NCBI GenBank assembly: GCA_038245905.1
Contig: JBBRRY010000011.1
Span: 1 to 64,000, forward strand
Reading direction: 5' to 3'
DNA from: Thermoanaerobaculia bacterium
GTDB lineage: Bacteria; Acidobacteriota; Thermoanaerobaculia; UBA5066
DNA length: 64,000 bases
Shown here piece by piece: positions 1 through 64,000 of the stretch. The position numbers and the translations under genes were made by a program. Position 1 is the stretch's first letter. Every line of letters begins with the position of its first letter. The notes under the pieces are model-generated. The model searched no databases. It was not told where the DNA came from and saw nothing but the letters and a program-made list of their open reading frames with translations.

Positions 1-1
1 C

Positions 2-1117
2 ATGAAGCCTCATCCGTCGATCCTGACGTTCGCGTCGTCGGCCGGTTGAGCCTGCAAGCTGGGTCAGTCTGACCTGGTGAAGCTGCTGGGTGCGTTGCCG
101 CGGGTTCACGACCCGCGTGCTCTCGTCGGATTCGAATCGTCCGACGACGCGGCCGTGTTTCGCCTCGGCGGGGCCGACGACCCGGATCCCGATACGCTGC
201 TCGCGACGACGGACTTCTTCACGCCGGTCGTGGACTCTCCCTTCGAATTCGGGCGCATCGCGGCCGCGAACGCCCTTTCGGACGTCTACGCGATGGGGGG
301 AGAGGCGCTCTTCGCCCTCAATGTCGTGGGCTTCCCGATGAAGGCCCTTCCGTTCGAGGTGCTCGGCGAGATCCTGCGCGGGGGCGCCGAGGTGGCGCGC
401 GACGCGGGCGTCCCGGTTCTCGGCGGCCACTCCACGGATTTCGACGTGCCGTTTTACGGGATGGCCGTCACGGGGCGCGTCCGGCTCTCGCGCCTCCGCC
501 GCAACGTGGGGGCGCGGTCCGGAGACGCCGTCGTTCTCACGAAGGCGGTAGGCACGGGAATCCTGACATCTGCGCTCCGGGCCCGCGTGCTGAGGGATGC
601 CTCGCTCTTTTCTGCCCTGAAGAAGGATGGGGGACCCTCGGAGGACGAAGAGCGCGCGGCGATCGCCTCGATGACGCGCCTGAACCGTCTGGCGGCGCGC
701 GCCGCCGACGGTTTTACGATTTCCGCGTGTACCGACGTAACGGGGTACGGGATTCTCGGACACCTCCGGGAGATGCTGGGGGGGGGCGGCGTCTCCGCGG
801 AGATCTCGGCGAGAGCCGTGCCGGTTCTCGCGGGCGCGCGCCGCCTCGCGGCTGCCGGGATCGCCCCCGATGGCACCCGCCGCAACCTCGCGGCGGCGCG
901 GCCCATCCTGGAGATCGCGCCGGGCGTGTCGGAGACCGATCTTCTCCTCCTCGCGGACGCGCAAACCTCGGGAGGCCTTCTCTTTGCTCTTCCTGTGGCC
1001 GGAGCGGAAGCCCTCGTGGCCGCTTTGCGCGCGGGTGGCGACACGGCCGCCGCCGTGGTGGGGCGCTTCCTCCCGGTCGGCGCCGTTCGCGCCGGGATCC
1101 TCCGCGTCGTACCCTGA
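2..1117 (+). CDS. selD: Selenide, water dikinase (selenophosphate synthetase), selenocysteine-containing
   Basis: ATG at 2 is in frame with the 77..1117 ORF through one TGA at 47-49, giving MKPHPSILTFASSAG-U-ACKLG (SelD G-C/U-x-x-K motif). The rest has SDDAAV, TDFFTPVVD, AAANALSDVYAMGG, GGHS, TDVTGYG and DAQTSGGLL. Confidence 0.93.
59..77 (+). promoter_or_regulatory. Putative bacterial SECIS hairpin
   Basis: CUGGGUCA-GUC-UGACCUGG stem-loop. The loop G lies 18 nt downstream of the in-frame UGA, as expected for a bacterial SECIS. Confidence 0.65.
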
Positions 1118-1147
1118 AGTCCCGAGAATCGAGGAAAGGAAGGTCCC

Positions 1148-1483
1148 ATGGCCGACGACACGAAGAGCGAAGATCACTGGGAAGGCGTCGCCCCCGCCGC
1201 GAACGAGTCGGAGGCCGCGCTCGTCGCGGGTTTCCTCGAGAGCCGGGGGATTCCGGCACGCGTCGTGGACCGGAGCTTTCATCAAACGCCGACCGAGAGC
1301 GAGGATCTCTCGCCGATCGAGGTCGGGGTGCCGGCGGCGCGCGCCGACGAGGCCCGGGCCGAGCTGAAGGCCCGCGAGCGGGCGTTCGCCAAGGATCCCG
1401 GATCCCCTTCCGACCTCCAGACGGACGAAGGGCCGAGGGACGTTCCTCCCGAAGGCGATGGCGGTCCGGGAAACCTTGGATAG
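1148..1483 (+). CDS. DUF2007-like small putative signal-transducing protein
   Basis: EAALVAGFLESRGIPA ... IEVGVPAARADEAR pattern. Purine-rich SD (GGAAGG) upstream. Confidence 0.65.
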   Translation: MADDTKSEDHWEGVAPAANESEAALVAGFLESRGIPARVVDRSFHQTPTESEDLSPIEVGVPAARADEARAELKARERAFAKDPGSPSDLQTDEGPRDVPPEGDGGPGNLG

Positions 1484-1507
1484 AATCCTCCCGGAGTTCG
1501 CGCACGC

Positions 1508-3634
1508 TTGAGCCCTGAACAGATCGGTCGCTACGTCATCCTGCGCACGCTGGGCCGGGGCGCCATGGGTATCGTGTACCTTGCGCGCGATCCCCAGATC
1601 GAGCGCGAGCTCGCCCTGAAGACGATCCGCTTCGACACGGCCGAGAAGAGTTTCGGCGCCGAAGAAGCGAAGGCGCGTTTTCTGAAGGAGGCGCGGATCT
1701 CGGGCCGCCTCCAGCACCCGCACATCGTGACGGTGTTCGACGTCGGCGAGGATCAGGGCACTCTTTACCTCGCGATGGAGTACGTCCAGGGTGGGAGCTT
1801 CTCGCAAGGCCTGGCCGACCCCGCGGGCTTCGCGATCCACGACCGGATCCGCGTCGTGGCCGAAGTGGCCGAAGCTCTCGCACACGCGCACGAGCGCGGG
1901 GTGCTGCACCGCGACGTGAAGCCCGCGAACATCCTGCTTTCTCCGACCCTTTCGGCGAAGGTCACGGACTTCGGGATCGGCAAGCTCCTCACGGGCGACA
2001 CGGAGCTCACGTCCACCGGCCAGATGGTGGGCTCGCCGGCCTACATGTCTCCCGAGCAGATCAAGGGCGAAAAGCTGGACGCCCGAACCGACATCTTCTC
2101 CCTCGGCATCGTCCTCTACCAGGCAATCACGCTCCGCAAGCCCTTCCCGGCCGACACCTTGACGACGCTTGTCTACCAGATTCTCCATGAGGAGCCGCCG
2201 GATCCGAACCTCGTGTCGAGCGATGTTCCCGACGGGTTGCGCGAGATCATCCAGAAATGCCTCGCGAAGGACCGCGCGAATCGCTATGCCGACGCGGGAG
2301 AGCTCGCGGGCGACCTGCGCGAGGTTCTGGGCTTTTCGCCGGTCGGATCGACGGCCGGATTCTCGGAGAGCAAGGTCAAGAAGGGGCGGCCCCCGTCGGG
2401 CATGCATCCGCCCATCGCGCCGCTGGCGCCGCCCCCCGGCGCTCCCCCCGGTGCGCTCTCGTCGAACGCGCCAACCGCCGCGATGCGCGTCTCGATGCCG
2501 GTCGGAAAGTCGGCCGAGGACGCGGTGACGTCCGCGCCGACGGTGGTGTCGATGCCGGCGGTGGCTCCTCCCGCGGCCCACGACCCGGACTCCGAGTCGC
2601 CCACGATCACGACCGGGCGCCGCATGGGCGAGGCCGTGGCGAAGGTGGCTGCTTCCGAAGGCGCGGCGGTCGCCGCGCCTTCGCCGGGTCCCAGGAAGAA
2701 GAAGCCTGTCTCTCCGCTCGTCCTCGGGGGCGGCCTCTTCGTCGTCGCCGCCGTCGTCCTCGGCGCTCTATCACTCTCGAAGAAGAGCGACACGGGAATC
2801 GACGGGGCGACGCCCGCCTCGACTCCCGCGCGCGTCGCCACGGCAGAGTCCGCGCCCGTTCCGCCGTCTCCGGCTCCGAAACCCGACAGAGCGGTGGTGC
2901 CGGCGACGGCCGGGCCCGCGGTCGCGGTCGTCGAGACTCCAGCCCCCGAGGGTATGCCGACGGCCGTGCCCGTGAAGAAGATCCGCGTCAAGCCGACGGC
3001 GGCTCCTTCCGAGGCGCCCGTCGTGGCCGTCCCGGCGGCGGCGAAGGCGGCGAAGGCGGCGAAGCCGGCGCAGAGGCCCGCCGACCTCACGGTCACGATC
3101 CGCCGCTTCCTCAAGATCGACGTCTCGCCGAGCCAGGCGCGCGTCTTTCTCGACGGGCGGTACATCGGCATCTCCGACGACTGGGACGACTCGGGCGGCG
3201 GATCGCTTCTCGCGTTCAACCTCGAGGGCGCCCACCGCCTCCGCATCTGCGCGCCGGAGTATCGCGATCTGATCGTCGATCTCATCGTGCGATCGACGGC
3301 CACGGACGACAGGGTCACGATCGACCGCGGCCTCGAGAAAGGGACCCCGGACGGTCCGACCGGCCCCGAGGGGAAGCTCAAGCGCCCAACCCACCGGACC
3401 GTGGGCGGCGCTGTCTTCAACGTCGATCCGCCGGACGCGATGGTCACGGTGAACGGGCGCGAGCTCGGGCCGGCGTCGAAGTTCGCGAAAGACGGGATTC
3501 AGTTCCAGGACATGGCCGTCTACGAGGTTCTCCTCTCCGCGCCCGGATACGAGTCGAAGTCGCTGCGCGTCCTCGTCGGGCCGACGGCCGGAGAGGTGCG
3601 CGCGAACATCAAGGAGAAGCTCAAGAAGATGTGA
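1508..3634 (+). CDS. Membrane Ser/Thr protein kinase with C-terminal PEGA-like domains
   Basis: [25 protein letters not shown]. Then a Pro/Ala linker, one TM helix and two PEGA-like segments ([12 protein letters not shown]; [12 protein letters not shown]). Confidence 0.9.
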
Positions 3635-3642
3635 GCGCGGGG

Positions 3643-4566
3643 TCAGGCGGGCCCCGCGAGAATGCGGAAGCCCGCGGCCTTCTTGATCGCCTCCTCGAGC
3701 CGCCTCGTCAGGACGAGCGCGATTCCCGCCAGAAGCGGCGCGCCTTGCGGTGCGCCCGAAGCCAGGAGCTCCTGAAAGACCGCGCGCGTCAGGACGTAGA
3801 CGACGGCGGGGCCGCCGTGGGCGTAGATGTCCGCCGACCGGGGTGCGTCGTCCACGAGCGCCATCTCGCCCGCGATGTCACCGCGGCGGAGAATCGCGAG
3901 GGCTTCCTCGCCTGCACCCGCGATCTCGAGCGAGACGCGGAGCCGGCCCTCGGCGAGAAGGAACGCTTCGTCTCCCCGCTCGCCCGCAGCGAGCAGCGCC
4001 GCCCCCGGAAGGACGGTCCGAGCCAAGAGGCCGAGCGAGGGCAGGAGAGCCGGGTCGAGGCCCGCGGCCTCGAAGAGGTCGCTGGCGCGCGCCGGGTCGA
4101 CCGGTCCATCCTCGATCGTGCCGGCGGCCGCGCGGACGTGAGGGGGCGGCGCCGACATCCCCTCGAAGAAGCGGCCGAGCGAGGCGTTCGCCTCGCGAAG
4201 GGCGGCCGAGAGGCTCGCGAGGGCGAGCCTGCGAAAAGCGCCGCCTGCGGCCCCCGGATCGAAGAGAAGGGCGCGCGCCTCCTCCGCGGGAAACCAGGCG
4301 CCCTCGCTGCCCGGTTCGGGCGCGACGCGCGCGACCCCCGGCGAGCCCCCGAAGGCCGCCCGGAGATCGAGTAGAACCGGAGCTTTAAGGCGGGCGACGG
4401 GATGCGGTCCGAAAGGAGTCTCGGCCAGAAGCGTCGCGCCCCCCGTGAGAAAGAGGTGCAGGGAGGCGGGCGCCGCGGTGTCTCTGAACTCGTCCCCTCC
4501 GGCGAAGCGCCGGCGGGGACGAGTGGCGGCGAGGCTCGCGGCGTCCGCGTCCCGGGGTCGGTCCAT
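3643..4566 (-). CDS. Cyclic nucleotide-binding domain protein
   Basis: C-terminal GERGDEAFLLAEG ... GEMALVDDAPRSAD cNMP-binding signature. No HTH seen. Confidence 0.75.
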   Translation of the reverse strand: MDRPRDADAASLAATRPRRRFAGGDEFRDTAAPASLHLFLTGGATLLAETPFGPHPVARLKAPVLLDLRAAFGGSPGVARVAPEPGSEGAWFPAEEARALLFDPGAAGGAFRRLALASLSAALREANASLGRFFEGMSAPPPHVRAAAGTIEDGPVDPARASDLFEAAGLDPALLPSLGLLARTVLPGAALLAAGERGDEAFLLAEGRLRVSLEIAGAGEEALAILRRGDIAGEMALVDDAPRSADIYAHGGPAVVYVLTRAVFQELLASGAPQGAPLLAGIALVLTRRLEEAIKKAAGFRILAGPA

Positions 4567-4643
4567 CGGGAGATTATCGCCGCCGTCTGAAGCATCGGTT
4601 CGGTTGACGCGGACGGGAGGGGGCCGTATCGTCCCGCGCGGCG

Positions 4644-5759
4644 ATGAGCGCTCCTTCCTCGGCCTCCCTCAAGCGCACGCCCCTCTGGGAAAGACACCGG
4701 GCCCTTGGCGGGAAGCTGGTGCCGTTCGGAGGGTGGGACATGCCCGTCGAGTATTCGGGGCTCGCCGAGGAGCACAGGGCGGTCCGGACGCGCGCGGGGC
4801 TCTTCGACGTGTCGCACATGGGCGAGATTCGCGTGCGCGGGCCGAAGGCGTTCGAAGCCGTCCAGCGCTTGACGTGCAACGACGTGGCGGCTCTCGACGA
4901 CGGCAAGATCCAGTACTCGGCCTTCCTCACCGAGAGAGGCACATTCGTCGACGATCTCCTCACGTACCGGATCGCCGACGACGACTATCTTCTCGTCGTG
5001 AACGCGTCGAACACGCCGAAGGACGTGGCGTGGGCGAAGGCGGCCGAGTGCCGGGGCGCGGCCGTCGAGGACGAGTCGCCGATCTGGGCGCAGCTCGCGC
5101 TTCAGGGGCCGCGCGCCGAGGCCATACTTCAGACGCTGACGGAGACTCCGCTCTCGAGAATCACGTATTACCGGTTCGAGTCGGGCAAGGTCCTGGGCGT
5201 GCCCGCGCTCCTCTCGCGCACGGGCTACACAGGAGAGGACGGCTTCGAGATCTATTTGCACCCGGATCATGCGGGCGACGTCTGGGACGCGATCCTGAAG
5301 GCGGGAGGGCCGCACGGGATCCTGCCCGCCGGTCTCGGCGCGCGCGACACGCTGCGGCTCGAGGCGGCGCTCGCGCTCTACGGAAACGACATCGACGACG
5401 AACATACGCCGTGGGAGGCGAACCTCGGCTGGATCGTGAAGATGAAGAAGGGCGATTTCAACGGCAAGGACGCCCTTGCGAAGCAGAAGCAGGCGGGCGT
5501 CGTTCGCCTGCTCACGGGCTTCGAGGTGACCGGGCGCGGGATCGCCCGCCATGGGTACCCTGTTTCGGTCGACGCCGCCTCGAAGCCGGTCGGCGTCGTG
5601 ACGTCGGGCACGCAGACGCCGACGGTGGGGAAGGCCATCGGCTTCGCGTACGTCCCCGCCGGCCGCGCCATCCCCGGCACGCCTCTCTCGATCGACGTGC
5701 GCGGCCGTTCCGTGGCGGCACACGTCGTGCCAACGCCGTTCTACAAGCGAAAGACCTGA
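4644..5759 (+). CDS. gcvT: Glycine cleavage system aminomethyltransferase T
   Basis: RTPL, FGGWDMPVEY, GLFDVSHMGE, SRTGYTGEDGFE, GLGARDTLRLEA. Confidence 0.96.
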   Translation: MSAPSSASLKRTPLWERHRALGGKLVPFGGWDMPVEYSGLAEEHRAVRTRAGLFDVSHMGEIRVRGPKAFEAVQRLTCNDVAALDDGKIQYSAFLTERGTFVDDLLTYRIADDDYLLVVNASNTPKDVAWAKAAECRGAAVEDESPIWAQLALQGPRAEAILQTLTETPLSRITYYRFESGKVLGVPALLSRTGYTGEDGFEIYLHPDHAGDVWDAILKAGGPHGILPAGLGARDTLRLEAALALYGNDIDDEHTPWEANLGWIVKMKKGDFNGKDALAKQKQAGVVRLLTGFEVTGRGIARHGYPVSVDAASKPVGVVTSGTQTPTVGKAIGFAYVPAGRAIPGTPLSIDVRGRSVAAHVVPTPFYKRKT

Positions 5760-5775
5760 GTCTCAGGAGAGGCAC

Positions 5776-6171
5776 ATGAGCGTTTATCCGGACGACCGCA
5801 AGTATTCACGGAGCCACGAGTGGATCCGCGTCGACGGCGACGTGGCGACGATCGGAATCAGCGACCATGCGCAAAAGGAGCTCGGGGAAGTCGTGTTCGT
5901 CGACATGCCCGACGTCGGCGAGATTTTCGACGCAGGCCAGGAATTCGGCACGATCGAGTCCGTGAAGGCGGTTTCGGAGGTCTTCCTGCCCGTCGCGGGC
6001 GAGGTCCTCGAAGTCAACAAGGTCCTCGCGGACGAGCCCGGAGCCGTGAACGAGGACCCGCATGGAGACGGCTGGCTTCTCAAGATCAAGCTCTCGTCGG
6101 ACGCCGAAATGGACTCCCTCTTCTCTGCGGCCGATTACGAAAAGTTCGTGGAAGAGGAAGCCAAGGCCTGA
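5776..6171 (+). CDS. gcvH: Glycine cleavage system H protein
   Basis: HEW, GISDHAQKELG, lipoyl motif IESVKAVSE, NEDPHGDGW. SD AGGAG. Confidence 0.96.
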   Translation: MSVYPDDRKYSRSHEWIRVDGDVATIGISDHAQKELGEVVFVDMPDVGEIFDAGQEFGTIESVKAVSEVFLPVAGEVLEVNKVLADEPGAVNEDPHGDGWLLKIKLSSDAEMDSLFSAADYEKFVEEEAKA

Positions 6172-6178
6172 TCGGCGG

Positions 6179-7540
6179 ATGCGCTACATCCCGAACAGCC
6201 CCTCCGAGCGGGAGTCCCTTCTCGCGACGGTGGGAGCGGCGTCCATCGACGAGCTCTTCGCGACGGTGCCGCGCGCCGTCTACATGAAAGAGCCTCCCGG
6301 TCTTCCCCCTCCGGCATCCGAGATCGAAGTGCGGCGGGACATGGGCCGGATGGCGGCGAAGAACGCGCACCTCGGCGACTGGACGTCGTTTCTGGGCGCC
6401 GGCCTCTACAGCCACCACGCGCCCGCCTTCGTCTCGCAGCTGCTCCTGCGCGGCGAGTTCCTGACGGCGTACACCCCGTACCAGCCCGAGGTCTCGCAGG
6501 GGACGCTCACGGCCATCTACGAGTTCCAGACGCACATCGCGCTTCTGACGGGAATGGACGTCGCGAACGCGTCGATGTACGAGGGCGCTTCGGCTTTCGT
6601 CGAAGCGGTCCTCATGGCCGAGCGCCTCACGAAGAAGAAGACGAAGGTCGTCGTCTCCGCCGGTATCCATCCCGAGTACAGGCAGTGCCTCCGCACGTAT
6701 CTCGTGAACTTCCCGTTCACGATCGTCGAGGTCCCTCTCGCCGCGGACGGCACGACGGATTCCGAAGCGCTCGCGGTCGCCGTGGACGACACGACGTTCG
6801 CCGTCTGCCTTCAATCTCCGAACGTGTTCGGCGTCGTCGAGGAATGGAAAGTCGCCGCCGGCCGTGCCCATGAGCACGGCGCCCTCGCGATTGGCGTCGT
6901 GAACGAGATGTTCTCCCTCGCGGTGCTCGAGGCGCCGGGCGCCTCGGGGATCGACATCGCCTGCGGAGAAGCGGCCTCGTTCGGCCTCGCGCCCTCGTTC
7001 GGCGGACCGCTCGTCGGATTTCTCGCGTGCCGCGATGCCGCGAAGCGCCAGATTCCCGGCCGCCTCGTGGGGCGCACGACGGACTCGGAAGGGCGTTTGG
7101 GTTTCTGCCTGACGCTTTCCACGCGTGAGCAGCACATCCGGCGCGAGAGGGCCACGTCGAACATCTGCACGAACCAGGGGCTGTTCGCCCTCGCGGCGAC
7201 CATGACGCTCTCCGTCCTCGGAAAGCAGGGCCTCCGCGAGACGGCGGTCCAGTGCCTGTCGAAGGCCGAATATCTCAAGGCGGGGGTCAAGGCGATCCCC
7301 GGCCCGTTCTCCGTCGCGTTCGCCGGTAGGACCTTCAACGAGTTCGCCCTCCATTGCGGCGTCCCGGTCGACGAGGTTCTCCGCCGAGCCGAGGAGCGGA
7401 AACTCCTCGCGGGTGTCCCCTACGCGCGCCTCGAACCCGCGTCCACTGCGCACCGGGACCTCCTTCTCGTCGCGGTGACCGAGCGAACGCCGCGGAGCGG
7501 GCTCGATGCTCTTCTCGACGTCCTGAGGTCCTTCTCATGA
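6179..7540 (+). CDS. gcvPA: Glycine dehydrogenase subunit 1
   Basis: Start MRYIPNS at 6179. FLGAG, TAYTPYQPEVSQG, NASMYEG, REQHIRRERATSNICTNQ. Confidence 0.95.
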   Translation: MRYIPNSPSERESLLATVGAASIDELFATVPRAVYMKEPPGLPPPASEIEVRRDMGRMAAKNAHLGDWTSFLGAGLYSHHAPAFVSQLLLRGEFLTAYTPYQPEVSQGTLTAIYEFQTHIALLTGMDVANASMYEGASAFVEAVLMAERLTKKKTKVVVSAGIHPEYRQCLRTYLVNFPFTIVEVPLAADGTTDSEALAVAVDDTTFAVCLQSPNVFGVVEEWKVAAGRAHEHGALAIGVVNEMFSLAVLEAPGASGIDIACGEAASFGLAPSFGGPLVGFLACRDAAKRQIPGRLVGRTTDSEGRLGFCLTLSTREQHIRRERATSNICTNQGLFALAATMTLSVLGKQGLRETAVQCLSKAEYLKAGVKAIPGPFSVAFAGRTFNEFALHCGVPVDEVLRRAEERKLLAGVPYARLEPASTAHRDLLLVAVTERTPRSGLDALLDVLRSFS

Positions 7541-9060
7541 GCGATCACGGAACTCTCGCCTCCGCGAAAGCGGATCCGCGGCTCGACCAGCGGCGGCGTT
7601 TCGGCTCGCTCTTCGACGCCGCCCGGCATGGCCGCACCGGCGTCCTTCTCCCGCCGCTCGACGTGCCCGAGGTCGATCCGGCCAGGCTCTACGGGAAGGC
7701 GCACCGAGACGGGGTCGCCGGCGAGGTGGAGGCTTCCGAGACCGACGTCGTGCGGCATTTCACGCGCCTCTCCCAGATGAACTTCGCGATCGACACGGCG
7801 CTTTACTCGCTCGGCTCGTGCACGATGAAGCACAACCCGCGGATCAACGAGGAGATCGCGCGGCTCGCGGGCTTCAACGACACGCATCCGTACGCGCCCG
7901 AGCACCTGTCGCAGGGCAATCTCGAGCTCATGTGGCGCCTCGAGGAGGCGCTGAAGGCGCTGACGGGCTTTTCACGCGTCACGCTGCAGCCCTCCGCGGG
8001 CGCGAACGGCGAGCTCACGGGCGCGCTGATGATTCGCGCCGCGCACGTCAAGGCCGGCAACGCGCGCAAGCACGTCCTCGTGCCCGATTCGGCGCACGGC
8101 ACGAACCCCGCGACGGCGCACTTCGCCGGCTACTCGGTGATCGAGCTCGCTTCCTCGTCGCGGGGGACCCTCGACCTCGCGGAGCTCGACGCGAAGCTGA
8201 CGGGCGAGGTCGCGGCGCTCATGATCACGGTTCCCAACACGCTCGGCGTCTTCGAGGAAAACATTCTCGAGATCGCGAAGCGGGTGCATGCCAAGGGTGC
8301 GTATCTCTATCTCGACGGCGCGAACTTCAACGCGTTCGTGGGGAAGGTGAGGCCGGCCGACATGGGCGTGGACGTCATGCACATGAACCTGCACAAGACG
8401 TTCTCGACGCCCCATGGCGGCGGAGGGCCCGGAGCGGGCCCGGTCGGCGTGGGCGCGTCCCTCGTGCCCTTTCTCCCGGTGCCCACGATCGAGAAGGCGG
8501 GCGAGGCATTCCGGCTGGATTTCGACCGGCCCGATTCGATCGGAAGAATGCGTACCTTCTACGGCAACTACGGCGTTCTCGTGCGCGCCCTGACGTACAT
8601 CCTGTCCTACGGGAGCTCGATCCACGAGGTGGCCGAGAACGCCGTTCTGAACGCGAACTACCTCCGCAAGCGGCTCGAGCCGTTCTACCACCTGAAGTAC
8701 GACGCGCCGAGCTACCACGAAGTCGTCTTCTCGGATCGCCGCCAGGTGGCGACCGGAGTGCACAACATCGACATCGCAAAGAGGCTCATGGACTTCGGAT
8801 TCCATCCGCCCACGATGTCCTTTCCGCTCATCGTGCCCGGCGCTCTCATGATCGAGCCCACCGAGACCGAGGGGAAGGACGAGCTCGACGCGTTCGCGGA
8901 CGCGATGATCGCGATCGCGAAGGAGTGCGAGACCTCCCCCGATCTCGTGACGTCCGCGCCCCACACGACGCCGGTCAGCCGGCTCGACGAGGCGGCCGCC
9001 GCGCGCGAGGCGTCGCGGCCGGGAAATTTCGCCCCCGTGCTGCGCGCCCCGGTGAAATAG
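7537..9060 (+). CDS. gcvPB: Glycine dehydrogenase subunit 2
   Basis: ATGA overlap with gcvPA. LGSCTMKHNP, SAHGTNPA, PLP lysine motif NLHKTFSTPHGGGGPG, IEPTETE. Confidence 0.95.
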   Translation: MSDHGTLASAKADPRLDQRRRFGSLFDAARHGRTGVLLPPLDVPEVDPARLYGKAHRDGVAGEVEASETDVVRHFTRLSQMNFAIDTALYSLGSCTMKHNPRINEEIARLAGFNDTHPYAPEHLSQGNLELMWRLEEALKALTGFSRVTLQPSAGANGELTGALMIRAAHVKAGNARKHVLVPDSAHGTNPATAHFAGYSVIELASSSRGTLDLAELDAKLTGEVAALMITVPNTLGVFEENILEIAKRVHAKGAYLYLDGANFNAFVGKVRPADMGVDVMHMNLHKTFSTPHGGGGPGAGPVGVGASLVPFLPVPTIEKAGEAFRLDFDRPDSIGRMRTFYGNYGVLVRALTYILSYGSSIHEVAENAVLNANYLRKRLEPFYHLKYDAPSYHEVVFSDRRQVATGVHNIDIAKRLMDFGFHPPTMSFPLIVPGALMIEPTETEGKDELDAFADAMIAIAKECETSPDLVTSAPHTTPVSRLDEAAAAREASRPGNFAPVLRAPVK

Positions 9061-9143
9061 ACGAGACGCGAACGGGATTCACCGCCGCCCGTCGGAACTA
9101 GAATCGCGGGCTCGCACCGTTCTCAGAGCCCGGAGCGCTGAAA

Positions 9144-11816
9144 ATGAGCCTCACCGCAGGGACCAAGCTCGGCCCGTATGAAATCGTCGCCCCTCTCGGC
9201 GCCGGCGGCATGGGCGAGGTCTACCGCGCGCGGGACACGCGGCTCGACCGCGAGGTCGCTGTCAAGGTACTTTCGGAAGGGCTGGCCGGAGACCCCGAGG
9301 CGCTCACGCGCTTCGCAACCGAGGCGAAGGCGGTCGCCGCGCTCTCGCATCCCAACATCCTCGCGCTCTTCGATGTAGGCGAGGAGAGGGGCGTTCGATA
9401 CGTCGTCAGCGAGCTGCTAGAGGGCGAGACGCTCCGGATGGCCCTCGTGAACGGTCCCTTCCCTCCGCGCCGGGCTCTCGACATCGCCCGCGAAGTGGCC
9501 GAGGGGCTCGCGGCCGCGCACGAGAAGGGGATCGTCCACCGGGACGTCAAGCCCGAGAACGTCTTCCTGACGAGGGACGGCCACGCCAAGGTTCTCGACT
9601 TCGGTCTCGCGCGCCACGACGTTTCGCGCCGCGATCCCGGCGACACGCGCTCCCCGACGCTCCAGGCCGTCAGCGCGGCAGGCGTCGTGCTGGGCACCGT
9701 GGCGTACATGTCGCCCGAGCAGGCGCGGGGCGCGGCCGTGGACTTTCGGAGCGATCAGTTCTCGCTCGGGACCGTCCTCTACGAGATGCTGGCGGGCGCC
9801 AAACCTTTCGACGCGGCCTCGGTGCCCGAGACGCTGACGGCGATCATCCGCGACGAGCCGGAGCCGCTCGACAAGAAGGCCCCGCACGTGCCGGCCCCAG
9901 TCCGCTGGCTCGTCGAGAGGCTGCTCTCCAAGGAAGCGTCCGAGCGCTACGACGCGACGCGGGACGTCGCCCGCGAACTGAAAGGCCTCCGGGACCACCT
10001 GTCGACGTGGACGCTTCCGTCGCCGGCGGAGGGGCCGGCGCGCGAGACGGCGCTGCGCTGGATCCCGCTCGTCGCCGCAGGGATACTTCTTGCCATCGCC
10101 GGCGCAGTCCTCGGACGGCGCACGGCCCCACCCCCTCTGCCGCCGCCGCGCCTGAAGTACATCACCTCGTCGGGTCAGGACCGTGACCCGGCGATCTCGC
10201 GGGACGGGCGCCTCTGTGCGTTCGCGTCCAGCCGGGACGGCGTCTCGAGAATCTGGCTCAAGCAGCTGGCGGACGGATCCGAGATCGCGCTCACCGAAGG
10301 GCCGGACACGGCGCCCCGGTTCACTCCGGACTCGTCGAGCGTCTTCTTCATTCGACGGGAAGGCTCCGGGCCGGCCGTCTACCGGATCTCCGCTCTCGGC
10401 GGGCTTCCTCAGAAGGTGGTGACCGACGCGGTGTGGGTAGACACGTCGGCCGATGGCTCCCGCATCGCCTTCGTGCGCACGCGAATCCATGAGGCCGTGC
10501 GGACGCAGGAGCTTTGGGTGGCGGGGAGCGACGGAAGCGGGCCGCGCCTGATCGACTCCGGAGACACGTTCAATTTCCGTTCTCCGCGGTGGTCGCCGGA
10601 GGGAACCTGGATTGCCACCGCGCGTGGCCAGATCAACGTCGGCTCTCGGTGGACCGTCGTCCTCGTCAATCCGGACACGGGCGTGAAGCGAACGCTTCCT
10701 CCGGCGCCGGGCCTCGGCGAGCTTTCGGCCGTCGCGTGGACACGCGACGGCCGCTTCCTCGTCTATGGCCGGAGGGACCAGGCCATCGTGCCGGCGAGCC
10801 CAGGCGCGTATTACGTGCAGGACGTGCGCACCGGAGCCCTCACGACGATTGCTTACTCCCTCGGCGTCGGGACGGGACTCGACATCGCGGGGCCCGGACG
10901 CCTCATCGTAGAGTCGCTGTCGATCCCGACGAACCTTCTCGAGGTCCCGCTCTCGGGCACGGCACGGCCGCGGAAGTGGCTGACCCAGGGATCGCAGGTC
11001 AACTTCCAGCCGCTCGTCTCGAGTGACGGCGAGACGGTCGTCTTCACGTCGAATCGGGAAGGGAACAGCGACATCTGGGAGCTGAACCGCCGCTCGAGCG
11101 CGGTGCGCCGCCTGACGAGCCACCCCGAGAGCGACGCCGACGTCTTCCTGAGCCGTGACGGAAAGGGGCTGCTCTGGTCGTCGGCGCGTACGGGGCACTA
11201 CGAGATCTGGGGAGCCGGAGGAGACGGCAGCGCGCCGCGCCGCATTTCCGACGACGGTGTAGACGCGGAGAACCCGTCTCTCTCGCCGGACGGCGCCACG
11301 ATCGTCTACGCTTCGTTCAACGACGCGAAGCAGGGAATCTGGACGATCCGAGCGGACGGGACGAACGCAAAGACTTTCGCTTCGGGACGCAATGCCCTCC
11401 CCGAGATTTCGCCCGACGGGGCGTGGGTCTCCTTCGTGAGCCAGATTCCCACGGCGGTGATCGAGGTCGTCCGCCTCGCGGATGGGGCGCCGGTCTTCCG
11501 GATCCCGAACGTACCGGCCGGACGTGGCTTCATCGGCGGCCGGCACCGGTGGCTGCCGGACGGCCGCGGCATCGCGTTCCTCGGCGGGGACGAGCGCGGC
11601 ACGGCGCTCTTCGTCCAGGACGTCATCCCGGGCCAGGACACGGCGAAGACGCGGCGCAAGCTCGCCACCTTCGATCCGGACGTCGAGCTCCACTCGTTCG
11701 GGCTCGCTCCGGACATGAGCTTCGCCGTCGTCGCGGCGCGACAGGCCACCTCGAACCTGCTGGAGATCGACGGCCTGCCGCCGGAGGTCGCCTCGGCGGC
11801 GGCTCGGCGCCCCTGA
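9144..11816 (+). CDS. Ser/Thr kinase with TolB-like (PD40) beta-propeller domain
   Basis: GAGGMGEVY, HRDVKPEN, DFG, YMSPEQ. One TM helix, then repeated P-x-W/F-SPDG motifs. Confidence 0.92.
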   Translation: MSLTAGTKLGPYEIVAPLGAGGMGEVYRARDTRLDREVAVKVLSEGLAGDPEALTRFATEAKAVAALSHPNILALFDVGEERGVRYVVSELLEGETLRMALVNGPFPPRRALDIAREVAEGLAAAHEKGIVHRDVKPENVFLTRDGHAKVLDFGLARHDVSRRDPGDTRSPTLQAVSAAGVVLGTVAYMSPEQARGAAVDFRSDQFSLGTVLYEMLAGAKPFDAASVPETLTAIIRDEPEPLDKKAPHVPAPVRWLVERLLSKEASERYDATRDVARELKGLRDHLSTWTLPSPAEGPARETALRWIPLVAAGILLAIAGAVLGRRTAPPPLPPPRLKYITSSGQDRDPAISRDGRLCAFASSRDGVSRIWLKQLADGSEIALTEGPDTAPRFTPDSSSVFFIRREGSGPAVYRISALGGLPQKVVTDAVWVDTSADGSRIAFVRTRIHEAVRTQELWVAGSDGSGPRLIDSGDTFNFRSPRWSPEGTWIATARGQINVGSRWTVVLVNPDTGVKRTLPPAPGLGELSAVAWTRDGRFLVYGRRDQAIVPASPGAYYVQDVRTGALTTIAYSLGVGTGLDIAGPGRLIVESLSIPTNLLEVPLSGTARPRKWLTQGSQVNFQPLVSSDGETVVFTSNREGNSDIWELNRRSSAVRRLTSHPESDADVFLSRDGKGLLWSSARTGHYEIWGAGGDGSAPRRISDDGVDAENPSLSPDGATIVYASFNDAKQGIWTIRADGTNAKTFASGRNALPEISPDGAWVSFVSQIPTAVIEVVRLADGAPVFRIPNVPAGRGFIGGRHRWLPDGRGIAFLGGDERGTALFVQDVIPGQDTAKTRRKLATFDPDVELHSFGLAPDMSFAVVAARQATSNLLEIDGLPPEVASAAARRP

Positions 11817-11840
11817 GTGGTCGCGCCTAGAATCATCTGA

Positions 11841-13673
11841 ATGTCTCTGGTCCGCGTCGTGTACCTGGACGGGCGCCGCCTCGCGCGCGCCTTCGTCGCC
11901 GGGGCGCGCGCGGTGGCCGTGCACCGCGAGGAGCTCGACAGCATCAACGTGTTCCCGGTCGCGGACAACGACACGGGGTCGAATCTCTCCGCGACGCTCG
12001 CGCGAGTCTCTGCGGCCGTCTCGGGCTCGCGCGAGAGGGACGTGGCGCGCGTCGCGCGCCTCGCGGCGGACGAGGCGCTCATGGGATCGCGGGGAAACTC
12101 GGGGGCGATCGTCGCGCAGCTCCTCGAAGGCTTCGCGGGCGGGACTGTGGGGGCGTCCCGTCTCACGGCGCACGCCTTCGCCGCGGCGGCGGCAGCCGGC
12201 GCCGCCGCGGCCCGTGACGCCATGTCCCAGCCACGCGAAGGCACGATCCTGAGCGTCATCTCCGCCTTTGCCGAGGAGGCCGCGCGGCGGGCCGCCGAAA
12301 CATCCGACTTCGCCGTCCTGCTTCCCCCCGCCGCGGCGGCGGCCGGGCGGGCGCTCGCACGGACGACCGAGCAGCTTCCCGCGCTGCGCCGAGCCGGGGT
12401 CGTGGACGCGGGTGCCCGGGGCTTCGTCCTCTTTCTCGAAGGCGCGTTCGCGGCCTTCCCGCGGAACGCCGGGGCGCTGCCGGTCGAGCCTCCCGAGGAC
12501 CGGGTCGAGGCGCGCATCCGCGAGTCGAGGGAGTCGATCCTCTTCCGCTACTGCACGGAAGCGCTCGTGACGGGCGAGCGGCTCGACCGCGACGCGATCC
12601 GGCGCGCGCTCGCGCCGCTCGGAGATTCGGTCGCGGTCGTGGGGGGCGCCGCGCGGGTCCGTGTCCACGTCCACGTGAATCGCCCGGAGGACGCGTTCGC
12701 CGCCGTCAAGAAGTTCGGCGCCGTCGCCGACACGAAGGTGGAGGACATGCGCGCGCAGCACGTCTCCCGGTTCGCGGCGAAGGGGCGCGTGGCCATCGTG
12801 ACGGATTCGGCGTGCGACCTGCCGGAGGCCTCCTTCGAGGCCGAGGGCGTCACCGTCGTTCCGCTCCGGCTCATCCTCGGTGAGGAGACTTTCCTCGACA
12901 AAGTCACGATCACGCCCGCCGCCTTTCACATGCGGATGGCCGAGGGCCGGTTCGTGGCACGGACCTCGCAACCCCCACCGTCCGATTTCCGGGAGGTTTA
13001 CGGCGCATTGGCCGCGCACGGAGCGCCGGTGCTCGGGATCCACGTCTCGGGTGCTCTCTCGGGCACGTGCCAGGCCGCGCGCACGGCGGCGAGATCCCTT
13101 CGCGCCGACTCCGGCCTGGCTCCGGTTGCCGTTCTGGACTCCAGGAGCGTATCCATTGGCCAGGGCCTGATCGTGCGGGAGGCGGCCCGCGCCGCCCGAA
13201 GCGGAGGGACGCTCGCCGAGGTGATCGCGGTGGCCGAGTCCGCGGCCGCGAGGGCGCGCCTTTATGCCGCCGTGCCCTCGCTGGACACCCTCGTGAAAGG
13301 GGGCCGTGTCACGCCCGGCCAGCGAACCCTCGCGAACGCTCTCGGCGTTGTCCCGCTCATCACGATGGACGGCCTCGGGCGCGCCCGGCCCGGAGGTGCC
13401 GCCCGGGGCTTCCCGCGCGCATGCGTGAAACTGGTCGAGAAGGCTCTCGCGAAGACGAGGGGGCTCCAGGACACGACCTGGGGCGTGGCCCACTTCGGGG
13501 CGGCGCGGCTCGCGGAAAGCATCGCCGGGGAGCTGCTCTCCCGCCGGCCGGGGTCCGACGCATTCGTCGTGGAAATCGCTCCCGCGCTCGCGGCCCACAC
13601 GGGTCCCGGAGCCGTCGCGGTAGGATTCCTCGGCCTGCGCGCGCGTGGACGCGCTTTCGCGAATAGCGCTTGA
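11841..13673 (+). CDS. DAK2 (FakA-like) plus DegV (FakB-like) fusion; fatty acid kinase-type protein
   Basis: N-terminal INVFPVADNDTGSN, SRGNSG, EGTILSV, VVDAG, VHVH. C-terminal IVTDSACDL, TSQP, SGALSGT, L-x-KGGR, HTGPG. Confidence 0.88.
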   Translation: MSLVRVVYLDGRRLARAFVAGARAVAVHREELDSINVFPVADNDTGSNLSATLARVSAAVSGSRERDVARVARLAADEALMGSRGNSGAIVAQLLEGFAGGTVGASRLTAHAFAAAAAAGAAAARDAMSQPREGTILSVISAFAEEAARRAAETSDFAVLLPPAAAAAGRALARTTEQLPALRRAGVVDAGARGFVLFLEGAFAAFPRNAGALPVEPPEDRVEARIRESRESILFRYCTEALVTGERLDRDAIRRALAPLGDSVAVVGGAARVRVHVHVNRPEDAFAAVKKFGAVADTKVEDMRAQHVSRFAAKGRVAIVTDSACDLPEASFEAEGVTVVPLRLILGEETFLDKVTITPAAFHMRMAEGRFVARTSQPPPSDFREVYGALAAHGAPVLGIHVSGALSGTCQAARTAARSLRADSGLAPVAVLDSRSVSIGQGLIVREAARAARSGGTLAEVIAVAESAAARARLYAAVPSLDTLVKGGRVTPGQRTLANALGVVPLITMDGLGRARPGGAARGFPRACVKLVEKALAKTRGLQDTTWGVAHFGAARLAESIAGELLSRRPGSDAFVVEIAPALAAHTGPGAVAVGFLGLRARGRAFANSA

Positions 13674-13763
13674 CTCTTCGGACGTCCGGCAAAAAAATCC
13701 ACAATATCTGTCAGACTATCGATATTCAGCTTTGCCTCTCAGAGTGACGTGAAGGAGGAACCG

Positions 13764-15065
13764 GTGTTCAAATCGATTCATAACCGGCTGGCGACCGTCG
13801 TGCTCGTCGGCCTCGTGGCCGCCGGGTCGGCAGGCCGTGTCGAAAGCGCGGGTTTCGCCCTCTTCGAGCAGGGCGCGAAGGGGACCGCGATGGGCGGCGC
13901 GTTCGTCGCGACGGCGGACGACCCGTCCGCGATGTTCTTCAATCCCGCGGGCAACGCCTTCGCGGACAACAAGCTCACCATGGAGGGTGGCGGCTTCATC
14001 ATCCTCCGTCCCACGGCCCAGCTCGACGGCGCAAGCCCCTTCCCGGGGGACGGCTATCACGCCGAGATGAGCAAGTCGCTTTACGCGATCGGACACGGGT
14101 ACGGCGTCCTGCCGCTCTCGAACGACGTGAAGCTCGCCGTCGGCTTCTGGAGTCCGGCCGGCCTTGGCGTGCCCTGGGAAAACTCGGACGCGTTCAGCGG
14201 CCGGTTCCTGAGTCAGCGCGTCGACATCCGGCAGATCGCCGTGTCGGCGCAGCTCGCGGTCAAGCTCTCGGACTGGATCGCGATCGGCGCGGGGCCCGAG
14301 TTCCGCTTCACCGACGTCAAGCTCTCCAAGAACATCGGAGCCATCAACCCCTTCACGACCCGGTTCGTGGACGTGGCGCACGTCAGCATCGTCTCGACGG
14401 GCACCCCCGTGAAGGTCGGCTTCAACGCGGGCATCCTCATCAAGCCCTGTGAACGCCTCCGCTTCGGCATCGCGCACCACTCGCACATGGACGTCGACCT
14501 CGAGGGCGGCGCCGAGTTCGGCAAGATCCCGACGGGCAACGCGCAGTTCGACGCGGCCGTCGCGGCCGGGCTCCCGGTCGGCAAGACCGTCCCCGCGACG
14601 ACGTCGATCCAGTTTCCCTCCGTCACGATCTTCGGCATGGCTTATGACCTCGCGCCGGGCCTTACGCTCGAAGTGGACGGCAACTACACGGCGTGGAAAG
14701 TCTTCGACCAGACTGTGCTCCGAATCTCCGGCCTCCCGGACACGACTCTCGTGCACAACTTCGAGAACACGTGGTCGGTGCGCGCCGGCGTCCTCTACCA
14801 GGGGAAGGCGGGCTGGGTCGCGGGCGGGTTCGTATACGACCAGACGCCGCAGCCCGACACCGACGTGTCGCCTTTCCTGCCGGACTCGAACCGCAGCGGC
14901 GGCTCGATCGGCGCCGGCATTCGGGCCGGAAACTTCGAATTCCAGCTCTCGAGCCTGTTCCTGTGGTTCCACGAGAGAACCGTCTCGACGAACAAGGACA
15001 ACTTCAACGGCACCTACAAGACGTTCGCGGTCCTGCCGGGCGTCACGATCAAGTCGACGTTCTAA
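13764..15065 (+). CDS. OmpP1/FadL-family outer-membrane transporter
   Basis: SD AAGGAGG followed by GTG at 13764. Signal peptide, AGFALFEQGA..AMGGA..ATADDPSAMFFNPAG, LPDSNR, C-terminal Phe. Confidence 0.9.
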   Translation: MFKSIHNRLATVVLVGLVAAGSAGRVESAGFALFEQGAKGTAMGGAFVATADDPSAMFFNPAGNAFADNKLTMEGGGFIILRPTAQLDGASPFPGDGYHAEMSKSLYAIGHGYGVLPLSNDVKLAVGFWSPAGLGVPWENSDAFSGRFLSQRVDIRQIAVSAQLAVKLSDWIAIGAGPEFRFTDVKLSKNIGAINPFTTRFVDVAHVSIVSTGTPVKVGFNAGILIKPCERLRFGIAHHSHMDVDLEGGAEFGKIPTGNAQFDAAVAAGLPVGKTVPATTSIQFPSVTIFGMAYDLAPGLTLEVDGNYTAWKVFDQTVLRISGLPDTTLVHNFENTWSVRAGVLYQGKAGWVAGGFVYDQTPQPDTDVSPFLPDSNRSGGSIGAGIRAGNFEFQLSSLFLWFHERTVSTNKDNFNGTYKTFAVLPGVTIKSTF

Positions 15066-15081
15066 GGGAGCATAGAAGAAC

Positions 15082-16572
15082 ATGAAGACTCCCACTGCCC
15101 TCCTCCGCCTCGTCTCCGCGGCGTCTCTTGCTGCCGTCCTCGCGACTGCCGCCGCCCTTCCTGCGGCCGCCCAGGTCGACCTCACCCGCATCGCATTCGT
15201 CGGGGATTCCGAGGGGGCCGGCTTCTCCTCGGGCTGTCTCACGAAGCGCGTTCAGGTGGACTCGCCGATCGCGATCATCGCCCGCACGGCAGGTGTCGCC
15301 GACTTCCAGCAGCCGATCGTCAACGACCCCGGCCTCGGCGGCTGCATGGTCCTGACGTCGCTCGCGCCGTCATTCGGCGCGGAGGCCTCGACGGGAACGC
15401 CGGCGAACCTCGCGCTCCCACGCCCCTACAACAATCTCTCGATTCCTGGCTGCGCGATCCATGACATGGTGTACGCCACGACGGGCGCCGAGACGCAGAG
15501 CGCCGGCGCCTGCCGCTCGTTCATCGACCTCGTCCTCCGGAACTCGGCGCTCCACATCGGATCACCAGTCGCTCAGGCCGTCGCCCTCAGCCCGACGTTC
15601 GTCTTCCTCGAGAACGTGGGCAACGACTACCTCGGAGCGGTCCTTTCCGGCACGGTCATCGACGGCGTGACGGTGACGCCGATCGCGCCCTTCACGGCCG
15701 ACATCAACACGGCGCTCACGACGCTGAAGAACAAGCAGCCGAAGGGAATCGTCTTCGGCGTCGCCGACGTCACGAGCATTCCGTTCGCGACGACGCTTCC
15801 ACCGTTCCTGACGAGCGGCGGCAAGCTCGTCCTCGACCCCGCGGGGAATCCGATCCCCCTCCTCGGGCCGAAGAACTGCGCGGGCGGCGCCCCGGTCTGC
15901 CCGATCCCCGCGAACACGATCGTGACGCTGAACGCGGCGGCCTATCTGCCCTCGGGCTTCGGCATTCCCTGTGCGGTCGCGCCGCTCCCGAACTGCAACA
16001 AGCCCCTGCCGGCTGCCGCCATCGACGCGACGCACCCGGGCGCCCTCATCTACGCGGCCGACGTCGCGTTCCTGAAGGCGCGCGGAGCCGAATACAACAC
16101 GGCCATCAAGGCCGCCGCGACGGCTTCGGGCTACAAGTTCTACGACGTGAACGATTTCCTCCTGCGCCTGAAGGCCGGGTTCGACATCGGCGGCGCGACG
16201 GTCAACGCGAACTTCCTGACGGGCGGGGCGTTCTCCTACGACGGCTTCCACCTCACGCCGATCGGATACGCGCTTCTCGCGGACGACGTGATCCAGTTCA
16301 TGAACGCGAACTTCGCCGCGGGCCTCCCGCGCGTGAATCTCTCGACGTACCTCTTCAACGGCGGAACGAACGGCGGCCTCTCGGGCGCCAACGCGCTTTA
16401 CGTTCCGCTGAACGGAGCCGATTTCGAGCGCGCCATGGAGGGAATCTTCACGCCCGAGTTCGCCCGGCAGCTCGCGTCCATGTTCTCGTTCCCGAAGGCC
16501 GCGCTCGTGCAGGGCGACCCTGGCCAGGCCCCGCGCCACGAGCCTCATCACCGCGGCATCGAGCAGCCGTGA
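15082..16572 (+). CDS. Secreted SGNH/GDSL-family lipase/esterase
   Basis: Signal peptide, GDS (FVGDSEG), GND, DGFH (DxxH). Confidence 0.8.
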   Translation: MKTPTALLRLVSAASLAAVLATAAALPAAAQVDLTRIAFVGDSEGAGFSSGCLTKRVQVDSPIAIIARTAGVADFQQPIVNDPGLGGCMVLTSLAPSFGAEASTGTPANLALPRPYNNLSIPGCAIHDMVYATTGAETQSAGACRSFIDLVLRNSALHIGSPVAQAVALSPTFVFLENVGNDYLGAVLSGTVIDGVTVTPIAPFTADINTALTTLKNKQPKGIVFGVADVTSIPFATTLPPFLTSGGKLVLDPAGNPIPLLGPKNCAGGAPVCPIPANTIVTLNAAAYLPSGFGIPCAVAPLPNCNKPLPAAAIDATHPGALIYAADVAFLKARGAEYNTAIKAAATASGYKFYDVNDFLLRLKAGFDIGGATVNANFLTGGAFSYDGFHLTPIGYALLADDVIQFMNANFAAGLPRVNLSTYLFNGGTNGGLSGANALYVPLNGADFERAMEGIFTPEFARQLASMFSFPKAALVQGDPGQAPRHEPHHRGIEQP

Positions 16573-16597
16573 CCGGCCGAAAGACTAGGAGGACGAT

Positions 16598-17440
16598 GTG
16601 ATCTCAGTTTCCCATTCGAAATCGATTTCGAGGCGCGCGGGCACGGGCCTCGCGCTCTTCGCCGCGCTTTTCATGGCCGCCTGCACATGCACGACAGGCG
16701 GCGGATTCAAGATCACGAAGCCGGCCGACGGCGCGCACATGGCTGCGGGAACGCCCGTTGAAGTGTGCGTTTCCCCGGTGGGCGGCGACTACTGCTACTT
16801 CCCGCCGAAGGCCTACGAGGTGACGCTCGACGGCGGCCAAAGCCGGATGATCGCGGCCGACGCGAAGCCGCTCTGCACCACTTTCACAGCCGTGGCTGCG
16901 GGCCCGCACGTGGCCGACGCGTTCGTCATGCGCAACGGCAAGCGCGCCGAGACGGCGCGCGTGAAGTTCGTCGTCGACCCGCCGCCGCCCCCGCCGACTC
17001 CGGCCCCGACGCCGGTTCCCGCCCCAATGACGGCCCCCCCGCCTGCCCCACCGCCCCCGCCGCCTGCGGCCGCGGAGGAAATGGTCGCGATCACGCAGAA
17101 GGGCGGCTATCTCGAGGACATCTTCTTCGACTACAACAAGTTCGCCATCAAGCCCGAGTACCACGAGAGGCTCCAGCGAGGGGCCGAGTGGATCAAGAAC
17201 CATCCCGACACGAAGGTCACGATCGAAGGTCACTGCGACATCCGCGGCACCAACGCATACAACCTCGTGCTCGGCAAGAAGCGCTCCCAGGCGACCTTCG
17301 ACCACATGGTCAAGCTCGGCGTGGACACGGCCCAAATCACGGTCACGACGGTCGGAGAAGAGAAGCCGTTCGCCACGGGCAAGAGCGAAGCGGCCTTCGC
17401 TTCGAACCGGAGATCTCACTTCATCATCACGAAGCGCTGA
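16598..17440 (+). CDS. OmpA/Pal-domain lipoprotein with Pro-rich linker
   Basis: Lipobox-like FMAAC, poly-Pro linker, IFFDYNK ... IEGHCDIRGTNAYNLVLG ... NRR. Confidence 0.85.
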   Translation: MISVSHSKSISRRAGTGLALFAALFMAACTCTTGGGFKITKPADGAHMAAGTPVEVCVSPVGGDYCYFPPKAYEVTLDGGQSRMIAADAKPLCTTFTAVAAGPHVADAFVMRNGKRAETARVKFVVDPPPPPPTPAPTPVPAPMTAPPPAPPPPPPAAAEEMVAITQKGGYLEDIFFDYNKFAIKPEYHERLQRGAEWIKNHPDTKVTIEGHCDIRGTNAYNLVLGKKRSQATFDHMVKLGVDTAQITVTTVGEEKPFATGKSEAAFASNRRSHFIITKR

Positions 17441-17463
17441 AGCGGAGTTTCCCTGTTCTTTCT

Positions 17464-17499
17464 GCGGCCCGGACCCTGAGGCCCGGGCCGCTTGTCTTT
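17464..17499 (+). terminator. Rho-independent terminator after the FadL-lipase-OmpA genes
   Basis: GCGGCCCGG / CCGGGCCGC 9-bp stem followed by TTGTCTTT. Confidence 0.65.
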
Positions 17500-17611
17500 C
17501 CGGCGATGGGTGGGTTACGCTGGTGGTCCGTCCGGCCGTCCAGGTGGGGGGATAGGCGTCTGCCTCCTCCGCAAGGGTCGTCAGCCGAATCCATGAAACC
17601 CTGGAGAATCA

Positions 17612-18172
17612 ATGATTTCCGCAACTGATATTCGGGCCGGAATGATCATCGTTTACAACGGCGAGCTCCACCGGGCTCACAGCGTCCTCCACAAGACTCC
17701 TGGGAACCTTCGGGGCTTCGTCCAGGCGAAGCTCCGAAACCTGAAATCCGGTGCCATGAACGAACACCGGTTCCGGTCCGAGGACAAAGTCGAGAAGGCC
17801 TCTCTCGACACGCACCAGATGCAGTACCTCTACTCGGACACCCAGGGGCACCATTTCATGAACCAGGAAACCTACGACCAGATCCGGCTCGACGACGAGG
17901 TCGTGGGCGAGTCGATGAAGTACCTCCTGCCCGAGACCGTCATCGAAATCGACTTCTACGAGGACAACCCGGTCTCGGTCGAGCTGCCGACGACCGTGAA
18001 TCTCCGGATTCTGGAGACCGAGCCCGGAATGAAGGGAGCGACCGCGTCGGCGTCTTACAAGCCCGCGAAGCTCGAGACTGGGCTCGTCGTGCAGGTGCCG
18101 CAGTTCGTCGAGGCAGGCACGGTCGTCAAGATCGACACGCGCGACGACAAATACCTGGAGCGCGTCTCCTGA
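17612..18172 (+). CDS. efp: Elongation factor P (Asn at the loop tip)
   Basis: 186 aa; TPGNLRGFVQAKLRNL, YLYSD, FMNQETYDQ, KPAKLETG, VPQF, KIDTR. Confidence 0.95.
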   Translation: MISATDIRAGMIIVYNGELHRAHSVLHKTPGNLRGFVQAKLRNLKSGAMNEHRFRSEDKVEKASLDTHQMQYLYSDTQGHHFMNQETYDQIRLDDEVVGESMKYLLPETVIEIDFYEDNPVSVELPTTVNLRILETEPGMKGATASASYKPAKLETGLVVQVPQFVEAGTVVKIDTRDDKYLERVS

Positions 18173-19026
18173 TTCTTCTCCTCGCGGCCGCCCTGGGAGG
18201 AGCGCTCGGCGCCAACGCCTCTGTCGAGCCGCCGTCCGGCGGCGGTTCCGCGCTCGCGCAGGCTTGTCCGGCACGGGACCCTGAGGATGGCCGATGCTAC
18301 CCCTCGGCGGACGCGGCGGATCTCGCCTGGCTCGCGCGGTCGGGAAGGCCGTCCGCGATCGCCGCACGGCGCAGCGAGGCGCCCGAAGAGGACCCCGACG
18401 ATCCGGACGACGCGGAGGACTCCGAGGACGGCGGGAGTCTCGCCCCCGTCGACCAGGCGATGAAGGGGTCTCCCAGCCCGGCCCGGCTCGCGTTCTGGAA
18501 GAACCTCGCGAAGACGGTCACCGGCCTCGTCGTGCGCAAGGCGAACAGCCGCCCCGTGTCGGTCCCCGAAGAGGAGCTCGCCGAGCTCTTCTCGACCGAC
18601 TTCCCTCTGCCGCTCGAGGCGTTCGACCGGGCCAAGTACCGCGACACATTTCTCGCGAAACGCGGCAAGCACAAGAAACATCACGCGATCGACCTCCCGG
18701 CCCCGCGCGGGACACCGGTCGTGGCAGTCGCGGACGGGTTCATCGAACGCATGGGCCGCGATAAGCGCGGCGGCAAAGTTATCTATCTCCGGGACGCGAC
18801 GGGGAAGTACACCTTCTTCTATGCGCACCTCGCGCGCCACGAGAAGGGGTTGAAGCCTGGTGATCACGTCGTGAGGGGACAGCGGCTCGGAGACGTCGGC
18901 TCGACCGGACACGTCATCGGCGGGCCGCACCTCCACTTTGCGATCTTCCGGGACGAGGACGCCGCCGGCCGCGCCCTCGTCGTGAACCCCTACCTCGTCT
19001 TCAGCCCGCTCCTGACGATGCCCTGA
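18169..19026 (+). CDS. M23-family metallopeptidase, secreted; probable CTG start
   Basis: HHAIDL, YAHL, GSTG, GPHLHF. The frame is open upstream of the ATG at 18460 and encodes a signal-like ILLLAAALGGALGANA starting at CTG 18169, which overlaps the efp TGA. The start is uncertain. Confidence 0.8.
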   Translation: MILLLAAALGGALGANASVEPPSGGGSALAQACPARDPEDGRCYPSADAADLAWLARSGRPSAIAARRSEAPEEDPDDPDDAEDSEDGGSLAPVDQAMKGSPSPARLAFWKNLAKTVTGLVVRKANSRPVSVPEEELAELFSTDFPLPLEAFDRAKYRDTFLAKRGKHKKHHAIDLPAPRGTPVVAVADGFIERMGRDKRGGKVIYLRDATGKYTFFYAHLARHEKGLKPGDHVVRGQRLGDVGSTGHVIGGPHLHFAIFRDEDAAGRALVVNPYLVFSPLLTMP

Positions 19027-19030
19027 CGCC

Positions 19031-20389
19031 TCAGACCCGCCGCACGTCGTCCCGCGCGAGGGAATTCTCGAGCCACTGATTCGAGAGCTTTTCCTCGAGC
19101 GTGTTCTGAGAGAGACGAGCGCGCAGATTCTCCCAGTCCATCTCGTCGAGCTTCTGGTCCTGGTTGAAGCACGAAAAGACAAACGATTCCTTCTTCGTGA
19201 CGGGGTCCACGTGGCGCTGAAGGCACTGGGCGCAGACCTCTTTCATCATGCACTGCATCGGAGAATTGATCGACCCGATGCCCACGTGCAAGGGGGAAAG
19301 ATGCGGCGCCAGGACGCCGTGACGCGCGGCCGCGGATGAGGTTGTTCTTCACCTCCACGAGCGTCGGCTTCCCGGCGCCCGCCGCGACTGCGACGTGGTC
19401 GAACCCGAGATCGAAGGCCTGCTCGTGCGTGAGCGTGCCGCCGAAGCCCGTCAGGGTACGCTCGTCGAGACGGCGGAAGAGCGTCTTCGCATCGCGGATC
19501 AGCTTCGGCGGGCGGGCGTCCGTGCCCGTCAGCTCATCCGGGAGGGGCTCGATCTTCAGACCGTCGATCGCGACGACGGCGAAGCCCTCGTTCAGGAGAT
19601 GGTGGGTGACGGTGTAGCCGGCGGGGCCGAGCCCCACCACGAGGACGTTCTTGCCGTTGTACGGGAGCGCATACGGGCGGGACGCGTTGAGCGGGTTCCA
19701 GCGCGCGAGGAGCGACCAGATCTCGAATCCCCAGGGCAGTGCGAGTACGTCCGTGAGGACCCCCGTCTCACGAAGGCCTCGGCCCATTCCTTCACGAGCG
19801 CGGCGTCGTCCGCGGGGACCGGAAGGGACATCCCGGCCGCCCGCGCGCGCAGGTGGGCGAGACGCTCGTGCGCGGCCTCGGGCGTGTAGGAGGCGTCCCT
19901 GGAACGTGGAGACGCGAGTGAGCCCGCGAGGTCGAAGAGATCCCATCCCGCCCGGGCGACGCGCCTTTCCTCGTCGGCGGGGTCGAGGCCGGCCGAGAAG
20001 ACGGCGACGAGCGCGCGTCCGCGCGCCTCGACAGCGCCCGAATCGAGGGAGGCGATCGACGCGGCATCCGGAAACTTTCGGGCCGTGCGTTTCTGGAAGA
20101 CGGAAAAACGGAACTTGAAGAGGACGGCCTCGTCCTGGACGCGCGCCCGGGCGGCGTCGCGCTCGCCGGAAACGCCGAAGAGCTCCGCGACGAATTCAGC
20201 GAGCGACCTGCTGGCCTCGACGAGGAGGGCCGAGCGCTCCACGGGAGCGAACGGCTCGTGCGCGCGATACCGCGCAAAGCGCGCCGCAAGCGACGGGCGC
20301 TCCCGCGAGAGCCGTTCGAGGAAGAGGGTGTCGAGGTCGCGGAGACGGTTCGGAAGAAACAGGTCGTGATCCGAGAAGCCGAAGTTCAT
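19031..20389 (-). pseudogene. Internally deleted and frameshifted large FAD/NAD(P)-dependent Fe-S oxidoreductase
   Basis: Three frames carry consecutive family segments: MNFGFSDHDLF...; ETGVLTDVLALPWGFEI...RWNPLN...VLVVGLGPAG; ARHGVLAPHL...GSINSPMQCMMKEVCAQC...FSCFNQDQ. Confidence 0.8.
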
Positions 20390-20414
20390 GGAGGGAGGAT
20401 AAACTGAGTTTCCA
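20390..20414. promoter_or_regulatory. Overlapping divergent -10 elements
   Basis: Minus-strand TATCCT (20396-20401) is 6 nt from ATG 20389. Plus-strand TAAACT (20400-20405) is 9 nt from GTG 20415. Confidence 0.5.
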
Positions 20415-23270
20415 GTGACTCGGGACGACCGCGGCGTCATCGATCCGGGCGCCATTCGCGACCGGTTCCTCTCGGAGTTCGCCCTCGCGCTCGTCGAGGG
20501 CGTTCAGCTTCAGGAGTTTCTGGACTGGTCGGTCGCGCAGATCGGCCGCATCCTCGAGGTCGATCGCCTGACGCTGTTCCTCTTCGGTCCGGGCCCTCCG
20601 AGCGAGAGTCTCGCCGCGCGAGCGTCCTGGGCCGCCGACGGCGTCGAGCCCGTGCCGGTCACGATCCCACTCTCCGAGCACACCGTCTCGTTGAAGCTGA
20701 AGCGGTTCGAGCCCGTGGTCATCGAGGACGTGGCGGCGTCGCCCGATCTGGGCGAGATCGGAGACGCGCTGCGCGGCCTTGGAACAAAATCGGTCCTTGC
20801 CGTTCCCATCGGAATCGACGGGGCCCTCCGGGGCTTTGTGGCGGCGGCCAGGGTGCGGGAATGTCGAGCGTGGCAGCCCGAAGACGTCGCGTTCCTCGAA
20901 TCGGCCGTTCATCACCTGTCCGCGGCGCTCAAGCAGACGGAGCTCGTCGAAGAGCTCGGCAGGGAGCGCGACCGCCTTTCGGTGCTCTTCGACCTCGCCT
21001 CCGCCGTCCAGCGTTCCACGACGGTGAACGACGTTGTCGAGACGGCCCTCTCCGGCCTGCGTGACACCCTGCTCTTTCCCATTGGCGTCTTCACGCTCAT
21101 CTCGCCGGAAGGGGACGCCGTCATCGGGCTCGGGGGCTACGGCGGCACCGACCCGGGCGATTTCGCCGGCCGCATTCCCCTGACGCCGGAACGCCCGACC
21201 GTCTCCTTCCGCGTCCTCGAGTCGGGCCAGCCGCTCATCGTGAACGACGTCGAGGAGGAGCCGGAAGGCCCGTCGAAGGAGCGATTTCGGTACCTCGGTG
21301 CCTGCTCGTTCGGGGTCTTTCCGATGCGCTCGGCGGGGAAGACGATCGGAGTCATGAGCGTGGCGAGCCGGGACACGTCGCGCCGGATCGAGTTCGACGA
21401 CGTGGAGACGCTTCAGTCCCTCGCGGACTTCGTGGGCGTCGCGCTCGAGCAGCGCCGCTCGGCCGACGCCGTGGTGGAGGCGATGCGCGAGGCCCGAAGC
21501 CTGGCCGAGGCCTCCCACGCCCTTCTGACGCGCACGGCCGACCGCCAGGTTTTACTCGATCAGATCCTCGACGCCCTCGCGCATCACTTCGGCCACGAGG
21601 CGTGCTCGCTCCTCCTCGCCGACCACGGCCGGGGCGTGCTCGTCCAGATCGGCCGGCGCGGCCAGTGGTGGTCGCCGGTCGACCCCGTCTCCGTGATTCC
21701 TCTCGACGCGCCCGGTCTCATCCCGCGCGCCGCGCGGACCGGGCGCACCGTGAACGTGCCAGACGTCGCGAGCGAACCGGACTACGTGGTGGGCTGGCCC
21801 GACGCGCGCTCGGAGCTCGTCGTCCCCTTGATCCTCGACGAGCGGGTCGTCGGCGTCTTCGACCTCCAGTCGGGACGCCCGAATGCGTTCTCGGACGCGG
21901 ATGCCCGCACGATCCGTTCGTTCGCGGAACGCGCCGCCCTCGCACTTCGGCTTTCGGAGCTCGTCGGATCGCTGGAGAATCGCACGCGGGTTCTCGAGAC
22001 GGTCACGCGGGCGACGCAGCTCCTCAACTTTCGGCTCCACGCGCCGGACGTTCTCACCTCGGTCGTCGAAGAGACGACGCGCGCGTTTCCGGCCGCCGAC
22101 GGCTGCGTCGCGTGGGTGTGCGACGCCGAGGGCACGAGCCTGTCCGTCGCGGCGGCGGACGGGCTCGGCGCCATGACGCAGCGCACGGCGGGGACGTCAC
22201 CACATCCGCTTTCGGGTCTGAAGTGCGCGGGGCGGGCCTTCCTCGAGAACCGTGTCGTCTCCGTCCAGGTCGAGGGCTTCGACGAGCTTGCTGAAGGGTG
22301 GGATGCGGGTGCACGCGCCCGCGCGCGGTCCGCGGTCGAGAACGCGGACGCACACTCCCTCCTGGCCGTCCCGATCCGTGTTGGCGACCATCGGCTCGGC
22401 GTCCTCGAGGTGCTGGCGATCGAACGCGATGCCTTTACGGCGGAAGACGGTGAAACGCTCGCGCTTCTCGCCGAGCAGTCCGCGATCGCGCTCAGGAATG
22501 CGCGCCTCATCGAAGAGCTCCAGAAAAGCAACCGGCTGAAAGACGATTTTCTCGCGAACCTCTCCCACGAGATCCGGACGCCCCTGACGGGAATCGTGGG
22601 CTGGGCGGAGGTCCTCCTCGACTCCAATCGCGAGGACCCGGAAGCGCGCCGCGCGCTGGAGGCCATCTTGGGTCAGGCCGATACACTGAGCCGGATGCTG
22701 GCCGACCTGATCGATCTCTCCCGGATCGACAATTTCGGCATGGAGCTCCGACGCGGCCTCGTGGCGATTCCCGACATCCTCGCCGCCGCGCTCGACGCGG
22801 TGACTCCGGGCGCCCGGCGTAAGGGCGTCACGATTCACTGCGCGCTCGATCCGGCGCTGCCGGGCGTGGAGGGCGACGCGGGACGCCTCAAGCAGGTGCT
22901 CTGGAATCTCCTCGCCAACGGCGTCAAGTTCACGCCCTCCGGTGGGACCGTCCGCGTGATCGGGCAACGGGTTCCGGGCGGAGGCCTGGAGATCGCAGTC
23001 GAGGACGAGGGACACGGCATCGACGCTGAGTTTCTTCCCCTGGTCTTCGAGCGATTCCGGCAGGAGGAGACCTCGGCGAACCGGCGCTTCGGCGGTCTCG
23101 GGATTGGCCTCGCGATCGCGCGCGCCATCGTGCTTGCGCATGGCGGAACGATCGTCGCCGAGAGCGAAGGACGTGAGCGCGGAAGCCGGTTCCGCGTCAC
23201 CTTTCCGCCCGACCGGGTCGTTCCGCTTCCGAGCGACGCGAGCCGCGGAAAACAGGGGGTGGCGCGATGA
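20415..23270 (+). CDS. Multi-GAF sensor histidine kinase
   Basis: About four GAF-like repeats. H-box LSHEIRTPL, N-box NLLANGVKFT, DEGHGI, GGLGIGL. Confidence 0.92.
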   Translation: MTRDDRGVIDPGAIRDRFLSEFALALVEGVQLQEFLDWSVAQIGRILEVDRLTLFLFGPGPPSESLAARASWAADGVEPVPVTIPLSEHTVSLKLKRFEPVVIEDVAASPDLGEIGDALRGLGTKSVLAVPIGIDGALRGFVAAARVRECRAWQPEDVAFLESAVHHLSAALKQTELVEELGRERDRLSVLFDLASAVQRSTTVNDVVETALSGLRDTLLFPIGVFTLISPEGDAVIGLGGYGGTDPGDFAGRIPLTPERPTVSFRVLESGQPLIVNDVEEEPEGPSKERFRYLGACSFGVFPMRSAGKTIGVMSVASRDTSRRIEFDDVETLQSLADFVGVALEQRRSADAVVEAMREARSLAEASHALLTRTADRQVLLDQILDALAHHFGHEACSLLLADHGRGVLVQIGRRGQWWSPVDPVSVIPLDAPGLIPRAARTGRTVNVPDVASEPDYVVGWPDARSELVVPLILDERVVGVFDLQSGRPNAFSDADARTIRSFAERAALALRLSELVGSLENRTRVLETVTRATQLLNFRLHAPDVLTSVVEETTRAFPAADGCVAWVCDAEGTSLSVAAADGLGAMTQRTAGTSPHPLSGLKCAGRAFLENRVVSVQVEGFDELAEGWDAGARARARSAVENADAHSLLAVPIRVGDHRLGVLEVLAIERDAFTAEDGETLALLAEQSAIALRNARLIEELQKSNRLKDDFLANLSHEIRTPLTGIVGWAEVLLDSNREDPEARRALEAILGQADTLSRMLADLIDLSRIDNFGMELRRGLVAIPDILAAALDAVTPGARRKGVTIHCALDPALPGVEGDAGRLKQVLWNLLANGVKFTPSGGTVRVIGQRVPGGGLEIAVEDEGHGIDAEFLPLVFERFRQEETSANRRFGGLGIGLAIARAIVLAHGGTIVAESEGRERGSRFRVTFPPDRVVPLPSDASRGKQGVAR

Positions 23271-24820
23271 GCGCGCAGGCCTTCGCACTTCTCGAGGAGC
23301 GCCTCCGTCGGGCCGAGGAACGGATCGCCGCGCTGAACCGGATCGGCATCGCGCTTTCCGCGGAGAGGGATCTCGAGAAGCTGCTCGAGACGATCCTGAC
23401 GGAATCGCGGCGATTTTCCTACTCGGAGGCGGGCAGCCTCTACCTCGCGGAGGAATCGCCCGAAGGCCGCCGTCTGCGCTTCAAGCTCGCGCAAAACGAT
23501 GCCGTCTCCTTCGCGTTCCAGGAGCGCACGGTGCCCGTGGACGAGTCGAGCCTCGCGGGCTGGGTCGCCGTGAACCGCGTGCCGATGGTCCTCGCGGACG
23601 CCTACGCGATCCCTGAGGGAACCCCGATCAAGCACAACCACGCGTTCGACGAGGCGACGGGTTTCCGGACGCGCGCGATGCTCGTCGTGCCGATGAACGA
23701 CCACCAAGGCGACCTCGTCGGTGTCCTCCAGCTCATGAATCGCGTGGGGGCGGCCGGACCGGAGGAGTATCCGGAGGACCTCGTCCCGCTTCTCCTCTCG
23801 CTCGCGACGCAGGCGGCGGTATGCCTCAAGGCGAACCAGCTCACGGCGTCGATCCGGCGGCTCTTCGAAGATTTTGCGCAGGCGGCCATCGTCGCCGTGG
23901 AGCAGCGTGACCCGACGACGGCGGGACACAGCAATCGGGTCGCGACGCTCACCGTCGAGATGGCGGGGCTCGTCGACCGCGCCGCGGACGGCCCTTTTGC
24001 ATCCGTGTCCTTCTCGCGCGAGGAGATGCGCGAGATCTTCACGGCGGCTCTCCTGCACGATTTCGGGAAGATTTCGATCCCGGAGCGCGTCCTCGTCAAG
24101 GCGAAGAAGCTGTCGGAGGAAGGACTCGGAAAGATCCGTGACCGATTCGACATTTCGCTCGCGGCCGCCGAGGCGGCGGAGGCGCGCGCCCTCCTCGAGA
24201 GGCGGGCCCGGGACGGGGGCCGCGTGAGCGAAGCGGAGCTCGAGGCGTTGGACGCCGCGGCACGGGAGCGCGCCCTGGAGTTCGAGGGGCTTTTCGACGA
24301 GATCGTCGCCGCGAACGAGCCGACCGTGATGCCGAAGGACGCGCGGGGCCGGCTCGAGGCGCTCCTGAGCCGGCGCACGCGCGCGCGCCGCGGCCAGGAA
24401 ACGACGCTCCTTCTTCCGGAAGAATTTCGCTTCCTGTCCATCACGCAGGGGAGCCTCTCGGAGGAAGAGCGCCGTGCCATCGAAAGCCACGTCTCCCACA
24501 CGTGGCGGTTTCTCTCCACGATTCCGTGGACGGTGGACCTGGCCCGCGTGCCCGAGATCGCGTACGCCCACCACGAGAAGCTCGACGGAACGGGCTATCC
24601 CCGCGGGCTCTTTCGGAAGGACATTCCGCCTGCCGCGCGCGCCCTTTCCGTGTGCGACGTTTACGATGCATTGACCGCGTCCGACCGGCCGTACAAGAAG
24701 GCCGTTCCACGCGAGGCCGCGCTCTCGATCCTCGAAGGAGAGGCGAAGCACGACCGGCTCGACACATGGATGGTCTCGGCGTTCATCGAAGGAAAGATCT
24801 GGAAGGCGCTCGCGCCCTGA
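23267..24820 (+). CDS. GAF plus HD-GYP cyclic dinucleotide phosphodiesterase
   Basis: ATGA-coupled to the kinase. RDPTTAGHS, LLHDFGK, HHEKLDGTGYP, DVYDALT..DRPYK. Confidence 0.9.
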   Translation: MSAQAFALLEERLRRAEERIAALNRIGIALSAERDLEKLLETILTESRRFSYSEAGSLYLAEESPEGRRLRFKLAQNDAVSFAFQERTVPVDESSLAGWVAVNRVPMVLADAYAIPEGTPIKHNHAFDEATGFRTRAMLVVPMNDHQGDLVGVLQLMNRVGAAGPEEYPEDLVPLLLSLATQAAVCLKANQLTASIRRLFEDFAQAAIVAVEQRDPTTAGHSNRVATLTVEMAGLVDRAADGPFASVSFSREEMREIFTAALLHDFGKISIPERVLVKAKKLSEEGLGKIRDRFDISLAAAEAAEARALLERRARDGGRVSEAELEALDAAARERALEFEGLFDEIVAANEPTVMPKDARGRLEALLSRRTRARRGQETTLLLPEEFRFLSITQGSLSEEERRAIESHVSHTWRFLSTIPWTVDLARVPEIAYAHHEKLDGTGYPRGLFRKDIPPAARALSVCDVYDALTASDRPYKKAVPREAALSILEGEAKHDRLDTWMVSAFIEGKIWKALAP

Positions 24821-25485
24821 AAGCGGCGGCCGCGGCGACGCTCGCCGCCGCGCTCCTCCTCGCGCGGCCCGCAGATTCGGCGCCCGCGAGGTGGCATTTC
24901 GTCTTTGGGCGGGAATGGGAGATTTCGATTCTCTTCGAAAGGGAAGAGGCGGGGGACCGCACGCGCCTTCTCGTCCGCGCCGCCGCGGGCCGCTTCGAGC
25001 TTCTTTCGGAGCAGAATCCCTCGGGTCGGGATTCGACCGAGAGCATCCGGCGCCTTCCGGACGGCGAGACGTTCACCCGGCGACTCGTTCTCTCGACCTT
25101 CGAAGAAATACCCCCGTGCGCTTCGGTCCGCGCCCCCGACGCGTGCGTCATTTTCACCGGCGCGAACGGGTCCTTTGGCGCGCCGATCTCCGTCTTCGCG
25201 GGCGAGGCCGGGGCTCCCTTCCGGCGGCGCGCCGCCGGCCTCGTCTCCATGGAGATGCGCGATGCGCTTTTCGGCCTCGCGCCTCTCCTTCCCGCGGTCG
25301 CCGAGTTCGGCTCCTACGGGAAGGACTTTCTCGGTTTCGTCTGGCCGGAGCGCTTCACGAAGCCGCAGTCTCTCCGCAAGGGCGAACGCGCGAAGGGCTG
25401 CGCGTTCGACGTGGAGTTCGGCTTTCCGTGCGCCCCGGAGGACCTTGCCCGCGAAACGAAGCGGTTCGCGCGCGTCGACCGGTAG
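24817..25485 (+). CDS. Secreted hypothetical protein; probable CTG start
   Basis: CTG at 24817 overlaps the upstream TGA and begins (M)KAAAAATLAAALLLARPADSA, a signal-peptide-like sequence. The ORF fills the gap to the next gene. Confidence 0.6.
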   Translation: MKAAAAATLAAALLLARPADSAPARWHFVFGREWEISILFEREEAGDRTRLLVRAAAGRFELLSEQNPSGRDSTESIRRLPDGETFTRRLVLSTFEEIPPCASVRAPDACVIFTGANGSFGAPISVFAGEAGAPFRRRAAGLVSMEMRDALFGLAPLLPAVAEFGSYGKDFLGFVWPERFTKPQSLRKGERAKGCAFDVEFGFPCAPEDLARETKRFARVDR

Positions 25486-25510
25486 GAGTGCGGGGTAATC
25501 TCCCGGCGGT

Positions 25511-27616
25511 ATGAGCGACGACGCGCCCGCTCCGCGGAAATACGTCCTCAGGCGCACCGCGCCGGCGAAGAGCTACCGCGTCGACTACGCGCGGGAGCTG
25601 AACGAGGAGCAGAAGGCAGTCGTTTTCGCGTCCGACGGGCCGACGCTCGTCGTCGCGGGCGCGGGCTCGGGCAAGACGCGCACGCTCGTCTATCGTGTCT
25701 CGCGCCTCATCGAGGACGGCGCCGACCCCGCGTCGCTCCTCCTTCTCACCTTCACGAACCGCGCCGCGAAGGAGATGAAGCGCCGCGTCGAGACGCTGAT
25801 CGGCGCCGACCTGAACCGCGCGACGGCCGGGACGTTCCATTCTGTGGCTGCGCACCTGCTGCGCCCTCACGCCGAGCTCCTCGGCTACAAGGCCAACTTC
25901 ACGATCCTCGACTCGGAGGACACGAAAGACCTTCTGGAATCCGCGACCTCCGACATCGGCGTGCCCGTCACCGAACGGCGCTTTCCGAAGGGGGACCTGC
26001 TGCGGGCGATCGTGTCGCTCTGCGTGAACACGGGACGGCCTCTCGACGACGTGATCGCCGCCGAACATCCGCACTTCTTGCCGCAGATCGAGTCGATCCG
26101 GACTGTCGTGCACCGCTATCTCGAGCGCAAGGTCGCCGCGAACGGCATGGACTACGACGACCTCCTCCTGAACTGGAAGAGGCTCATGCTCGAGCGCCCC
26201 GAAATCCGGAAACACCTCGGCGCGCGCTTCCGGCACGTCCTCGTGGACGAGTACCAGGACGTCAACCACCTCCAGGCCGATCTCGTCGACCTCGTCGTGC
26301 AGGATGTCGCGGCGCCGAACGTGATGGTCGTGGGCGACGACGCGCAGTCCATCTACTCATTTCGCGGAGCGGACTTCGAGGCGCTCCTCGGTTTTCCCAC
26401 CCGGCATCCGGGGACGCGGATTTTCTCCCTCGAGACGAACTACCGCTCGACACCCGAGATCCTGCGCCTCGCGGATGCGTCCATCGCGCACAACACGCGC
26501 CGTTTCGAGAAGACGCTTCGCGCCACGCGCGGAAGCGGAGTGCCCGTGGCGGTCGTCGGCACGTCGGACGTCTCCCAGCAGGCCGAATTCGTGGCCCAGC
26601 GCGTCCTCGAGCTGCGCGACGAGGGGACGCCGCTCGCCGAGATCGCAGTCCTCTACCGCGCGCACCATCAGGCGCTGGAGCTGCAGATCGAGCTGACCCG
26701 TCGCGGGATTCCGTACGAGATCCGGTCGGGCATGCGTTTCTTCGAGCAGCAGCACGTGAAAGACGTGCTCGCGTACCTGCGCCTTCTCGTGAACCCGAAG
26801 GAAGAGACGGCCTTCAAGCGCATCCTCAAGCTGCTGCCGAAGGTGGGAGAGCGCACCGCGGCGACTCTCTGGACCGCCGTCGCGGACACGCCGGACCCGG
26901 TCGGTTCCTTCCTACGCCTCGACCTCCGGAAGGCTCCAGCCGGGGCGCAAGGCGCGCTCAAGAAGCTCGCCTCCACGCTCGAATCGCTTCGGCGGCCTTC
27001 GCTTCTTTCGGCGCCGGCCGAGGCGATCCGTTTCGTCGTGGACGAAGGCGGTTACGCGGACGTCGCGAAGACGAAGTTCGAGAACCACCAGGCCCGGCTC
27101 GACGACCTCGAGGCCCTCGCGCAGTTCGCGCTGCCGTACGACAGCGTCGAGAGCTTCCTCGAGGAGGTCACGCTCTTCGGCGAGCCCACAGGCGAGACCG
27201 TGATCGCCGGCGATGCGGAAGACGAGCGGCTCGTGCTCTCCTCGATCCATCAGGCGAAAGGGCTCGAATGGCGCGCCGTGTTCGTCCTCGGGCTCATCGA
27301 AGACCGCTTCCCGAACGTCCGGGCGGCCCGGACGTCCGAGGGCCTCGAGGAGGAGCGGCGCCTCTTCTACGTCGCGGCGACCCGCGCGAAGGACGAGCTC
27401 CTCCTCGTCCACCCGCTCGCCGCGTTCGACCGTTTCGGCATCGTCGTCGTGACCGAACCAAGCCGTTTTCTCCGGGAGCTGCCCGAGGATCTCTTCGAGC
27501 GCTGGGTGCTCGAGCCGGGCCCGCCTCTTCCCGCGTTGGAGGGGCCGAAGGCTCCCCGTCTCGCCGTGGCCGACGACCCGACGCTTGAGCCGGACGAGGA
27601 CGGGCCCGTCAACTAG
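25511..27616 (+). CDS. UvrD/PcrA/Rep-family ATP-dependent DNA helicase
   Basis: AGAGSGKT, TFTNRAA, VDEYQD, VGDDAQSIYSFRGA, NYRS, HQAKGLE, EERRLFYVAATRA. Confidence 0.93.
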   Translation: MSDDAPAPRKYVLRRTAPAKSYRVDYARELNEEQKAVVFASDGPTLVVAGAGSGKTRTLVYRVSRLIEDGADPASLLLLTFTNRAAKEMKRRVETLIGADLNRATAGTFHSVAAHLLRPHAELLGYKANFTILDSEDTKDLLESATSDIGVPVTERRFPKGDLLRAIVSLCVNTGRPLDDVIAAEHPHFLPQIESIRTVVHRYLERKVAANGMDYDDLLLNWKRLMLERPEIRKHLGARFRHVLVDEYQDVNHLQADLVDLVVQDVAAPNVMVVGDDAQSIYSFRGADFEALLGFPTRHPGTRIFSLETNYRSTPEILRLADASIAHNTRRFEKTLRATRGSGVPVAVVGTSDVSQQAEFVAQRVLELRDEGTPLAEIAVLYRAHHQALELQIELTRRGIPYEIRSGMRFFEQQHVKDVLAYLRLLVNPKEETAFKRILKLLPKVGERTAATLWTAVADTPDPVGSFLRLDLRKAPAGAQGALKKLASTLESLRRPSLLSAPAEAIRFVVDEGGYADVAKTKFENHQARLDDLEALAQFALPYDSVESFLEEVTLFGEPTGETVIAGDAEDERLVLSSIHQAKGLEWRAVFVLGLIEDRFPNVRAARTSEGLEEERRLFYVAATRAKDELLLVHPLAAFDRFGIVVVTEPSRFLRELPEDLFERWVLEPGPPLPALEGPKAPRLAVADDPTLEPDEDGPVN

Positions 27617-27639
27617 AGGCCGAGGCTAAGATCAAAGGC

Positions 27640-29631
27640 ATGCCCGCCGTGACGCCCGCCTACGTGCCTCTCGTCTCCTTCCCCGGCCGCATTCTCTATT
27701 TGACCGAGAGCGCCGAGATGATGCGCCGGCAGCTCGCCGGAGAAGATCTCGTCTGGGACGCGAACGATCCCGCCGAGAGGCTGAGGGACGACGTCTCGAC
27801 CGACGAGATGACGCCAGGCTGGACGTGCTTCCACCACGACGCGACCCTCGGGCGCTTCACGTACCTTGGTCTGACCTGCCAGGACGGCGAAAAGCGCGTG
27901 CAGCCGGTGGGCGAGGACGCCGTCCGCCGCGGCGGGTTCCTCGTGTCCGTGGCCGGCCGCCGCCGCGGCAAGGGATCCTCCCGTGAACAGGCGCCCTACG
28001 CGGAGCGCGCCGCGGGGATCCGCCTCCTCGTCGCGGAGAGCTTCGAGCGCATCTACCGCCAGAACGCCATCAACCTCGGGATGCTCCTCACGACGGACTT
28101 CTCGGTTCTCGAGCGCATTCGCCGCATCGAAGAGATCCCGCTCTCGTTCTTTACGGAGGGCGAGGACGCCATCACGCGCGCGGTGATCGAGGCCGGCGGA
28201 CTTCTTCCCTACACGCGCGCGCGCCTCGCGGGCCGCACGTCGCCCCCGCCCGTCACGACGCGGCCGCGCGCCATGACGCTCGCCGAGAAGATCCTCGCGC
28301 GGCACGCCGTCCGGGACCCGGCTCTCGCCACTGCGGGCGTGCCGGCCGTGGCGCCGGGGGACGCGTGCTTTGTGCGGGCCGATCTCCGGTTCTCCCACGA
28401 GTACGTCACGCCGATGGCAGCCGCATGCTTCGAAGAGGAGCTCGGAGGGGCCGTCCGAGTCCTGGACCCGGACTCGGTGCTCCTGTTTCGTGACCACCTC
28501 TCCCTTCTCGGCGAAGTCATGCCGGCGGAGCGCAGGGAGCGCGGCCTCCTCGCCCTCGCGGACGCCCTCGCGACGCGTCAGGAGGAATTCGCCGCGGCGC
28601 AGGGCATTCGGCTTTATGGCGCGGGCGAGGGCATCTGCCACTCCCTCGTCCTCGAGCGTCACGCGCTCCCCGGCCAGGTCGTCGTCGGATCGGACTCGCA
28701 CACGACTCACGCCGGCGCCCTTGGTTGCCTGGCCTTCGGCATCGGCACGACGGAGGTCGCTTGTGCGTGGCTCTCGGGCGACGTGCGCGTGAAGGTGCCT
28801 GCCACGGTGCGCGTCGTCCTCGACGGTGCGCGGCCACCCGGCGTAACGGCGAAGGACGTCATGCTCGCGCTCCTCGCCCATCCTTACGTAAAGGGCGGCG
28901 GCGCGATCGGCAAGATTCTCGAGTACGCGGGCGAAGCGGTAGACGCCTTTTCCGTCGACGAGCGCGCGACGCTCACGAACATGGCGGCCGAAGCCGGCGC
29001 GTTCGCGGGGATTGCGGCACCCGACGAGACGACGGCGCGCTTTCTTTCCGAACGCCGCGGCATTCCGCTCGACGAGGCGCGCGCGCTGTGCCGCGGCATC
29101 GGGTCGGATCCGGACGCCGTGTTCGAATCGGAGCTGAGGCTCGACGCCCGTGCTCTCGCCCCGCTCGTGGCGCTCCCCGGCGATCCCGGAAACGGAGTTC
29201 GGATTTCGGATCTTGCCGCGCCGGTCCGTGTCGACATCGCGTACGCAGGATCGTGCACGGCCGGCAAGCGCGACGATATGGAGATGCTCGCCATGGTTCT
29301 CGCCGACGGTCTCGCGAAGGGGAAGCGCGTGGCACCGGGCGTCGACTTCTATATTCAGTTCGGGAGCCGGGACGTGAGGGAGTGGTGCCGGGAAATGGGG
29401 TATCTCGAATTGTTCACGCGCGCTGGAGCGCGGCTGATCGAGCCCGGCTGCGGGGCCTGCATCAATGCAGGGCCGGGTGTCTCGACGCGGGTGGACCAGG
29501 TCACCGTGAGCGCGATCAACCGCAACTTCCCCGGCCGGAGCGGCCCGGGGCGCGTCTACCTCGGCAGCCCCTATGTGATTGCGGCCTCAGCCCTCGCGGG
29601 TAGGATTACGGCGTGGACGCCAGGCGCCTGA
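27640..29631 (+). CDS. Aconitase-family [4Fe-4S] hydro-lyase; LeuD-like domain fused N-terminal to a LeuC-like domain
   Basis: N-terminal DDVSTDEM, GSSREQA, ESFERIYRQNAINLG. C-terminal MTLAEKIL, GICH, DSHT, GSCT, PGCGAC, NRNFPGR. Confidence 0.88.
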   Translation: MPAVTPAYVPLVSFPGRILYLTESAEMMRRQLAGEDLVWDANDPAERLRDDVSTDEMTPGWTCFHHDATLGRFTYLGLTCQDGEKRVQPVGEDAVRRGGFLVSVAGRRRGKGSSREQAPYAERAAGIRLLVAESFERIYRQNAINLGMLLTTDFSVLERIRRIEEIPLSFFTEGEDAITRAVIEAGGLLPYTRARLAGRTSPPPVTTRPRAMTLAEKILARHAVRDPALATAGVPAVAPGDACFVRADLRFSHEYVTPMAAACFEEELGGAVRVLDPDSVLLFRDHLSLLGEVMPAERRERGLLALADALATRQEEFAAAQGIRLYGAGEGICHSLVLERHALPGQVVVGSDSHTTHAGALGCLAFGIGTTEVACAWLSGDVRVKVPATVRVVLDGARPPGVTAKDVMLALLAHPYVKGGGAIGKILEYAGEAVDAFSVDERATLTNMAAEAGAFAGIAAPDETTARFLSERRGIPLDEARALCRGIGSDPDAVFESELRLDARALAPLVALPGDPGNGVRISDLAAPVRVDIAYAGSCTAGKRDDMEMLAMVLADGLAKGKRVAPGVDFYIQFGSRDVREWCREMGYLELFTRAGARLIEPGCGACINAGPGVSTRVDQVTVSAINRNFPGRSGPGRVYLGSPYVIAASALAGRITAWTPGA

Positions 29632-30107
29632 GGCCCCTCGCCGCGCTTCTGGCGGCTTCGCTCGCGGCGGGAGGCTGCCGTTTCGGCTGGAACCTCTGGG
29701 CGCGTGGCGACCTCGCGCGCGACGTGACCGCCCTCCTGGCGAGAGAGGGCGTACTCGTCTCGGGCGTGAAGTGCCGGATGTTCGGCACGCTGCGCGCGGG
29801 CGCATGCACGTTTCCCTTCACGGCCGGGCAGACCACGCTTCTGGCGCAAGGCCTGAGACTCCGCGTTCTGGCGCCGACCGAGAACATTCGCGAGTTCCCC
29901 GGCGGATGCTCGGTTACACGCCCCTTCGACACCGACTTCGTGCGCTCCTTCCGTACGGGCGCGTTCCGGCCGCCTGAGCTAAAACTGCGCGATGGGGGAT
30001 CGTTCGACTACGTGTATCTCTACCACCACCCCGCGTCGGGGCGAGCGTGCCTTCAGGCCGCGTACACACAGGACGGCGCGGGGACCGCGTCTCCCTTCAC
30101 GAACTGA
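29613..30107 (+). CDS. Hypothetical lipoprotein (start GTG 29613 or CTG 29628)
   Basis: RPLAALLAASLAAGGC lipobox-like signal; several Cys residues. Confidence 0.6.
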   Translation: MDARRLRPLAALLAASLAAGGCRFGWNLWARGDLARDVTALLAREGVLVSGVKCRMFGTLRAGACTFPFTAGQTTLLAQGLRLRVLAPTENIREFPGGCSVTRPFDTDFVRSFRTGAFRPPELKLRDGGSFDYVYLYHHPASGRACLQAAYTQDGAGTASPFTN

Positions 30108-31143
30108 ACGCTCCTGGCGTCGAGCGATCCTCGGGCACCGCGGTCAGCCGTCGCTGGAGCCGTGGAGCGCCTCGCTCGACGAGGGCCGTCGCCGCCGTCA
30201 GGGCGAGGAGGAGCGCGGAAATCGCCACGTCGAAGACGAGCTGCTCCTCGAGCCGCATCGTCAAGAGGATGCCGGGCCGCGCGGCGCCGAGCCAGATGAG
30301 GTCGGCGCCCGTAAAGAGAACGAACGCAGCGAGGGCATGGGCGACGTGGTCTCCGAACGGGCCTCCGGCCGCGCGGGCGGCCAGCCGCACGGCGGCGGCA
30401 AGCGAGACGGCATACGAGAGAAGGACGGCCGTCGCTCCCCAGGCCACGTCCGGATTGACGGGATCGCTGTCGCCGAGGGCGATGAGCGTCAGGTCGATGC
30501 GCGATAGGCCATAACCGCCGCTGAGGAGGACGAGGAGGGTGAGGCACGCAAGTGGAGCTGCCGCGCCCCGGAAGCGGCCCGGCACAGGCGGCGTGTCCGG
30601 GGACAGGAGGCCCATGCCTTCCAGGAGGACGAGGAAGAGCGTCCGCCATCCCGGAAAGAAGCAGCTCGCGAGCGACGCGAACGCGAGAGACTCGAGCCTT
30701 CGCTGCCGGGTGGCGGCGGCAAAGACGAAGAGGGCGAGACCGAACAGCACGGCGATCCGCGTGAAGGTGGCCGAGGCCAGGACCGCGAGCCTCATGTGCG
30801 GCGCGAGCCAGGACCCGATGCAACCGAGCGGCGGAAGAAGCGCGACGAACCGCAGGGAACGCGGGCGCGCCTCGCGGAGGGCGCCGGGGGCGAGCAGGAC
30901 CGTGAGGATCACCAACGCGGCGTCCCCCGCCGCGAGGCCCGCGGAGTGCCCGAGGGGAGTCCGCGACATGGGAAGGACGGTGAGGACGCCGGCCGCGGCG
31001 ACGCAGAGGACGAGGCTGCGCCCCGAGCCGCGCCCGCGCGCCGCGAGGGCCAGCGCGCCCGCGAGAAGCAGCGCGCCCGCCCACTGATCCCGGCCGGGGA
31101 GCGCGGCCAACGCGAGAAGGAGCGCGGCTGCTGAGCCGCTCAC
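30097..31143 (-). CDS. Multi-pass membrane protein resembling the TM domain of PIG-G/PIG-O-type transferases
   Basis: GTG start overlaps the upstream stop (GTGA). About 10 hydrophobic segments; SGGYGLSRIDLT segment. Confidence 0.6.
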   Translation of the reverse strand: MSGSAAALLLALAALPGRDQWAGALLLAGALALAARGRGSGRSLVLCVAAAGVLTVLPMSRTPLGHSAGLAAGDAALVILTVLLAPGALREARPRSLRFVALLPPLGCIGSWLAPHMRLAVLASATFTRIAVLFGLALFVFAAATRQRRLESLAFASLASCFFPGWRTLFLVLLEGMGLLSPDTPPVPGRFRGAAAPLACLTLLVLLSGGYGLSRIDLTLIALGDSDPVNPDVAWGATAVLLSYAVSLAAAVRLAARAAGGPFGDHVAHALAAFVLFTGADLIWLGAARPGILLTMRLEEQLVFDVAISALLLALTAATALVERGAPRLQRRLTAVPEDRSTPGAFSS

Positions 31144-32324
31144 GCCCCGATCCGCCAGATGCCGATAACGGCCGCAACGATCGCGAGGCCGAGCAACGCC
31201 TGGATCGGAGGATGCTCGCTCCCGCCCGCACGGGGACCGAACGCGCGGAAACGCTCCGCCTCGGCCGGCCCGAAGCCGGGTGCGGCGAGGTAGCGCGCGA
31301 GTTCCGGCGTTCCCTCCCACCTCTTGGCATCGGAGGGTGCCACCGCGAACCGGGCGAGGAGACATCGGTCGCAGCGGCCCTTGAGGGCGGCCGGATCGAG
31401 ACTCAAGAGAGCGGGATCGGGCGCGCCGACACCGGACGCCGGCGGGCAGACTCCGAGCAGAATCGCGAGCGTCGGAGCGAAGTCCTCGGGCGCGAAAGCG
31501 GGTGTCCCTTTTGCGAAGCCCCGTCCGACAGCGAGAAAGGCCGTCTCGCGCGCGAGGGCGTCGGGGCCACCGTGATGGCCGTCGTCGTCCGCGCCGTGGT
31601 CGCCGAGGACGACGAGCGCGTCGCGGTTCAGGTCCAGGCGGGCCGCGATGCGGCCGAGCCGGCGATCGGTGGCGGTGAGCGCCTCGCGGTACGCCGGGCT
31701 CCAGGGCTTCAGGATGTGGCCCGTGTGATCCACGGACCCGAAGTGCACGACCGCGAGGACCACCGCGGCGTCGTCGAGGATCCGCATCGCCCCGGCCTCG
31801 GCCGCGTCGTCGTCCACGTAGGGTCCGAAGTCGTCCGCTCCCTTCCCGACGTAGACGCGCGCGGCACCCACGCGCATGTCGTCGCCGAACAGCTCGGCGA
31901 AATCCGGGCTGTAGGTGGAGGAGCCCCAGAGCCGGTGTGCGCCGGTCAGCCTCGTGAAGAGGGAGTCCTCCGTGACGTGGTCTTCCGAGACGTTCCGGAG
32001 GCTGTCTTGGAATGTGCCGGGCCGCCCCGTGAAGAGGGTCCTGAGACACGGCTTCGTGAAGGACCGCACCCCCGCCATCATCGGACCTCGGCTTCCGGCC
32101 GCCGCGAAGCGCTCCACGTTTGGCATCCCCGTGCCCGAGAGCGCGTCGGAGCGCCGCCATCCGTCGACGACGACCACCACGATGCGCCGCGCAATCGGTT
32201 CGAACGCGGGAAGGGGCGCGTTGCGGAGCACCGCCGCTTCCCCTTGGGACGCCGGTTCGGGACGGAGGAGCACAGCCGCAGCGAGCGGAAGGAGGGCGAC
32301 TGCGGCCAGCGAGATGGACCTCAT
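31140..32324 (-). CDS. Alkaline phosphatase-superfamily protein, PIG-G/PIG-O-like catalytic domain
   Basis: N-terminal TM; VVVVDGWR, SFTKPCLRTLFTG, HFGSVDHTGH, LGDHG..DGHHGG, DFAPTLAILLG; C-terminal TM. Confidence 0.8.
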   Translation of the reverse strand: MRSISLAAVALLPLAAAVLLRPEPASQGEAAVLRNAPLPAFEPIARRIVVVVVDGWRRSDALSGTGMPNVERFAAAGSRGPMMAGVRSFTKPCLRTLFTGRPGTFQDSLRNVSEDHVTEDSLFTRLTGAHRLWGSSTYSPDFAELFGDDMRVGAARVYVGKGADDFGPYVDDDAAEAGAMRILDDAAVVLAVVHFGSVDHTGHILKPWSPAYREALTATDRRLGRIAARLDLNRDALVVLGDHGADDDGHHGGPDALARETAFLAVGRGFAKGTPAFAPEDFAPTLAILLGVCPPASGVGAPDPALLSLDPAALKGRCDRCLLARFAVAPSDAKRWEGTPELARYLAAPGFGPAEAERFRAFGPRAGGSEHPPIQALLGLAIVAAVIGIWRIGA

Positions 32325-32422
32325 GGCCGCAGTTTTTCGACGAGCTCGGTTCGCAGGGTCTCCGCCACCAGCTTGAGCTTAGCCGACGCACAGTCCTGGC
32401 CTTCTGCCGAGGGTGGCGGCTG

Positions 32423-32451
32423 AAGAAGAAAGCCCCCGGTCTCCCGGGGGC
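32423..32451 (-). terminator. Rho-independent terminator after the S9 peptidase
   Basis: Minus strand GCCCCCGG-GAGA-CCGGGGGC followed by TTTCTTCTT. Confidence 0.75.
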
Positions 32452-32468
32452 CTCGGTCGAAAAACCGG

Positions 32469-34442
32469 TTACTTGCCGATCACCTTCACGACTGCCGTCG
32501 AACCGGAGATCTTTTCTCCTTCCATCGGCTCGAAGCGGCCGGCGAGGCAGCCCGCGAGGAATTTCTCGGCCCGGGCATTGAAGTCGATACGGTTTTCCGG
32601 CCGCGCGAAGCCGTGCCCTTCGTCCGGGTAGAGGACGTAGGTGACGTTGCCCTTGTTTTTCTCGATCGCGTCGACGATCTGCTCCGACTCCTTCACGTTC
32701 ACGCGCGGGTCGTTCGCGCCCTGCCCGATGAGGAGCGGGCGGACGATCTTGTCCGCCTTGAAGAGCGGCGACGCGTTCTTGATCAGCTCGGCGTCCTTCG
32801 GGTCGTCCACGTTGCCCATGCGCACGTCGAAGGTCGCGCGCAGAGGCTTCCAGTAGGGCGGGATCGACCCGATGAGCGTCTTGAGGTTCGACGGGCCCAC
32901 GATGTCGACCGAACACGCAAACTTCTCGGGCGTGAACGTGGCTGCCGCGAGTGCCGCATAGCCGCCGTACGAGCCTCCCATGATCGCGATCTTCTTCGGG
33001 TCGGCGATTCCCTGCTTGACGGCCCAATCCACGGCGTCGATGAGGTCGTCGTGCATCTTCAGTCCCCACTGCCGGTTGCCGGCATTGAGGAACTTCTTGC
33101 CATAGCCCGTCGAGGCGCGGAAGTTCGTCTGGAGGACCGCGTATCCGCGGTTCGCGAACCACTGGGCGTAAGGGTCGTAACCCCAAGCGTCCCGGCTCCA
33201 CGGACCCCCGTGCACGAAGAGCACCATCGGCAGATTTTTCGGGGCGATGCCGACGGGGAGGGTGAGGTACGAGTTGAGCGTCAGGCCGTCGCGCGACCTG
33301 ATGGCGACCGGCTTCATCTCGGCGAGCGCCAGCCCTTCCAGCTTCGGCCGCGCGGTGAAGAGGAGCGTCCCCTTCTTCGTCGCACGATCCCACGTCCACC
33401 ACGAAACGGGGCCGCGGTCGGACGTGAACGCGATGAGCCAGCGGTCGTCCTTCTCGGTGCGGTTGACGAGGGAGAAGTCGCCCGGATTCAGCTTCGCGAT
33501 GCTGTCGAAGTCGGCCTGGACGGACGGATCGAGCACCTTCCAAGAGAGGCGCCCGGGCGCAAAACCTACCGCCTGGACGATGTGCTGCTTCGGATGGATC
33601 ACGATGGGACCGGCGTCGACGTCGGGCGAGACGGCGAGCACTTTTTCGGCGCCCGTCGCGAGATTGCGCTCGACGAGGCGCGCCGTGTCGCTCCCGATCG
33701 AAGTCTTGAGGTACGCCGACGCGCCGTCTTTCGTGAAGTCCTCGAACTCGAGGATCTCGTCCGGGCCGACCTTGAGCAGCGTCTTCCACGGCGACTTGAC
33801 GTCGTCGCGGACGCGGATCTCGGTGCCGCCGTCGGCCGTCTGGGCCTGTGCGGCACGGACCTGGAACTTCGCGTCCGCACCCCAGCCCCCGACGTCGCCC
33901 GGATTCTCGGTGTCCAGTGTCAGGGCGCCGGTCTTGAGGTTGAGGCGCTGCACGTCCATGAGCTGGCGGTTGCGGATGTTCGCCTCGATCAGGACTTCGT
34001 CGGGGAAGTCCGGGTTCAGGTCGGCGACGCCGGCGCGGACGCCCTGGAACGGGGTGTAGTCGCGCACGTTGCCGGAAGCGAGGTCCACGCCGAAGACGTG
34101 GAAGTTCTCGTCTCCGTCGTTGTCCTGCTGGAAGAGCAGCGTCTTGTTGTCCTGGGCCCAGAAGTACTGGCGGATTCCGCGTTTCTTGTCGGCCGTGACC
34201 ATTTTGTCGTCGTCCTTGCCGACGGTCTTGACCCAGACCTGCTGGACGTTTTTCATGTCGGGCGCGATCCATGCGAGGCGCTGACCGTCCGGCGACAGTT
34301 TCGGATTAGCCCGTTCGGGGTTTCCGAAGAGGATGTCGCGCGAGATGAGCGGGGGAGCCTGGGCCGCGAGGGGAGCGGCCGGAGCGAGGAGGGCGAGCGC
34401 AGCCATGGCCGGCGCGACGCGTGAAAACGGGGATTTCAGCAT
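32469..34442 (-). CDS. Secreted S9-family peptidase (acylaminoacyl/dipeptidyl peptidase)
   Basis: Signal peptide from M at 34442; [33 protein letters not shown]. Confidence 0.92.
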
Positions 34443-34519
34443 GAGAGGAGGGTCTCCTTCTCCCTTGATACGTGGATTCGGGGCCTTCGGTTCTGGCGTA
34501 CGGCCCTGCAGAGGAACCC

Positions 34520-34814
34520 TCGGGCCGACCCCCTCGACCACAAGCCCACGGAGCTTTCGGGCGGCCAGATGCAGCGCGTGGCGGTCGCGCGGGCCCTCGC
34601 GATGAACCCGGACCTGCTGCTCGCCGACGAGCCCACGGGAAACCTCGACTCGACGTCGGGCGGCGACATCATGGGCCTTTTCACGGACCTCTGGACCGCC
34701 GGAGGCACGCTCATCGTCATCACGCACGACATGAGCCTCGCCCGCCGGGCCGGGCGTGTCATCGAGGTGCACGACGGCCGAATTCTGAAGGACTCGGTGG
34801 GAGCGGCCGCCTGA
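34520..34814 (+). pseudogene. 3' remnant of a LolD/MacB-type ABC ATPase
   Basis: [22 protein letters not shown], Walker [12 protein letters not shown] and ITHD are present. No Walker A and no room for one upstream. Confidence 0.8.
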
Positions 34815-34858
34815 GAGCGTCTCGGCTAGAATCACCCTCCTCGAACAGGAGGGTTCCT

Positions 34859-35446
34859 ATGAAGCGTGCGTTTACTCTCGTCGCCGGTGCGGTCCTCGCC
34901 GTGGCCTTCTCGGCGGTCGCCGCCGACAGCCCGAAGGAAGACCTGAAGTTCCTCGGGATCGACAAGTGCAAGAAGGACAAGTTCGACTGCGTGTGGGTCG
35001 CCGACGGCTTCTCCTTCGCGGGGAAGACGATCCACGTCCAGAAGTTCGAGAAGAAGGCCGATGCCCCCTCGAGCGGCGACATGGGCGGGCTCGAATACGG
35101 CAATGCGGACACGTTCATGCAGGAGGTCTTCGCCAACAAGACGAACGAGCGCATCGAGAAGCAGGGCACGAAGTTCGTGACGGGCGGCTCGGGCGACTAC
35201 GTCCTGAAGGGCCAGATCACCGAGTGGCGCTACCCCAAGAAGGGCGCCGCGTGGGGCGGCTGGATCGGAGGGGCCGTAGGCTCGGGCACGATCGTGTACG
35301 ACTGGAAGATCGTCGACAAGAGCGGCAAGACGGTCGTCGCGGTTCATCACAAGACCGTCGCGAGCGCATCCGATACGATGGAACGCCGCGTGAACAACGT
35401 CCACGGCGACGAGATGGTCGAGTTCGTGAGGAAGAACTCCAAGTAG
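34859..35446 (+). CDS. Secreted hypothetical protein (DUF4410-like)
   Basis: SD AGGAGG; signal peptide MKRAFTLVAGAVLAVAFSAVAA; YVLKGQIT...GGAVGSG. Confidence 0.7.
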   Translation: MKRAFTLVAGAVLAVAFSAVAADSPKEDLKFLGIDKCKKDKFDCVWVADGFSFAGKTIHVQKFEKKADAPSSGDMGGLEYGNADTFMQEVFANKTNERIEKQGTKFVTGGSGDYVLKGQITEWRYPKKGAAWGGWIGGAVGSGTIVYDWKIVDKSGKTVVAVHHKTVASASDTMERRVNNVHGDEMVEFVRKNSK

Positions 35447-35500
35447 GAAGACCGGGGATTTCTTTTCTGCTAAGATTCATTTTCGGAGGCGCGCACTCAC

Positions 35501-36514
<1,014 letters not shown>

Positions 36515-36943
36515 CGCCATCGGCTCCGTCGAGGTTCTCGTGACGGTTGCCGCCGCTCCGCCCGTACGGCGTGTCGAGGCCTGGACCCGCAGCCTTCTAA
36601 TCGAAGCGCGCGCGAAGCGCGTCTCCCTCTCGGTCTTGCTCTGCGGGGACTCACGCATGCGGGGCCTGAACCGGGAGTGGCTGGGGATAGACCTTCCGAC
36701 CGACGTGTTGTCTTTCCCGTCCGGCGAGCGTGACTTCGTTGGTGACGTCGTCATCGACGTGCCGTACGCGGCGCGGCAGGCCCGGCGGCGCGGCCACACG
36801 CTCCAACGCGAGGTGCAGATTCTCCTCGCGCATGGCCTTCTCCACCTTCTCGGCTACGATCACGAGGAGGACGACGGCACGATGTTCCGGCGGCAGCGGC
36901 AGATCCTTCTCTCGGCCTTCGGCGAAGGCCCGGATGGCGTGCC

Positions 36944-38257
36944 GTGACCGGCATCCTCGTCGGAGGGGCCGGCGTCGCGCTGCTCCTCGCCGCATTCTTC
37001 GCGGGCGTCTACGTCGTATTTTCCGGTTTTGGCCAGGCGCTCGAGAGCCTCTCGGTCCTTCGCCGCAAGTCGCTCCTCGAGGCGAATCCCGCGCGCTTCG
37101 GCACCCTCCTCGCGTCCGAGCACGTGCGCGTCTCCCGCATCGCCGTCCGCCTGACGGCCCAGGGGGCGGTACTCGGCGGCCTTCTCTGCCTCGGCTCGGC
37201 CCTCGCGGCGCTTGGCGTGGGCGAACCGTGGCTCCTCTCGGCCGTCGTGATCCTTCTCGGCTGGATTCTCGCCGAGAGTCTCGTCATCAGGTGGGTCGCT
37301 CGACGGGGCGGAGACGAGGCCCTCGCGGGTTTCGCGTGGCTCACGCCCGCCGTCGACTTCCTCGCCGCGCCCCTGACACCTTTCCTCTCGCGTCTTCTCG
37401 AGCGTGAGGAAGACGAAGCGGACGGCGGCGGCATCGGCGCTCCCGAGAAGGAGGAGGCCGCGAAGGACGCCGACATGCGGGCGCTCCTCGATGTCGCCCG
37501 CGAGGAGGGCATTCTCGAGGAGCATGAAGAGGAGCTCGTGACGCGTGCGGTCGACTTCGGCGACCGCACGGTGGGCGAGGTCATGACGTCACGGCCCGAC
37601 ATCGTGTTCGCCGAGGCCGACGCACCGCTCGACGAGATCGCGGATCTTTTCGCGCGGACGAAGATCACGCGGATTCCGCTCGTGGAGGGCAGCGTGGACA
37701 AGCCGGTGGGCGTCGTCCACGTCAAGGATGTGTTCACCGTCCTGCGCCGCCCGAACCCTCCCGCCACGGCGCGCTCGCTCGCGCGACAGGTGTTCTTCGC
37801 GCCGGAGACCCAGACGGTCGCGACGCTGCTCTCCGACTTCCGCCGCCGCCGGCAACCGCTCGCGATCGTCGTGGACGAATACGGCGCCGTGACCGGTCTC
37901 GCGACGCTCGAGGATCTCGTCGAGGAGCTCGTGGGAGAGATCGCGGACGAGCACGAGGACGAGCAGCCGCCGATCGTCCCGCAGGAGGACGGCTCGTACT
38001 CGGTCGCGGGGCGCGTCCGCGTCCCGGAGATCGCGACTCTCTTCGGCGTGACGTTTCCCTCCGACGAATATGACACCGTGGCCGGCCTCGTCTCGGAACG
38101 GCTCGGGCACATCCCGAAGGCCGGCGAGACGGCTCACGAGGCGGGGCTCCTCTTCCTCGTGGAGGAGGCGGACCGCCGCCGGATCCATCGCGTGCGCATC
38201 CGGCGGGAGGATGCCCCCGGCAAGATAGGCGAAAAAGCTCAGGAGCCGGAATCATGA
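36944..38257 (+). CDS. Hemolysin/CorC (CNNM-CBS-CorC) family protein
   Basis: N-terminal TMs, VMTSR, tandem CBS domains, VVDEYG, TLEDLVEELVGEI, CorC C-terminus. Confidence 0.88.
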   Translation: MTGILVGGAGVALLLAAFFAGVYVVFSGFGQALESLSVLRRKSLLEANPARFGTLLASEHVRVSRIAVRLTAQGAVLGGLLCLGSALAALGVGEPWLLSAVVILLGWILAESLVIRWVARRGGDEALAGFAWLTPAVDFLAAPLTPFLSRLLEREEDEADGGGIGAPEKEEAAKDADMRALLDVAREEGILEEHEEELVTRAVDFGDRTVGEVMTSRPDIVFAEADAPLDEIADLFARTKITRIPLVEGSVDKPVGVVHVKDVFTVLRRPNPPATARSLARQVFFAPETQTVATLLSDFRRRRQPLAIVVDEYGAVTGLATLEDLVEELVGEIADEHEDEQPPIVPQEDGSYSVAGRVRVPEIATLFGVTFPSDEYDTVAGLVSERLGHIPKAGETAHEAGLLFLVEEADRRRIHRVRIRREDAPGKIGEKAQEPES

Positions 38258-39147
38258 GCACGCCCGCGAGGCGCGCCGGTACGGTGGCCGTCGTCGGCCG
38301 CCCCAACGCCGGAAAGTCCACGCTCCTGAACGCCCTCGTCGGGACGAAAGTCGCGATCGTCTCCGACAAGCCGCAGACGACGCGGCGCCGGCTCCTCGGG
38401 ATTCGCACCGACAGAGAAGGCCAGATCGTGTTCGTCGACACACCGGGCCTTCACAAGCCGCTTCACCGCCTGAACAAGGCCATGATGAACGAAGCGCTCG
38501 AGGCGCTCCGCGAGGAGGACGTCCGGCTTCTCGTCGTGGACGTCTCGGTGCCGTCGGGCGGCGGAGACCGCTTCGCGCTGGACCTTCTCGCGCGCGCGGA
38601 GGGCCCCCGGGTCGCGGTCCTGAACAAGATCGACCAGGTCGGGAGGGCCGCTCTCCTTCCGCGGCTGGCGACGATCGCCGGCGCGGGGATCTTCGACGAC
38701 ATTGTCCCGGTCTCGGCGCGGACGGGCGAGGGGCTCGACCTGCTGCTCCCCGTTCTGAGGCGGCACCTTCCCGAGGGCGACGACCTTTTCCCGGCGGCCA
38801 CGGTGACGAACTCCGACACGAAGACGCGCGCCGCGGAGCTCATCCGCGAGAAGTTCCTCGAGAGGACACGGGAAGAGATCCCGTACGGACTTGGCGTCTT
38901 CGTGGAAGAGATCACGAGGGACGAGGCGAAGAACCTCACGGTGATCAAGGCAACGGTCGTCGTGGACCGGGACTCGCACAAGGGCATCGTGCTCGGGGCG
39001 GGGGGACGGCTTCTGCGGGAGGCCAGCACGGCGGCACGCCTCGAGCTCGAACAGGCGCTCGGCGGACGCTTTTATCTGGAGCTCCTCGTCGCGGCCCGGC
39101 CGGGCTGGCGCGAGGATCCCCGCTTTCTGGACACGCTCACGAGCTGA
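38254..39147 (+). CDS. era: GTPase Era
   Basis: GRPNAGKS, KPQTTR, DTPG, NKID, EEIPY, KH domain. Confidence 0.95.
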   Translation: MSTPARRAGTVAVVGRPNAGKSTLLNALVGTKVAIVSDKPQTTRRRLLGIRTDREGQIVFVDTPGLHKPLHRLNKAMMNEALEALREEDVRLLVVDVSVPSGGGDRFALDLLARAEGPRVAVLNKIDQVGRAALLPRLATIAGAGIFDDIVPVSARTGEGLDLLLPVLRRHLPEGDDLFPAATVTNSDTKTRAAELIREKFLERTREEIPYGLGVFVEEITRDEAKNLTVIKATVVVDRDSHKGIVLGAGGRLLREASTAARLELEQALGGRFYLELLVAARPGWREDPRFLDTLTS

Positions 39148-39204
39148 CGCGTTGACGGGAGTCGCTGATTCCGTAAACTAGACGGTCCGGAGCACGAGAG
39201 AAAC

Positions 39205-39576
39205 GTGGACAACGAGAAGAGGCGCACGCCCCGCACGCCCGTCGCGAAGGGAACGCGCGGGCAGCTCAAGTCGACGATTCCCGTGGAGATCCTGAACCTC
39301 TCGGAGATGGGGCTGCTCCTGGAGGTCGCCTCGACTCTGCGCCCGGGCTCGACCTACGACCTGAGCGCGATCCTCGGCGGAGTCCCGTTTTCGGGGCTCG
39401 TGCGGGTCACGCGCTGCCGCGCGGGAGGCTTCGCCGCCGACGCCGTGGGTGGCCGACTGCTCATTTACCGGGCCGGCGCCGAATTCGTGGGTCTTTCCGA
39501 GCAGCAGACGTCCGGCCTGCGCCGCGCGGTCTCGAAGAGGCTCGCCTCGGGCGCGTCGCTGAAGCACCTGTCCTGA
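39205..39576 (+). CDS. PilZ domain protein
   Basis: EKRRTPR (RxxxR) and NLSEMG (N/DxSxxG). Confidence 0.8.
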   Translation: MDNEKRRTPRTPVAKGTRGQLKSTIPVEILNLSEMGLLLEVASTLRPGSTYDLSAILGGVPFSGLVRVTRCRAGGFAADAVGGRLLIYRAGAEFVGLSEQQTSGLRRAVSKRLASGASLKHLS

Positions 39577-39582
39577 AGGCCG

Positions 39583-40917
39583 TCAGTCGGCGAGACCGCG
39601 GAAGGCCTGCCTCAGGGCGTCCTCCAGACGGCGCGCGCGATCGTTCGCCGCCGCCGCGGCGGACTCCGCATTCGAGGCGACGGCGCGGGCGGCGGCAACC
39701 TCGCTGCTGAGCCGGGCCATCTCGCCGGAGAGCTCCGCGCGGAGGGCCGCGACCGCTTCCTCCAGCCGGCGCTCGGCGACTCCATGCGCGGGAATCTCCT
39801 GCGTGTTCACTTCGAGAGCGTCCAGACGGCGGTACGCTCCGGACACGCGTCCGGCAGCCTTCCGCGCCTCGGCCAGGACGGCATTGAGCTTCTCGTCGAC
39901 GGTCGAGGCTCTCGAGACAGACGACGGCGCGTGCGTGATTCTGGGCGCAGGAGGCGGCTCTGGGGCCGCCGGCGCGGGAGGCGGAGCGGCAAGGGCTGCC
40001 AGGAGAACGGCCGGCGCGAGAATCGATGTCTCCGGGGAGGACCGTGCGGCCGCGGGCGGCTCCTCGATCGCGGACCTCTCCTCGGCGGCCGGAAGCGTCG
40101 AGGAGGGGTTTGCGTCATCCGAGAGGTCCGGGAACTCCCCTTCAGCGGACGGAACGACCCAGGCCTCGACGTCGTCTTCGGGTGGCGTTTCGAGAGGCTT
40201 TCCGACTGACTCCTCCGGGGTAATCGCGGCCGGGAGCTGCTCCGCCGCGGCCGGCGGCGTCTCGCCGGAAAACGCCGCGAACACCTCGGCCCGACGGACC
40301 GCGGGCGTTTCGGCCGACGGTTGCCAGCCACGCTGGAGGCGCCGGAGCAGGTCCACGAACGTGAGCTTCGAGACGAGCTTGAACGTCTCGATCACGCCCG
40401 ATCCCTCGGAGGCGACGGTCTCGACGTACGGATACGAATGGAACCCGAGCGAGTCCTGCAGCGCCTCCACCGAGAGCGCGCTCGGCAGATCGCGCTTGTT
40501 GTACTGGACGACGACCGGCAGGCTCTCGAGGGAGATCTCTTCCTCGTGGAGGTTCTCCTTGAGGTTCTGGAAGCATTCCAGGTTGTGAGACAGCATCGAC
40601 CATTGCGAGTCGACGACGAAGACGAGACCGTCCGCTCCGCGGAGGACGATCTTGCGGGTCTCGTTGTAGAAGACCTGTCCGGGAACGGTGCACACCTGGA
40701 AGCGAACCGTGTAGCCCTTGATGTTCCCGAGCTCGATGGGCAGCAGATCGAAATAAATTGTCCTGTCCTGCGCCGTCGAGAGCGACAGGAGCTTTCCGGC
40801 ACCGCGCTCGAGGCGCTGGTGGAGGATCTTGAGATTGCTGGTCTTTCCGCACAGACCGGGTCCGTAGTAGACGATCTTGGCCGTCAACTCCTTCGTGGCG
40901 TGGTTGAACAGGGCCAT
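39583..40917 (-). CDS. MglA-like small GTPase with a long C-terminal extension
   Basis: KIVYYGPGLCGKT, RTIYFD, TVPGQ, NKRD; then a Pro/Glu-rich linker and a coiled-coil-like tail. Confidence 0.85.
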   Translation of the reverse strand: MALFNHATKELTAKIVYYGPGLCGKTSNLKILHQRLERGAGKLLSLSTAQDRTIYFDLLPIELGNIKGYTVRFQVCTVPGQVFYNETRKIVLRGADGLVFVVDSQWSMLSHNLECFQNLKENLHEEEISLESLPVVVQYNKRDLPSALSVEALQDSLGFHSYPYVETVASEGSGVIETFKLVSKLTFVDLLRRLQRGWQPSAETPAVRRAEVFAAFSGETPPAAAEQLPAAITPEESVGKPLETPPEDDVEAWVVPSAEGEFPDLSDDANPSSTLPAAEERSAIEEPPAAARSSPETSILAPAVLLAALAAPPPAPAAPEPPPAPRITHAPSSVSRASTVDEKLNAVLAEARKAAGRVSGAYRRLDALEVNTQEIPAHGVAERRLEEAVAALRAELSGEMARLSSEVAAARAVASNAESAAAAANDRARRLEDALRQAFRGLAD

Positions 40918-40997
40918 GGGTCCCCTCCGCACTTTCCCGGTGTAGGACGGGAATTATAGGACGGCGGCATGGCGGCGGGGCAGCGTATCCTCCGCCC

Positions 40998-41849
40998 GTG
41001 AGTCCCGACGCTCGGGAGCGGCGCATCGAGGCCACGTGGGCGGGCCTCCCCGTCCGGGGAGTCTCGGTGGCGGGGCGCGAAACCTGGTTTCATCTGCCGA
41101 CGCTGCATCTCGCGTTCGACCTCGGGCGAGCGCCCACTGAGCTCGTCGCGGTCCCGAACATCTTCCTCTCGCACCCGCACCTCGACCACGGCGCCGGACT
41201 CGCGTACTGGTGCTCGCAGCGCCGGCTCCTGCGGCTTCCAGAGGGCGTCCTTCGCACGCATCCGGCGGGCGTGCCCGCCTGGACGCAGATTCTCGAGCTC
41301 CATCAGCGCCTCGAGGGCGTGCGGTACGACGTGCGCGTCGAAGCGATGGAGCCGGGCGCGCGCGCCTTTCTCCGGCGCGATCTCGAGGTCGAAGCTTTCG
41401 AGGCGGACCACCGCGTCCCGACCCTCGCGTTCGTCGCGTCCGAGATCCGGAACCGGCTCAGACCCGAGCTCGCCGGACGCTCATCCGAAGAAATCCGTGA
41501 CGCCGTGGCACGGGGCGAGGCGGTGGCGGGGAAGGTTCGGGTCCCGCTCGTCGCCTACTCGGGCGACACGGGGAGCGGAATCTTCTCCAACGCGCCGCGG
41601 TCGTTCTTCACGGCGAAAGTCCTGCTTCTCGAATGCTCCTTCGTCGAGGAACGCGACCGGGAGCGCTCGAAGGAGTGGAAGCACCTCCACCTCGACGAGA
41701 TCGCCGAGCGCGCGGACCTCTTCGAGAACGAGGTCGTCGTCCTCACGCACCTGACGCTGCGGACGAGTCCGGGCGACATCCGAAGTGCGATCGCCCGTCG
41801 CCTCCCGCAGCGTCTTGCCGAACGGACAGTGGCGTTCCTGCCGGCGTAG
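40998..41849 (+). CDS. Metallo-beta-lactamase-fold hydrolase, RNase Z-like
   Basis: FLSHPHLDH (HxHxDH), HRVP, YSGDT, ECSF, LTH. Confidence 0.8.
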   Translation: MSPDARERRIEATWAGLPVRGVSVAGRETWFHLPTLHLAFDLGRAPTELVAVPNIFLSHPHLDHGAGLAYWCSQRRLLRLPEGVLRTHPAGVPAWTQILELHQRLEGVRYDVRVEAMEPGARAFLRRDLEVEAFEADHRVPTLAFVASEIRNRLRPELAGRSSEEIRDAVARGEAVAGKVRVPLVAYSGDTGSGIFSNAPRSFFTAKVLLLECSFVEERDRERSKEWKHLHLDEIAERADLFENEVVVLTHLTLRTSPGDIRSAIARRLPQRLAERTVAFLPA

Positions 41850-41860
41850 GCCCGCTCGTT

Positions 41861-42331
41861 CTACTGCTTGTCGTACACGGCGGTGTTGTTTACCGCCACA
41901 CCCTTCGCGTTCTTTCCGGTCTGGGTGACGGTGAGGGACTTGCCGTCCGCCGCGACGACGACCTTCGCCGTCATGACGGTCTTTCCGCCCTTCTTCCACG
42001 GGTTCGTGTACGTGTTGTCGTCGACCTTCAACGGAGCCGCCATGTCAGCGTCCGGATTGCCGGCCCACGGGACGTCCTTGCCGTCGAACTTCGAGGTGTA
42101 GGAGCCTTTCCGCACCGACCCGTCCCCCATGACCCCCTCGCTCGAGAGCGTGGTCCCGGCCGGCGACGCCGTGAACATCAGCGTCTGGCTCTTCGGCCCC
42201 GGCCCCGGCGTGGACTTCGACTTTGCGACGTTCAGCTTCCAAGTGCCGATCCAGTTGTCGGCGGCGAGGGCCATGGAGCCCGAGAGGAACATCACGGAAC
42301 ACAGGGAACCAACGAGCAGACTCTTACGCAT
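41861..42331 (-). CDS. Secreted lipocalin-like hypothetical protein
   Basis: SD AAGGAGG; signal peptide; GTWKLNVAKS ... FDGKD ... VYDKQ. Confidence 0.75.
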   Translation of the reverse strand: MRKSLLVGSLCSVMFLSGSMALAADNWIGTWKLNVAKSKSTPGPGPKSQTLMFTASPAGTTLSSEGVMGDGSVRKGSYTSKFDGKDVPWAGNPDADMAAPLKVDDNTYTNPWKKGGKTVMTAKVVVAADGKSLTVTQTGKNAKGVAVNNTAVYDKQ

Positions 42332-42414
42332 GAGGCCTCCTTCTTTCGAATTTGTTGATTGTCGAGGGAGTGATCCTACGCCGCAACCTGACGGCATGGT
42401 ATGCAATATCGCGT

Positions 42415-42873
42415 TCAGGGGCCGGCGAGGCGCCCCCGGCTTGCAGCCCACTCTCCGAGCGCCTGCCGCCACTCCCATGCATGCCCGGGCGACAGCACGA
42501 ATTCCACGGGCTCGCCCCGGACGGGAGTGACACGGAGGATTTTGTTTCGGAGGAACCCTCTCTGCGCCTGCGTCCTCTCGTCTGTCTCGAGACGTCGGAT
42601 TTCTTCGAAGGTGAATGAGCCCGGAGCAGAGAGCAGGGCCTGCCAGGCGAGGCCCGCGGGCGTCAAGGCAACGGTCCCGGGCAGGAGCGCGCGCCCACGC
42701 CCATTCACGACCTGGCACGGCGTTCCAATCCGGACCACCCCTCCTAACCCTTTTAGGAAAATCTTCCGCCGGCGCCGAGCAACCAGCCTCGTCGCGAGGA
42801 CAAATGCCCCCGTGAGAAGCAAAACAATTCCAACAGTGACGCCCGCCGCGAGCAGCAGACTCGCCGCGCTCAA
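42415..42873 (-). CDS. Hypothetical single-TM protein
   Basis: TTG start overlaps the vWA gene stop (TTGA); hydrophobic N-terminus then RRRRK. Confidence 0.55.
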   Translation of the reverse strand: MSAASLLLAAGVTVGIVLLLTGAFVLATRLVARRRRKIFLKGLGGVVRIGTPCQVVNGRGRALLPGTVALTPAGLAWQALLSAPGSFTFEEIRRLETDERTQAQRGFLRNKILRVTPVRGEPVEFVLSPGHAWEWRQALGEWAASRGRLAGP

Positions 42874-43958
42874 CGGAAGAGCTTTTTCCGGTTCCGGATG
42901 TAGTCCCGGAACACGAACGACGCGAGGTCCGTCGGCGAGGCGTAGTACGCCCGGCCGCGCGCGACCTTCGTGAGCGTGTCGACGAAGTCCACGAGCGCGG
43001 GGTCCGTCGCGATCATGAACGTCGTGAGCTGGATGCCGTCGCGGCGGAGCTTTTCGGCCTCCTCGAGCGTGCGGTTCACGATCTTGAGGTCGAGGCCGAA
43101 CGGGTTCTTGTAGAGGCGCCCGCCCTCGTGGATGCACGAAGGCTTGCCGTCCGTGATCATGAAGATCTGCCGGTTGCGCGAGCGGCGCCGCATGAGGAGC
43201 TGCCGCGCCACGCCGAGCCCGGCCTTCGTGTTCGTGTGGAACGGCCCGACCTGGGCCTTGCTCAGCTCCTCAAGGGGGACGGGCTTCGCCTCGTCGCCGA
43301 AGAGCACGATGTCGATCGTGTCCTTCGGGTATTTCTGGAGGATGAGCTCCGTGAGGGCGAGGGCGACCTTCTTGGCCGGCGTGAAGCGATCCTCGCCGTA
43401 GAGGATCATCGAGTGGGAGATGTCGATCGCGATCGCGGTCGCGCAGGCGCTCTGGTGCTCCACGTCGAAGACCTCGAAGTCGGAGGGCGTGAGCGCGAGA
43501 TCGTCCGGATCGCGCCGGGCCGCGTTCGCGACGGTCCGCATCCCGTCGAGGCGCGCGATGTCGTCGCCGAACTCGTAAGGGCGCGTTTCGGGCAGCGTCT
43601 CGGCGCCCGTGCCGGCGCGCGGGATGGAGTGAAGTCCCGGGCCAGCCTTCTGGAGCGACGAGAAAATCTCCTCGAGCGCGTTCCGCCGGATGCGGCGCTC
43701 GCCGGAGCCCATGAGCGTCAGGTTGCCGTCGCCGTCGCGGCCCACGATGCCCTGCTTCTCGAGAGCGGCGCGGAACGCGTCGAGGTCGATGTTCTTTCCG
43801 ATTATTCCGCGGCGCTGCAGCTCCTGCATCCACTGCATCGCCTGCTCCACGTCGCCGCCGAGACGCGAGACGAGGTCCAGAAACAGCTTCAGGAGCTCTT
43901 CGTACGTCAGAAGCGACTGGAGGAGGTCGAGGGGCAGCTCGCCGTAGCGGTAGTCCAC
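42870..43958 (-). CDS. vWA domain protein (partner type of Mg-chelatase-like AAA ATPases)
   Basis: MIDAS DISHSM, TNTKAG, ITDGKP; RPYEFGD. Confidence 0.85.
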   Translation of the reverse strand: MDYRYGELPLDLLQSLLTYEELLKLFLDLVSRLGGDVEQAMQWMQELQRRGIIGKNIDLDAFRAALEKQGIVGRDGDGNLTLMGSGERRIRRNALEEIFSSLQKAGPGLHSIPRAGTGAETLPETRPYEFGDDIARLDGMRTVANAARRDPDDLALTPSDFEVFDVEHQSACATAIAIDISHSMILYGEDRFTPAKKVALALTELILQKYPKDTIDIVLFGDEAKPVPLEELSKAQVGPFHTNTKAGLGVARQLLMRRRSRNRQIFMITDGKPSCIHEGGRLYKNPFGLDLKIVNRTLEEAEKLRRDGIQLTTFMIATDPALVDFVDTLTKVARGRAYYASPTDLASFVFRDYIRNRKKLFR

Positions 43959-44009
43959 GCCGTCATGCTACGGCAGGACGCGCGGTCCCGGATGCTATCT
44001 TCGGCCGCG

Positions 44010-45563
44010 ATGGAGGAGCCGGCCCAGGACGTCCTTTCCCGCATGCGGGGCGACTGGGACCGGCGTGCCGAGGAGGATCACAAGCTCCACATCGCGACGG
44101 GTCACGCGGGCTCCGAGGAGACGTTCCGGGCGTCGGGCGCGCAGGATCTCGACGCGATCGTTCTCGACGGCATCGTCCTCGACCCGTCCGCGGAGATCCT
44201 CGAGATCGGGTGCGGCGTCGGCCGCCTCCTCGTCCCTCTCGCGGAGCGCGTCGCGGTCGCGCACGGCGTCGACATCTCGTCCGTGATGATTGGGAAGTCG
44301 AAGGAGTATTTCCGCGGCTCCGCGAACGTGAAGACCGCGCTCACGGACGGCACGTTCTCCCATCTGCCGGACGCCTCCCTCGACTTCGTCTTCTCTTTCA
44401 TCGTCTTCCAGCACATCCCCGAGCGCGCGCCCATCCGCCGCTACGTCGAAGAGGCCGCGCGCGTCCTGAAGCCGGGAGGCGTGTTCCGCTTTCAGGTGGA
44501 CGGCAGGTGGTGGTGGAAGCACGGGGAAGAAGGCCCCGGCACGTACGACGGCGTGAAGTTCTCGCCGGAGGATGTCTCGGCGCTGCTCGAAGGAACGCCT
44601 TTCGCGGTCGTCGACTCATGGGGGGCCGAGGGTCACTACCACTGGATCACGGCGCGGAAGGCGGGAGAGGGCGCGGCGGTTTCGGTCAACCCCCGGGGGT
44701 GGGATCTCCCGCTTCTCGAATCACTGCTCCGGCGTCTGCGCTCGTTTCGCCCGAAGAAGGCCGCCGCGACGATCCAGGGCGGCGCCGGGTCGCTGCGGCC
44801 TCATCTGCTCCGGCTCGTGAAACGGCTCTCCAAGGCTGATTCGTCGACGTTCGTCATCGAGGCGTATCGCGCTCTTCTCGGGAGCACGCTCGACGACGAG
44901 GGACGCGCGTTCCACGTCGCGATTCTCGAGAAGGGATTCGAAGACCGCGCGGCGCTCCTCGACACCGTCACGACCGCGCGAGGGTTTCTGGATCTCTACC
45001 GCCCGTTCGTGTCCGATGTCCCGTGGTACGCCGCATGCGAGATCTTCATGCGTCTCGGCGAGTCGCCGCGGACCGGGGAATTCTTCGAGCTGGTGAAAGC
45101 GGTGGCTTCCCGGCTCGAGGGGCTTTCTCCGCGCGCCGCGATTGCCTTCGGCTTCAGGACCATTCTGGGCTTCGAGGCCGACGAGGCGGCGTACCGCCAC
45201 CATCTGCCTCTCGTCGCGGAGCATCCCGACGGACACCGGCTTCTCATCCGGAATCTGCTCGCGAGTCGAAAGGACCCGGTTCCTCAGGCCGCAACAGTCC
45301 TGGGCCGTGCGCTGCTGCCGGGAGAATCGACGCCGGGCGAAGCGGCTCTAGCGGTGAAGATCCTGACCGAGGGCCTGGGTGTCACCGACGACCGCGCCTT
45401 CATCCGCCTTGCCTACGAACGGCTCTTCGGGCGCGCGGCCGACGCCGACGGAGAGGGCTTCTATCTCGGCAAGCTCGAGGAGCGGGAGCTTTCGCGCGCC
45501 GGCGTTCTCAGGGAGCTTCTCTGGAGCGACGAAGGACGCGCGCGACTCGAGCGCCTCGCATAG
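44010..45563 (+). CDS. Class I SAM-dependent methyltransferase with C-terminal DUF4214-like repeats
   Basis: LEIGCGVGR, GVDIS, DFVFS, LKPGG. Three repeats of type AYRxLLG/FGRxxDxEG. Confidence 0.8.
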   Translation: MEEPAQDVLSRMRGDWDRRAEEDHKLHIATGHAGSEETFRASGAQDLDAIVLDGIVLDPSAEILEIGCGVGRLLVPLAERVAVAHGVDISSVMIGKSKEYFRGSANVKTALTDGTFSHLPDASLDFVFSFIVFQHIPERAPIRRYVEEAARVLKPGGVFRFQVDGRWWWKHGEEGPGTYDGVKFSPEDVSALLEGTPFAVVDSWGAEGHYHWITARKAGEGAAVSVNPRGWDLPLLESLLRRLRSFRPKKAAATIQGGAGSLRPHLLRLVKRLSKADSSTFVIEAYRALLGSTLDDEGRAFHVAILEKGFEDRAALLDTVTTARGFLDLYRPFVSDVPWYAACEIFMRLGESPRTGEFFELVKAVASRLEGLSPRAAIAFGFRTILGFEADEAAYRHHLPLVAEHPDGHRLLIRNLLASRKDPVPQAATVLGRALLPGESTPGEAALAVKILTEGLGVTDDRAFIRLAYERLFGRAADADGEGFYLGKLEERELSRAGVLRELLWSDEGRARLERLA

Positions 45564-45616
45564 CGCCGCGACGCCCGTAGAATCGCGACGCATGCGCGCT
45601 CGCGGCATTTCTTGCG

Positions 45617-45997
45617 ATGGCCCTTCCGCCGGCACTCACTGCCTCGGCGAGACGCATCAAAATCGCGGGGCGTGGCTATCCGCTGGGCGCGGACGAATCC
45701 CTCGTAGGAATTCGCGGAGCCGACTACGTCGCCTCGATTCTGCGCATCCGAAAGGAACTTCCCGCCGACTCTGAATACCTTCTTCTCGCAGGCACGGACG
45801 GCGCCGATGTTTTCGTGCGGTTCGACCTCGCTCCCCGGCGCGCAATCTTCGGTGGGGAACCCAAAGACCTCGCTCACAACGTGACGGCCGCGAAACTCCC
45901 TGGGCTCCCTGAGTGGACGGTGATTCCAAGCCTGGTCGGGCCGGGCCCTCGTCTCGTCCGTACGCGCCTTCTTGCGGAAACGAAAGCGATCCCATGA
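45617..45997 (+). CDS. Small hypothetical protein coupled to the downstream GT-C gene
   Basis: Its stop overlaps the next ATG (ATGA). Homologous to the N-terminal half of 54556..55062 (YLL...VRxDLAPRR). Confidence 0.6.
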   Translation: MALPPALTASARRIKIAGRGYPLGADESLVGIRGADYVASILRIRKELPADSEYLLLAGTDGADVFVRFDLAPRRAIFGGEPKDLAHNVTAAKLPGLPEWTVIPSLVGPGPRLVRTRLLAETKAIP

Positions 45998-47958
45998 CGG
46001 TCGGCGCGCCCTTCGCGGCCGGTCTCGGTGGTGTGTTTCTGTTTCTCGCCGCGGGCCGCGGGCTCGTGGAGCTTCTTCCCGCTCTTCGGGAGCGTCCCCG
46101 CGCGGCGCGGCTCGGCTGGTCGTACCTCCTCGGCGTTGCGGCCGTGGCGGGCTCGACGTACCTTCTCGGAATCGCGTTCGACATTCGACTCAGACGCGCC
46201 GTACTGCTTGCACCCGTCGTCTGCCTCGTCGCGCTCGGCGTCGCCTCGAGGATTGTTCGGCGTCGAAGTGAAGCCCGCATCCACGCGTTCCATCCGCCGC
46301 GGGCCGGCGTTGTCGCGGCTCGAGTTGCTTTCGTGATTTCCGCGTGGATCGCCGTGGGCCTCTTCACGGAGGCCGTGACGCAGTCGAATCTGGGCTTTGA
46401 CGGCGAGATGACCTGGAGCGTGGTCGCGCGCTGGATCCGCGCCGAACGCAGCGTCACTCCGCGCGTCTTGTCGGATCCGCGCACGTTCGTATCGCACCCG
46501 CGCTATCCGATTCTCATGCCGATCGCGCAGGTAGTCGTGCAGGAGACGTTCGACACGAGCGACGACCGTCGTGCCGTCAAGCCTCTTTACGCCGCCTTCT
46601 TCCCGGCGCTGCTTCTCGTCCTTTTCGACGTTTCGCGCCGGCATGTCGGAACGTTCGCCGCCGCGCTCACCGTCGTTGCTTTCGCCACGGTGCCGGTGCT
46701 CGTCCTGTCAGACTTCGGCGGTGCGGATGGCACGTTCTCGGATGTTCCGCTGGGCGCATTTCTAGGCGGCGGATTCCTGCTTCTGCTCGGGCGCGTGCGC
46801 TGGTCGGAGGCAGTCGCTGCTGCGCTACTCCTCGGAAGCGCCGTGCTCACGAAGAACGAGGGGCTGCCCTTCGCCGCCGCCGCGCTCGTGGCAGTCGTGT
46901 TTCAGTCGCTCTTCGAGCGAGCGTACCGGCGTCGAACGCGCCTCGCCGCTCTCGGACTGGCCGCGGCCGCCGTGATCGCCGCGGGCCTGGCCCTCAGAGT
47001 TTGGCAAAGCCACATTCCACAGCGTTGGGACGAGGACTACGTGGGCCGGCTCGGCGAAGTGTCGCTCGCGGCGGAGGCCCGGGCTCGGCTTCCTCTCGTG
47101 CCGGCCGCGATCCTGAAAGAGATGGGGAACCCGGAGCATCTCGCCGGCATCGGCTTCGCCGGCGCGGTCATCCTCCTCGCGGGAGCCGGCGGCCTTCGAA
47201 GGAGAGTCGTTGGCCCGATCGTCCTGTGCGTCTATTTCTGTTTCGGAGCCTACGTTCTCGCGCTCCTCCTGACGACCTGGCCGGGAGTGGAGCAGGTTCA
47301 TCCCACGTGGTACCGGTTCTTGATGCAGGTCTCATTGCCCCTCGGAGTTCTGTTGGCGCTCGCCCTTCGAGAGGCATGGCGGGCACGACTCGCGTGGATG
47401 CGACCCGCGACGACGCCGATGTCGTCGATGCAGATCCGGAACGACCGGATATCCGGATTCGCCCCGCGCGCTGCCCTCGTTTTCCTGGGCTTCGCGTTGT
47501 CCCCCGTATTGCTCGTCCTGCTCCTCGCGCTGCACAAGCACGGCCTGGAAACGTCCTTGGCGTCGCCTGTGGCGGCGCGCGCTGTCGCCCCCGCTCCGAC
47601 CGCTTCCCCGTGGAGAGAGGATGCGTCACTGATTGGGGGCGTGGACGAGCCCTCGGAGGGCGCATCCGTTCGAGGCCGCCTTGTCGTTCGAGGCTGGGCA
47701 CGCATTCCGGGACAGGATCTCGAGGTCACCGCACTCGTGGACGGAAAAGAGCGGGTCCCTCTGGGGCTCCGCCGCTTTCGGCGACCCGACGTTCAAAGAG
47801 TCCTTCCCGCGCTTGGTGATTGCGGGTCGGCCGGCTACGAGCTCGCGTATCCCTACTTGGCTGATGACGATGGGCCGCACGATCTTCAGGTGATCTTCCG
47901 AACAACGGATGGAAGGGAGCGACATTACCCAGCGAGAAGATTCGTCTGGAATCCGTGA
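45994..47958 (+). CDS. GT-C/ArnT-like membrane glycosyltransferase with C-terminal Ig-like GW-RPDV domain
   Basis: About 13 TMs; loop GFDGEMTW..SHPRYP; TKNEG; C-terminal GGVDEP...GWARIPG...RPDV...RHYP. Confidence 0.7.
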   Translation: MTVGAPFAAGLGGVFLFLAAGRGLVELLPALRERPRAARLGWSYLLGVAAVAGSTYLLGIAFDIRLRRAVLLAPVVCLVALGVASRIVRRRSEARIHAFHPPRAGVVAARVAFVISAWIAVGLFTEAVTQSNLGFDGEMTWSVVARWIRAERSVTPRVLSDPRTFVSHPRYPILMPIAQVVVQETFDTSDDRRAVKPLYAAFFPALLLVLFDVSRRHVGTFAAALTVVAFATVPVLVLSDFGGADGTFSDVPLGAFLGGGFLLLLGRVRWSEAVAAALLLGSAVLTKNEGLPFAAAALVAVVFQSLFERAYRRRTRLAALGLAAAAVIAAGLALRVWQSHIPQRWDEDYVGRLGEVSLAAEARARLPLVPAAILKEMGNPEHLAGIGFAGAVILLAGAGGLRRRVVGPIVLCVYFCFGAYVLALLLTTWPGVEQVHPTWYRFLMQVSLPLGVLLALALREAWRARLAWMRPATTPMSSMQIRNDRISGFAPRAALVFLGFALSPVLLVLLLALHKHGLETSLASPVAARAVAPAPTASPWREDASLIGGVDEPSEGASVRGRLVVRGWARIPGQDLEVTALVDGKERVPLGLRRFRRPDVQRVLPALGDCGSAGYELAYPYLADDDGPHDLQVIFRTTDGRERHYPARRFVWNP

Positions 47959-47982
47959 GCGGATGATCAGGTTGCTGCGGGT

Positions 47983-50025
47983 TTACGGCCCCCTCTTCCA
48001 GGTGAACTTCCGCCACGGGTAATGACGCACGCGGTCGCCCGGTCCGCGGAAGACCACGAAAAGCTCGTGCTCGCCCTCGTCGCCGGGCTGGAAGGCGAAG
48101 ACCTGTTCGTAGCCGGCGGTCCCGCAATCTCCGAGACTCGGCACGACGGCCTGTACGTCTTCCCGCGGGAATCGCGCCTCGTGGAGCGGAACGCGCGGCG
48201 CCTTGTCGACGAGAACGGTGACCGCGAGATCCTGTCCCGGAATGCGTGCCCATCCGGTCACGGTCAGGTTTCCCGTCACGATGGATTCCTCAGCCGGCCG
48301 GTCGATCGAGCCGGTGAGATCTGCCGATTCTCTGCCGGGCGAACCCAGCGTGTCGTCTCCGATTGGGCTCTTCTCGAATGCCCGTGCTCCCGGCTCGGTT
48401 TTCACCACCGCGTAGAGCATGTCGTCGGGAAGGAAGCGGCGGACGTAGAGCAACCGGCCCGATTCGAGGCCCGCGGCGACGAGCGCCGCCGCCGTCCCGC
48501 GCTGCTCGTCGTTCATGCGCCTCGGCCTCACGGTCACGTACGACACCGGCACGGCTTCGAGAGCGTCGAGCAGATCCTTGGCCTTCCCCTCCACGAGGAG
48601 ATCGTGCAGGCTCTGGGCGAGCGGGGTCTGGAAGCCGGAGTAGCCGTTCACGAGCGGCTTCCAATGGTCCGCCGCGCGAAGCACGTGGAGCGCGTTCGTC
48701 TCGTTGAAGGCGTCGGGCAGCTCCCACAGGCCGCCTGCCATCGGCGTTGCGGCGAGGAAACGCGTCATCGGGTCCGGATCCGGCTCCCCGCGGTTGAGAT
48801 ACAGCGGAGCCACGCGGTCCTCGAACAGGAGCGCGCCCGCGAGACACGCCGCGATTCCGAGGCCGAACACCTTTGAGCGCCGCCGCGACCAGGATTCGAC
48901 GAGTGCCGCTGTCGCCACGGCGGCGAGGAGCGCGAGCCCAAGGTCCGCGACCATCGCCCACCTCACTGGCGCGCGGATCGCGCGAAACGGCGGGAGAAGG
49001 AAAAGCAGGCGGTGAAACGGTGTCGACATGCCAAAGGACCCGACGAACCCGAGCCCCGCGAAGAGGAGGGCCGTGGTCGCCGATTCGGAACGATCCCGGA
49101 GGAACAGTACGATACCGAGAATCGCAAGCGCGAGGAGGAGGAAGCCGGGGAAGAGGCAGAACTCGCCGCGGGACGGGTTCTCACCCATGCCGCGCCAGAG
49201 CTTCAAATTGAAGTCAGGTGTCAGCCAGTGGATTGGCGCAGCAGAGTAGAACGCGGCCTCTTCCGGCCCGCGCTGGATGCCATAGAGCTTTCCGACCTGC
49301 TTGTACGGAAGGAAGAACGGCATTAGGAGGAGCGACGCGGCGAAGAGAGCCGCCGCCGCCCGTCCCCACGCCCGGCGAGCCGCTGGTTCGGTCCTGAGGA
49401 AGAGGAGCGCGCCCATCACGGCGGTCGGCACCGAGCCAAGGAGGAACCAGTGGATGCTCGAGACACCGCTCATGAAAAAGGCCGTGCCGAGCCAGGCCGC
49501 GCGCGCCCACGTGCGGCGGCGCGCGAAGAGAACGACGGCCTCGGCGAGAAGCGGCATCCAGCCCGCAAACACGTACGAGAGATGCGGAATGTGATGGAAC
49601 CGGTAGGGCACGAACGCGAACGCGACGCCCGCGACCCACGCGGCCGGTGTCGAACTCGTGAGCGTGCGCGCGAGGCGGAACGCCCCGAATCCGCTGAACG
49701 CGAATCCGAACAGCATCGCCAAGCCGTGAACCGTCAGGGGCGGAAGGCCCGCGGCGAAGGCCGGAAAGAAGAGGAGCGCGATGCCCCACTGGTGCTCGGA
49801 GAGCGCGAGCGTGTAGCGATACGGAAAGAAGATGTTCGCGTCGAAGAGATGCAGCGGGTCGTGGAACGTCTGGTGGGCGTCCCACGCGAGGATGTAGGAA
49901 TTCAGGTACGAGTCCCCCGGGTCGAACGAGCTGTCGCGGATGTGGGCCGCCCACGGCCAGGTCATGAGGACCGTCAGGAGAACGAAGGCGGCGAGCACGC
50001 CAGCGTCACGCGCGGCACGCTTCAC
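47983..50025 (-). CDS. YfhO-like GT-C membrane protein with C-terminal Ig-like GW-REDV domain
   Basis: GTG start (GTGA overlap). DPGDSYLNSYILAWD..DANIFFP..LALSEH, RAPVRW, VNGYSG; shared C-terminal domain. Confidence 0.72.
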   Translation of the reverse strand: MKRAARDAGVLAAFVLLTVLMTWPWAAHIRDSSFDPGDSYLNSYILAWDAHQTFHDPLHLFDANIFFPYRYTLALSEHQWGIALLFFPAFAAGLPPLTVHGLAMLFGFAFSGFGAFRLARTLTSSTPAAWVAGVAFAFVPYRFHHIPHLSYVFAGWMPLLAEAVVLFARRRTWARAAWLGTAFFMSGVSSIHWFLLGSVPTAVMGALLFLRTEPAARRAWGRAAAALFAASLLLMPFFLPYKQVGKLYGIQRGPEEAAFYSAAPIHWLTPDFNLKLWRGMGENPSRGEFCLFPGFLLLALAILGIVLFLRDRSESATTALLFAGLGFVGSFGMSTPFHRLLFLLPPFRAIRAPVRWAMVADLGLALLAAVATAALVESWSRRRSKVFGLGIAACLAGALLFEDRVAPLYLNRGEPDPDPMTRFLAATPMAGGLWELPDAFNETNALHVLRAADHWKPLVNGYSGFQTPLAQSLHDLLVEGKAKDLLDALEAVPVSYVTVRPRRMNDEQRGTAAALVAAGLESGRLLYVRRFLPDDMLYAVVKTEPGARAFEKSPIGDDTLGSPGRESADLTGSIDRPAEESIVTGNLTVTGWARIPGQDLAVTVLVDKAPRVPLHEARFPREDVQAVVPSLGDCGTAGYEQVFAFQPGDEGEHELFVVFRGPGDRVRHYPWRKFTWKRGP

Positions 50026-52409
50026 GGTTTCCAGACGAATCTCCTCGGCGGATAGTGGCGCTGCCTGCCGTCGGGCGCGCGGAACAGCACCTGGATCTCG
50101 TGGGGCCCTTCGTCGCCGGTCTCGAACCTGTACGTCGCTTCGTAACCCGCGGTGCGGCAGTCGCCGAGCGACGCCACGGCCGCCTGGACGTCGAGGCGCG
50201 GCACGCGCGATCCGTGCGTGGCGGAACGCTCCTCGCCGTCGATCGTGACTGTGACGTGAAGGTCCTCGCCGGGGATTCGCGCCCAACCCGAGACCCGCAA
50301 GGGACCCGTCAGGACGGCGTCCTCTACCGGCACGTCGATCGAGCCGACCAGCCCCGCGTCCTCGCGATAGAGCGCGTGGGGCGCGAGCGGGCCGCGGGCC
50401 GGGGTCCACGGGAGAGGATCGAGAGCCTTCGCCCCCGGCTCGTTTTTCACGACGGCGTAGAGGTCGTTCTTCATGCGGCCGTCGAAGCGCCTCACGAAGA
50501 GGAGACGCCCCGACCCGAGGCCGCGCGTCAGCCACTCGCGGTGCGGGCCGCGTGACTCGGGAGACAGCCACGAGTCATGCACGAGGATGTAGGACGTCGG
50601 GATCTTCTCGAGGAAGTCGAGGAAGTCGTCGGGGATCGGCACCTTCCGCTCGTCCTCCTCGATGCGGCTCACGAAGGGAGACGCGAAGCCCGAGACGGCC
50701 GTGACGAGGGGCTTTCGGTGATCCGCGGCGCGAAGCACGGCGCGGTAGTTGCCGTGGGCCTCGGTGCCTGCCGGAAGCTCCACGAGGCCGCCCTTCATCT
50801 CGGTCTTCGCGAGGAAGAGCGTGGCCTCGTCGGGATCGGCCTCGCCTCGGACGAGCTCGAGCGGCGCGGCCCGGTCCTCGAAGAGGAGGCCGAGGCCGGA
50901 GAGGACGAAGACGAGCGCCGCGAGACGCGTCGTTCCCCGCCGGCGCTGCCACGCGTCCGCGAGGGCCTTCGCCCCGACGCCCGCGAGGATCGCGAGGCCG
51001 AGATACGCGAGCATGGCCCAGCGAGCGGGCGCGCGGATGCTCCGGAAGAGGAACACCGTCTCGAAGAGCACGCGGTGGAACGGAAAGTTCAGGCCCAGGG
51101 ATCCGAAAAAGCCGATGACAGCCCAGATGCCGCCGACGAGGATCGCCTCGGGCCGGCGGAGAAGGCGGAGGCTGTCCGGAATGTTCTTCCCGCGGGTGAA
51201 CGGGAGCGCCTTCGGATACTGGATCCAGCAGCGGACAAGAAAGGCGAAGGTGAAAAGCGCGAGCGCCCGTGTGGAGTCCGTCGCGCGGAAGACTTCCTTG
51301 CCGCCGAGGCGGATGTGGATGCCGGTCGGACTCGAGGCGAGGAGCGCAATCGTCCCGCCGACGACCGCGAGTCCGTCCAGCCAGGGGAGCGCCCGGAGGG
51401 CGCGCGGCCCGGGGGCCGGCATTTCCTCCGGCGGCGTGGAGAGACCCGGCTCCGCACGCGTCAGGAGCAGGGCCCCGAGCGGCAGGAGAAAGAGCAGCAG
51501 CCCGGGGAACAGGCAGCGCTCGTTCGGCGCGGGCCACTCGGTGAAACCCCGCCACGTCCGGTTCCACGCGTCCATGTTGAGCCAGTCCTTCGGCAGAGCG
51601 GACAGCTCGCGGGTCTCGCCCGTCCCCCGCGAGAAGCCGTAAAGTTTCGCGGCTCTCTGGTAGGGAACAAGGAACGGCAAGAGCGCGAGGCCGGCGATCC
51701 CGAGCGCGAGGGCGCCGCGCTTCAGCCCGGCCCGGTCCCGGACCGCGTCGTTCCGGAACCCGAGCGCGAGGCCGGTGGCCGCGAGCGGGATCAGCGTCAG
51801 GATCAGCCAGTGGATGACCGAGAGGCCGTTCAGGAAGAACGCCGCGCCCAGCCACGCCGCGCGCCGCCGCGTTCTCTCGCGCACGAAGAGGACGAGCGCC
51901 TCGAGGAGGATCGGGATCCAGCCCGAGAAAAGGTACGGAAGGTGCGGCATCTGCCCGAAGCGGTACGGCACGAAGGCATACGCGATTCCGGAAACCCACG
52001 CCGCTCCCGTGGATCCCGTGAGCGTGCGCGTGAGGCGGAACGTTCCGTAACCGGCGAGCGTGAAGCCGAGGAGCGTCGCGAGGCCGTGCACGGTCAGCGG
52101 GCGCGCGCCGAGCGCGAAGAGCGGGAAGAACGGCAGCGCGATGCCGTAGTTGTGCTCCGAGAACGCGAGACCGTACTTCATAGGGAAGAAGACGTTCCCG
52201 TGAAACAGGTTCAAGGGGTCGTGGAACGTCTGGAAGAAATCCCACCAGAGCGTCCAGGAGACGAGATAAGGATCGCCGTTGTCCGAGGCATGGTCGCGGA
52301 GGTGGAGAACCCACGGCCACGTCATGACGGACGTCAGGGCGATGAAGCCGAGAAAAATGAGCGACTCGCGCCCGAACGTGCGCATCCGGATCCTGATTTC
52401 AGGGGGCAC
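50022..52409 (-). CDS. YfhO-like GT-C membrane protein with C-terminal Ig-like GW-RLDV domain
   Basis: Paralogue of the previous gene: DNGDPYLVSWTLWWD..GNVFFP..LAFSEH, RAPARW; shared C-terminal domain. Confidence 0.72.
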   Translation of the reverse strand: MPPEIRIRMRTFGRESLIFLGFIALTSVMTWPWVLHLRDHASDNGDPYLVSWTLWWDFFQTFHDPLNLFHGNVFFPMKYGLAFSEHNYGIALPFFPLFALGARPLTVHGLATLLGFTLAGYGTFRLTRTLTGSTGAAWVSGIAYAFVPYRFGQMPHLPYLFSGWIPILLEALVLFVRERTRRRAAWLGAAFFLNGLSVIHWLILTLIPLAATGLALGFRNDAVRDRAGLKRGALALGIAGLALLPFLVPYQRAAKLYGFSRGTGETRELSALPKDWLNMDAWNRTWRGFTEWPAPNERCLFPGLLLFLLPLGALLLTRAEPGLSTPPEEMPAPGPRALRALPWLDGLAVVGGTIALLASSPTGIHIRLGGKEVFRATDSTRALALFTFAFLVRCWIQYPKALPFTRGKNIPDSLRLLRRPEAILVGGIWAVIGFFGSLGLNFPFHRVLFETVFLFRSIRAPARWAMLAYLGLAILAGVGAKALADAWQRRRGTTRLAALVFVLSGLGLLFEDRAAPLELVRGEADPDEATLFLAKTEMKGGLVELPAGTEAHGNYRAVLRAADHRKPLVTAVSGFASPFVSRIEEDERKVPIPDDFLDFLEKIPTSYILVHDSWLSPESRGPHREWLTRGLGSGRLLFVRRFDGRMKNDLYAVVKNEPGAKALDPLPWTPARGPLAPHALYREDAGLVGSIDVPVEDAVLTGPLRVSGWARIPGEDLHVTVTIDGEERSATHGSRVPRLDVQAAVASLGDCRTAGYEATYRFETGDEGPHEIQVLFRAPDGRQRHYPPRRFVWKP

Positions 52410-52460
52410 GGACGGGATGATATCGGCGCGGAGCGGAATGCGTATGCTCTCCGTGCCCTC

Positions 52461-54554
52461 ATGTCCGTGAGCCCTGCGTCCCACCGCGAACGGGCCCTCG
52501 TCGCCGCCGCGTTCGCCGTCCTCGCGCTCCTGCGCCTCGCGACGCTCGCGCCCGACCCGTGGGAGTGGGACGAGGTTCTCTTCATGGAGGGCGTGCGTGA
52601 CGGACTCGACGTCCGCGTGAACCATCCCCACGCCCCGGGCTACCCGGTCTTCATCCGGATGGGGCAGGGGATTCGCGCGCTCGGCGTCGAGCCGTTTCGC
52701 GCGACGACGCTCGCGGGTGCGCTCGGCGGCTATCTCTCGGTTCTCGCCCTCTACCTCCTCCTCCGGGAGCTCGGCTCGCGCCGCGCGTGGGCGCTCGTCG
52801 GCGCGCTGTTTTACGCGCTGACGCCGTCCGTCTGGCTGCACGGCGTGCGACCGCTCTCGGATGGGCCGGGGGCCGCGGCCGCGCTTTTCGCCGCGCTGTT
52901 CCTGGTGCGCGCGATCGCGGGAAGGGGTCGATTCGACCTCGTCTGGGCGGCGGCATTCACGGCGATCGCGGCGGGCGTCCGCCCGCAGGTGGGTCTCGCG
53001 CTTCTTCCGGCGGCGGGAGTCGCAGCTTTTCTCTCCTTTCGCCGCGAGCGCCGCGCGACGATTCTTGCCCTCGCCGTCCTGACAGGCGTCCTGCTCTCGG
53101 CTGCGATCTGGATTCCGACCTTCAGGAGCTCCGGAGGCTTCGCCGTCTGGAAGGCCCGGTTGGACCAGCAGATGCAGTACGTGACGGAGTTCGACAGCCC
53201 GAAGCTCCGCGACATCGAGCGTCCGGCATTCTGGAAGCGCTGGTGGCTGGACCCGGTTGGCAATGAGGTGGCCGCCCTTGGGCTGCTCGCGCTGGGCCTC
53301 GCGGGCGCTGTACTCGAACGAAGGAAGGCCGGGCCGATCCTTCTGGTGTTCGTTCCCGTCACCGTGCTGACGCTCGCCGTTCTGGGGGTCGCCTCGGCAC
53401 CGCGCTACGTCCTCGCATTCTGGGCGGCGCCCTGCGCCCTCGCGGCGTTTGCCCTCGAGTGGGCGTCGCGCCTCCGCGGCGGGAGAATCGCCGCGCCGGC
53501 AATGGCCATGCTCTCCCTGGCGGCGTTCGCAGCACTCGGCGTGCCCGCGATCGTCGAAGTCGCGACGCGCCCGAGCCCGTCCGTCGCAGTCATGAAGGCT
53601 CTGAAGGCCGAGGGGCTCGCGGCCCGCGACGTCTACGTGACCGAGCCGCTGCGCGTGCACGCCCACGAGTTCATCGGGGGAGGAGTCAGCGTCGTGGACG
53701 AGCTCGTCCCGCTGAGCATTCCACCGGGGGCCGTCCTCGTCGGAGCCGACGACCGGGCCTTCGGCCTCTCGCCTCAGCGCGTCTTTGATTTCGAGACCCC
53801 GCGCCTCGCTCGGATCTCGCGGGGCCGCTACCTTCGAAGCGAGATCTTCGAGGGGCGCGCCGGCGCCGGGGTATTCGCGCCCGCCGTGACGCGTCCCGGA
53901 TGGCAGCTGCACGGCCGCGTCGGGCTGCCGGAAGGAACGACGCTCTCGGTGCGTTCGGCGGGGTCGGCGGACGTCGCGTTCACGGGAACCGCCGCACGCG
54001 ATCTGGCCGAGATCGAGATCAAGACCTCTTCCGGCGCGCGTCGCGCGGAAGTCGCCGCGAACCGCGACGAGGACGTGTCTTTCGCCGCCTTCCCCGACGC
54101 GATGGAGCGGCTGTTTTCGGTCACGTCCCTCCGCGGCGTTGCCATCCTCGACGGATTCCGGATCACGGCGAAGGATTCGGGCCGGCCCACTTTTCGTTTC
54201 GACGACGGGATTCCCGCATCGATCGACGAGCCGGTCGAGGGCGCGCACGTCTCGTCGCCGTTCCGCGCCCGCGGCTGGTGCCAGGAGCGCGGCGGCGGAC
54301 GCGTGGACCCGCTCGAGTTCCGCCTCGACGGGTTTCTCCTCGAGGACGCACGCGTGACGCGGACGCCTCGACCCGACGTCGCCGCTGTCCTTCCCACGAT
54401 TGGTGACGCGAGCGCGGCGGGTTGGGAGGCTCTTCTCTCGACGAAGGTGCCCGACGGCCGCCATGTCCTGACGGTGACGTTCCAGGCCGGCGATCGCCGC
54501 CGCGTCTACCCGCCGCGCACGATCGAGATCGTCGCGGCAGGCCGGACGCGCTGA
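52461..54554 (+). CDS. GT-C (DUF2723/PMT-like) membrane glycosyltransferase with C-terminal Ig-like GW-RPDV domain
   Basis: EWDEVLF..HPHAPGYP loop, SD after a TM, many TMs, PRY; C-terminal SIDEP..GWCQERGGGR..RPDV. Confidence 0.72.
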   Translation: MSVSPASHRERALVAAAFAVLALLRLATLAPDPWEWDEVLFMEGVRDGLDVRVNHPHAPGYPVFIRMGQGIRALGVEPFRATTLAGALGGYLSVLALYLLLRELGSRRAWALVGALFYALTPSVWLHGVRPLSDGPGAAAALFAALFLVRAIAGRGRFDLVWAAAFTAIAAGVRPQVGLALLPAAGVAAFLSFRRERRATILALAVLTGVLLSAAIWIPTFRSSGGFAVWKARLDQQMQYVTEFDSPKLRDIERPAFWKRWWLDPVGNEVAALGLLALGLAGAVLERRKAGPILLVFVPVTVLTLAVLGVASAPRYVLAFWAAPCALAAFALEWASRLRGGRIAAPAMAMLSLAAFAALGVPAIVEVATRPSPSVAVMKALKAEGLAARDVYVTEPLRVHAHEFIGGGVSVVDELVPLSIPPGAVLVGADDRAFGLSPQRVFDFETPRLARISRGRYLRSEIFEGRAGAGVFAPAVTRPGWQLHGRVGLPEGTTLSVRSAGSADVAFTGTAARDLAEIEIKTSSGARRAEVAANRDEDVSFAAFPDAMERLFSVTSLRGVAILDGFRITAKDSGRPTFRFDDGIPASIDEPVEGAHVSSPFRARGWCQERGGGRVDPLEFRLDGFLLEDARVTRTPRPDVAAVLPTIGDASAAGWEALLSTKVPDGRHVLTVTFQAGDRRRVYPPRTIEIVAAGRTR

Positions 54555-54555
54555 C

Positions 54556-55062
54556 ATGCGAATGTCTTCGAACATCCTCGCCCGGCGCTCCCCGCTCGGG
54601 GTCGTTGCGGTCGCTGTCCTCGGCGTCTGTGTGCTGCGTTCCGTGCCGGGAGCGTGGGTGCGCGCGAGTGCCGAGGTCGCGGAGCTCCTGCGCCATGCGG
54701 GCGAATCGTTCGCCGAAACGCGCGTAAGGGTTTACGGCAAGGCGTATGCCTCGCGCATCGACGAGATCCGCGGAAAGATCCCAGAGACTGGCGCGTATCT
54801 CCTCGTCGACGCCGCTGGGGCCACGGACGGGAAACCTCTGGTCCGGCACGATCTCGCTCCCCGCCGGCCAGTGGCGCCTTACCTCATCGCGGCCGCAGGC
54901 CCGATCGGAATCGCTCTCGCGGCGTACGCCGTCCACTTCAACCCGCCCGCTCTCGCGAGCACCACCTGGACGCGATTCCTGATCCAGGCGTCCATACCTC
55001 TCGCGGCGGTTTTCGCCGCGTGCGCACGCGAGGCGTCGAGGAGACTGCCGACTACTTCATGA
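54556..55062 (+). pseudogene. In-frame chimera: small partner protein fused to the last TMs of a GT-C gene
   Basis: The N-terminal half matches 45617..45997. The C-terminal TWTRFLIQASIPLA..REA matches TWYRFLMQVSLPLG..REA in 45994..47958. Confidence 0.6.
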
Positions 55063-58018
55063 GATGGAATCGGCGAGGGGCAAGCGTGCGGCGGCGGCCA
55101 TCGGGCGTCTCGAGCTCCACGACGAGAGTGTGATCACCCATCGATAGTCTGCTGACGTCCAGATCGACCGCGAAGCCGGTTTCCTTCGGCACGACGACGT
55201 ATGGCAGCGCCGATACGACGTCCGGTCGATCCGGACGGTTCAAGCGGACCGGATTCGCATCAAGCCCGTCGATGGCAAAGCGGACGGGATCGATCCGTCC
55301 TCCTCCCCGCTCGCGGCACCAGCCGACGGCCGTGAGCACGTTTCCGCGGATCGAGCTCCCCTCGGCTGGCACCTCGAGATAGCCCGGAAGCTCTCCGGAT
55401 CCTCTCCGTGCAGTGGGTCTCGACGTATCGAGGGTGATCTCGAGCGCCGCGATCCGAGTCGCCCCGCTCTGGCCCGGTTCGGCCGGCGCGATTGAAATGC
55501 GGTTACGCCCGGCCCGCCAGATGGAGTCTTCGATCCGGAACCGCAGCGGGCCTGCCTCGCGGGCAATCTCTCCTGCTGGATGGCCGTTCACGCTGACGCG
55601 CAGATTCCGACGGGGCGATTCAAGAGCCTCCTCTTCGAGGGTCAACGACGTCGCCGGCGCGTCGAGGGGCGGGACGATGAGGTCAGCGCCGTCCAGCGGC
55701 ACCAGGAGGGCGGCCCGGCCGTCGCCATCGCGTTTTTCCCGCCGCGAAGAGTTCAGAAGGAAGTACTCCGACTCCGGACGGTCAAAAGACACCCTCAGTG
55801 TGTCCTCTCGCGTCGAATCTTCGCGGACCGCAAAGACTTCCATCCTCGAATCGCCGAACACGCGAGGGAAACCCTCGGGCTCGATCGCGATCCAGTCCCT
55901 TTCCGGCAGCTCGTCTCCCGTCCTCTCCACCGCAACGAATGCGACCGCGAGCAGTCGGAGGTTTTCACGCCACTCCTTGCGGTCGACACGGTGCCGCGGG
56001 AACTCCAGCGATCCTTTCCACGAAAAGAAAGATGCCCCGAGCGGCGGCGACAGCCCTCGCTCTCCAGGACCCAAATACGTGGGAACGTAGAGCACCCTGT
56101 TCTGGAGCTGTCGTCCGAAGAAGAGGAATGGCTGATTTCCGCCGCAGAAGGCAATCGTCGTTCCGGGGGACGCCGTGCGATCGAGAAACGACGCTGCGGG
56201 ATTTGTCTCCAGCTTTCGCGATAGATAGCGCTCGAAGAGCCGTCCCGTTCCGACCGAGCCGAGTGCGAGAAATACTGCCCCCGCGGCCAAGCTACCTCGC
56301 GCCAAAGTGAGCTTTCGTCGCGGAACCTGCCGCCAAAAGGCGTACCCCATAACGATCACGGCGCTCACCGCGCCGACCGCCAGCACACGACCCAGACCGC
56401 CCTTTGTGCGCTGCGAAGCGACCAGGGTAGCCAGAACGACGAGAGCGACCGTCAGCCTGCCGAATCGGGCAGCCCCTGGGGGCAGTCGTTCGAGAAGCCA
56501 CGCGACAGCCAGCCCCGTTAGGGCAAGGCCGCCGAAGACGTATCGGATATCCCGGTGATCGGCCATCAATCGAACAAACGTCAGATAGAAGATGGCAGGA
56601 AGAGAAAGCAGGATGATCTCTCCCGCCTCGACCCTTGATGTTCCCTGTGCTCGAGTCGGTCGCAGCCTCGACACGGTCCAGGAGAGGAACGCCATGGCAG
56701 GAGCGAGCACCGCGCCGGGCAGGAGGATCCAACGGAACAACGGCCCGAGAAGGTCGATGCGGTCCCAGAGGAAACGGAGCGGTTCCAAACCCGATCGTCC
56801 TCGGATGGCGAGACCCGCGATCGTGTCATCCGCCCATCCTTGAAAAATGCGATGGCCTCCGATGCTGAGGGTCGCCGGGAAGAGAGGATTCCCGGATCCG
56901 ACCGCATTCCGCAGATACGTGTAGCCGCCGACGCCGAACATCGTCGCGACTCCGACAAGGAAACCGAGACTGACCGGCCACACCGCAGCGCGACGGTCCT
57001 CCGGCGGTGAGCTCCATAGCCCGGAAGCCAAGCACGCGCCGGCGAGGAGGAGGAGCGGAGGGAGGAACATCGCTCCTGTGTACTTGGTTCCAATCATGAG
57101 GCCGAGCGCGGCGCCGAGGAAAACCGCGCGCCCGACAGTCGGGCCGCGTCGCAAGAGCAGGGCGGCGCACGCGCTCGCCAATGTGCAGAAGGCCAGAGCG
57201 TGATCGTTGCCGGCTCCGAGCATCCCCGATGGGAAGACGCGCGGGCTGGCCGCATAGAGAAGAACCGCAACGGCAGCCGCCCCCGTGCGGAGCGAGAGGA
57301 GGCGCGCAAGGGAGGCAAGCGCGACGAGGGCGCCGAGCGCGAACGGCGCCTCGCTCCAGCGGGCCAGAAAGTCGATGCCGTCGAGCGGAAGCAGGAGAAG
57401 GAGGGAGAAGAGCTCCCCACCGATCGGATAGAAGGCGGTGCTGCCGTCACCGACAGGGAATTTGATACTGCGGAGGTCGTGCCATTGAAACCATGTCGCG
57501 ACCGCGGACAGATGGTAGGAGGTGTCGTCGTAGCCGTGGGCGCCGGGGGGCGCGTTCCGCTCGGAGATCACGGCCACAAGGAGGGCGACCCAGAAGAAAG
57601 CCAGGGTGCCGAGAATCGCCCATCGTTCCAACCGATCGATCTCTGGGGTGGTTCGCTTGCGAGGCACCGCCGTAGCCGACCGGAAAGGAGCGGCTACCAA
57701 CAGAGCGAGCGCCACGACAATCAGCACGACGCGCGACGTCAAGAGCCCGAAGTGGCCCAGCGTGGTTGCGATGAGCATCCAGCTTGCGACCAGGACCACG
57801 AGAGCCGCCGTCAGGGTCGTTGCGCGATCCTCGTCGGGAACGAGGAACCTGCCGAGACGAAGGGAGAGCCTGCTGATTCCGAGAAAGAACACGGCCGCCA
57901 GCGCGACCTTCGCGGCCAACGGAAAGAGAGACACTTCGAGAGCACCGAGCACAAGCAGGCCGGCCGACGCCACATCGAGTAACGAGGATCGAGCCTGGGG
58001 CGTTCTCAAGGTCAACAA
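55052..58018 (-). CDS. Large GT-C-type membrane glycosyltransferase with periplasmic domains and C-terminal Ig-like GW-RPDV domain
   Basis: GYDDTSYHL, FYP, GND, GTK, RNAVGSGNPLFP; many TMs; C-terminal GYLEVP..GWCRERGGGR..RPDV. Confidence 0.7.
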   Translation of the reverse strand: MLTLRTPQARSSLLDVASAGLLVLGALEVSLFPLAAKVALAAVFFLGISRLSLRLGRFLVPDEDRATTLTAALVVLVASWMLIATTLGHFGLLTSRVVLIVVALALLVAAPFRSATAVPRKRTTPEIDRLERWAILGTLAFFWVALLVAVISERNAPPGAHGYDDTSYHLSAVATWFQWHDLRSIKFPVGDGSTAFYPIGGELFSLLLLLPLDGIDFLARWSEAPFALGALVALASLARLLSLRTGAAAVAVLLYAASPRVFPSGMLGAGNDHALAFCTLASACAALLLRRGPTVGRAVFLGAALGLMIGTKYTGAMFLPPLLLLAGACLASGLWSSPPEDRRAAVWPVSLGFLVGVATMFGVGGYTYLRNAVGSGNPLFPATLSIGGHRIFQGWADDTIAGLAIRGRSGLEPLRFLWDRIDLLGPLFRWILLPGAVLAPAMAFLSWTVSRLRPTRAQGTSRVEAGEIILLSLPAIFYLTFVRLMADHRDIRYVFGGLALTGLAVAWLLERLPPGAARFGRLTVALVVLATLVASQRTKGGLGRVLAVGAVSAVIVMGYAFWRQVPRRKLTLARGSLAAGAVFLALGSVGTGRLFERYLSRKLETNPAASFLDRTASPGTTIAFCGGNQPFLFFGRQLQNRVLYVPTYLGPGERGLSPPLGASFFSWKGSLEFPRHRVDRKEWRENLRLLAVAFVAVERTGDELPERDWIAIEPEGFPRVFGDSRMEVFAVREDSTREDTLRVSFDRPESEYFLLNSSRREKRDGDGRAALLVPLDGADLIVPPLDAPATSLTLEEEALESPRRNLRVSVNGHPAGEIAREAGPLRFRIEDSIWRAGRNRISIAPAEPGQSGATRIAALEITLDTSRPTARRGSGELPGYLEVPAEGSSIRGNVLTAVGWCRERGGGRIDPVRFAIDGLDANPVRLNRPDRPDVVSALPYVVVPKETGFAVDLDVSRLSMGDHTLVVELETPDGRRRTLAPRRFHLMK

Positions 58019-58115
58019 AAACTATAGAGCCTCAGCGGGAACGACGGCTCGTTTCGGAAAACCAATGTCAGGGCGGCCTTCGGGCGCCGGCGGATCAGCG
58101 GGCCGATCGCGCCCC

Positions 58116-59633
58116 TCAGACCACCGCGGCCAGCTCGTAGAGGTAGTCGACGAACGAGCGCGCGGCGCCGTCGTAGCCCGACACCCTCGGATTCGTCGAC
58201 TCGATCACGAAGTACTCGTCGGGCGCGTGCGCGCCGCTGCCGTGGCCGAGGCCGTGGTGGCCCGAGGCTAGCTTGAGCGGTTCGCCCGTGAAGACGTAGC
58301 CGGGGTACGAGCCAGCGTTCCGGACCCAGAGGAACGGATCGAGACCCGCCTTCTTGTAGACGGACATCTGCGCGCGGATGAGCGGCGCGTCGGGGGACGT
58401 CTCCGTCGGGCCGTAGCCGCCCGAGACGTTGACCTCGATGTCGCCGAAGCCGCGCTTTTGGAGATGCGCCTTGAGCGCCGCGATCGCGCCGTCGAACGTC
58501 ATGTCGGGCACGAGGCGCAGGTCGAGCTTCGCGACGGCCTTGTTCGGGAGCATCGTCTTGCCGCCCGGGCCCATGTAGCCGCCGACGAGGCCCTCGATGT
58601 TCACGGTCGGTGAGAAGGTGAGCCGCTCGAGCGACGCGCGCCACGAGTCGTCGTGCACCCAGCGCGTTGCGCCGAGCATCCTCTTCGCCGTCGCTTCATC
58701 GAGCCGCTTCGCAGCGGCGTCGAGGATCGCGGTCTGTGCTGCGTTCGGCGGCTTGGCGGCCGCCGCGAAGCCGTCGATCGCCGGGTCGCCGTCCGCGGTC
58801 ACGAGAGTCGCGAGCGCCTGCACGAGATGGAACGCCGGGCTGTCGAGCCGCGCGCGGTTCGCGGAGTGGACGTCCTTCGAAGGGCCGCGGCCCCACTTCG
58901 CACCGCTCGAGACAAGCTCGCACTCGACGACGCCTTTGGCGCCGAGAGAGACCGTGACGGAGCCGTCGGGGTCCTGGCCGGCGCCCGGCATGAAGACGCC
59001 CATCGTCTTGCCGAGAGCCGCAAGCACTTCCGGCTTGCGGACGATCTCTGGAATGTGCGGCGAGCCGATTTCCTCCTCACCCTCGGCGACGAGGACGAGG
59101 TTGACGGGGAGCTTCACGCCCGCGCCCTTGAAGGCGTGGAGAGCGGCGAGAAAAGCGGACTCGGGGCCCTTCTGGTTCACGGCGCCGCGTCCGACGAGGA
59201 CCCTGCCGAAGCCGGCCTTGTCGACGATCGACGCGTCGAAGGGCTTCCCGGTCGTCCACTCTGCGGGGTCCGCCTGTTTGACGTCGTACATGAAGTAGAG
59301 GCCGACGGTCCGGGGAGCACCCGCGTCGAGCGTCGCGAAGACGCCCGGGACGCCGGACGTCGGCATCCGGACGGCGGTCTGGAAGCCGGCGTCCTTCGCG
59401 AGCGCGATCATCTGCTGGCAGCCCGTTTCCATCCCACGGTTCTCGGCCGCGATGGAGGGATTCCGCACCCAGTCCTGAAGCCGCGCCACAGCTTCGCCGT
59501 GGCGCTTCTCGATTTCGGCGTAGATCTTTGCGCGGTCGTCGGCGGCGAAGGCGAAGCGGGGGAGGGAAGAAGCTGCTGTCACCGCTGCCGTGGCGGCGGC
59601 CGCACCGAGGAGGTCTCTTCTGTTCATTGGCAT
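58116..59633 (-). CDS. Tat-exported M20/M25/M40-family peptidase
   Basis: Twin-arginine signal MNRRDLLG; MYDVKQ, GRGAVNQKG, EGEEEIGS, AHAPDEY. Confidence 0.87.
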   Translation of the reverse strand: MPMNRRDLLGAAAATAAVTAASSLPRFAFAADDRAKIYAEIEKRHGEAVARLQDWVRNPSIAAENRGMETGCQQMIALAKDAGFQTAVRMPTSGVPGVFATLDAGAPRTVGLYFMYDVKQADPAEWTTGKPFDASIVDKAGFGRVLVGRGAVNQKGPESAFLAALHAFKGAGVKLPVNLVLVAEGEEEIGSPHIPEIVRKPEVLAALGKTMGVFMPGAGQDPDGSVTVSLGAKGVVECELVSSGAKWGRGPSKDVHSANRARLDSPAFHLVQALATLVTADGDPAIDGFAAAAKPPNAAQTAILDAAAKRLDEATAKRMLGATRWVHDDSWRASLERLTFSPTVNIEGLVGGYMGPGGKTMLPNKAVAKLDLRLVPDMTFDGAIAALKAHLQKRGFGDIEVNVSGGYGPTETSPDAPLIRAQMSVYKKAGLDPFLWVRNAGSYPGYVFTGEPLKLASGHHGLGHGSGAHAPDEYFVIESTNPRVSGYDGAARSFVDYLYELAAVV

Positions 59634-59670
59634 GGGGCGGAGTCTACCGCCGGGTCTATGCTCTCCCACG

Positions 59671-62600
59671 ATGTCTTCCGGTCGAGGTGATCCGGTGAAG
59701 CCGGGAGGTCCCGGTGACTCCGCGAGCGGCGGATCCGATCTCTCTCGCGACCTGACGGCCGCGACGCCGCCCGGAAGCGGACCCCGCCTTCCCGCGCCCT
59801 CGATCAGCGGGACGACGCTTGGCCACTTCGAGGTGCTCGAGCGGATCGGCGCGGGTGGCTTCGGAGAGGTCTATCGGGCGCGGGACGTTCGCGTCGACCG
59901 GCTGGTTGCGCTGAAAGTATTGCCGGAAGATTTCTTAGAAGGTGAAGAGAGGAGGGTGCGCTTCCAGCGCGAGGCGAAGCTGCTCGCGAGCCTGAACCAC
60001 TCCGGGATCGCCACTCTCTATTCATTCGAAGAAATCCCTGGTTCCCTCTCCTCTTCCTCTTCCTCGGCCTCCTCGGCCACGCGCCACGTCCTCGTCATGG
60101 AGCTCGTCGACGGCAGAACGCTCCACGCCGCGCTCGCGAGGGGGCCGTTCTCCGCCGCGGAGGCGCTGACTGTCGCGATCCAGATCGCCGACGCGCTCGC
60201 CGAGGCGCACCGCGCCGGCATTCTTCACCGCGACGTCAAGAGCGGCAACATCATGCTGACGTCCCGCGGGCAGGTGAAAGTGCTCGACTTCGGCCTCGCG
60301 AAGCGCCTGGAGGGCGGGCCCGCGTCCGGCGCTGCCGGGCCCGAGCTGACACGCGAGGGCACGACGCTTGGGACTCTCTCCTACATGTCGCCCGAGCAGC
60401 TCCTCGGCAAGGCCGTCGACGTGCGCAGCGACCTCTTCTCGTTCGGCGTCGTCCTTTACGAGATGCTCACGGGGCGCCTGCCGTTTCAGGGAAGCACGAC
60501 GGTTGCCGTCGCGGACTCGATCCTGCACGCGGAGCCCAAAGACTTCGGTGAGCAGCCCGTCCCGGAAGGGCTGAAGCGGATCGTCAAGAAGCTCCTCGAA
60601 AAAGACCCAGCCCGCCGCTTCGCGAGCGCGGAGGAAGTCCTCGAAGCCTTGCGAGCCCAGCAGGCGGCGATGGCCCCGGCGCGGGCCAGGAGACTCTCGC
60701 GGAATTCCCGCATCCTTCTTGTCGCCGCCGCCGTCGTCGTCGCGCTCGGGGCGTGGGCGTGGTCGCGCGAGGCCCGCACACGGCGAGCGCGCGAAGCGGT
60801 GCCGGAGATCGCGCGGCTCCTGGCCGAGGACGAGTACGCGAAGGCGACGGCGCTCTGCCGCGAGGCCCGGGCCGTACTGCCGGGCGACCCCGCGCTCGAA
60901 AAACTCTGGCTGCAGGCGACGCTCGAGTTCTCCGTCGAGAGCATGCCGCCCGGAGCCGACGTGTCGTATCGGCCCTACCGCGGAGACGCGAACGTCTGGC
61001 AAAGCCTCGGGAAGGCGCCGTTGAACAAGGTCCGCGTGCCGAAGGACCGCTACGTCTGGCGCGTCGAGAAGGCGGGCTACCGTCCCCGTTACCAGATTCT
61101 GCCGACGTGGATCTTCACGGGCGGCAACTTGACGTTCCGGCTCGACGAGGAGGGGAGCACACCCGCGGAAATGGTCCGCGTGACCGGAGGAAAGGTCGAC
61201 CTCTCGATTCCCGGGCTCGACCAGCTGCCGCAGGTCGAGCTGGAGGACTACCTGATCGACCGGGACGAGGTCACGAACGAGGAGTTCCGGAAGTTCGTCG
61301 ATGCGGGCGGGTATCAAAAACGCGATTTCTGGAAGCAGCCGTTCGTGCGCGACGGGCGGACGGTTCCGTGGGACGAGGCGATGGCGCCCTTCCGCGACTC
61401 GACCGGGCGCCCCGGCCCGGCGACGTGGGAGCTCGGGAGCTTCCCGAAGGGCCGGGCGAAGTACCCCGTTGCGGCCGTGAGCTGGTACGAGGCGGCGGCC
61501 TACGCGGAGTTCGCGGGAAAGAGCCTGCCGAGCGTCCACCACTGGAACCGGGCCGCACAGACGCGCGCGAGCATGCTCATCGTGCCGGGGAGCAATTTCC
61601 GCGGAGACGGGACGGTGCCTGTGGGCGGCCCCGGCGCCATCAGCGGTTTCGGAACCTCGGACATGGCGGGCAACGTCAAGGAGTGGTGTTGGAACGAGAC
61701 GTCGAAGGACCGGAGGTTCATCCTCGGCGGAGGCTTCGGCGAGCCGACGTACATGTTCATCGACCAGGATGCGCAGTCGCCCTGGGACCGCCGGCCGAAC
61801 TACGGGTTCCGCTGCGTGAAGCTCTCCGGGCCGCCGCCCCTTGCCGCTCTCGCGCGCATCGAGCCCGAATTCCGGGATTACGCGAAAGAGAAGCCCGTGC
61901 CGGACGAGGTGTTCCGCGCCTACAAGGGCCTCTACGCCTACGACAAGGGAAACCTGGACGCGCGGGTCGAGGAGACGGAGGTGACCGAGGACTGGGCGCG
62001 TGAGAAGGTCAGCTTCAATGCCGCGTACGGCGGCGAGCGCGTCGTCGCCTACCTCTATTTGCCAAAGAACGCGTCCCCGCCGTTCCAGACGGTCGTCTAC
62101 TTTCCCGGCTCCAACGCCATCCACGCGGATAAGTTCACGCTGTCGGTCTACGCGGACTTCATCCCGAAGAGCGGTCGGGCGCTGATCGCTCCGATCTACA
62201 AGAGCACGTACGAGAGGCGGGACGAGCTGAAGTCCGACTACCCGGAGCCGACGGCGTTCTGGCGCGACCACAATGTCTTTTGGTCCAAGGACGTGGGCCG
62301 GTCGATCGACTACCTCGAGACGCGGAAGGACGTGGACCGATCGAAGCTGGCGTACCTCGGCCTGAGCTGGGGAAGCGCCGTCGCTCCGATCGTCCTCGCC
62401 GTCGAAGACCGTTTCCGGACGGCCGTCCTCGAGTCGGGAGGGCTCGAGTTCCAGAAGACCCTGCCCGAGGCCGACCAGATCAACTTCGTGAGCCGCGTGA
62501 AGATCCCCGTCCTCATGCTGAACGGCCGGTACGACCACTTCTTTCCCGTCGAGTCGTCCCAGCTTCCGTTCTTCCACCTGCTCGGGACGCCGGAGAAGGA

Positions 62601-62706
62601 CAAGAAGCACGTCATCTACGAGTCGGGCCACGCCCCGCCGCGCAAGGAGTTCATTCGCGAGACGCTCGACTGGCTGGACAAGTACCTCGGGCCCGTGAAG
62701 CGGTAG
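59671..62706 (+). CDS. Ser/Thr kinase fused to FGE-sulfatase (SUMF1-like) and alpha/beta-hydrolase domains
   Basis: GAGGFGEVY, HRDVK, DFG; TM; EVTNEEF, VSWYEAAAY, DMAGNVKEW, GFRC; GLSWG, NGRYD, SGH. Confidence 0.88.
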   Translation: MSSGRGDPVKPGGPGDSASGGSDLSRDLTAATPPGSGPRLPAPSISGTTLGHFEVLERIGAGGFGEVYRARDVRVDRLVALKVLPEDFLEGEERRVRFQREAKLLASLNHSGIATLYSFEEIPGSLSSSSSSASSATRHVLVMELVDGRTLHAALARGPFSAAEALTVAIQIADALAEAHRAGILHRDVKSGNIMLTSRGQVKVLDFGLAKRLEGGPASGAAGPELTREGTTLGTLSYMSPEQLLGKAVDVRSDLFSFGVVLYEMLTGRLPFQGSTTVAVADSILHAEPKDFGEQPVPEGLKRIVKKLLEKDPARRFASAEEVLEALRAQQAAMAPARARRLSRNSRILLVAAAVVVALGAWAWSREARTRRAREAVPEIARLLAEDEYAKATALCREARAVLPGDPALEKLWLQATLEFSVESMPPGADVSYRPYRGDANVWQSLGKAPLNKVRVPKDRYVWRVEKAGYRPRYQILPTWIFTGGNLTFRLDEEGSTPAEMVRVTGGKVDLSIPGLDQLPQVELEDYLIDRDEVTNEEFRKFVDAGGYQKRDFWKQPFVRDGRTVPWDEAMAPFRDSTGRPGPATWELGSFPKGRAKYPVAAVSWYEAAAYAEFAGKSLPSVHHWNRAAQTRASMLIVPGSNFRGDGTVPVGGPGAISGFGTSDMAGNVKEWCWNETSKDRRFILGGGFGEPTYMFIDQDAQSPWDRRPNYGFRCVKLSGPPPLAALARIEPEFRDYAKEKPVPDEVFRAYKGLYAYDKGNLDARVEETEVTEDWAREKVSFNAAYGGERVVAYLYLPKNASPPFQTVVYFPGSNAIHADKFTLSVYADFIPKSGRALIAPIYKSTYERRDELKSDYPEPTAFWRDHNVFWSKDVGRSIDYLETRKDVDRSKLAYLGLSWGSAVAPIVLAVEDRFRTAVLESGGLEFQKTLPEADQINFVSRVKIPVLMLNGRYDHFFPVESSQLPFFHLLGTPEKDKKHVIYESGHAPPRKEFIRETLDWLDKYLGPVKR

Positions 62707-62715
62707 GCCGCGGCG

Positions 62716-64000
62716 TCAGCCGCGGCTGCGCATCAGGTTGAACTTCGCGAGCTCCGCGTACGTGAGCGTCGAGTCGAGGTCCTCTCGCGCGATCCGGAGA
62801 TTCTGGACGAGCCCCTCGAGGACGAGCTCCATGAGGAACGCGCGCTCGTAGTGGTCGCGCGGCTTCGCGTGCTTGAGGACGAAGTCCGAAAGGCCCTTCA
62901 CCGACTCCAGGGTCTTGAGGTGCTCTGAGAACGAGGTGCTGTCAGACAGGACGATCTTCCGGTCGCCCGTGAAGGCCGAGACGATGTCGTCGTAGGGGCC
63001 GGGCGCCGGCCCGGCCGCGGCGGACGCCGTGCGCCGGCCCTCCGCGCGCTCGAGCGTGGTCGGACCGCTCGCGTCGTCCTCGTCCAGCTCGCCGCTCCGG
63101 GGCCGTCGCCGGCTCTCGGCGCGCGTGCGCGGGCCCTCGACGGGCGGGAACCTCGACTCGAATAGGGATTTCACGGCGTCTCCGATGAGCTTCTTCGCGA
63201 CGATCTCGGCGCCCTGCTGCTCGCCCTCGAACACCATCTCGACCTTGCCCGTGATCGCGGGCAGCGCCGCGAAGAGGTCCACGAGGCGCGGCGCGACGAC
63301 GGACTCGCCCGTCGTCAGCGCGCGCCTCTCGAGATTCGACACGAGGAGCTCGCGCGCCGCGATCGAGAGGCGCGCGGAGACGCCCGAGGACTGGTCCACG
63401 AGCTCGCTCTTCCGCGCCACGAAGGCGATCTCCTCGATGAGGAGCTTCACCTCGTCGCCGAGGAGCACCGTCAGTCCCGCCGCCTCGCGGTCGGTCCAGG
63501 CTTCCTGGTCCGTGATGGCCGAGGCCGTCTTCGCGTCGACGGGATAGTGCGTGAGGATCTGCGACGCGATGCGGTCCTTCAGCGGCGTGATGATGTTGCC
63601 GCGGTTCGTGTAGTCCTCCGGGTTCGCCGAGAAGACCATCAGGATGTCGAGAGGGATCCGCAGCGGGAAGCCGCGGAACTGGAGGTCGCGCTCCTCGAGG
63701 ATGTTCAGGAGGCCGACCTGGATGCGCGGCTGCAGGTCCGGCAGCTCGTTGATCGCGAAGATCCCGCGGTTCGTGCGCGGGATGATCCCGTAGTGGATGA
63801 CGTCCTCGTCCGCGAACGTCTTCCGGAGCGTGGCGGCCTTCACGGGATCGACGTCGCCGATGAGGTCGGCGATCGTGACGTCCGGCGTCGCGAGCTTCTC
63901 GCGGTAACGCGCCGCGCGCGGCAGCCAGGCGACGGGGAGGTCGTTTCCGGTGCTCGCGGCCATGCGGCGGCCGTACGCGGAGAAGGGCGCGAACGGCGAT
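62716..64000 (-). CDS. Mg-chelatase-like AAA+ ATPase (5' end outside the window)
   Basis: YREKLATPD, IADLIGDVDP, NRGIFAINELPDL, SANPEDYTNRG, LKDR, GVSAR. Confidence 0.87.
   Translation of the reverse strand, partial: SPFAPFSAYGRRMAASTGNDLPVAWLPRAARYREKLATPDVTIADLIGDVDPVKAATLRKTFADEDVIHYGIIPRTNRGIFAINELPDLQPRIQVGLLNILEERDLQFRGFPLRIPLDILMVFSANPEDYTNRGNIITPLKDRIASQILTHYPVDAKTASAITDQEAWTDREAAGLTVLLGDEVKLLIEEIAFVARKSELVDQSSGVSARLSIAARELLVSNLERRALTTGESVVAPRLVDLFAALPAITGKVEMVFEGEQQGAEIVAKKLIGDAVKSLFESRFPPVEGPRTRAESRRRPRSGELDEDDASGPTTLERAEGRRTASAAAGPAPGPYDDIVSAFTGDRKIVLSDSTSFSEHLKTLESVKGLSDFVLKHAKPRDHYERAFLMELVLEGLVQNLRIAREDLDSTLTYAELAKFNLMRSRG

Follow-up and report, generated by a model that had tools for sequence, protein, structure and literature searches.

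Membrane enzymes and neighbouring genes

The window analysed here, a stretch of 64,000 nucleotides from an uncultured Thermoanaerobaculia-type Acidobacterium, holds five polytopic membrane proteins, A to E, which span positions 45994 to 58018 and whose reading frames are all open (5/5). They are accompanied by a methyltransferase gene and two small genes, s1 and s2, and the whole set lies between a VWA-domain gene on the left (42873..43958, reverse strand; Pfam VWA_2, 35.8 bits) and an M20 peptidase gene on the right (58119..59669, reverse strand; Peptidase_M20, 49.9 bits). The initial annotation read the five proteins as GT-C-like enzymes of about four subfamilies that terminate in one homologous domain, and this description stands, as the frames are open, the loop motifs are present and the tails align. 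The evidence supports A to E as GT-C enzymes of about four unrelated lineages, because A and B model as such, C is a paralogue of B and D scores above the PMT_2 cut-off; E, which stays below threshold, is probably PMT_2-like.

Enzyme A (45994..47958, forward strand, 654 aa) has a core like that of ArnT and three additional helices at the N terminus. Its AF2 model (pLDDT 83.9) is closest in structure to ArnT (GT83; PDB 5f15/5ezm), with Z 21.6, rmsd 3.9 and 18% identity over 307 residues for 5f15 (model range 107-461). However, the periplasmic domain of ArnT is absent from A, which in its place has an additional helix and then the Ig-like tail. The motifs GFDGEMTW and HPRYP are present, and D136 in the former, an acidic residue of the first outer loop, is invariant in 46 A sequences. 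Against PMT_2, A scores 17.8 bits, which is under the cut-off of 26.1, and 14 of the 46 members of its family match this model at E <= 0.01.

Enzyme B (47983..50025, reverse strand, 680 aa) combines an STT3/AftD-like membrane core with an alpha/beta periplasmic domain. The top 29 Foldseek matches of its AF2 model (pLDDT 88.2, pTM 0.80) are all GT-C, and the best of them, STT3/AglB/PglB (GT66) and AftD, share this arrangement of membrane core and alpha/beta outer domain (STT3 8age, Z 23.1 with 468 residues aligned; AglB, Z 22.0; AftD, Z 20.8 at 17% identity; PglB, Z 19.4), although B is far shorter than the mycobacterial AftD. The membrane regions of A and B do therefore model as the GT-C fold (GT-C_A class) predicted for them, and the database gene calls place the starts of both proteins where they had been placed initially. 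B has no Pfam or NCBIfam match, a sequence search of PDB chains found none for it either, and neither B nor C matches PMT_2.

Enzyme C (50022..52409, reverse strand) is paralogous to B and carries an insertion (BLASTP 54% over 287 aa and 50% over 387 aa, E 1e-95 to 1e-100), and its length is about 787-795 aa, its start, at 52409 or 52385, being uncertain. The motifs GDSYL..SEH in B and GDPYL..SEH in C are present, and D35, G37, D38 and Y40 do not vary among 49 B/C sequences. STT3, AglB and PglB are defined by a WWDxG motif in the outer C-terminal domain; WWD is found after residue 400 in none of the 49 B/C-family sequences, and WW is absent from B altogether. With this motif missing, I rejected B and C as oligosaccharyltransferases. 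Membership of DUF6311 (PF19830) was also rejected at the HMM level, with no match genome-wide at E <= 1 and none in B or C at E <= 0.1; some B/C homologues carry a precomputed DUF6311 match, and the family is found on 33% and 14% of the members of Atlas neighbour clusters, which hints at no more than a distant link. A literature search returned no paper on DUF6311. B and C represent a GT-C family of STT3/AftD-like fold that matches no curated Pfam/NCBIfam model.

Enzyme D (52461..54554, forward strand, 697 aa) belongs to the PMT_2 family (PF13231; 34.8 bits, above the 26.1 cut-off) and has an extra beta-rich region ahead of its tail. It contains the loop motifs WEWDE and HPHAPGYP, and it matches a TMEM260-like model at 17.1 bits, below the cut-off of 24.2. 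The probable GT-C enzyme E (55052..58018, reverse strand, 988 aa, with an uncertain TTG start) remains below every curated cut-off, at 24.3 bits for PMT_2 (cut-off 26.1) and 17.1 bits for PMT. Its neighbours in the Atlas are PMT_2 clusters, in which 42% and 32% of the members carry the family. E has a GYDDTSYHL motif, and the GYDD loop follows the fourth helix, so that GYDD in E and WEWDE in D occupy the same place as the first-outer-loop acidic residues of A and of B/C, for all of which I infer a catalytic role. Sequence searches with the profiles of D and E against solved structures yielded nothing meaningful.

The SAM-dependent methyltransferase (44010..45563, forward strand; Methyltransf_11, 66.1 bits) carries C-terminal DUF4214 in two stretches (46.6 bits). 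It was rightly recognised as a DUF4214 protein in the initial annotation and recurs beside Ig-tailed GT-C genes, being present in 10 of 15 loci of the genus and adjoining an Ig-tailed GT-C gene in all three loci from two other families. A literature search on DUF4214 gave nothing about function among the matches listed. The small partner gene described at the flank of the set is also present, but as two genes rather than one. The first, s1 (45617..45997, forward strand, 126 aa), ends in a stop codon that overlaps the start of A, and it matches neither Pfam nor NCBIfam; in three related loci (L008, L013 and L014) an A-like gene is immediately preceded by an s1-like ORF. Its GC3 of 0.66 is below that of its neighbours. 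The second, s2 (54556..55062, forward strand, 168 aa), overlaps the 3' end of E with its own 3' end and shares 40% identity with s1 over 53 aa. It is homologous to the N-terminal part of Ig-tailed 'S-type' proteins in relatives, and its residues 137-162 resemble the helix at 438-463 of A (54% over 26 aa); s2 is possibly a chimeric remnant.

The shared C-terminal tail

All five enzymes end in a domain of about 110 aa, whose five-way alignment has 17 invariant columns and a mean column identity of 58%. By this alignment the tails lie at 47629..47955 in A (forward strand; a beta-sandwich in the model, residues 545-654), 47986..48321 in B (reverse; model residues 569-679), 50025..50351 in C (reverse; HMM 170 bits), 54210..54536 in D (forward; class 'GWCQERGGG', HMM 139 bits) and 55055..55399 in E (reverse; HMM 145 bits). 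In pairwise BLASTP, with the five proteins only as database, the best pair is A-B (E 1.7e-36, 56% over 116 aa) and the weakest B-E (E 2e-6, 30% over 113 aa). The invariant columns include W, H, D and several R in tails that are otherwise 30-56% identical, and many conserved charged residues are common to all five. Outside the tail, resemblance is limited to the B-C pair (about 50-54%), and the membrane parts of different types have no detectable similarity; in profile-profile comparisons between the family of A and those of B, D and E, the tail alone aligns (probability 99.35, 89.1 and 97.3%, respectively).

An HMM built from the five tails matched 7 of the 31,802 ORFs of at least 60 aa in the 3.8-Mb genome. 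As 5 of these 7 fall within a single 12-kb stretch, the clustering is not a matter of chance. Tailed enzymes number six in the genome, five of them at this locus, and about 20 other PMT_2 genes, from a genome-wide total of 22 PMT_2 matches, are without the tail. The sixth tailed enzyme (C1:307944-309857) adjoins genes for a multihaem cytochrome/TPR protein, a helicase-nuclease and peptidases, surroundings that give no glycan clue.

The tail is a divergent Big_7-type Ig beta-sandwich, distantly related to Pfam Big_7 (PF17957), so that neither its fold nor its family is new, and the Ig-like nature attributed to it at first is borne out by the models. Big_7 itself gives no match to A to E at E <= 0.1. 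The best matches of the five-tail profile in a representative library are multi-repeat Big_7 proteins: 6 of the 7 library matches scanned score above the Big_7 cut-off of 24.1 bits, as does one of the three B/C homologues scanned (25.0 bits), and 4 of 46 A-family members match Big_7 at E <= 0.01. Altogether the profile matches 3348 representative clusters, and nearly all of the best 150 of these 3348 contain 4-12 tandem copies, whereas the enzymes of the island carry a single C-terminal copy. A literature search on Big_7 gave nothing relevant among the matches listed. Structurally, the tail of A (model 545-654) matches 6tn6 with Z 8.7, and that of B matches 6tn6 with Z 9.4 and sulfite dehydrogenase with Z 8.9. 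The fold matches at Z 8-9 include the dimerisation domain of sulfite oxidase, Ig domains of ICAM/NCAM and accessory modules of glycoside hydrolases; as they span both kinds of domain, the fold does not separate glycan binding from protein binding. The tail profile found no sequence match to any carbohydrate-binding module among solved structures.

The tail is extracytoplasmic, on the outer face of the membrane, which for A, D and E is the presumed topology. This follows from its position downstream of the B domain that aligns with the luminal/periplasmic domain of STT3 and AglB, and from its presence at the end of an SGNH hydrolase and a PAP2 enzyme of relatives (69-74% identity), whose N termini, judged by eye, resemble signal peptides. 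It follows as well from its repetition in a signal-peptide protein of the same genome. This secreted protein, on contig C19, contains four repeats of a tail-related domain, three of which score significantly (Big_7, 54.2 bits); it is conserved throughout the order and adjoins an EpsH-like exosortase gene.

Judged from its sequence distribution, the tail is a movable module. One E-like enzyme of a relative bears a C-type tail, and distant relatives of A (about 38% identity, 470-510 aa) are without one. Across genomes the tails sort mainly by enzyme type, and within the window their DNA is just 40-63% identical, the longest exact run being 28 nt (A vs B), from which it follows that the shuffling is mostly old rather than ongoing; I therefore rejected recent gene conversion among the tails. 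Strong matches to this tail subtype are found in one order only (3 of 151 genomes sampled across the phylum).

A variable island between conserved flanks

Comparison with 15 genomes of the genus shows that the interval between the VWA and M20 genes is a mosaic. The VWA gene is kept at 90-98% identity in 14 of 15 loci and always edges the variable stretch, and the opposite edge is the M20 peptidase gene in 14 of 15. The content between these shared flanks differs in every one of the 15 loci and includes at least eight kinds of Ig-tailed protein, the tail being found on at least seven types of membrane enzyme (A-G) as well as on S, a small type that is not an enzyme; some fragmented pieces in the loci of relatives may represent assembly errors instead of true variation. 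It had been proposed that the shared domain organises a multi-step pathway. I found no evidence for this, and because the enzyme set is a mosaic in these related genomes, interchangeable cassettes or add-ons fit better than a fixed series of successive steps.

The island is without polymerase, flippase, GT2 or ligase. GT2 matches number 31 in the genome, none of them on the window's 87.6-kb contig, and several elsewhere adjoin PMT_2 genes, which suggests that sugar donors are supplied in trans. The GtrA family, searched as the flippase family, has no match in the genome (96% complete).

Proposed envelope glycan modification and competing explanations

The best explanation of these observations, to which I give about an even chance, is that the locus is an envelope-glycan modification island that varies between species, with the tail as a shared module for acceptor binding or targeting. 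Polyprenyl-phosphate donors, whose synthesis and flipping would depend on genes at other places in the genome, would provide each enzyme with its sugar. At the outer face of the inner membrane the enzyme would transfer this sugar to an envelope acceptor common to all five, most likely a polysaccharide or a lipopolysaccharide-type glycoconjugate. Since the island holds none of the four gene types named above, I can only infer that this acceptor is one and the same. The common tail might bind or position the acceptor, or direct the enzyme there, and could steer the esterase- and phosphatase-type enzymes of relatives to the same target. The methyltransferase encoded alongside, a cytoplasmic enzyme, probably adds methyl groups to a sugar of this glycan, and exchange of cassettes between the constant VWA and M20 genes would make the cell surface differ among species.

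Among the fold matches of the island GT-C models are AftD and Emb, which carry carbohydrate-binding domains. A further parallel in architecture, by description only, is the characterised GT136 enzyme ORF12 of Citrobacter youngae O1; PMC11127046 describes it as a GT-C protein with a C-terminal periplasmic beta-rich domain, labelled CBM by its authors, that decorates a finished surface glycan, the O-antigen, in the periplasm with sugar from a polyprenyl-phosphate donor. According to the same paper, periplasmic three-component systems of the GtrA/GtrB/GtrC type are a source of surface (serotype) diversity (PMC11127046). A C-terminal beta-sandwich on a GT-C protein is thus nothing new (GT136 ORF12, AftD, Emb), and the architecture has precedents, although the initial annotation knew of no characterised system of this kind. 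In contrast to ORF12, the island brings together five enzymes of four lineages, and its tails belong to a single Big_7-like family, members of which are also attached to enzymes other than GTs; in contrast to the GtrA/GtrB/GT-C systems, it has no gene for a donor synthase or flippase, for which supply in trans is possible. What makes the locus valuable is thus how widely the tail is shared and how the island varies, not the architecture as such.

Soils and sediments are rich in Acidobacteria, yet to my knowledge almost nothing is known about how these bacteria build their surface. Literature searches returned no paper joining Thermoanaerobaculia with glycosyltransferase and, for GT-C with an Ig-like C-terminal domain in Acidobacteria, no such architecture among the matches listed. 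A small soluble domain common to many envelope enzymes offers a testable handle, as its ligand would name the target, and the locus is an example of a surface-enzyme repertoire reshuffled at a fixed chromosomal site. A wider reading, possible if doubtful, takes the tail as an 'address label' specific to one order of Acidobacteria. On gaining the tail, an enzyme that works outside the cytoplasm would become dedicated to one particular envelope polymer, and those so recruited would be an SGNH esterase, a tannase-like esterase, a PAP2 phosphatase and at least seven lineages of GT-C. If this were true, the VWA-M20 site would be a hotspot of cassette exchange that rewrites the decoration of the polymer in each species, and surface diversification would be built on a shared targeting domain, not on shared catalysis.

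Alternatively, the tail may be a passive folding, stability or spacer domain that has been shuffled within one order, on enzymes with unrelated substrates that became adjacent through duplication and recombination. Big_7-type domains are indeed very common spacers in secreted proteins, as the number of matching clusters illustrates, and the confinement of the strong subtype matches to one order is consistent with this view. However, a spacer would not be expected to keep the 17 invariant columns with their W, H, D and several R, nor some 70% identity between the tails of unrelated enzymes, and the concentration of five of the six tailed enzymes in one locus, with the other PMT_2 genes tail-less, argues in the same direction; I consider this explanation unlikely. 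Quite unlikely, too, is a docking function, in which contacts between tails, or with a scaffold protein shared by all of them, would assemble the enzymes into a complex for successive pathway steps. The likeness of the tail fold to the C-terminal dimerisation domain of sulfite oxidase/dehydrogenase and to cell-adhesion Ig domains points this way, as do the charged residues conserved in all five tails and the solution of some fold-matched GT-C enzymes as dimers (by their entry titles, Pmt1-Pmt2, EmbA-EmbB and the Pmt4 homodimer). A fixed multi-step complex would nevertheless not easily tolerate an enzyme set that differs in 15 of 15 related genomes, soluble secreted hydrolases end in the same tail, and in the B model the linker ahead of the tail (residues 553-562) has a pLDDT below 50. 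A predicted complex of two B tails (residues 564-680, 49-row alignment) gave a score of 0.00 (mark 0.42), which I count on neither side.

Finally, the enzymes could O-glycosylate surface proteins of Ig fold, such as the Big_7-repeat protein of contig C19. They would then resemble the TMEM260 and TMTC enzymes of animals, which mannosylate IPT and cadherin domains, the modified parts being Ig-like/IPT. PMT-type families initiate O-mannosylation on distinct classes of protein, including cadherins and plexins, as stated in PMC11292533. The weak TMEM260-like match of D and the position of the order-wide repeat protein next to the exosortase gene would agree with such a role, which I nonetheless regard as very unlikely, as all matches to protein O-mannosyltransferase families are weak, and the repeat protein is unlinked to the island and present alongside very different enzyme sets.

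The tail and its carriers

The window spans 64 kb from the start of a contig of 87.6 kb, which belongs to a draft genome of 3.8 Mb (113 contigs, 68% G+C, estimated completeness 96%). Eight genes lie between a VWA-domain gene (42873-43958, minus strand), the left border of the island, and an M20 peptidase gene (58119-59669, minus strand), its right border: a SAM methyltransferase with DUF4214 (44010-45563), the small ORF s1 (45617-45997), the large polytopic membrane proteins A (45994-47958), B (47983-50025, minus), C (50022-52409, minus) and D (52461-54554), the small ORF s2 (54556-55062) and a fifth membrane protein, E (55052-58018, minus). Codon-position G+C backs the frames of these genes, with GC3 somewhat lower in s1, A and E (0.66-0.75) than in the others (0.84-0.89). 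Just past the M20 flank, a large protein (59590-62706, plus strand) with a Ser/Thr kinase domain and two others, FGE-sulfatase-type and dienelactone-hydrolase-like, is kept in the same place in several relatives.

The initial annotation held that the five large proteins end in a homologous domain, and this is confirmed. Their C-terminal stretches of ~110 aa (the tail) align with 17 invariant columns and find each other by BLASTP with pairwise E-values of 1.7e-36 to 2e-6 in a database of only these five proteins. B and C are ~50% identical throughout; no other similarity is seen outside the tail among A-E, and in profile-profile comparison the tail is the only part of the A family that aligns with those of B, D and E. 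Of 31,802 genome ORFs, seven are matched by an HMM built from the five tails, five of them A-E. The sixth, on contig C1 (307944-309857, plus strand; L019:11945-13858), is a third paralogue of the B/C kind; it lies outside the island beside a multihaem cytochrome/TPR gene, and glycan genes are absent from its vicinity in this locus. The seventh is a secreted repeat protein of the Pfam Big_7 type (54.2 bits) on contig C19 (63486-65222, minus strand; L020:7487-9223), with four tail-related repeats by eye, three of significant score. Immediately downstream of it is a fragment of an EpsH-like exosortase (29.4 bits), and most relatives searched have an ORF of 575-610 aa with its repeats. For its size the genome is very rich in GT-C genes: besides the B/C family it has 22 PMT_2 matches, 18 of them above the cut-off, so the tail marks a small, tightly clustered subset.

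In a search of 1.84 billion representative proteins (E <= 0.001), the tail profile has 3348 matches, and among the best 150 almost every one is an array of 4-12 copies in tandem. Six of the seven matches scanned are Big_7 arrays, for instance on peptidoglycan amidases, while the tails of A-E have no Big_7 match at E <= 0.1 and therefore represent a divergent subtype. Tail matches occur in all 31 relatives searched, with 4-11 per genome in 19 genomes of the genus, the present one included. Across the phylum (31 candidates scored per genome), three of 151 genomes drawn have a match at E <= 1e-15: the present genome, a congener and G019, a genome of the same order which is unpublished, so that the claim for a third genome rests on it.

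GT-C folds of the membrane parts

The proposal that the five proteins represent about four GT-C subfamilies also holds, E being the least certain, and for A and B the GT-C fold is borne out by structural models. Sequence searches of Pfam, NCBIfam and the PDB find no match for B. The best 29 Foldseek matches of its AlphaFold2 model (pLDDT 88.2, pTM 0.80, 49-sequence alignment) are all GT-C enzymes, and a second aligner gives yeast STT3 (Z 23.1, 468 residues aligned, model residues 1-542), AglB (Z 22.0), AftD (Z 20.8, rmsd 4.5, 17% identity), PglB (Z 19.4) and AftA (Z 19.2). On this model, the B/C family, which is uncatalogued, has a predicted STT3/AftD-like fold. The defining mark of the oligosaccharyltransferase family is a WWD motif in the outer domain; it is present there in none of the 49 family sequences, and I reject B as an oligosaccharyltransferase on this motif. 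Membership of DUF6311 is rejected at the HMM level; Atlas neighbours hint at a distant link.

The A model (pLDDT 83.9) best matches ArnT (Z 21.6, rmsd 3.9, 307 residues, model residues 107-461), and as the alignment starts at residue 107, A has three extra helices ahead of the canonical first one. PMT_2 is matched by 14 of 46 A-family members, and some of the family are named 'glycosyltransferase family 39 protein' by NCBI. Both modelled families have invariant acidic residues in their first outer loop. D exceeds the PMT_2 cut-off of 26.1 bits (34.8 bits); E falls just under it (24.3 bits), with PMT_2 clusters as Atlas neighbours. Between membrane core and tail, D (residues about 420-580; 53700-54200) and E (about 600-870; 55400-56200) have an extra, apparently beta-rich outer region without a Pfam match, where in an E-like relative (L010:5784-9212) an ILEI domain (54.1 bits) is found.

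A mosaic island in relatives

Across 15 genomes of the genus, the corresponding site keeps its VWA and M20 flanks (~75-98% identity), whereas the genes enclosed by them are different each time. The repertoire includes types B to E, tailless A-like genes, frequently preceded directly by an s1-like ORF (L008, L013, L014), the E-like enzyme with the ILEI domain, and three further types: F (PMT_2/GT87-like, also in two other families), G (no Pfam match) and S, a small protein with an s2-like N-terminal part and a tail. In a tree of 53 tails (matches covering 90 or fewer of 109 profile positions left out), tails group mostly by enzyme type across genomes, in two classes, A/B/C/F/G and D/E/S; the one clear exception is the ILEI-bearing enzyme, whose tail is nested among C tails. 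As tail DNA identity within the window is also only 40-63%, the fusions are mostly old and swaps occasional.

s2 matches type S in its N-terminal half; it has no tail, its 3' end overlaps that of E, and its last helix matches A helix 438-463 (54% over 26 aa). Judged from these matches, s2 is possibly a chimeric recombination remnant. In L018 (G007:C5:543000-560000), L010 and L009 several island genes are split into two to four collinear parts that lie in different frames, and these could be pseudogenes or MAG assembly errors.

Location and possible role of the tail

As modelled in A and B, the tail is a beta-sandwich preceded by a linker of low confidence, with fold matches at Z 8-9 to glycoside-hydrolase accessory modules, the sulfite oxidase dimerisation domain and Ig domains of adhesion molecules, which confirms its designation as Ig-like. 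Three observations place it outside the cytoplasm. In B it comes after a domain that aligns with the luminal one of STT3 and AglB; the C19 protein, which has a signal peptide, contains repeats of a tail-type domain; and in a search with the B tail alone, an SGNH/GDSL hydrolase and a PAP2 enzyme, with N termini signal-peptide-like by eye, end in a tail 69-74% identical. Two tannase-like proteins found in this search contain it internally.

Four GT-C lineages have one extracytoplasmic Ig tail in common, the same tail is found on other secreted enzymes, and the island is variable, with fixed flanks and a recurrent methyltransferase. The island enzymes may decorate a single envelope glycoconjugate with sugars taken from polyprenyl-phosphate donors; binding to this acceptor, or targeting to it, would be the role of the tail, and cassette turnover would diversify the cell surface. 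I give this reading as a whole about an even chance. The predicted tail fold does not discriminate between glycan binding and protein binding, and docking between the enzymes is an unlikely role, ranking just behind the similarly doubtful one of a passive accessory domain. Protein O-glycosylation of Ig-repeat proteins, such as that on C19, is more improbable than either.

The closest described system is the three-component periplasmic glycosylation pathway with ORF12, the GT136 enzyme of Citrobacter youngae O1, which has a beta-rich periplasmic domain at its C terminus, labelled a CBM by the authors (PMC11127046). Particular here are the sharing of one tail family, inside a single order, by such a range of enzyme lineages and classes, the mosaic island and the uncatalogued B/C family with its predicted fold.

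The methyltransferase is present in 10 of the 15 genus loci and adjoins a tailed GT-C gene in all three loci from two other families (L004, L005, L006); as L006 comes from the unpublished genome G024, the adjacency stands on L004 and L005. None of the 31 GT2 matches in the genome lies on the window's contig and no GtrA-family flippase was found, so donor synthesis must come from elsewhere; several GT2 genes lie beside PMT_2 genes on contigs C2, C3, C4, C29 and C50.
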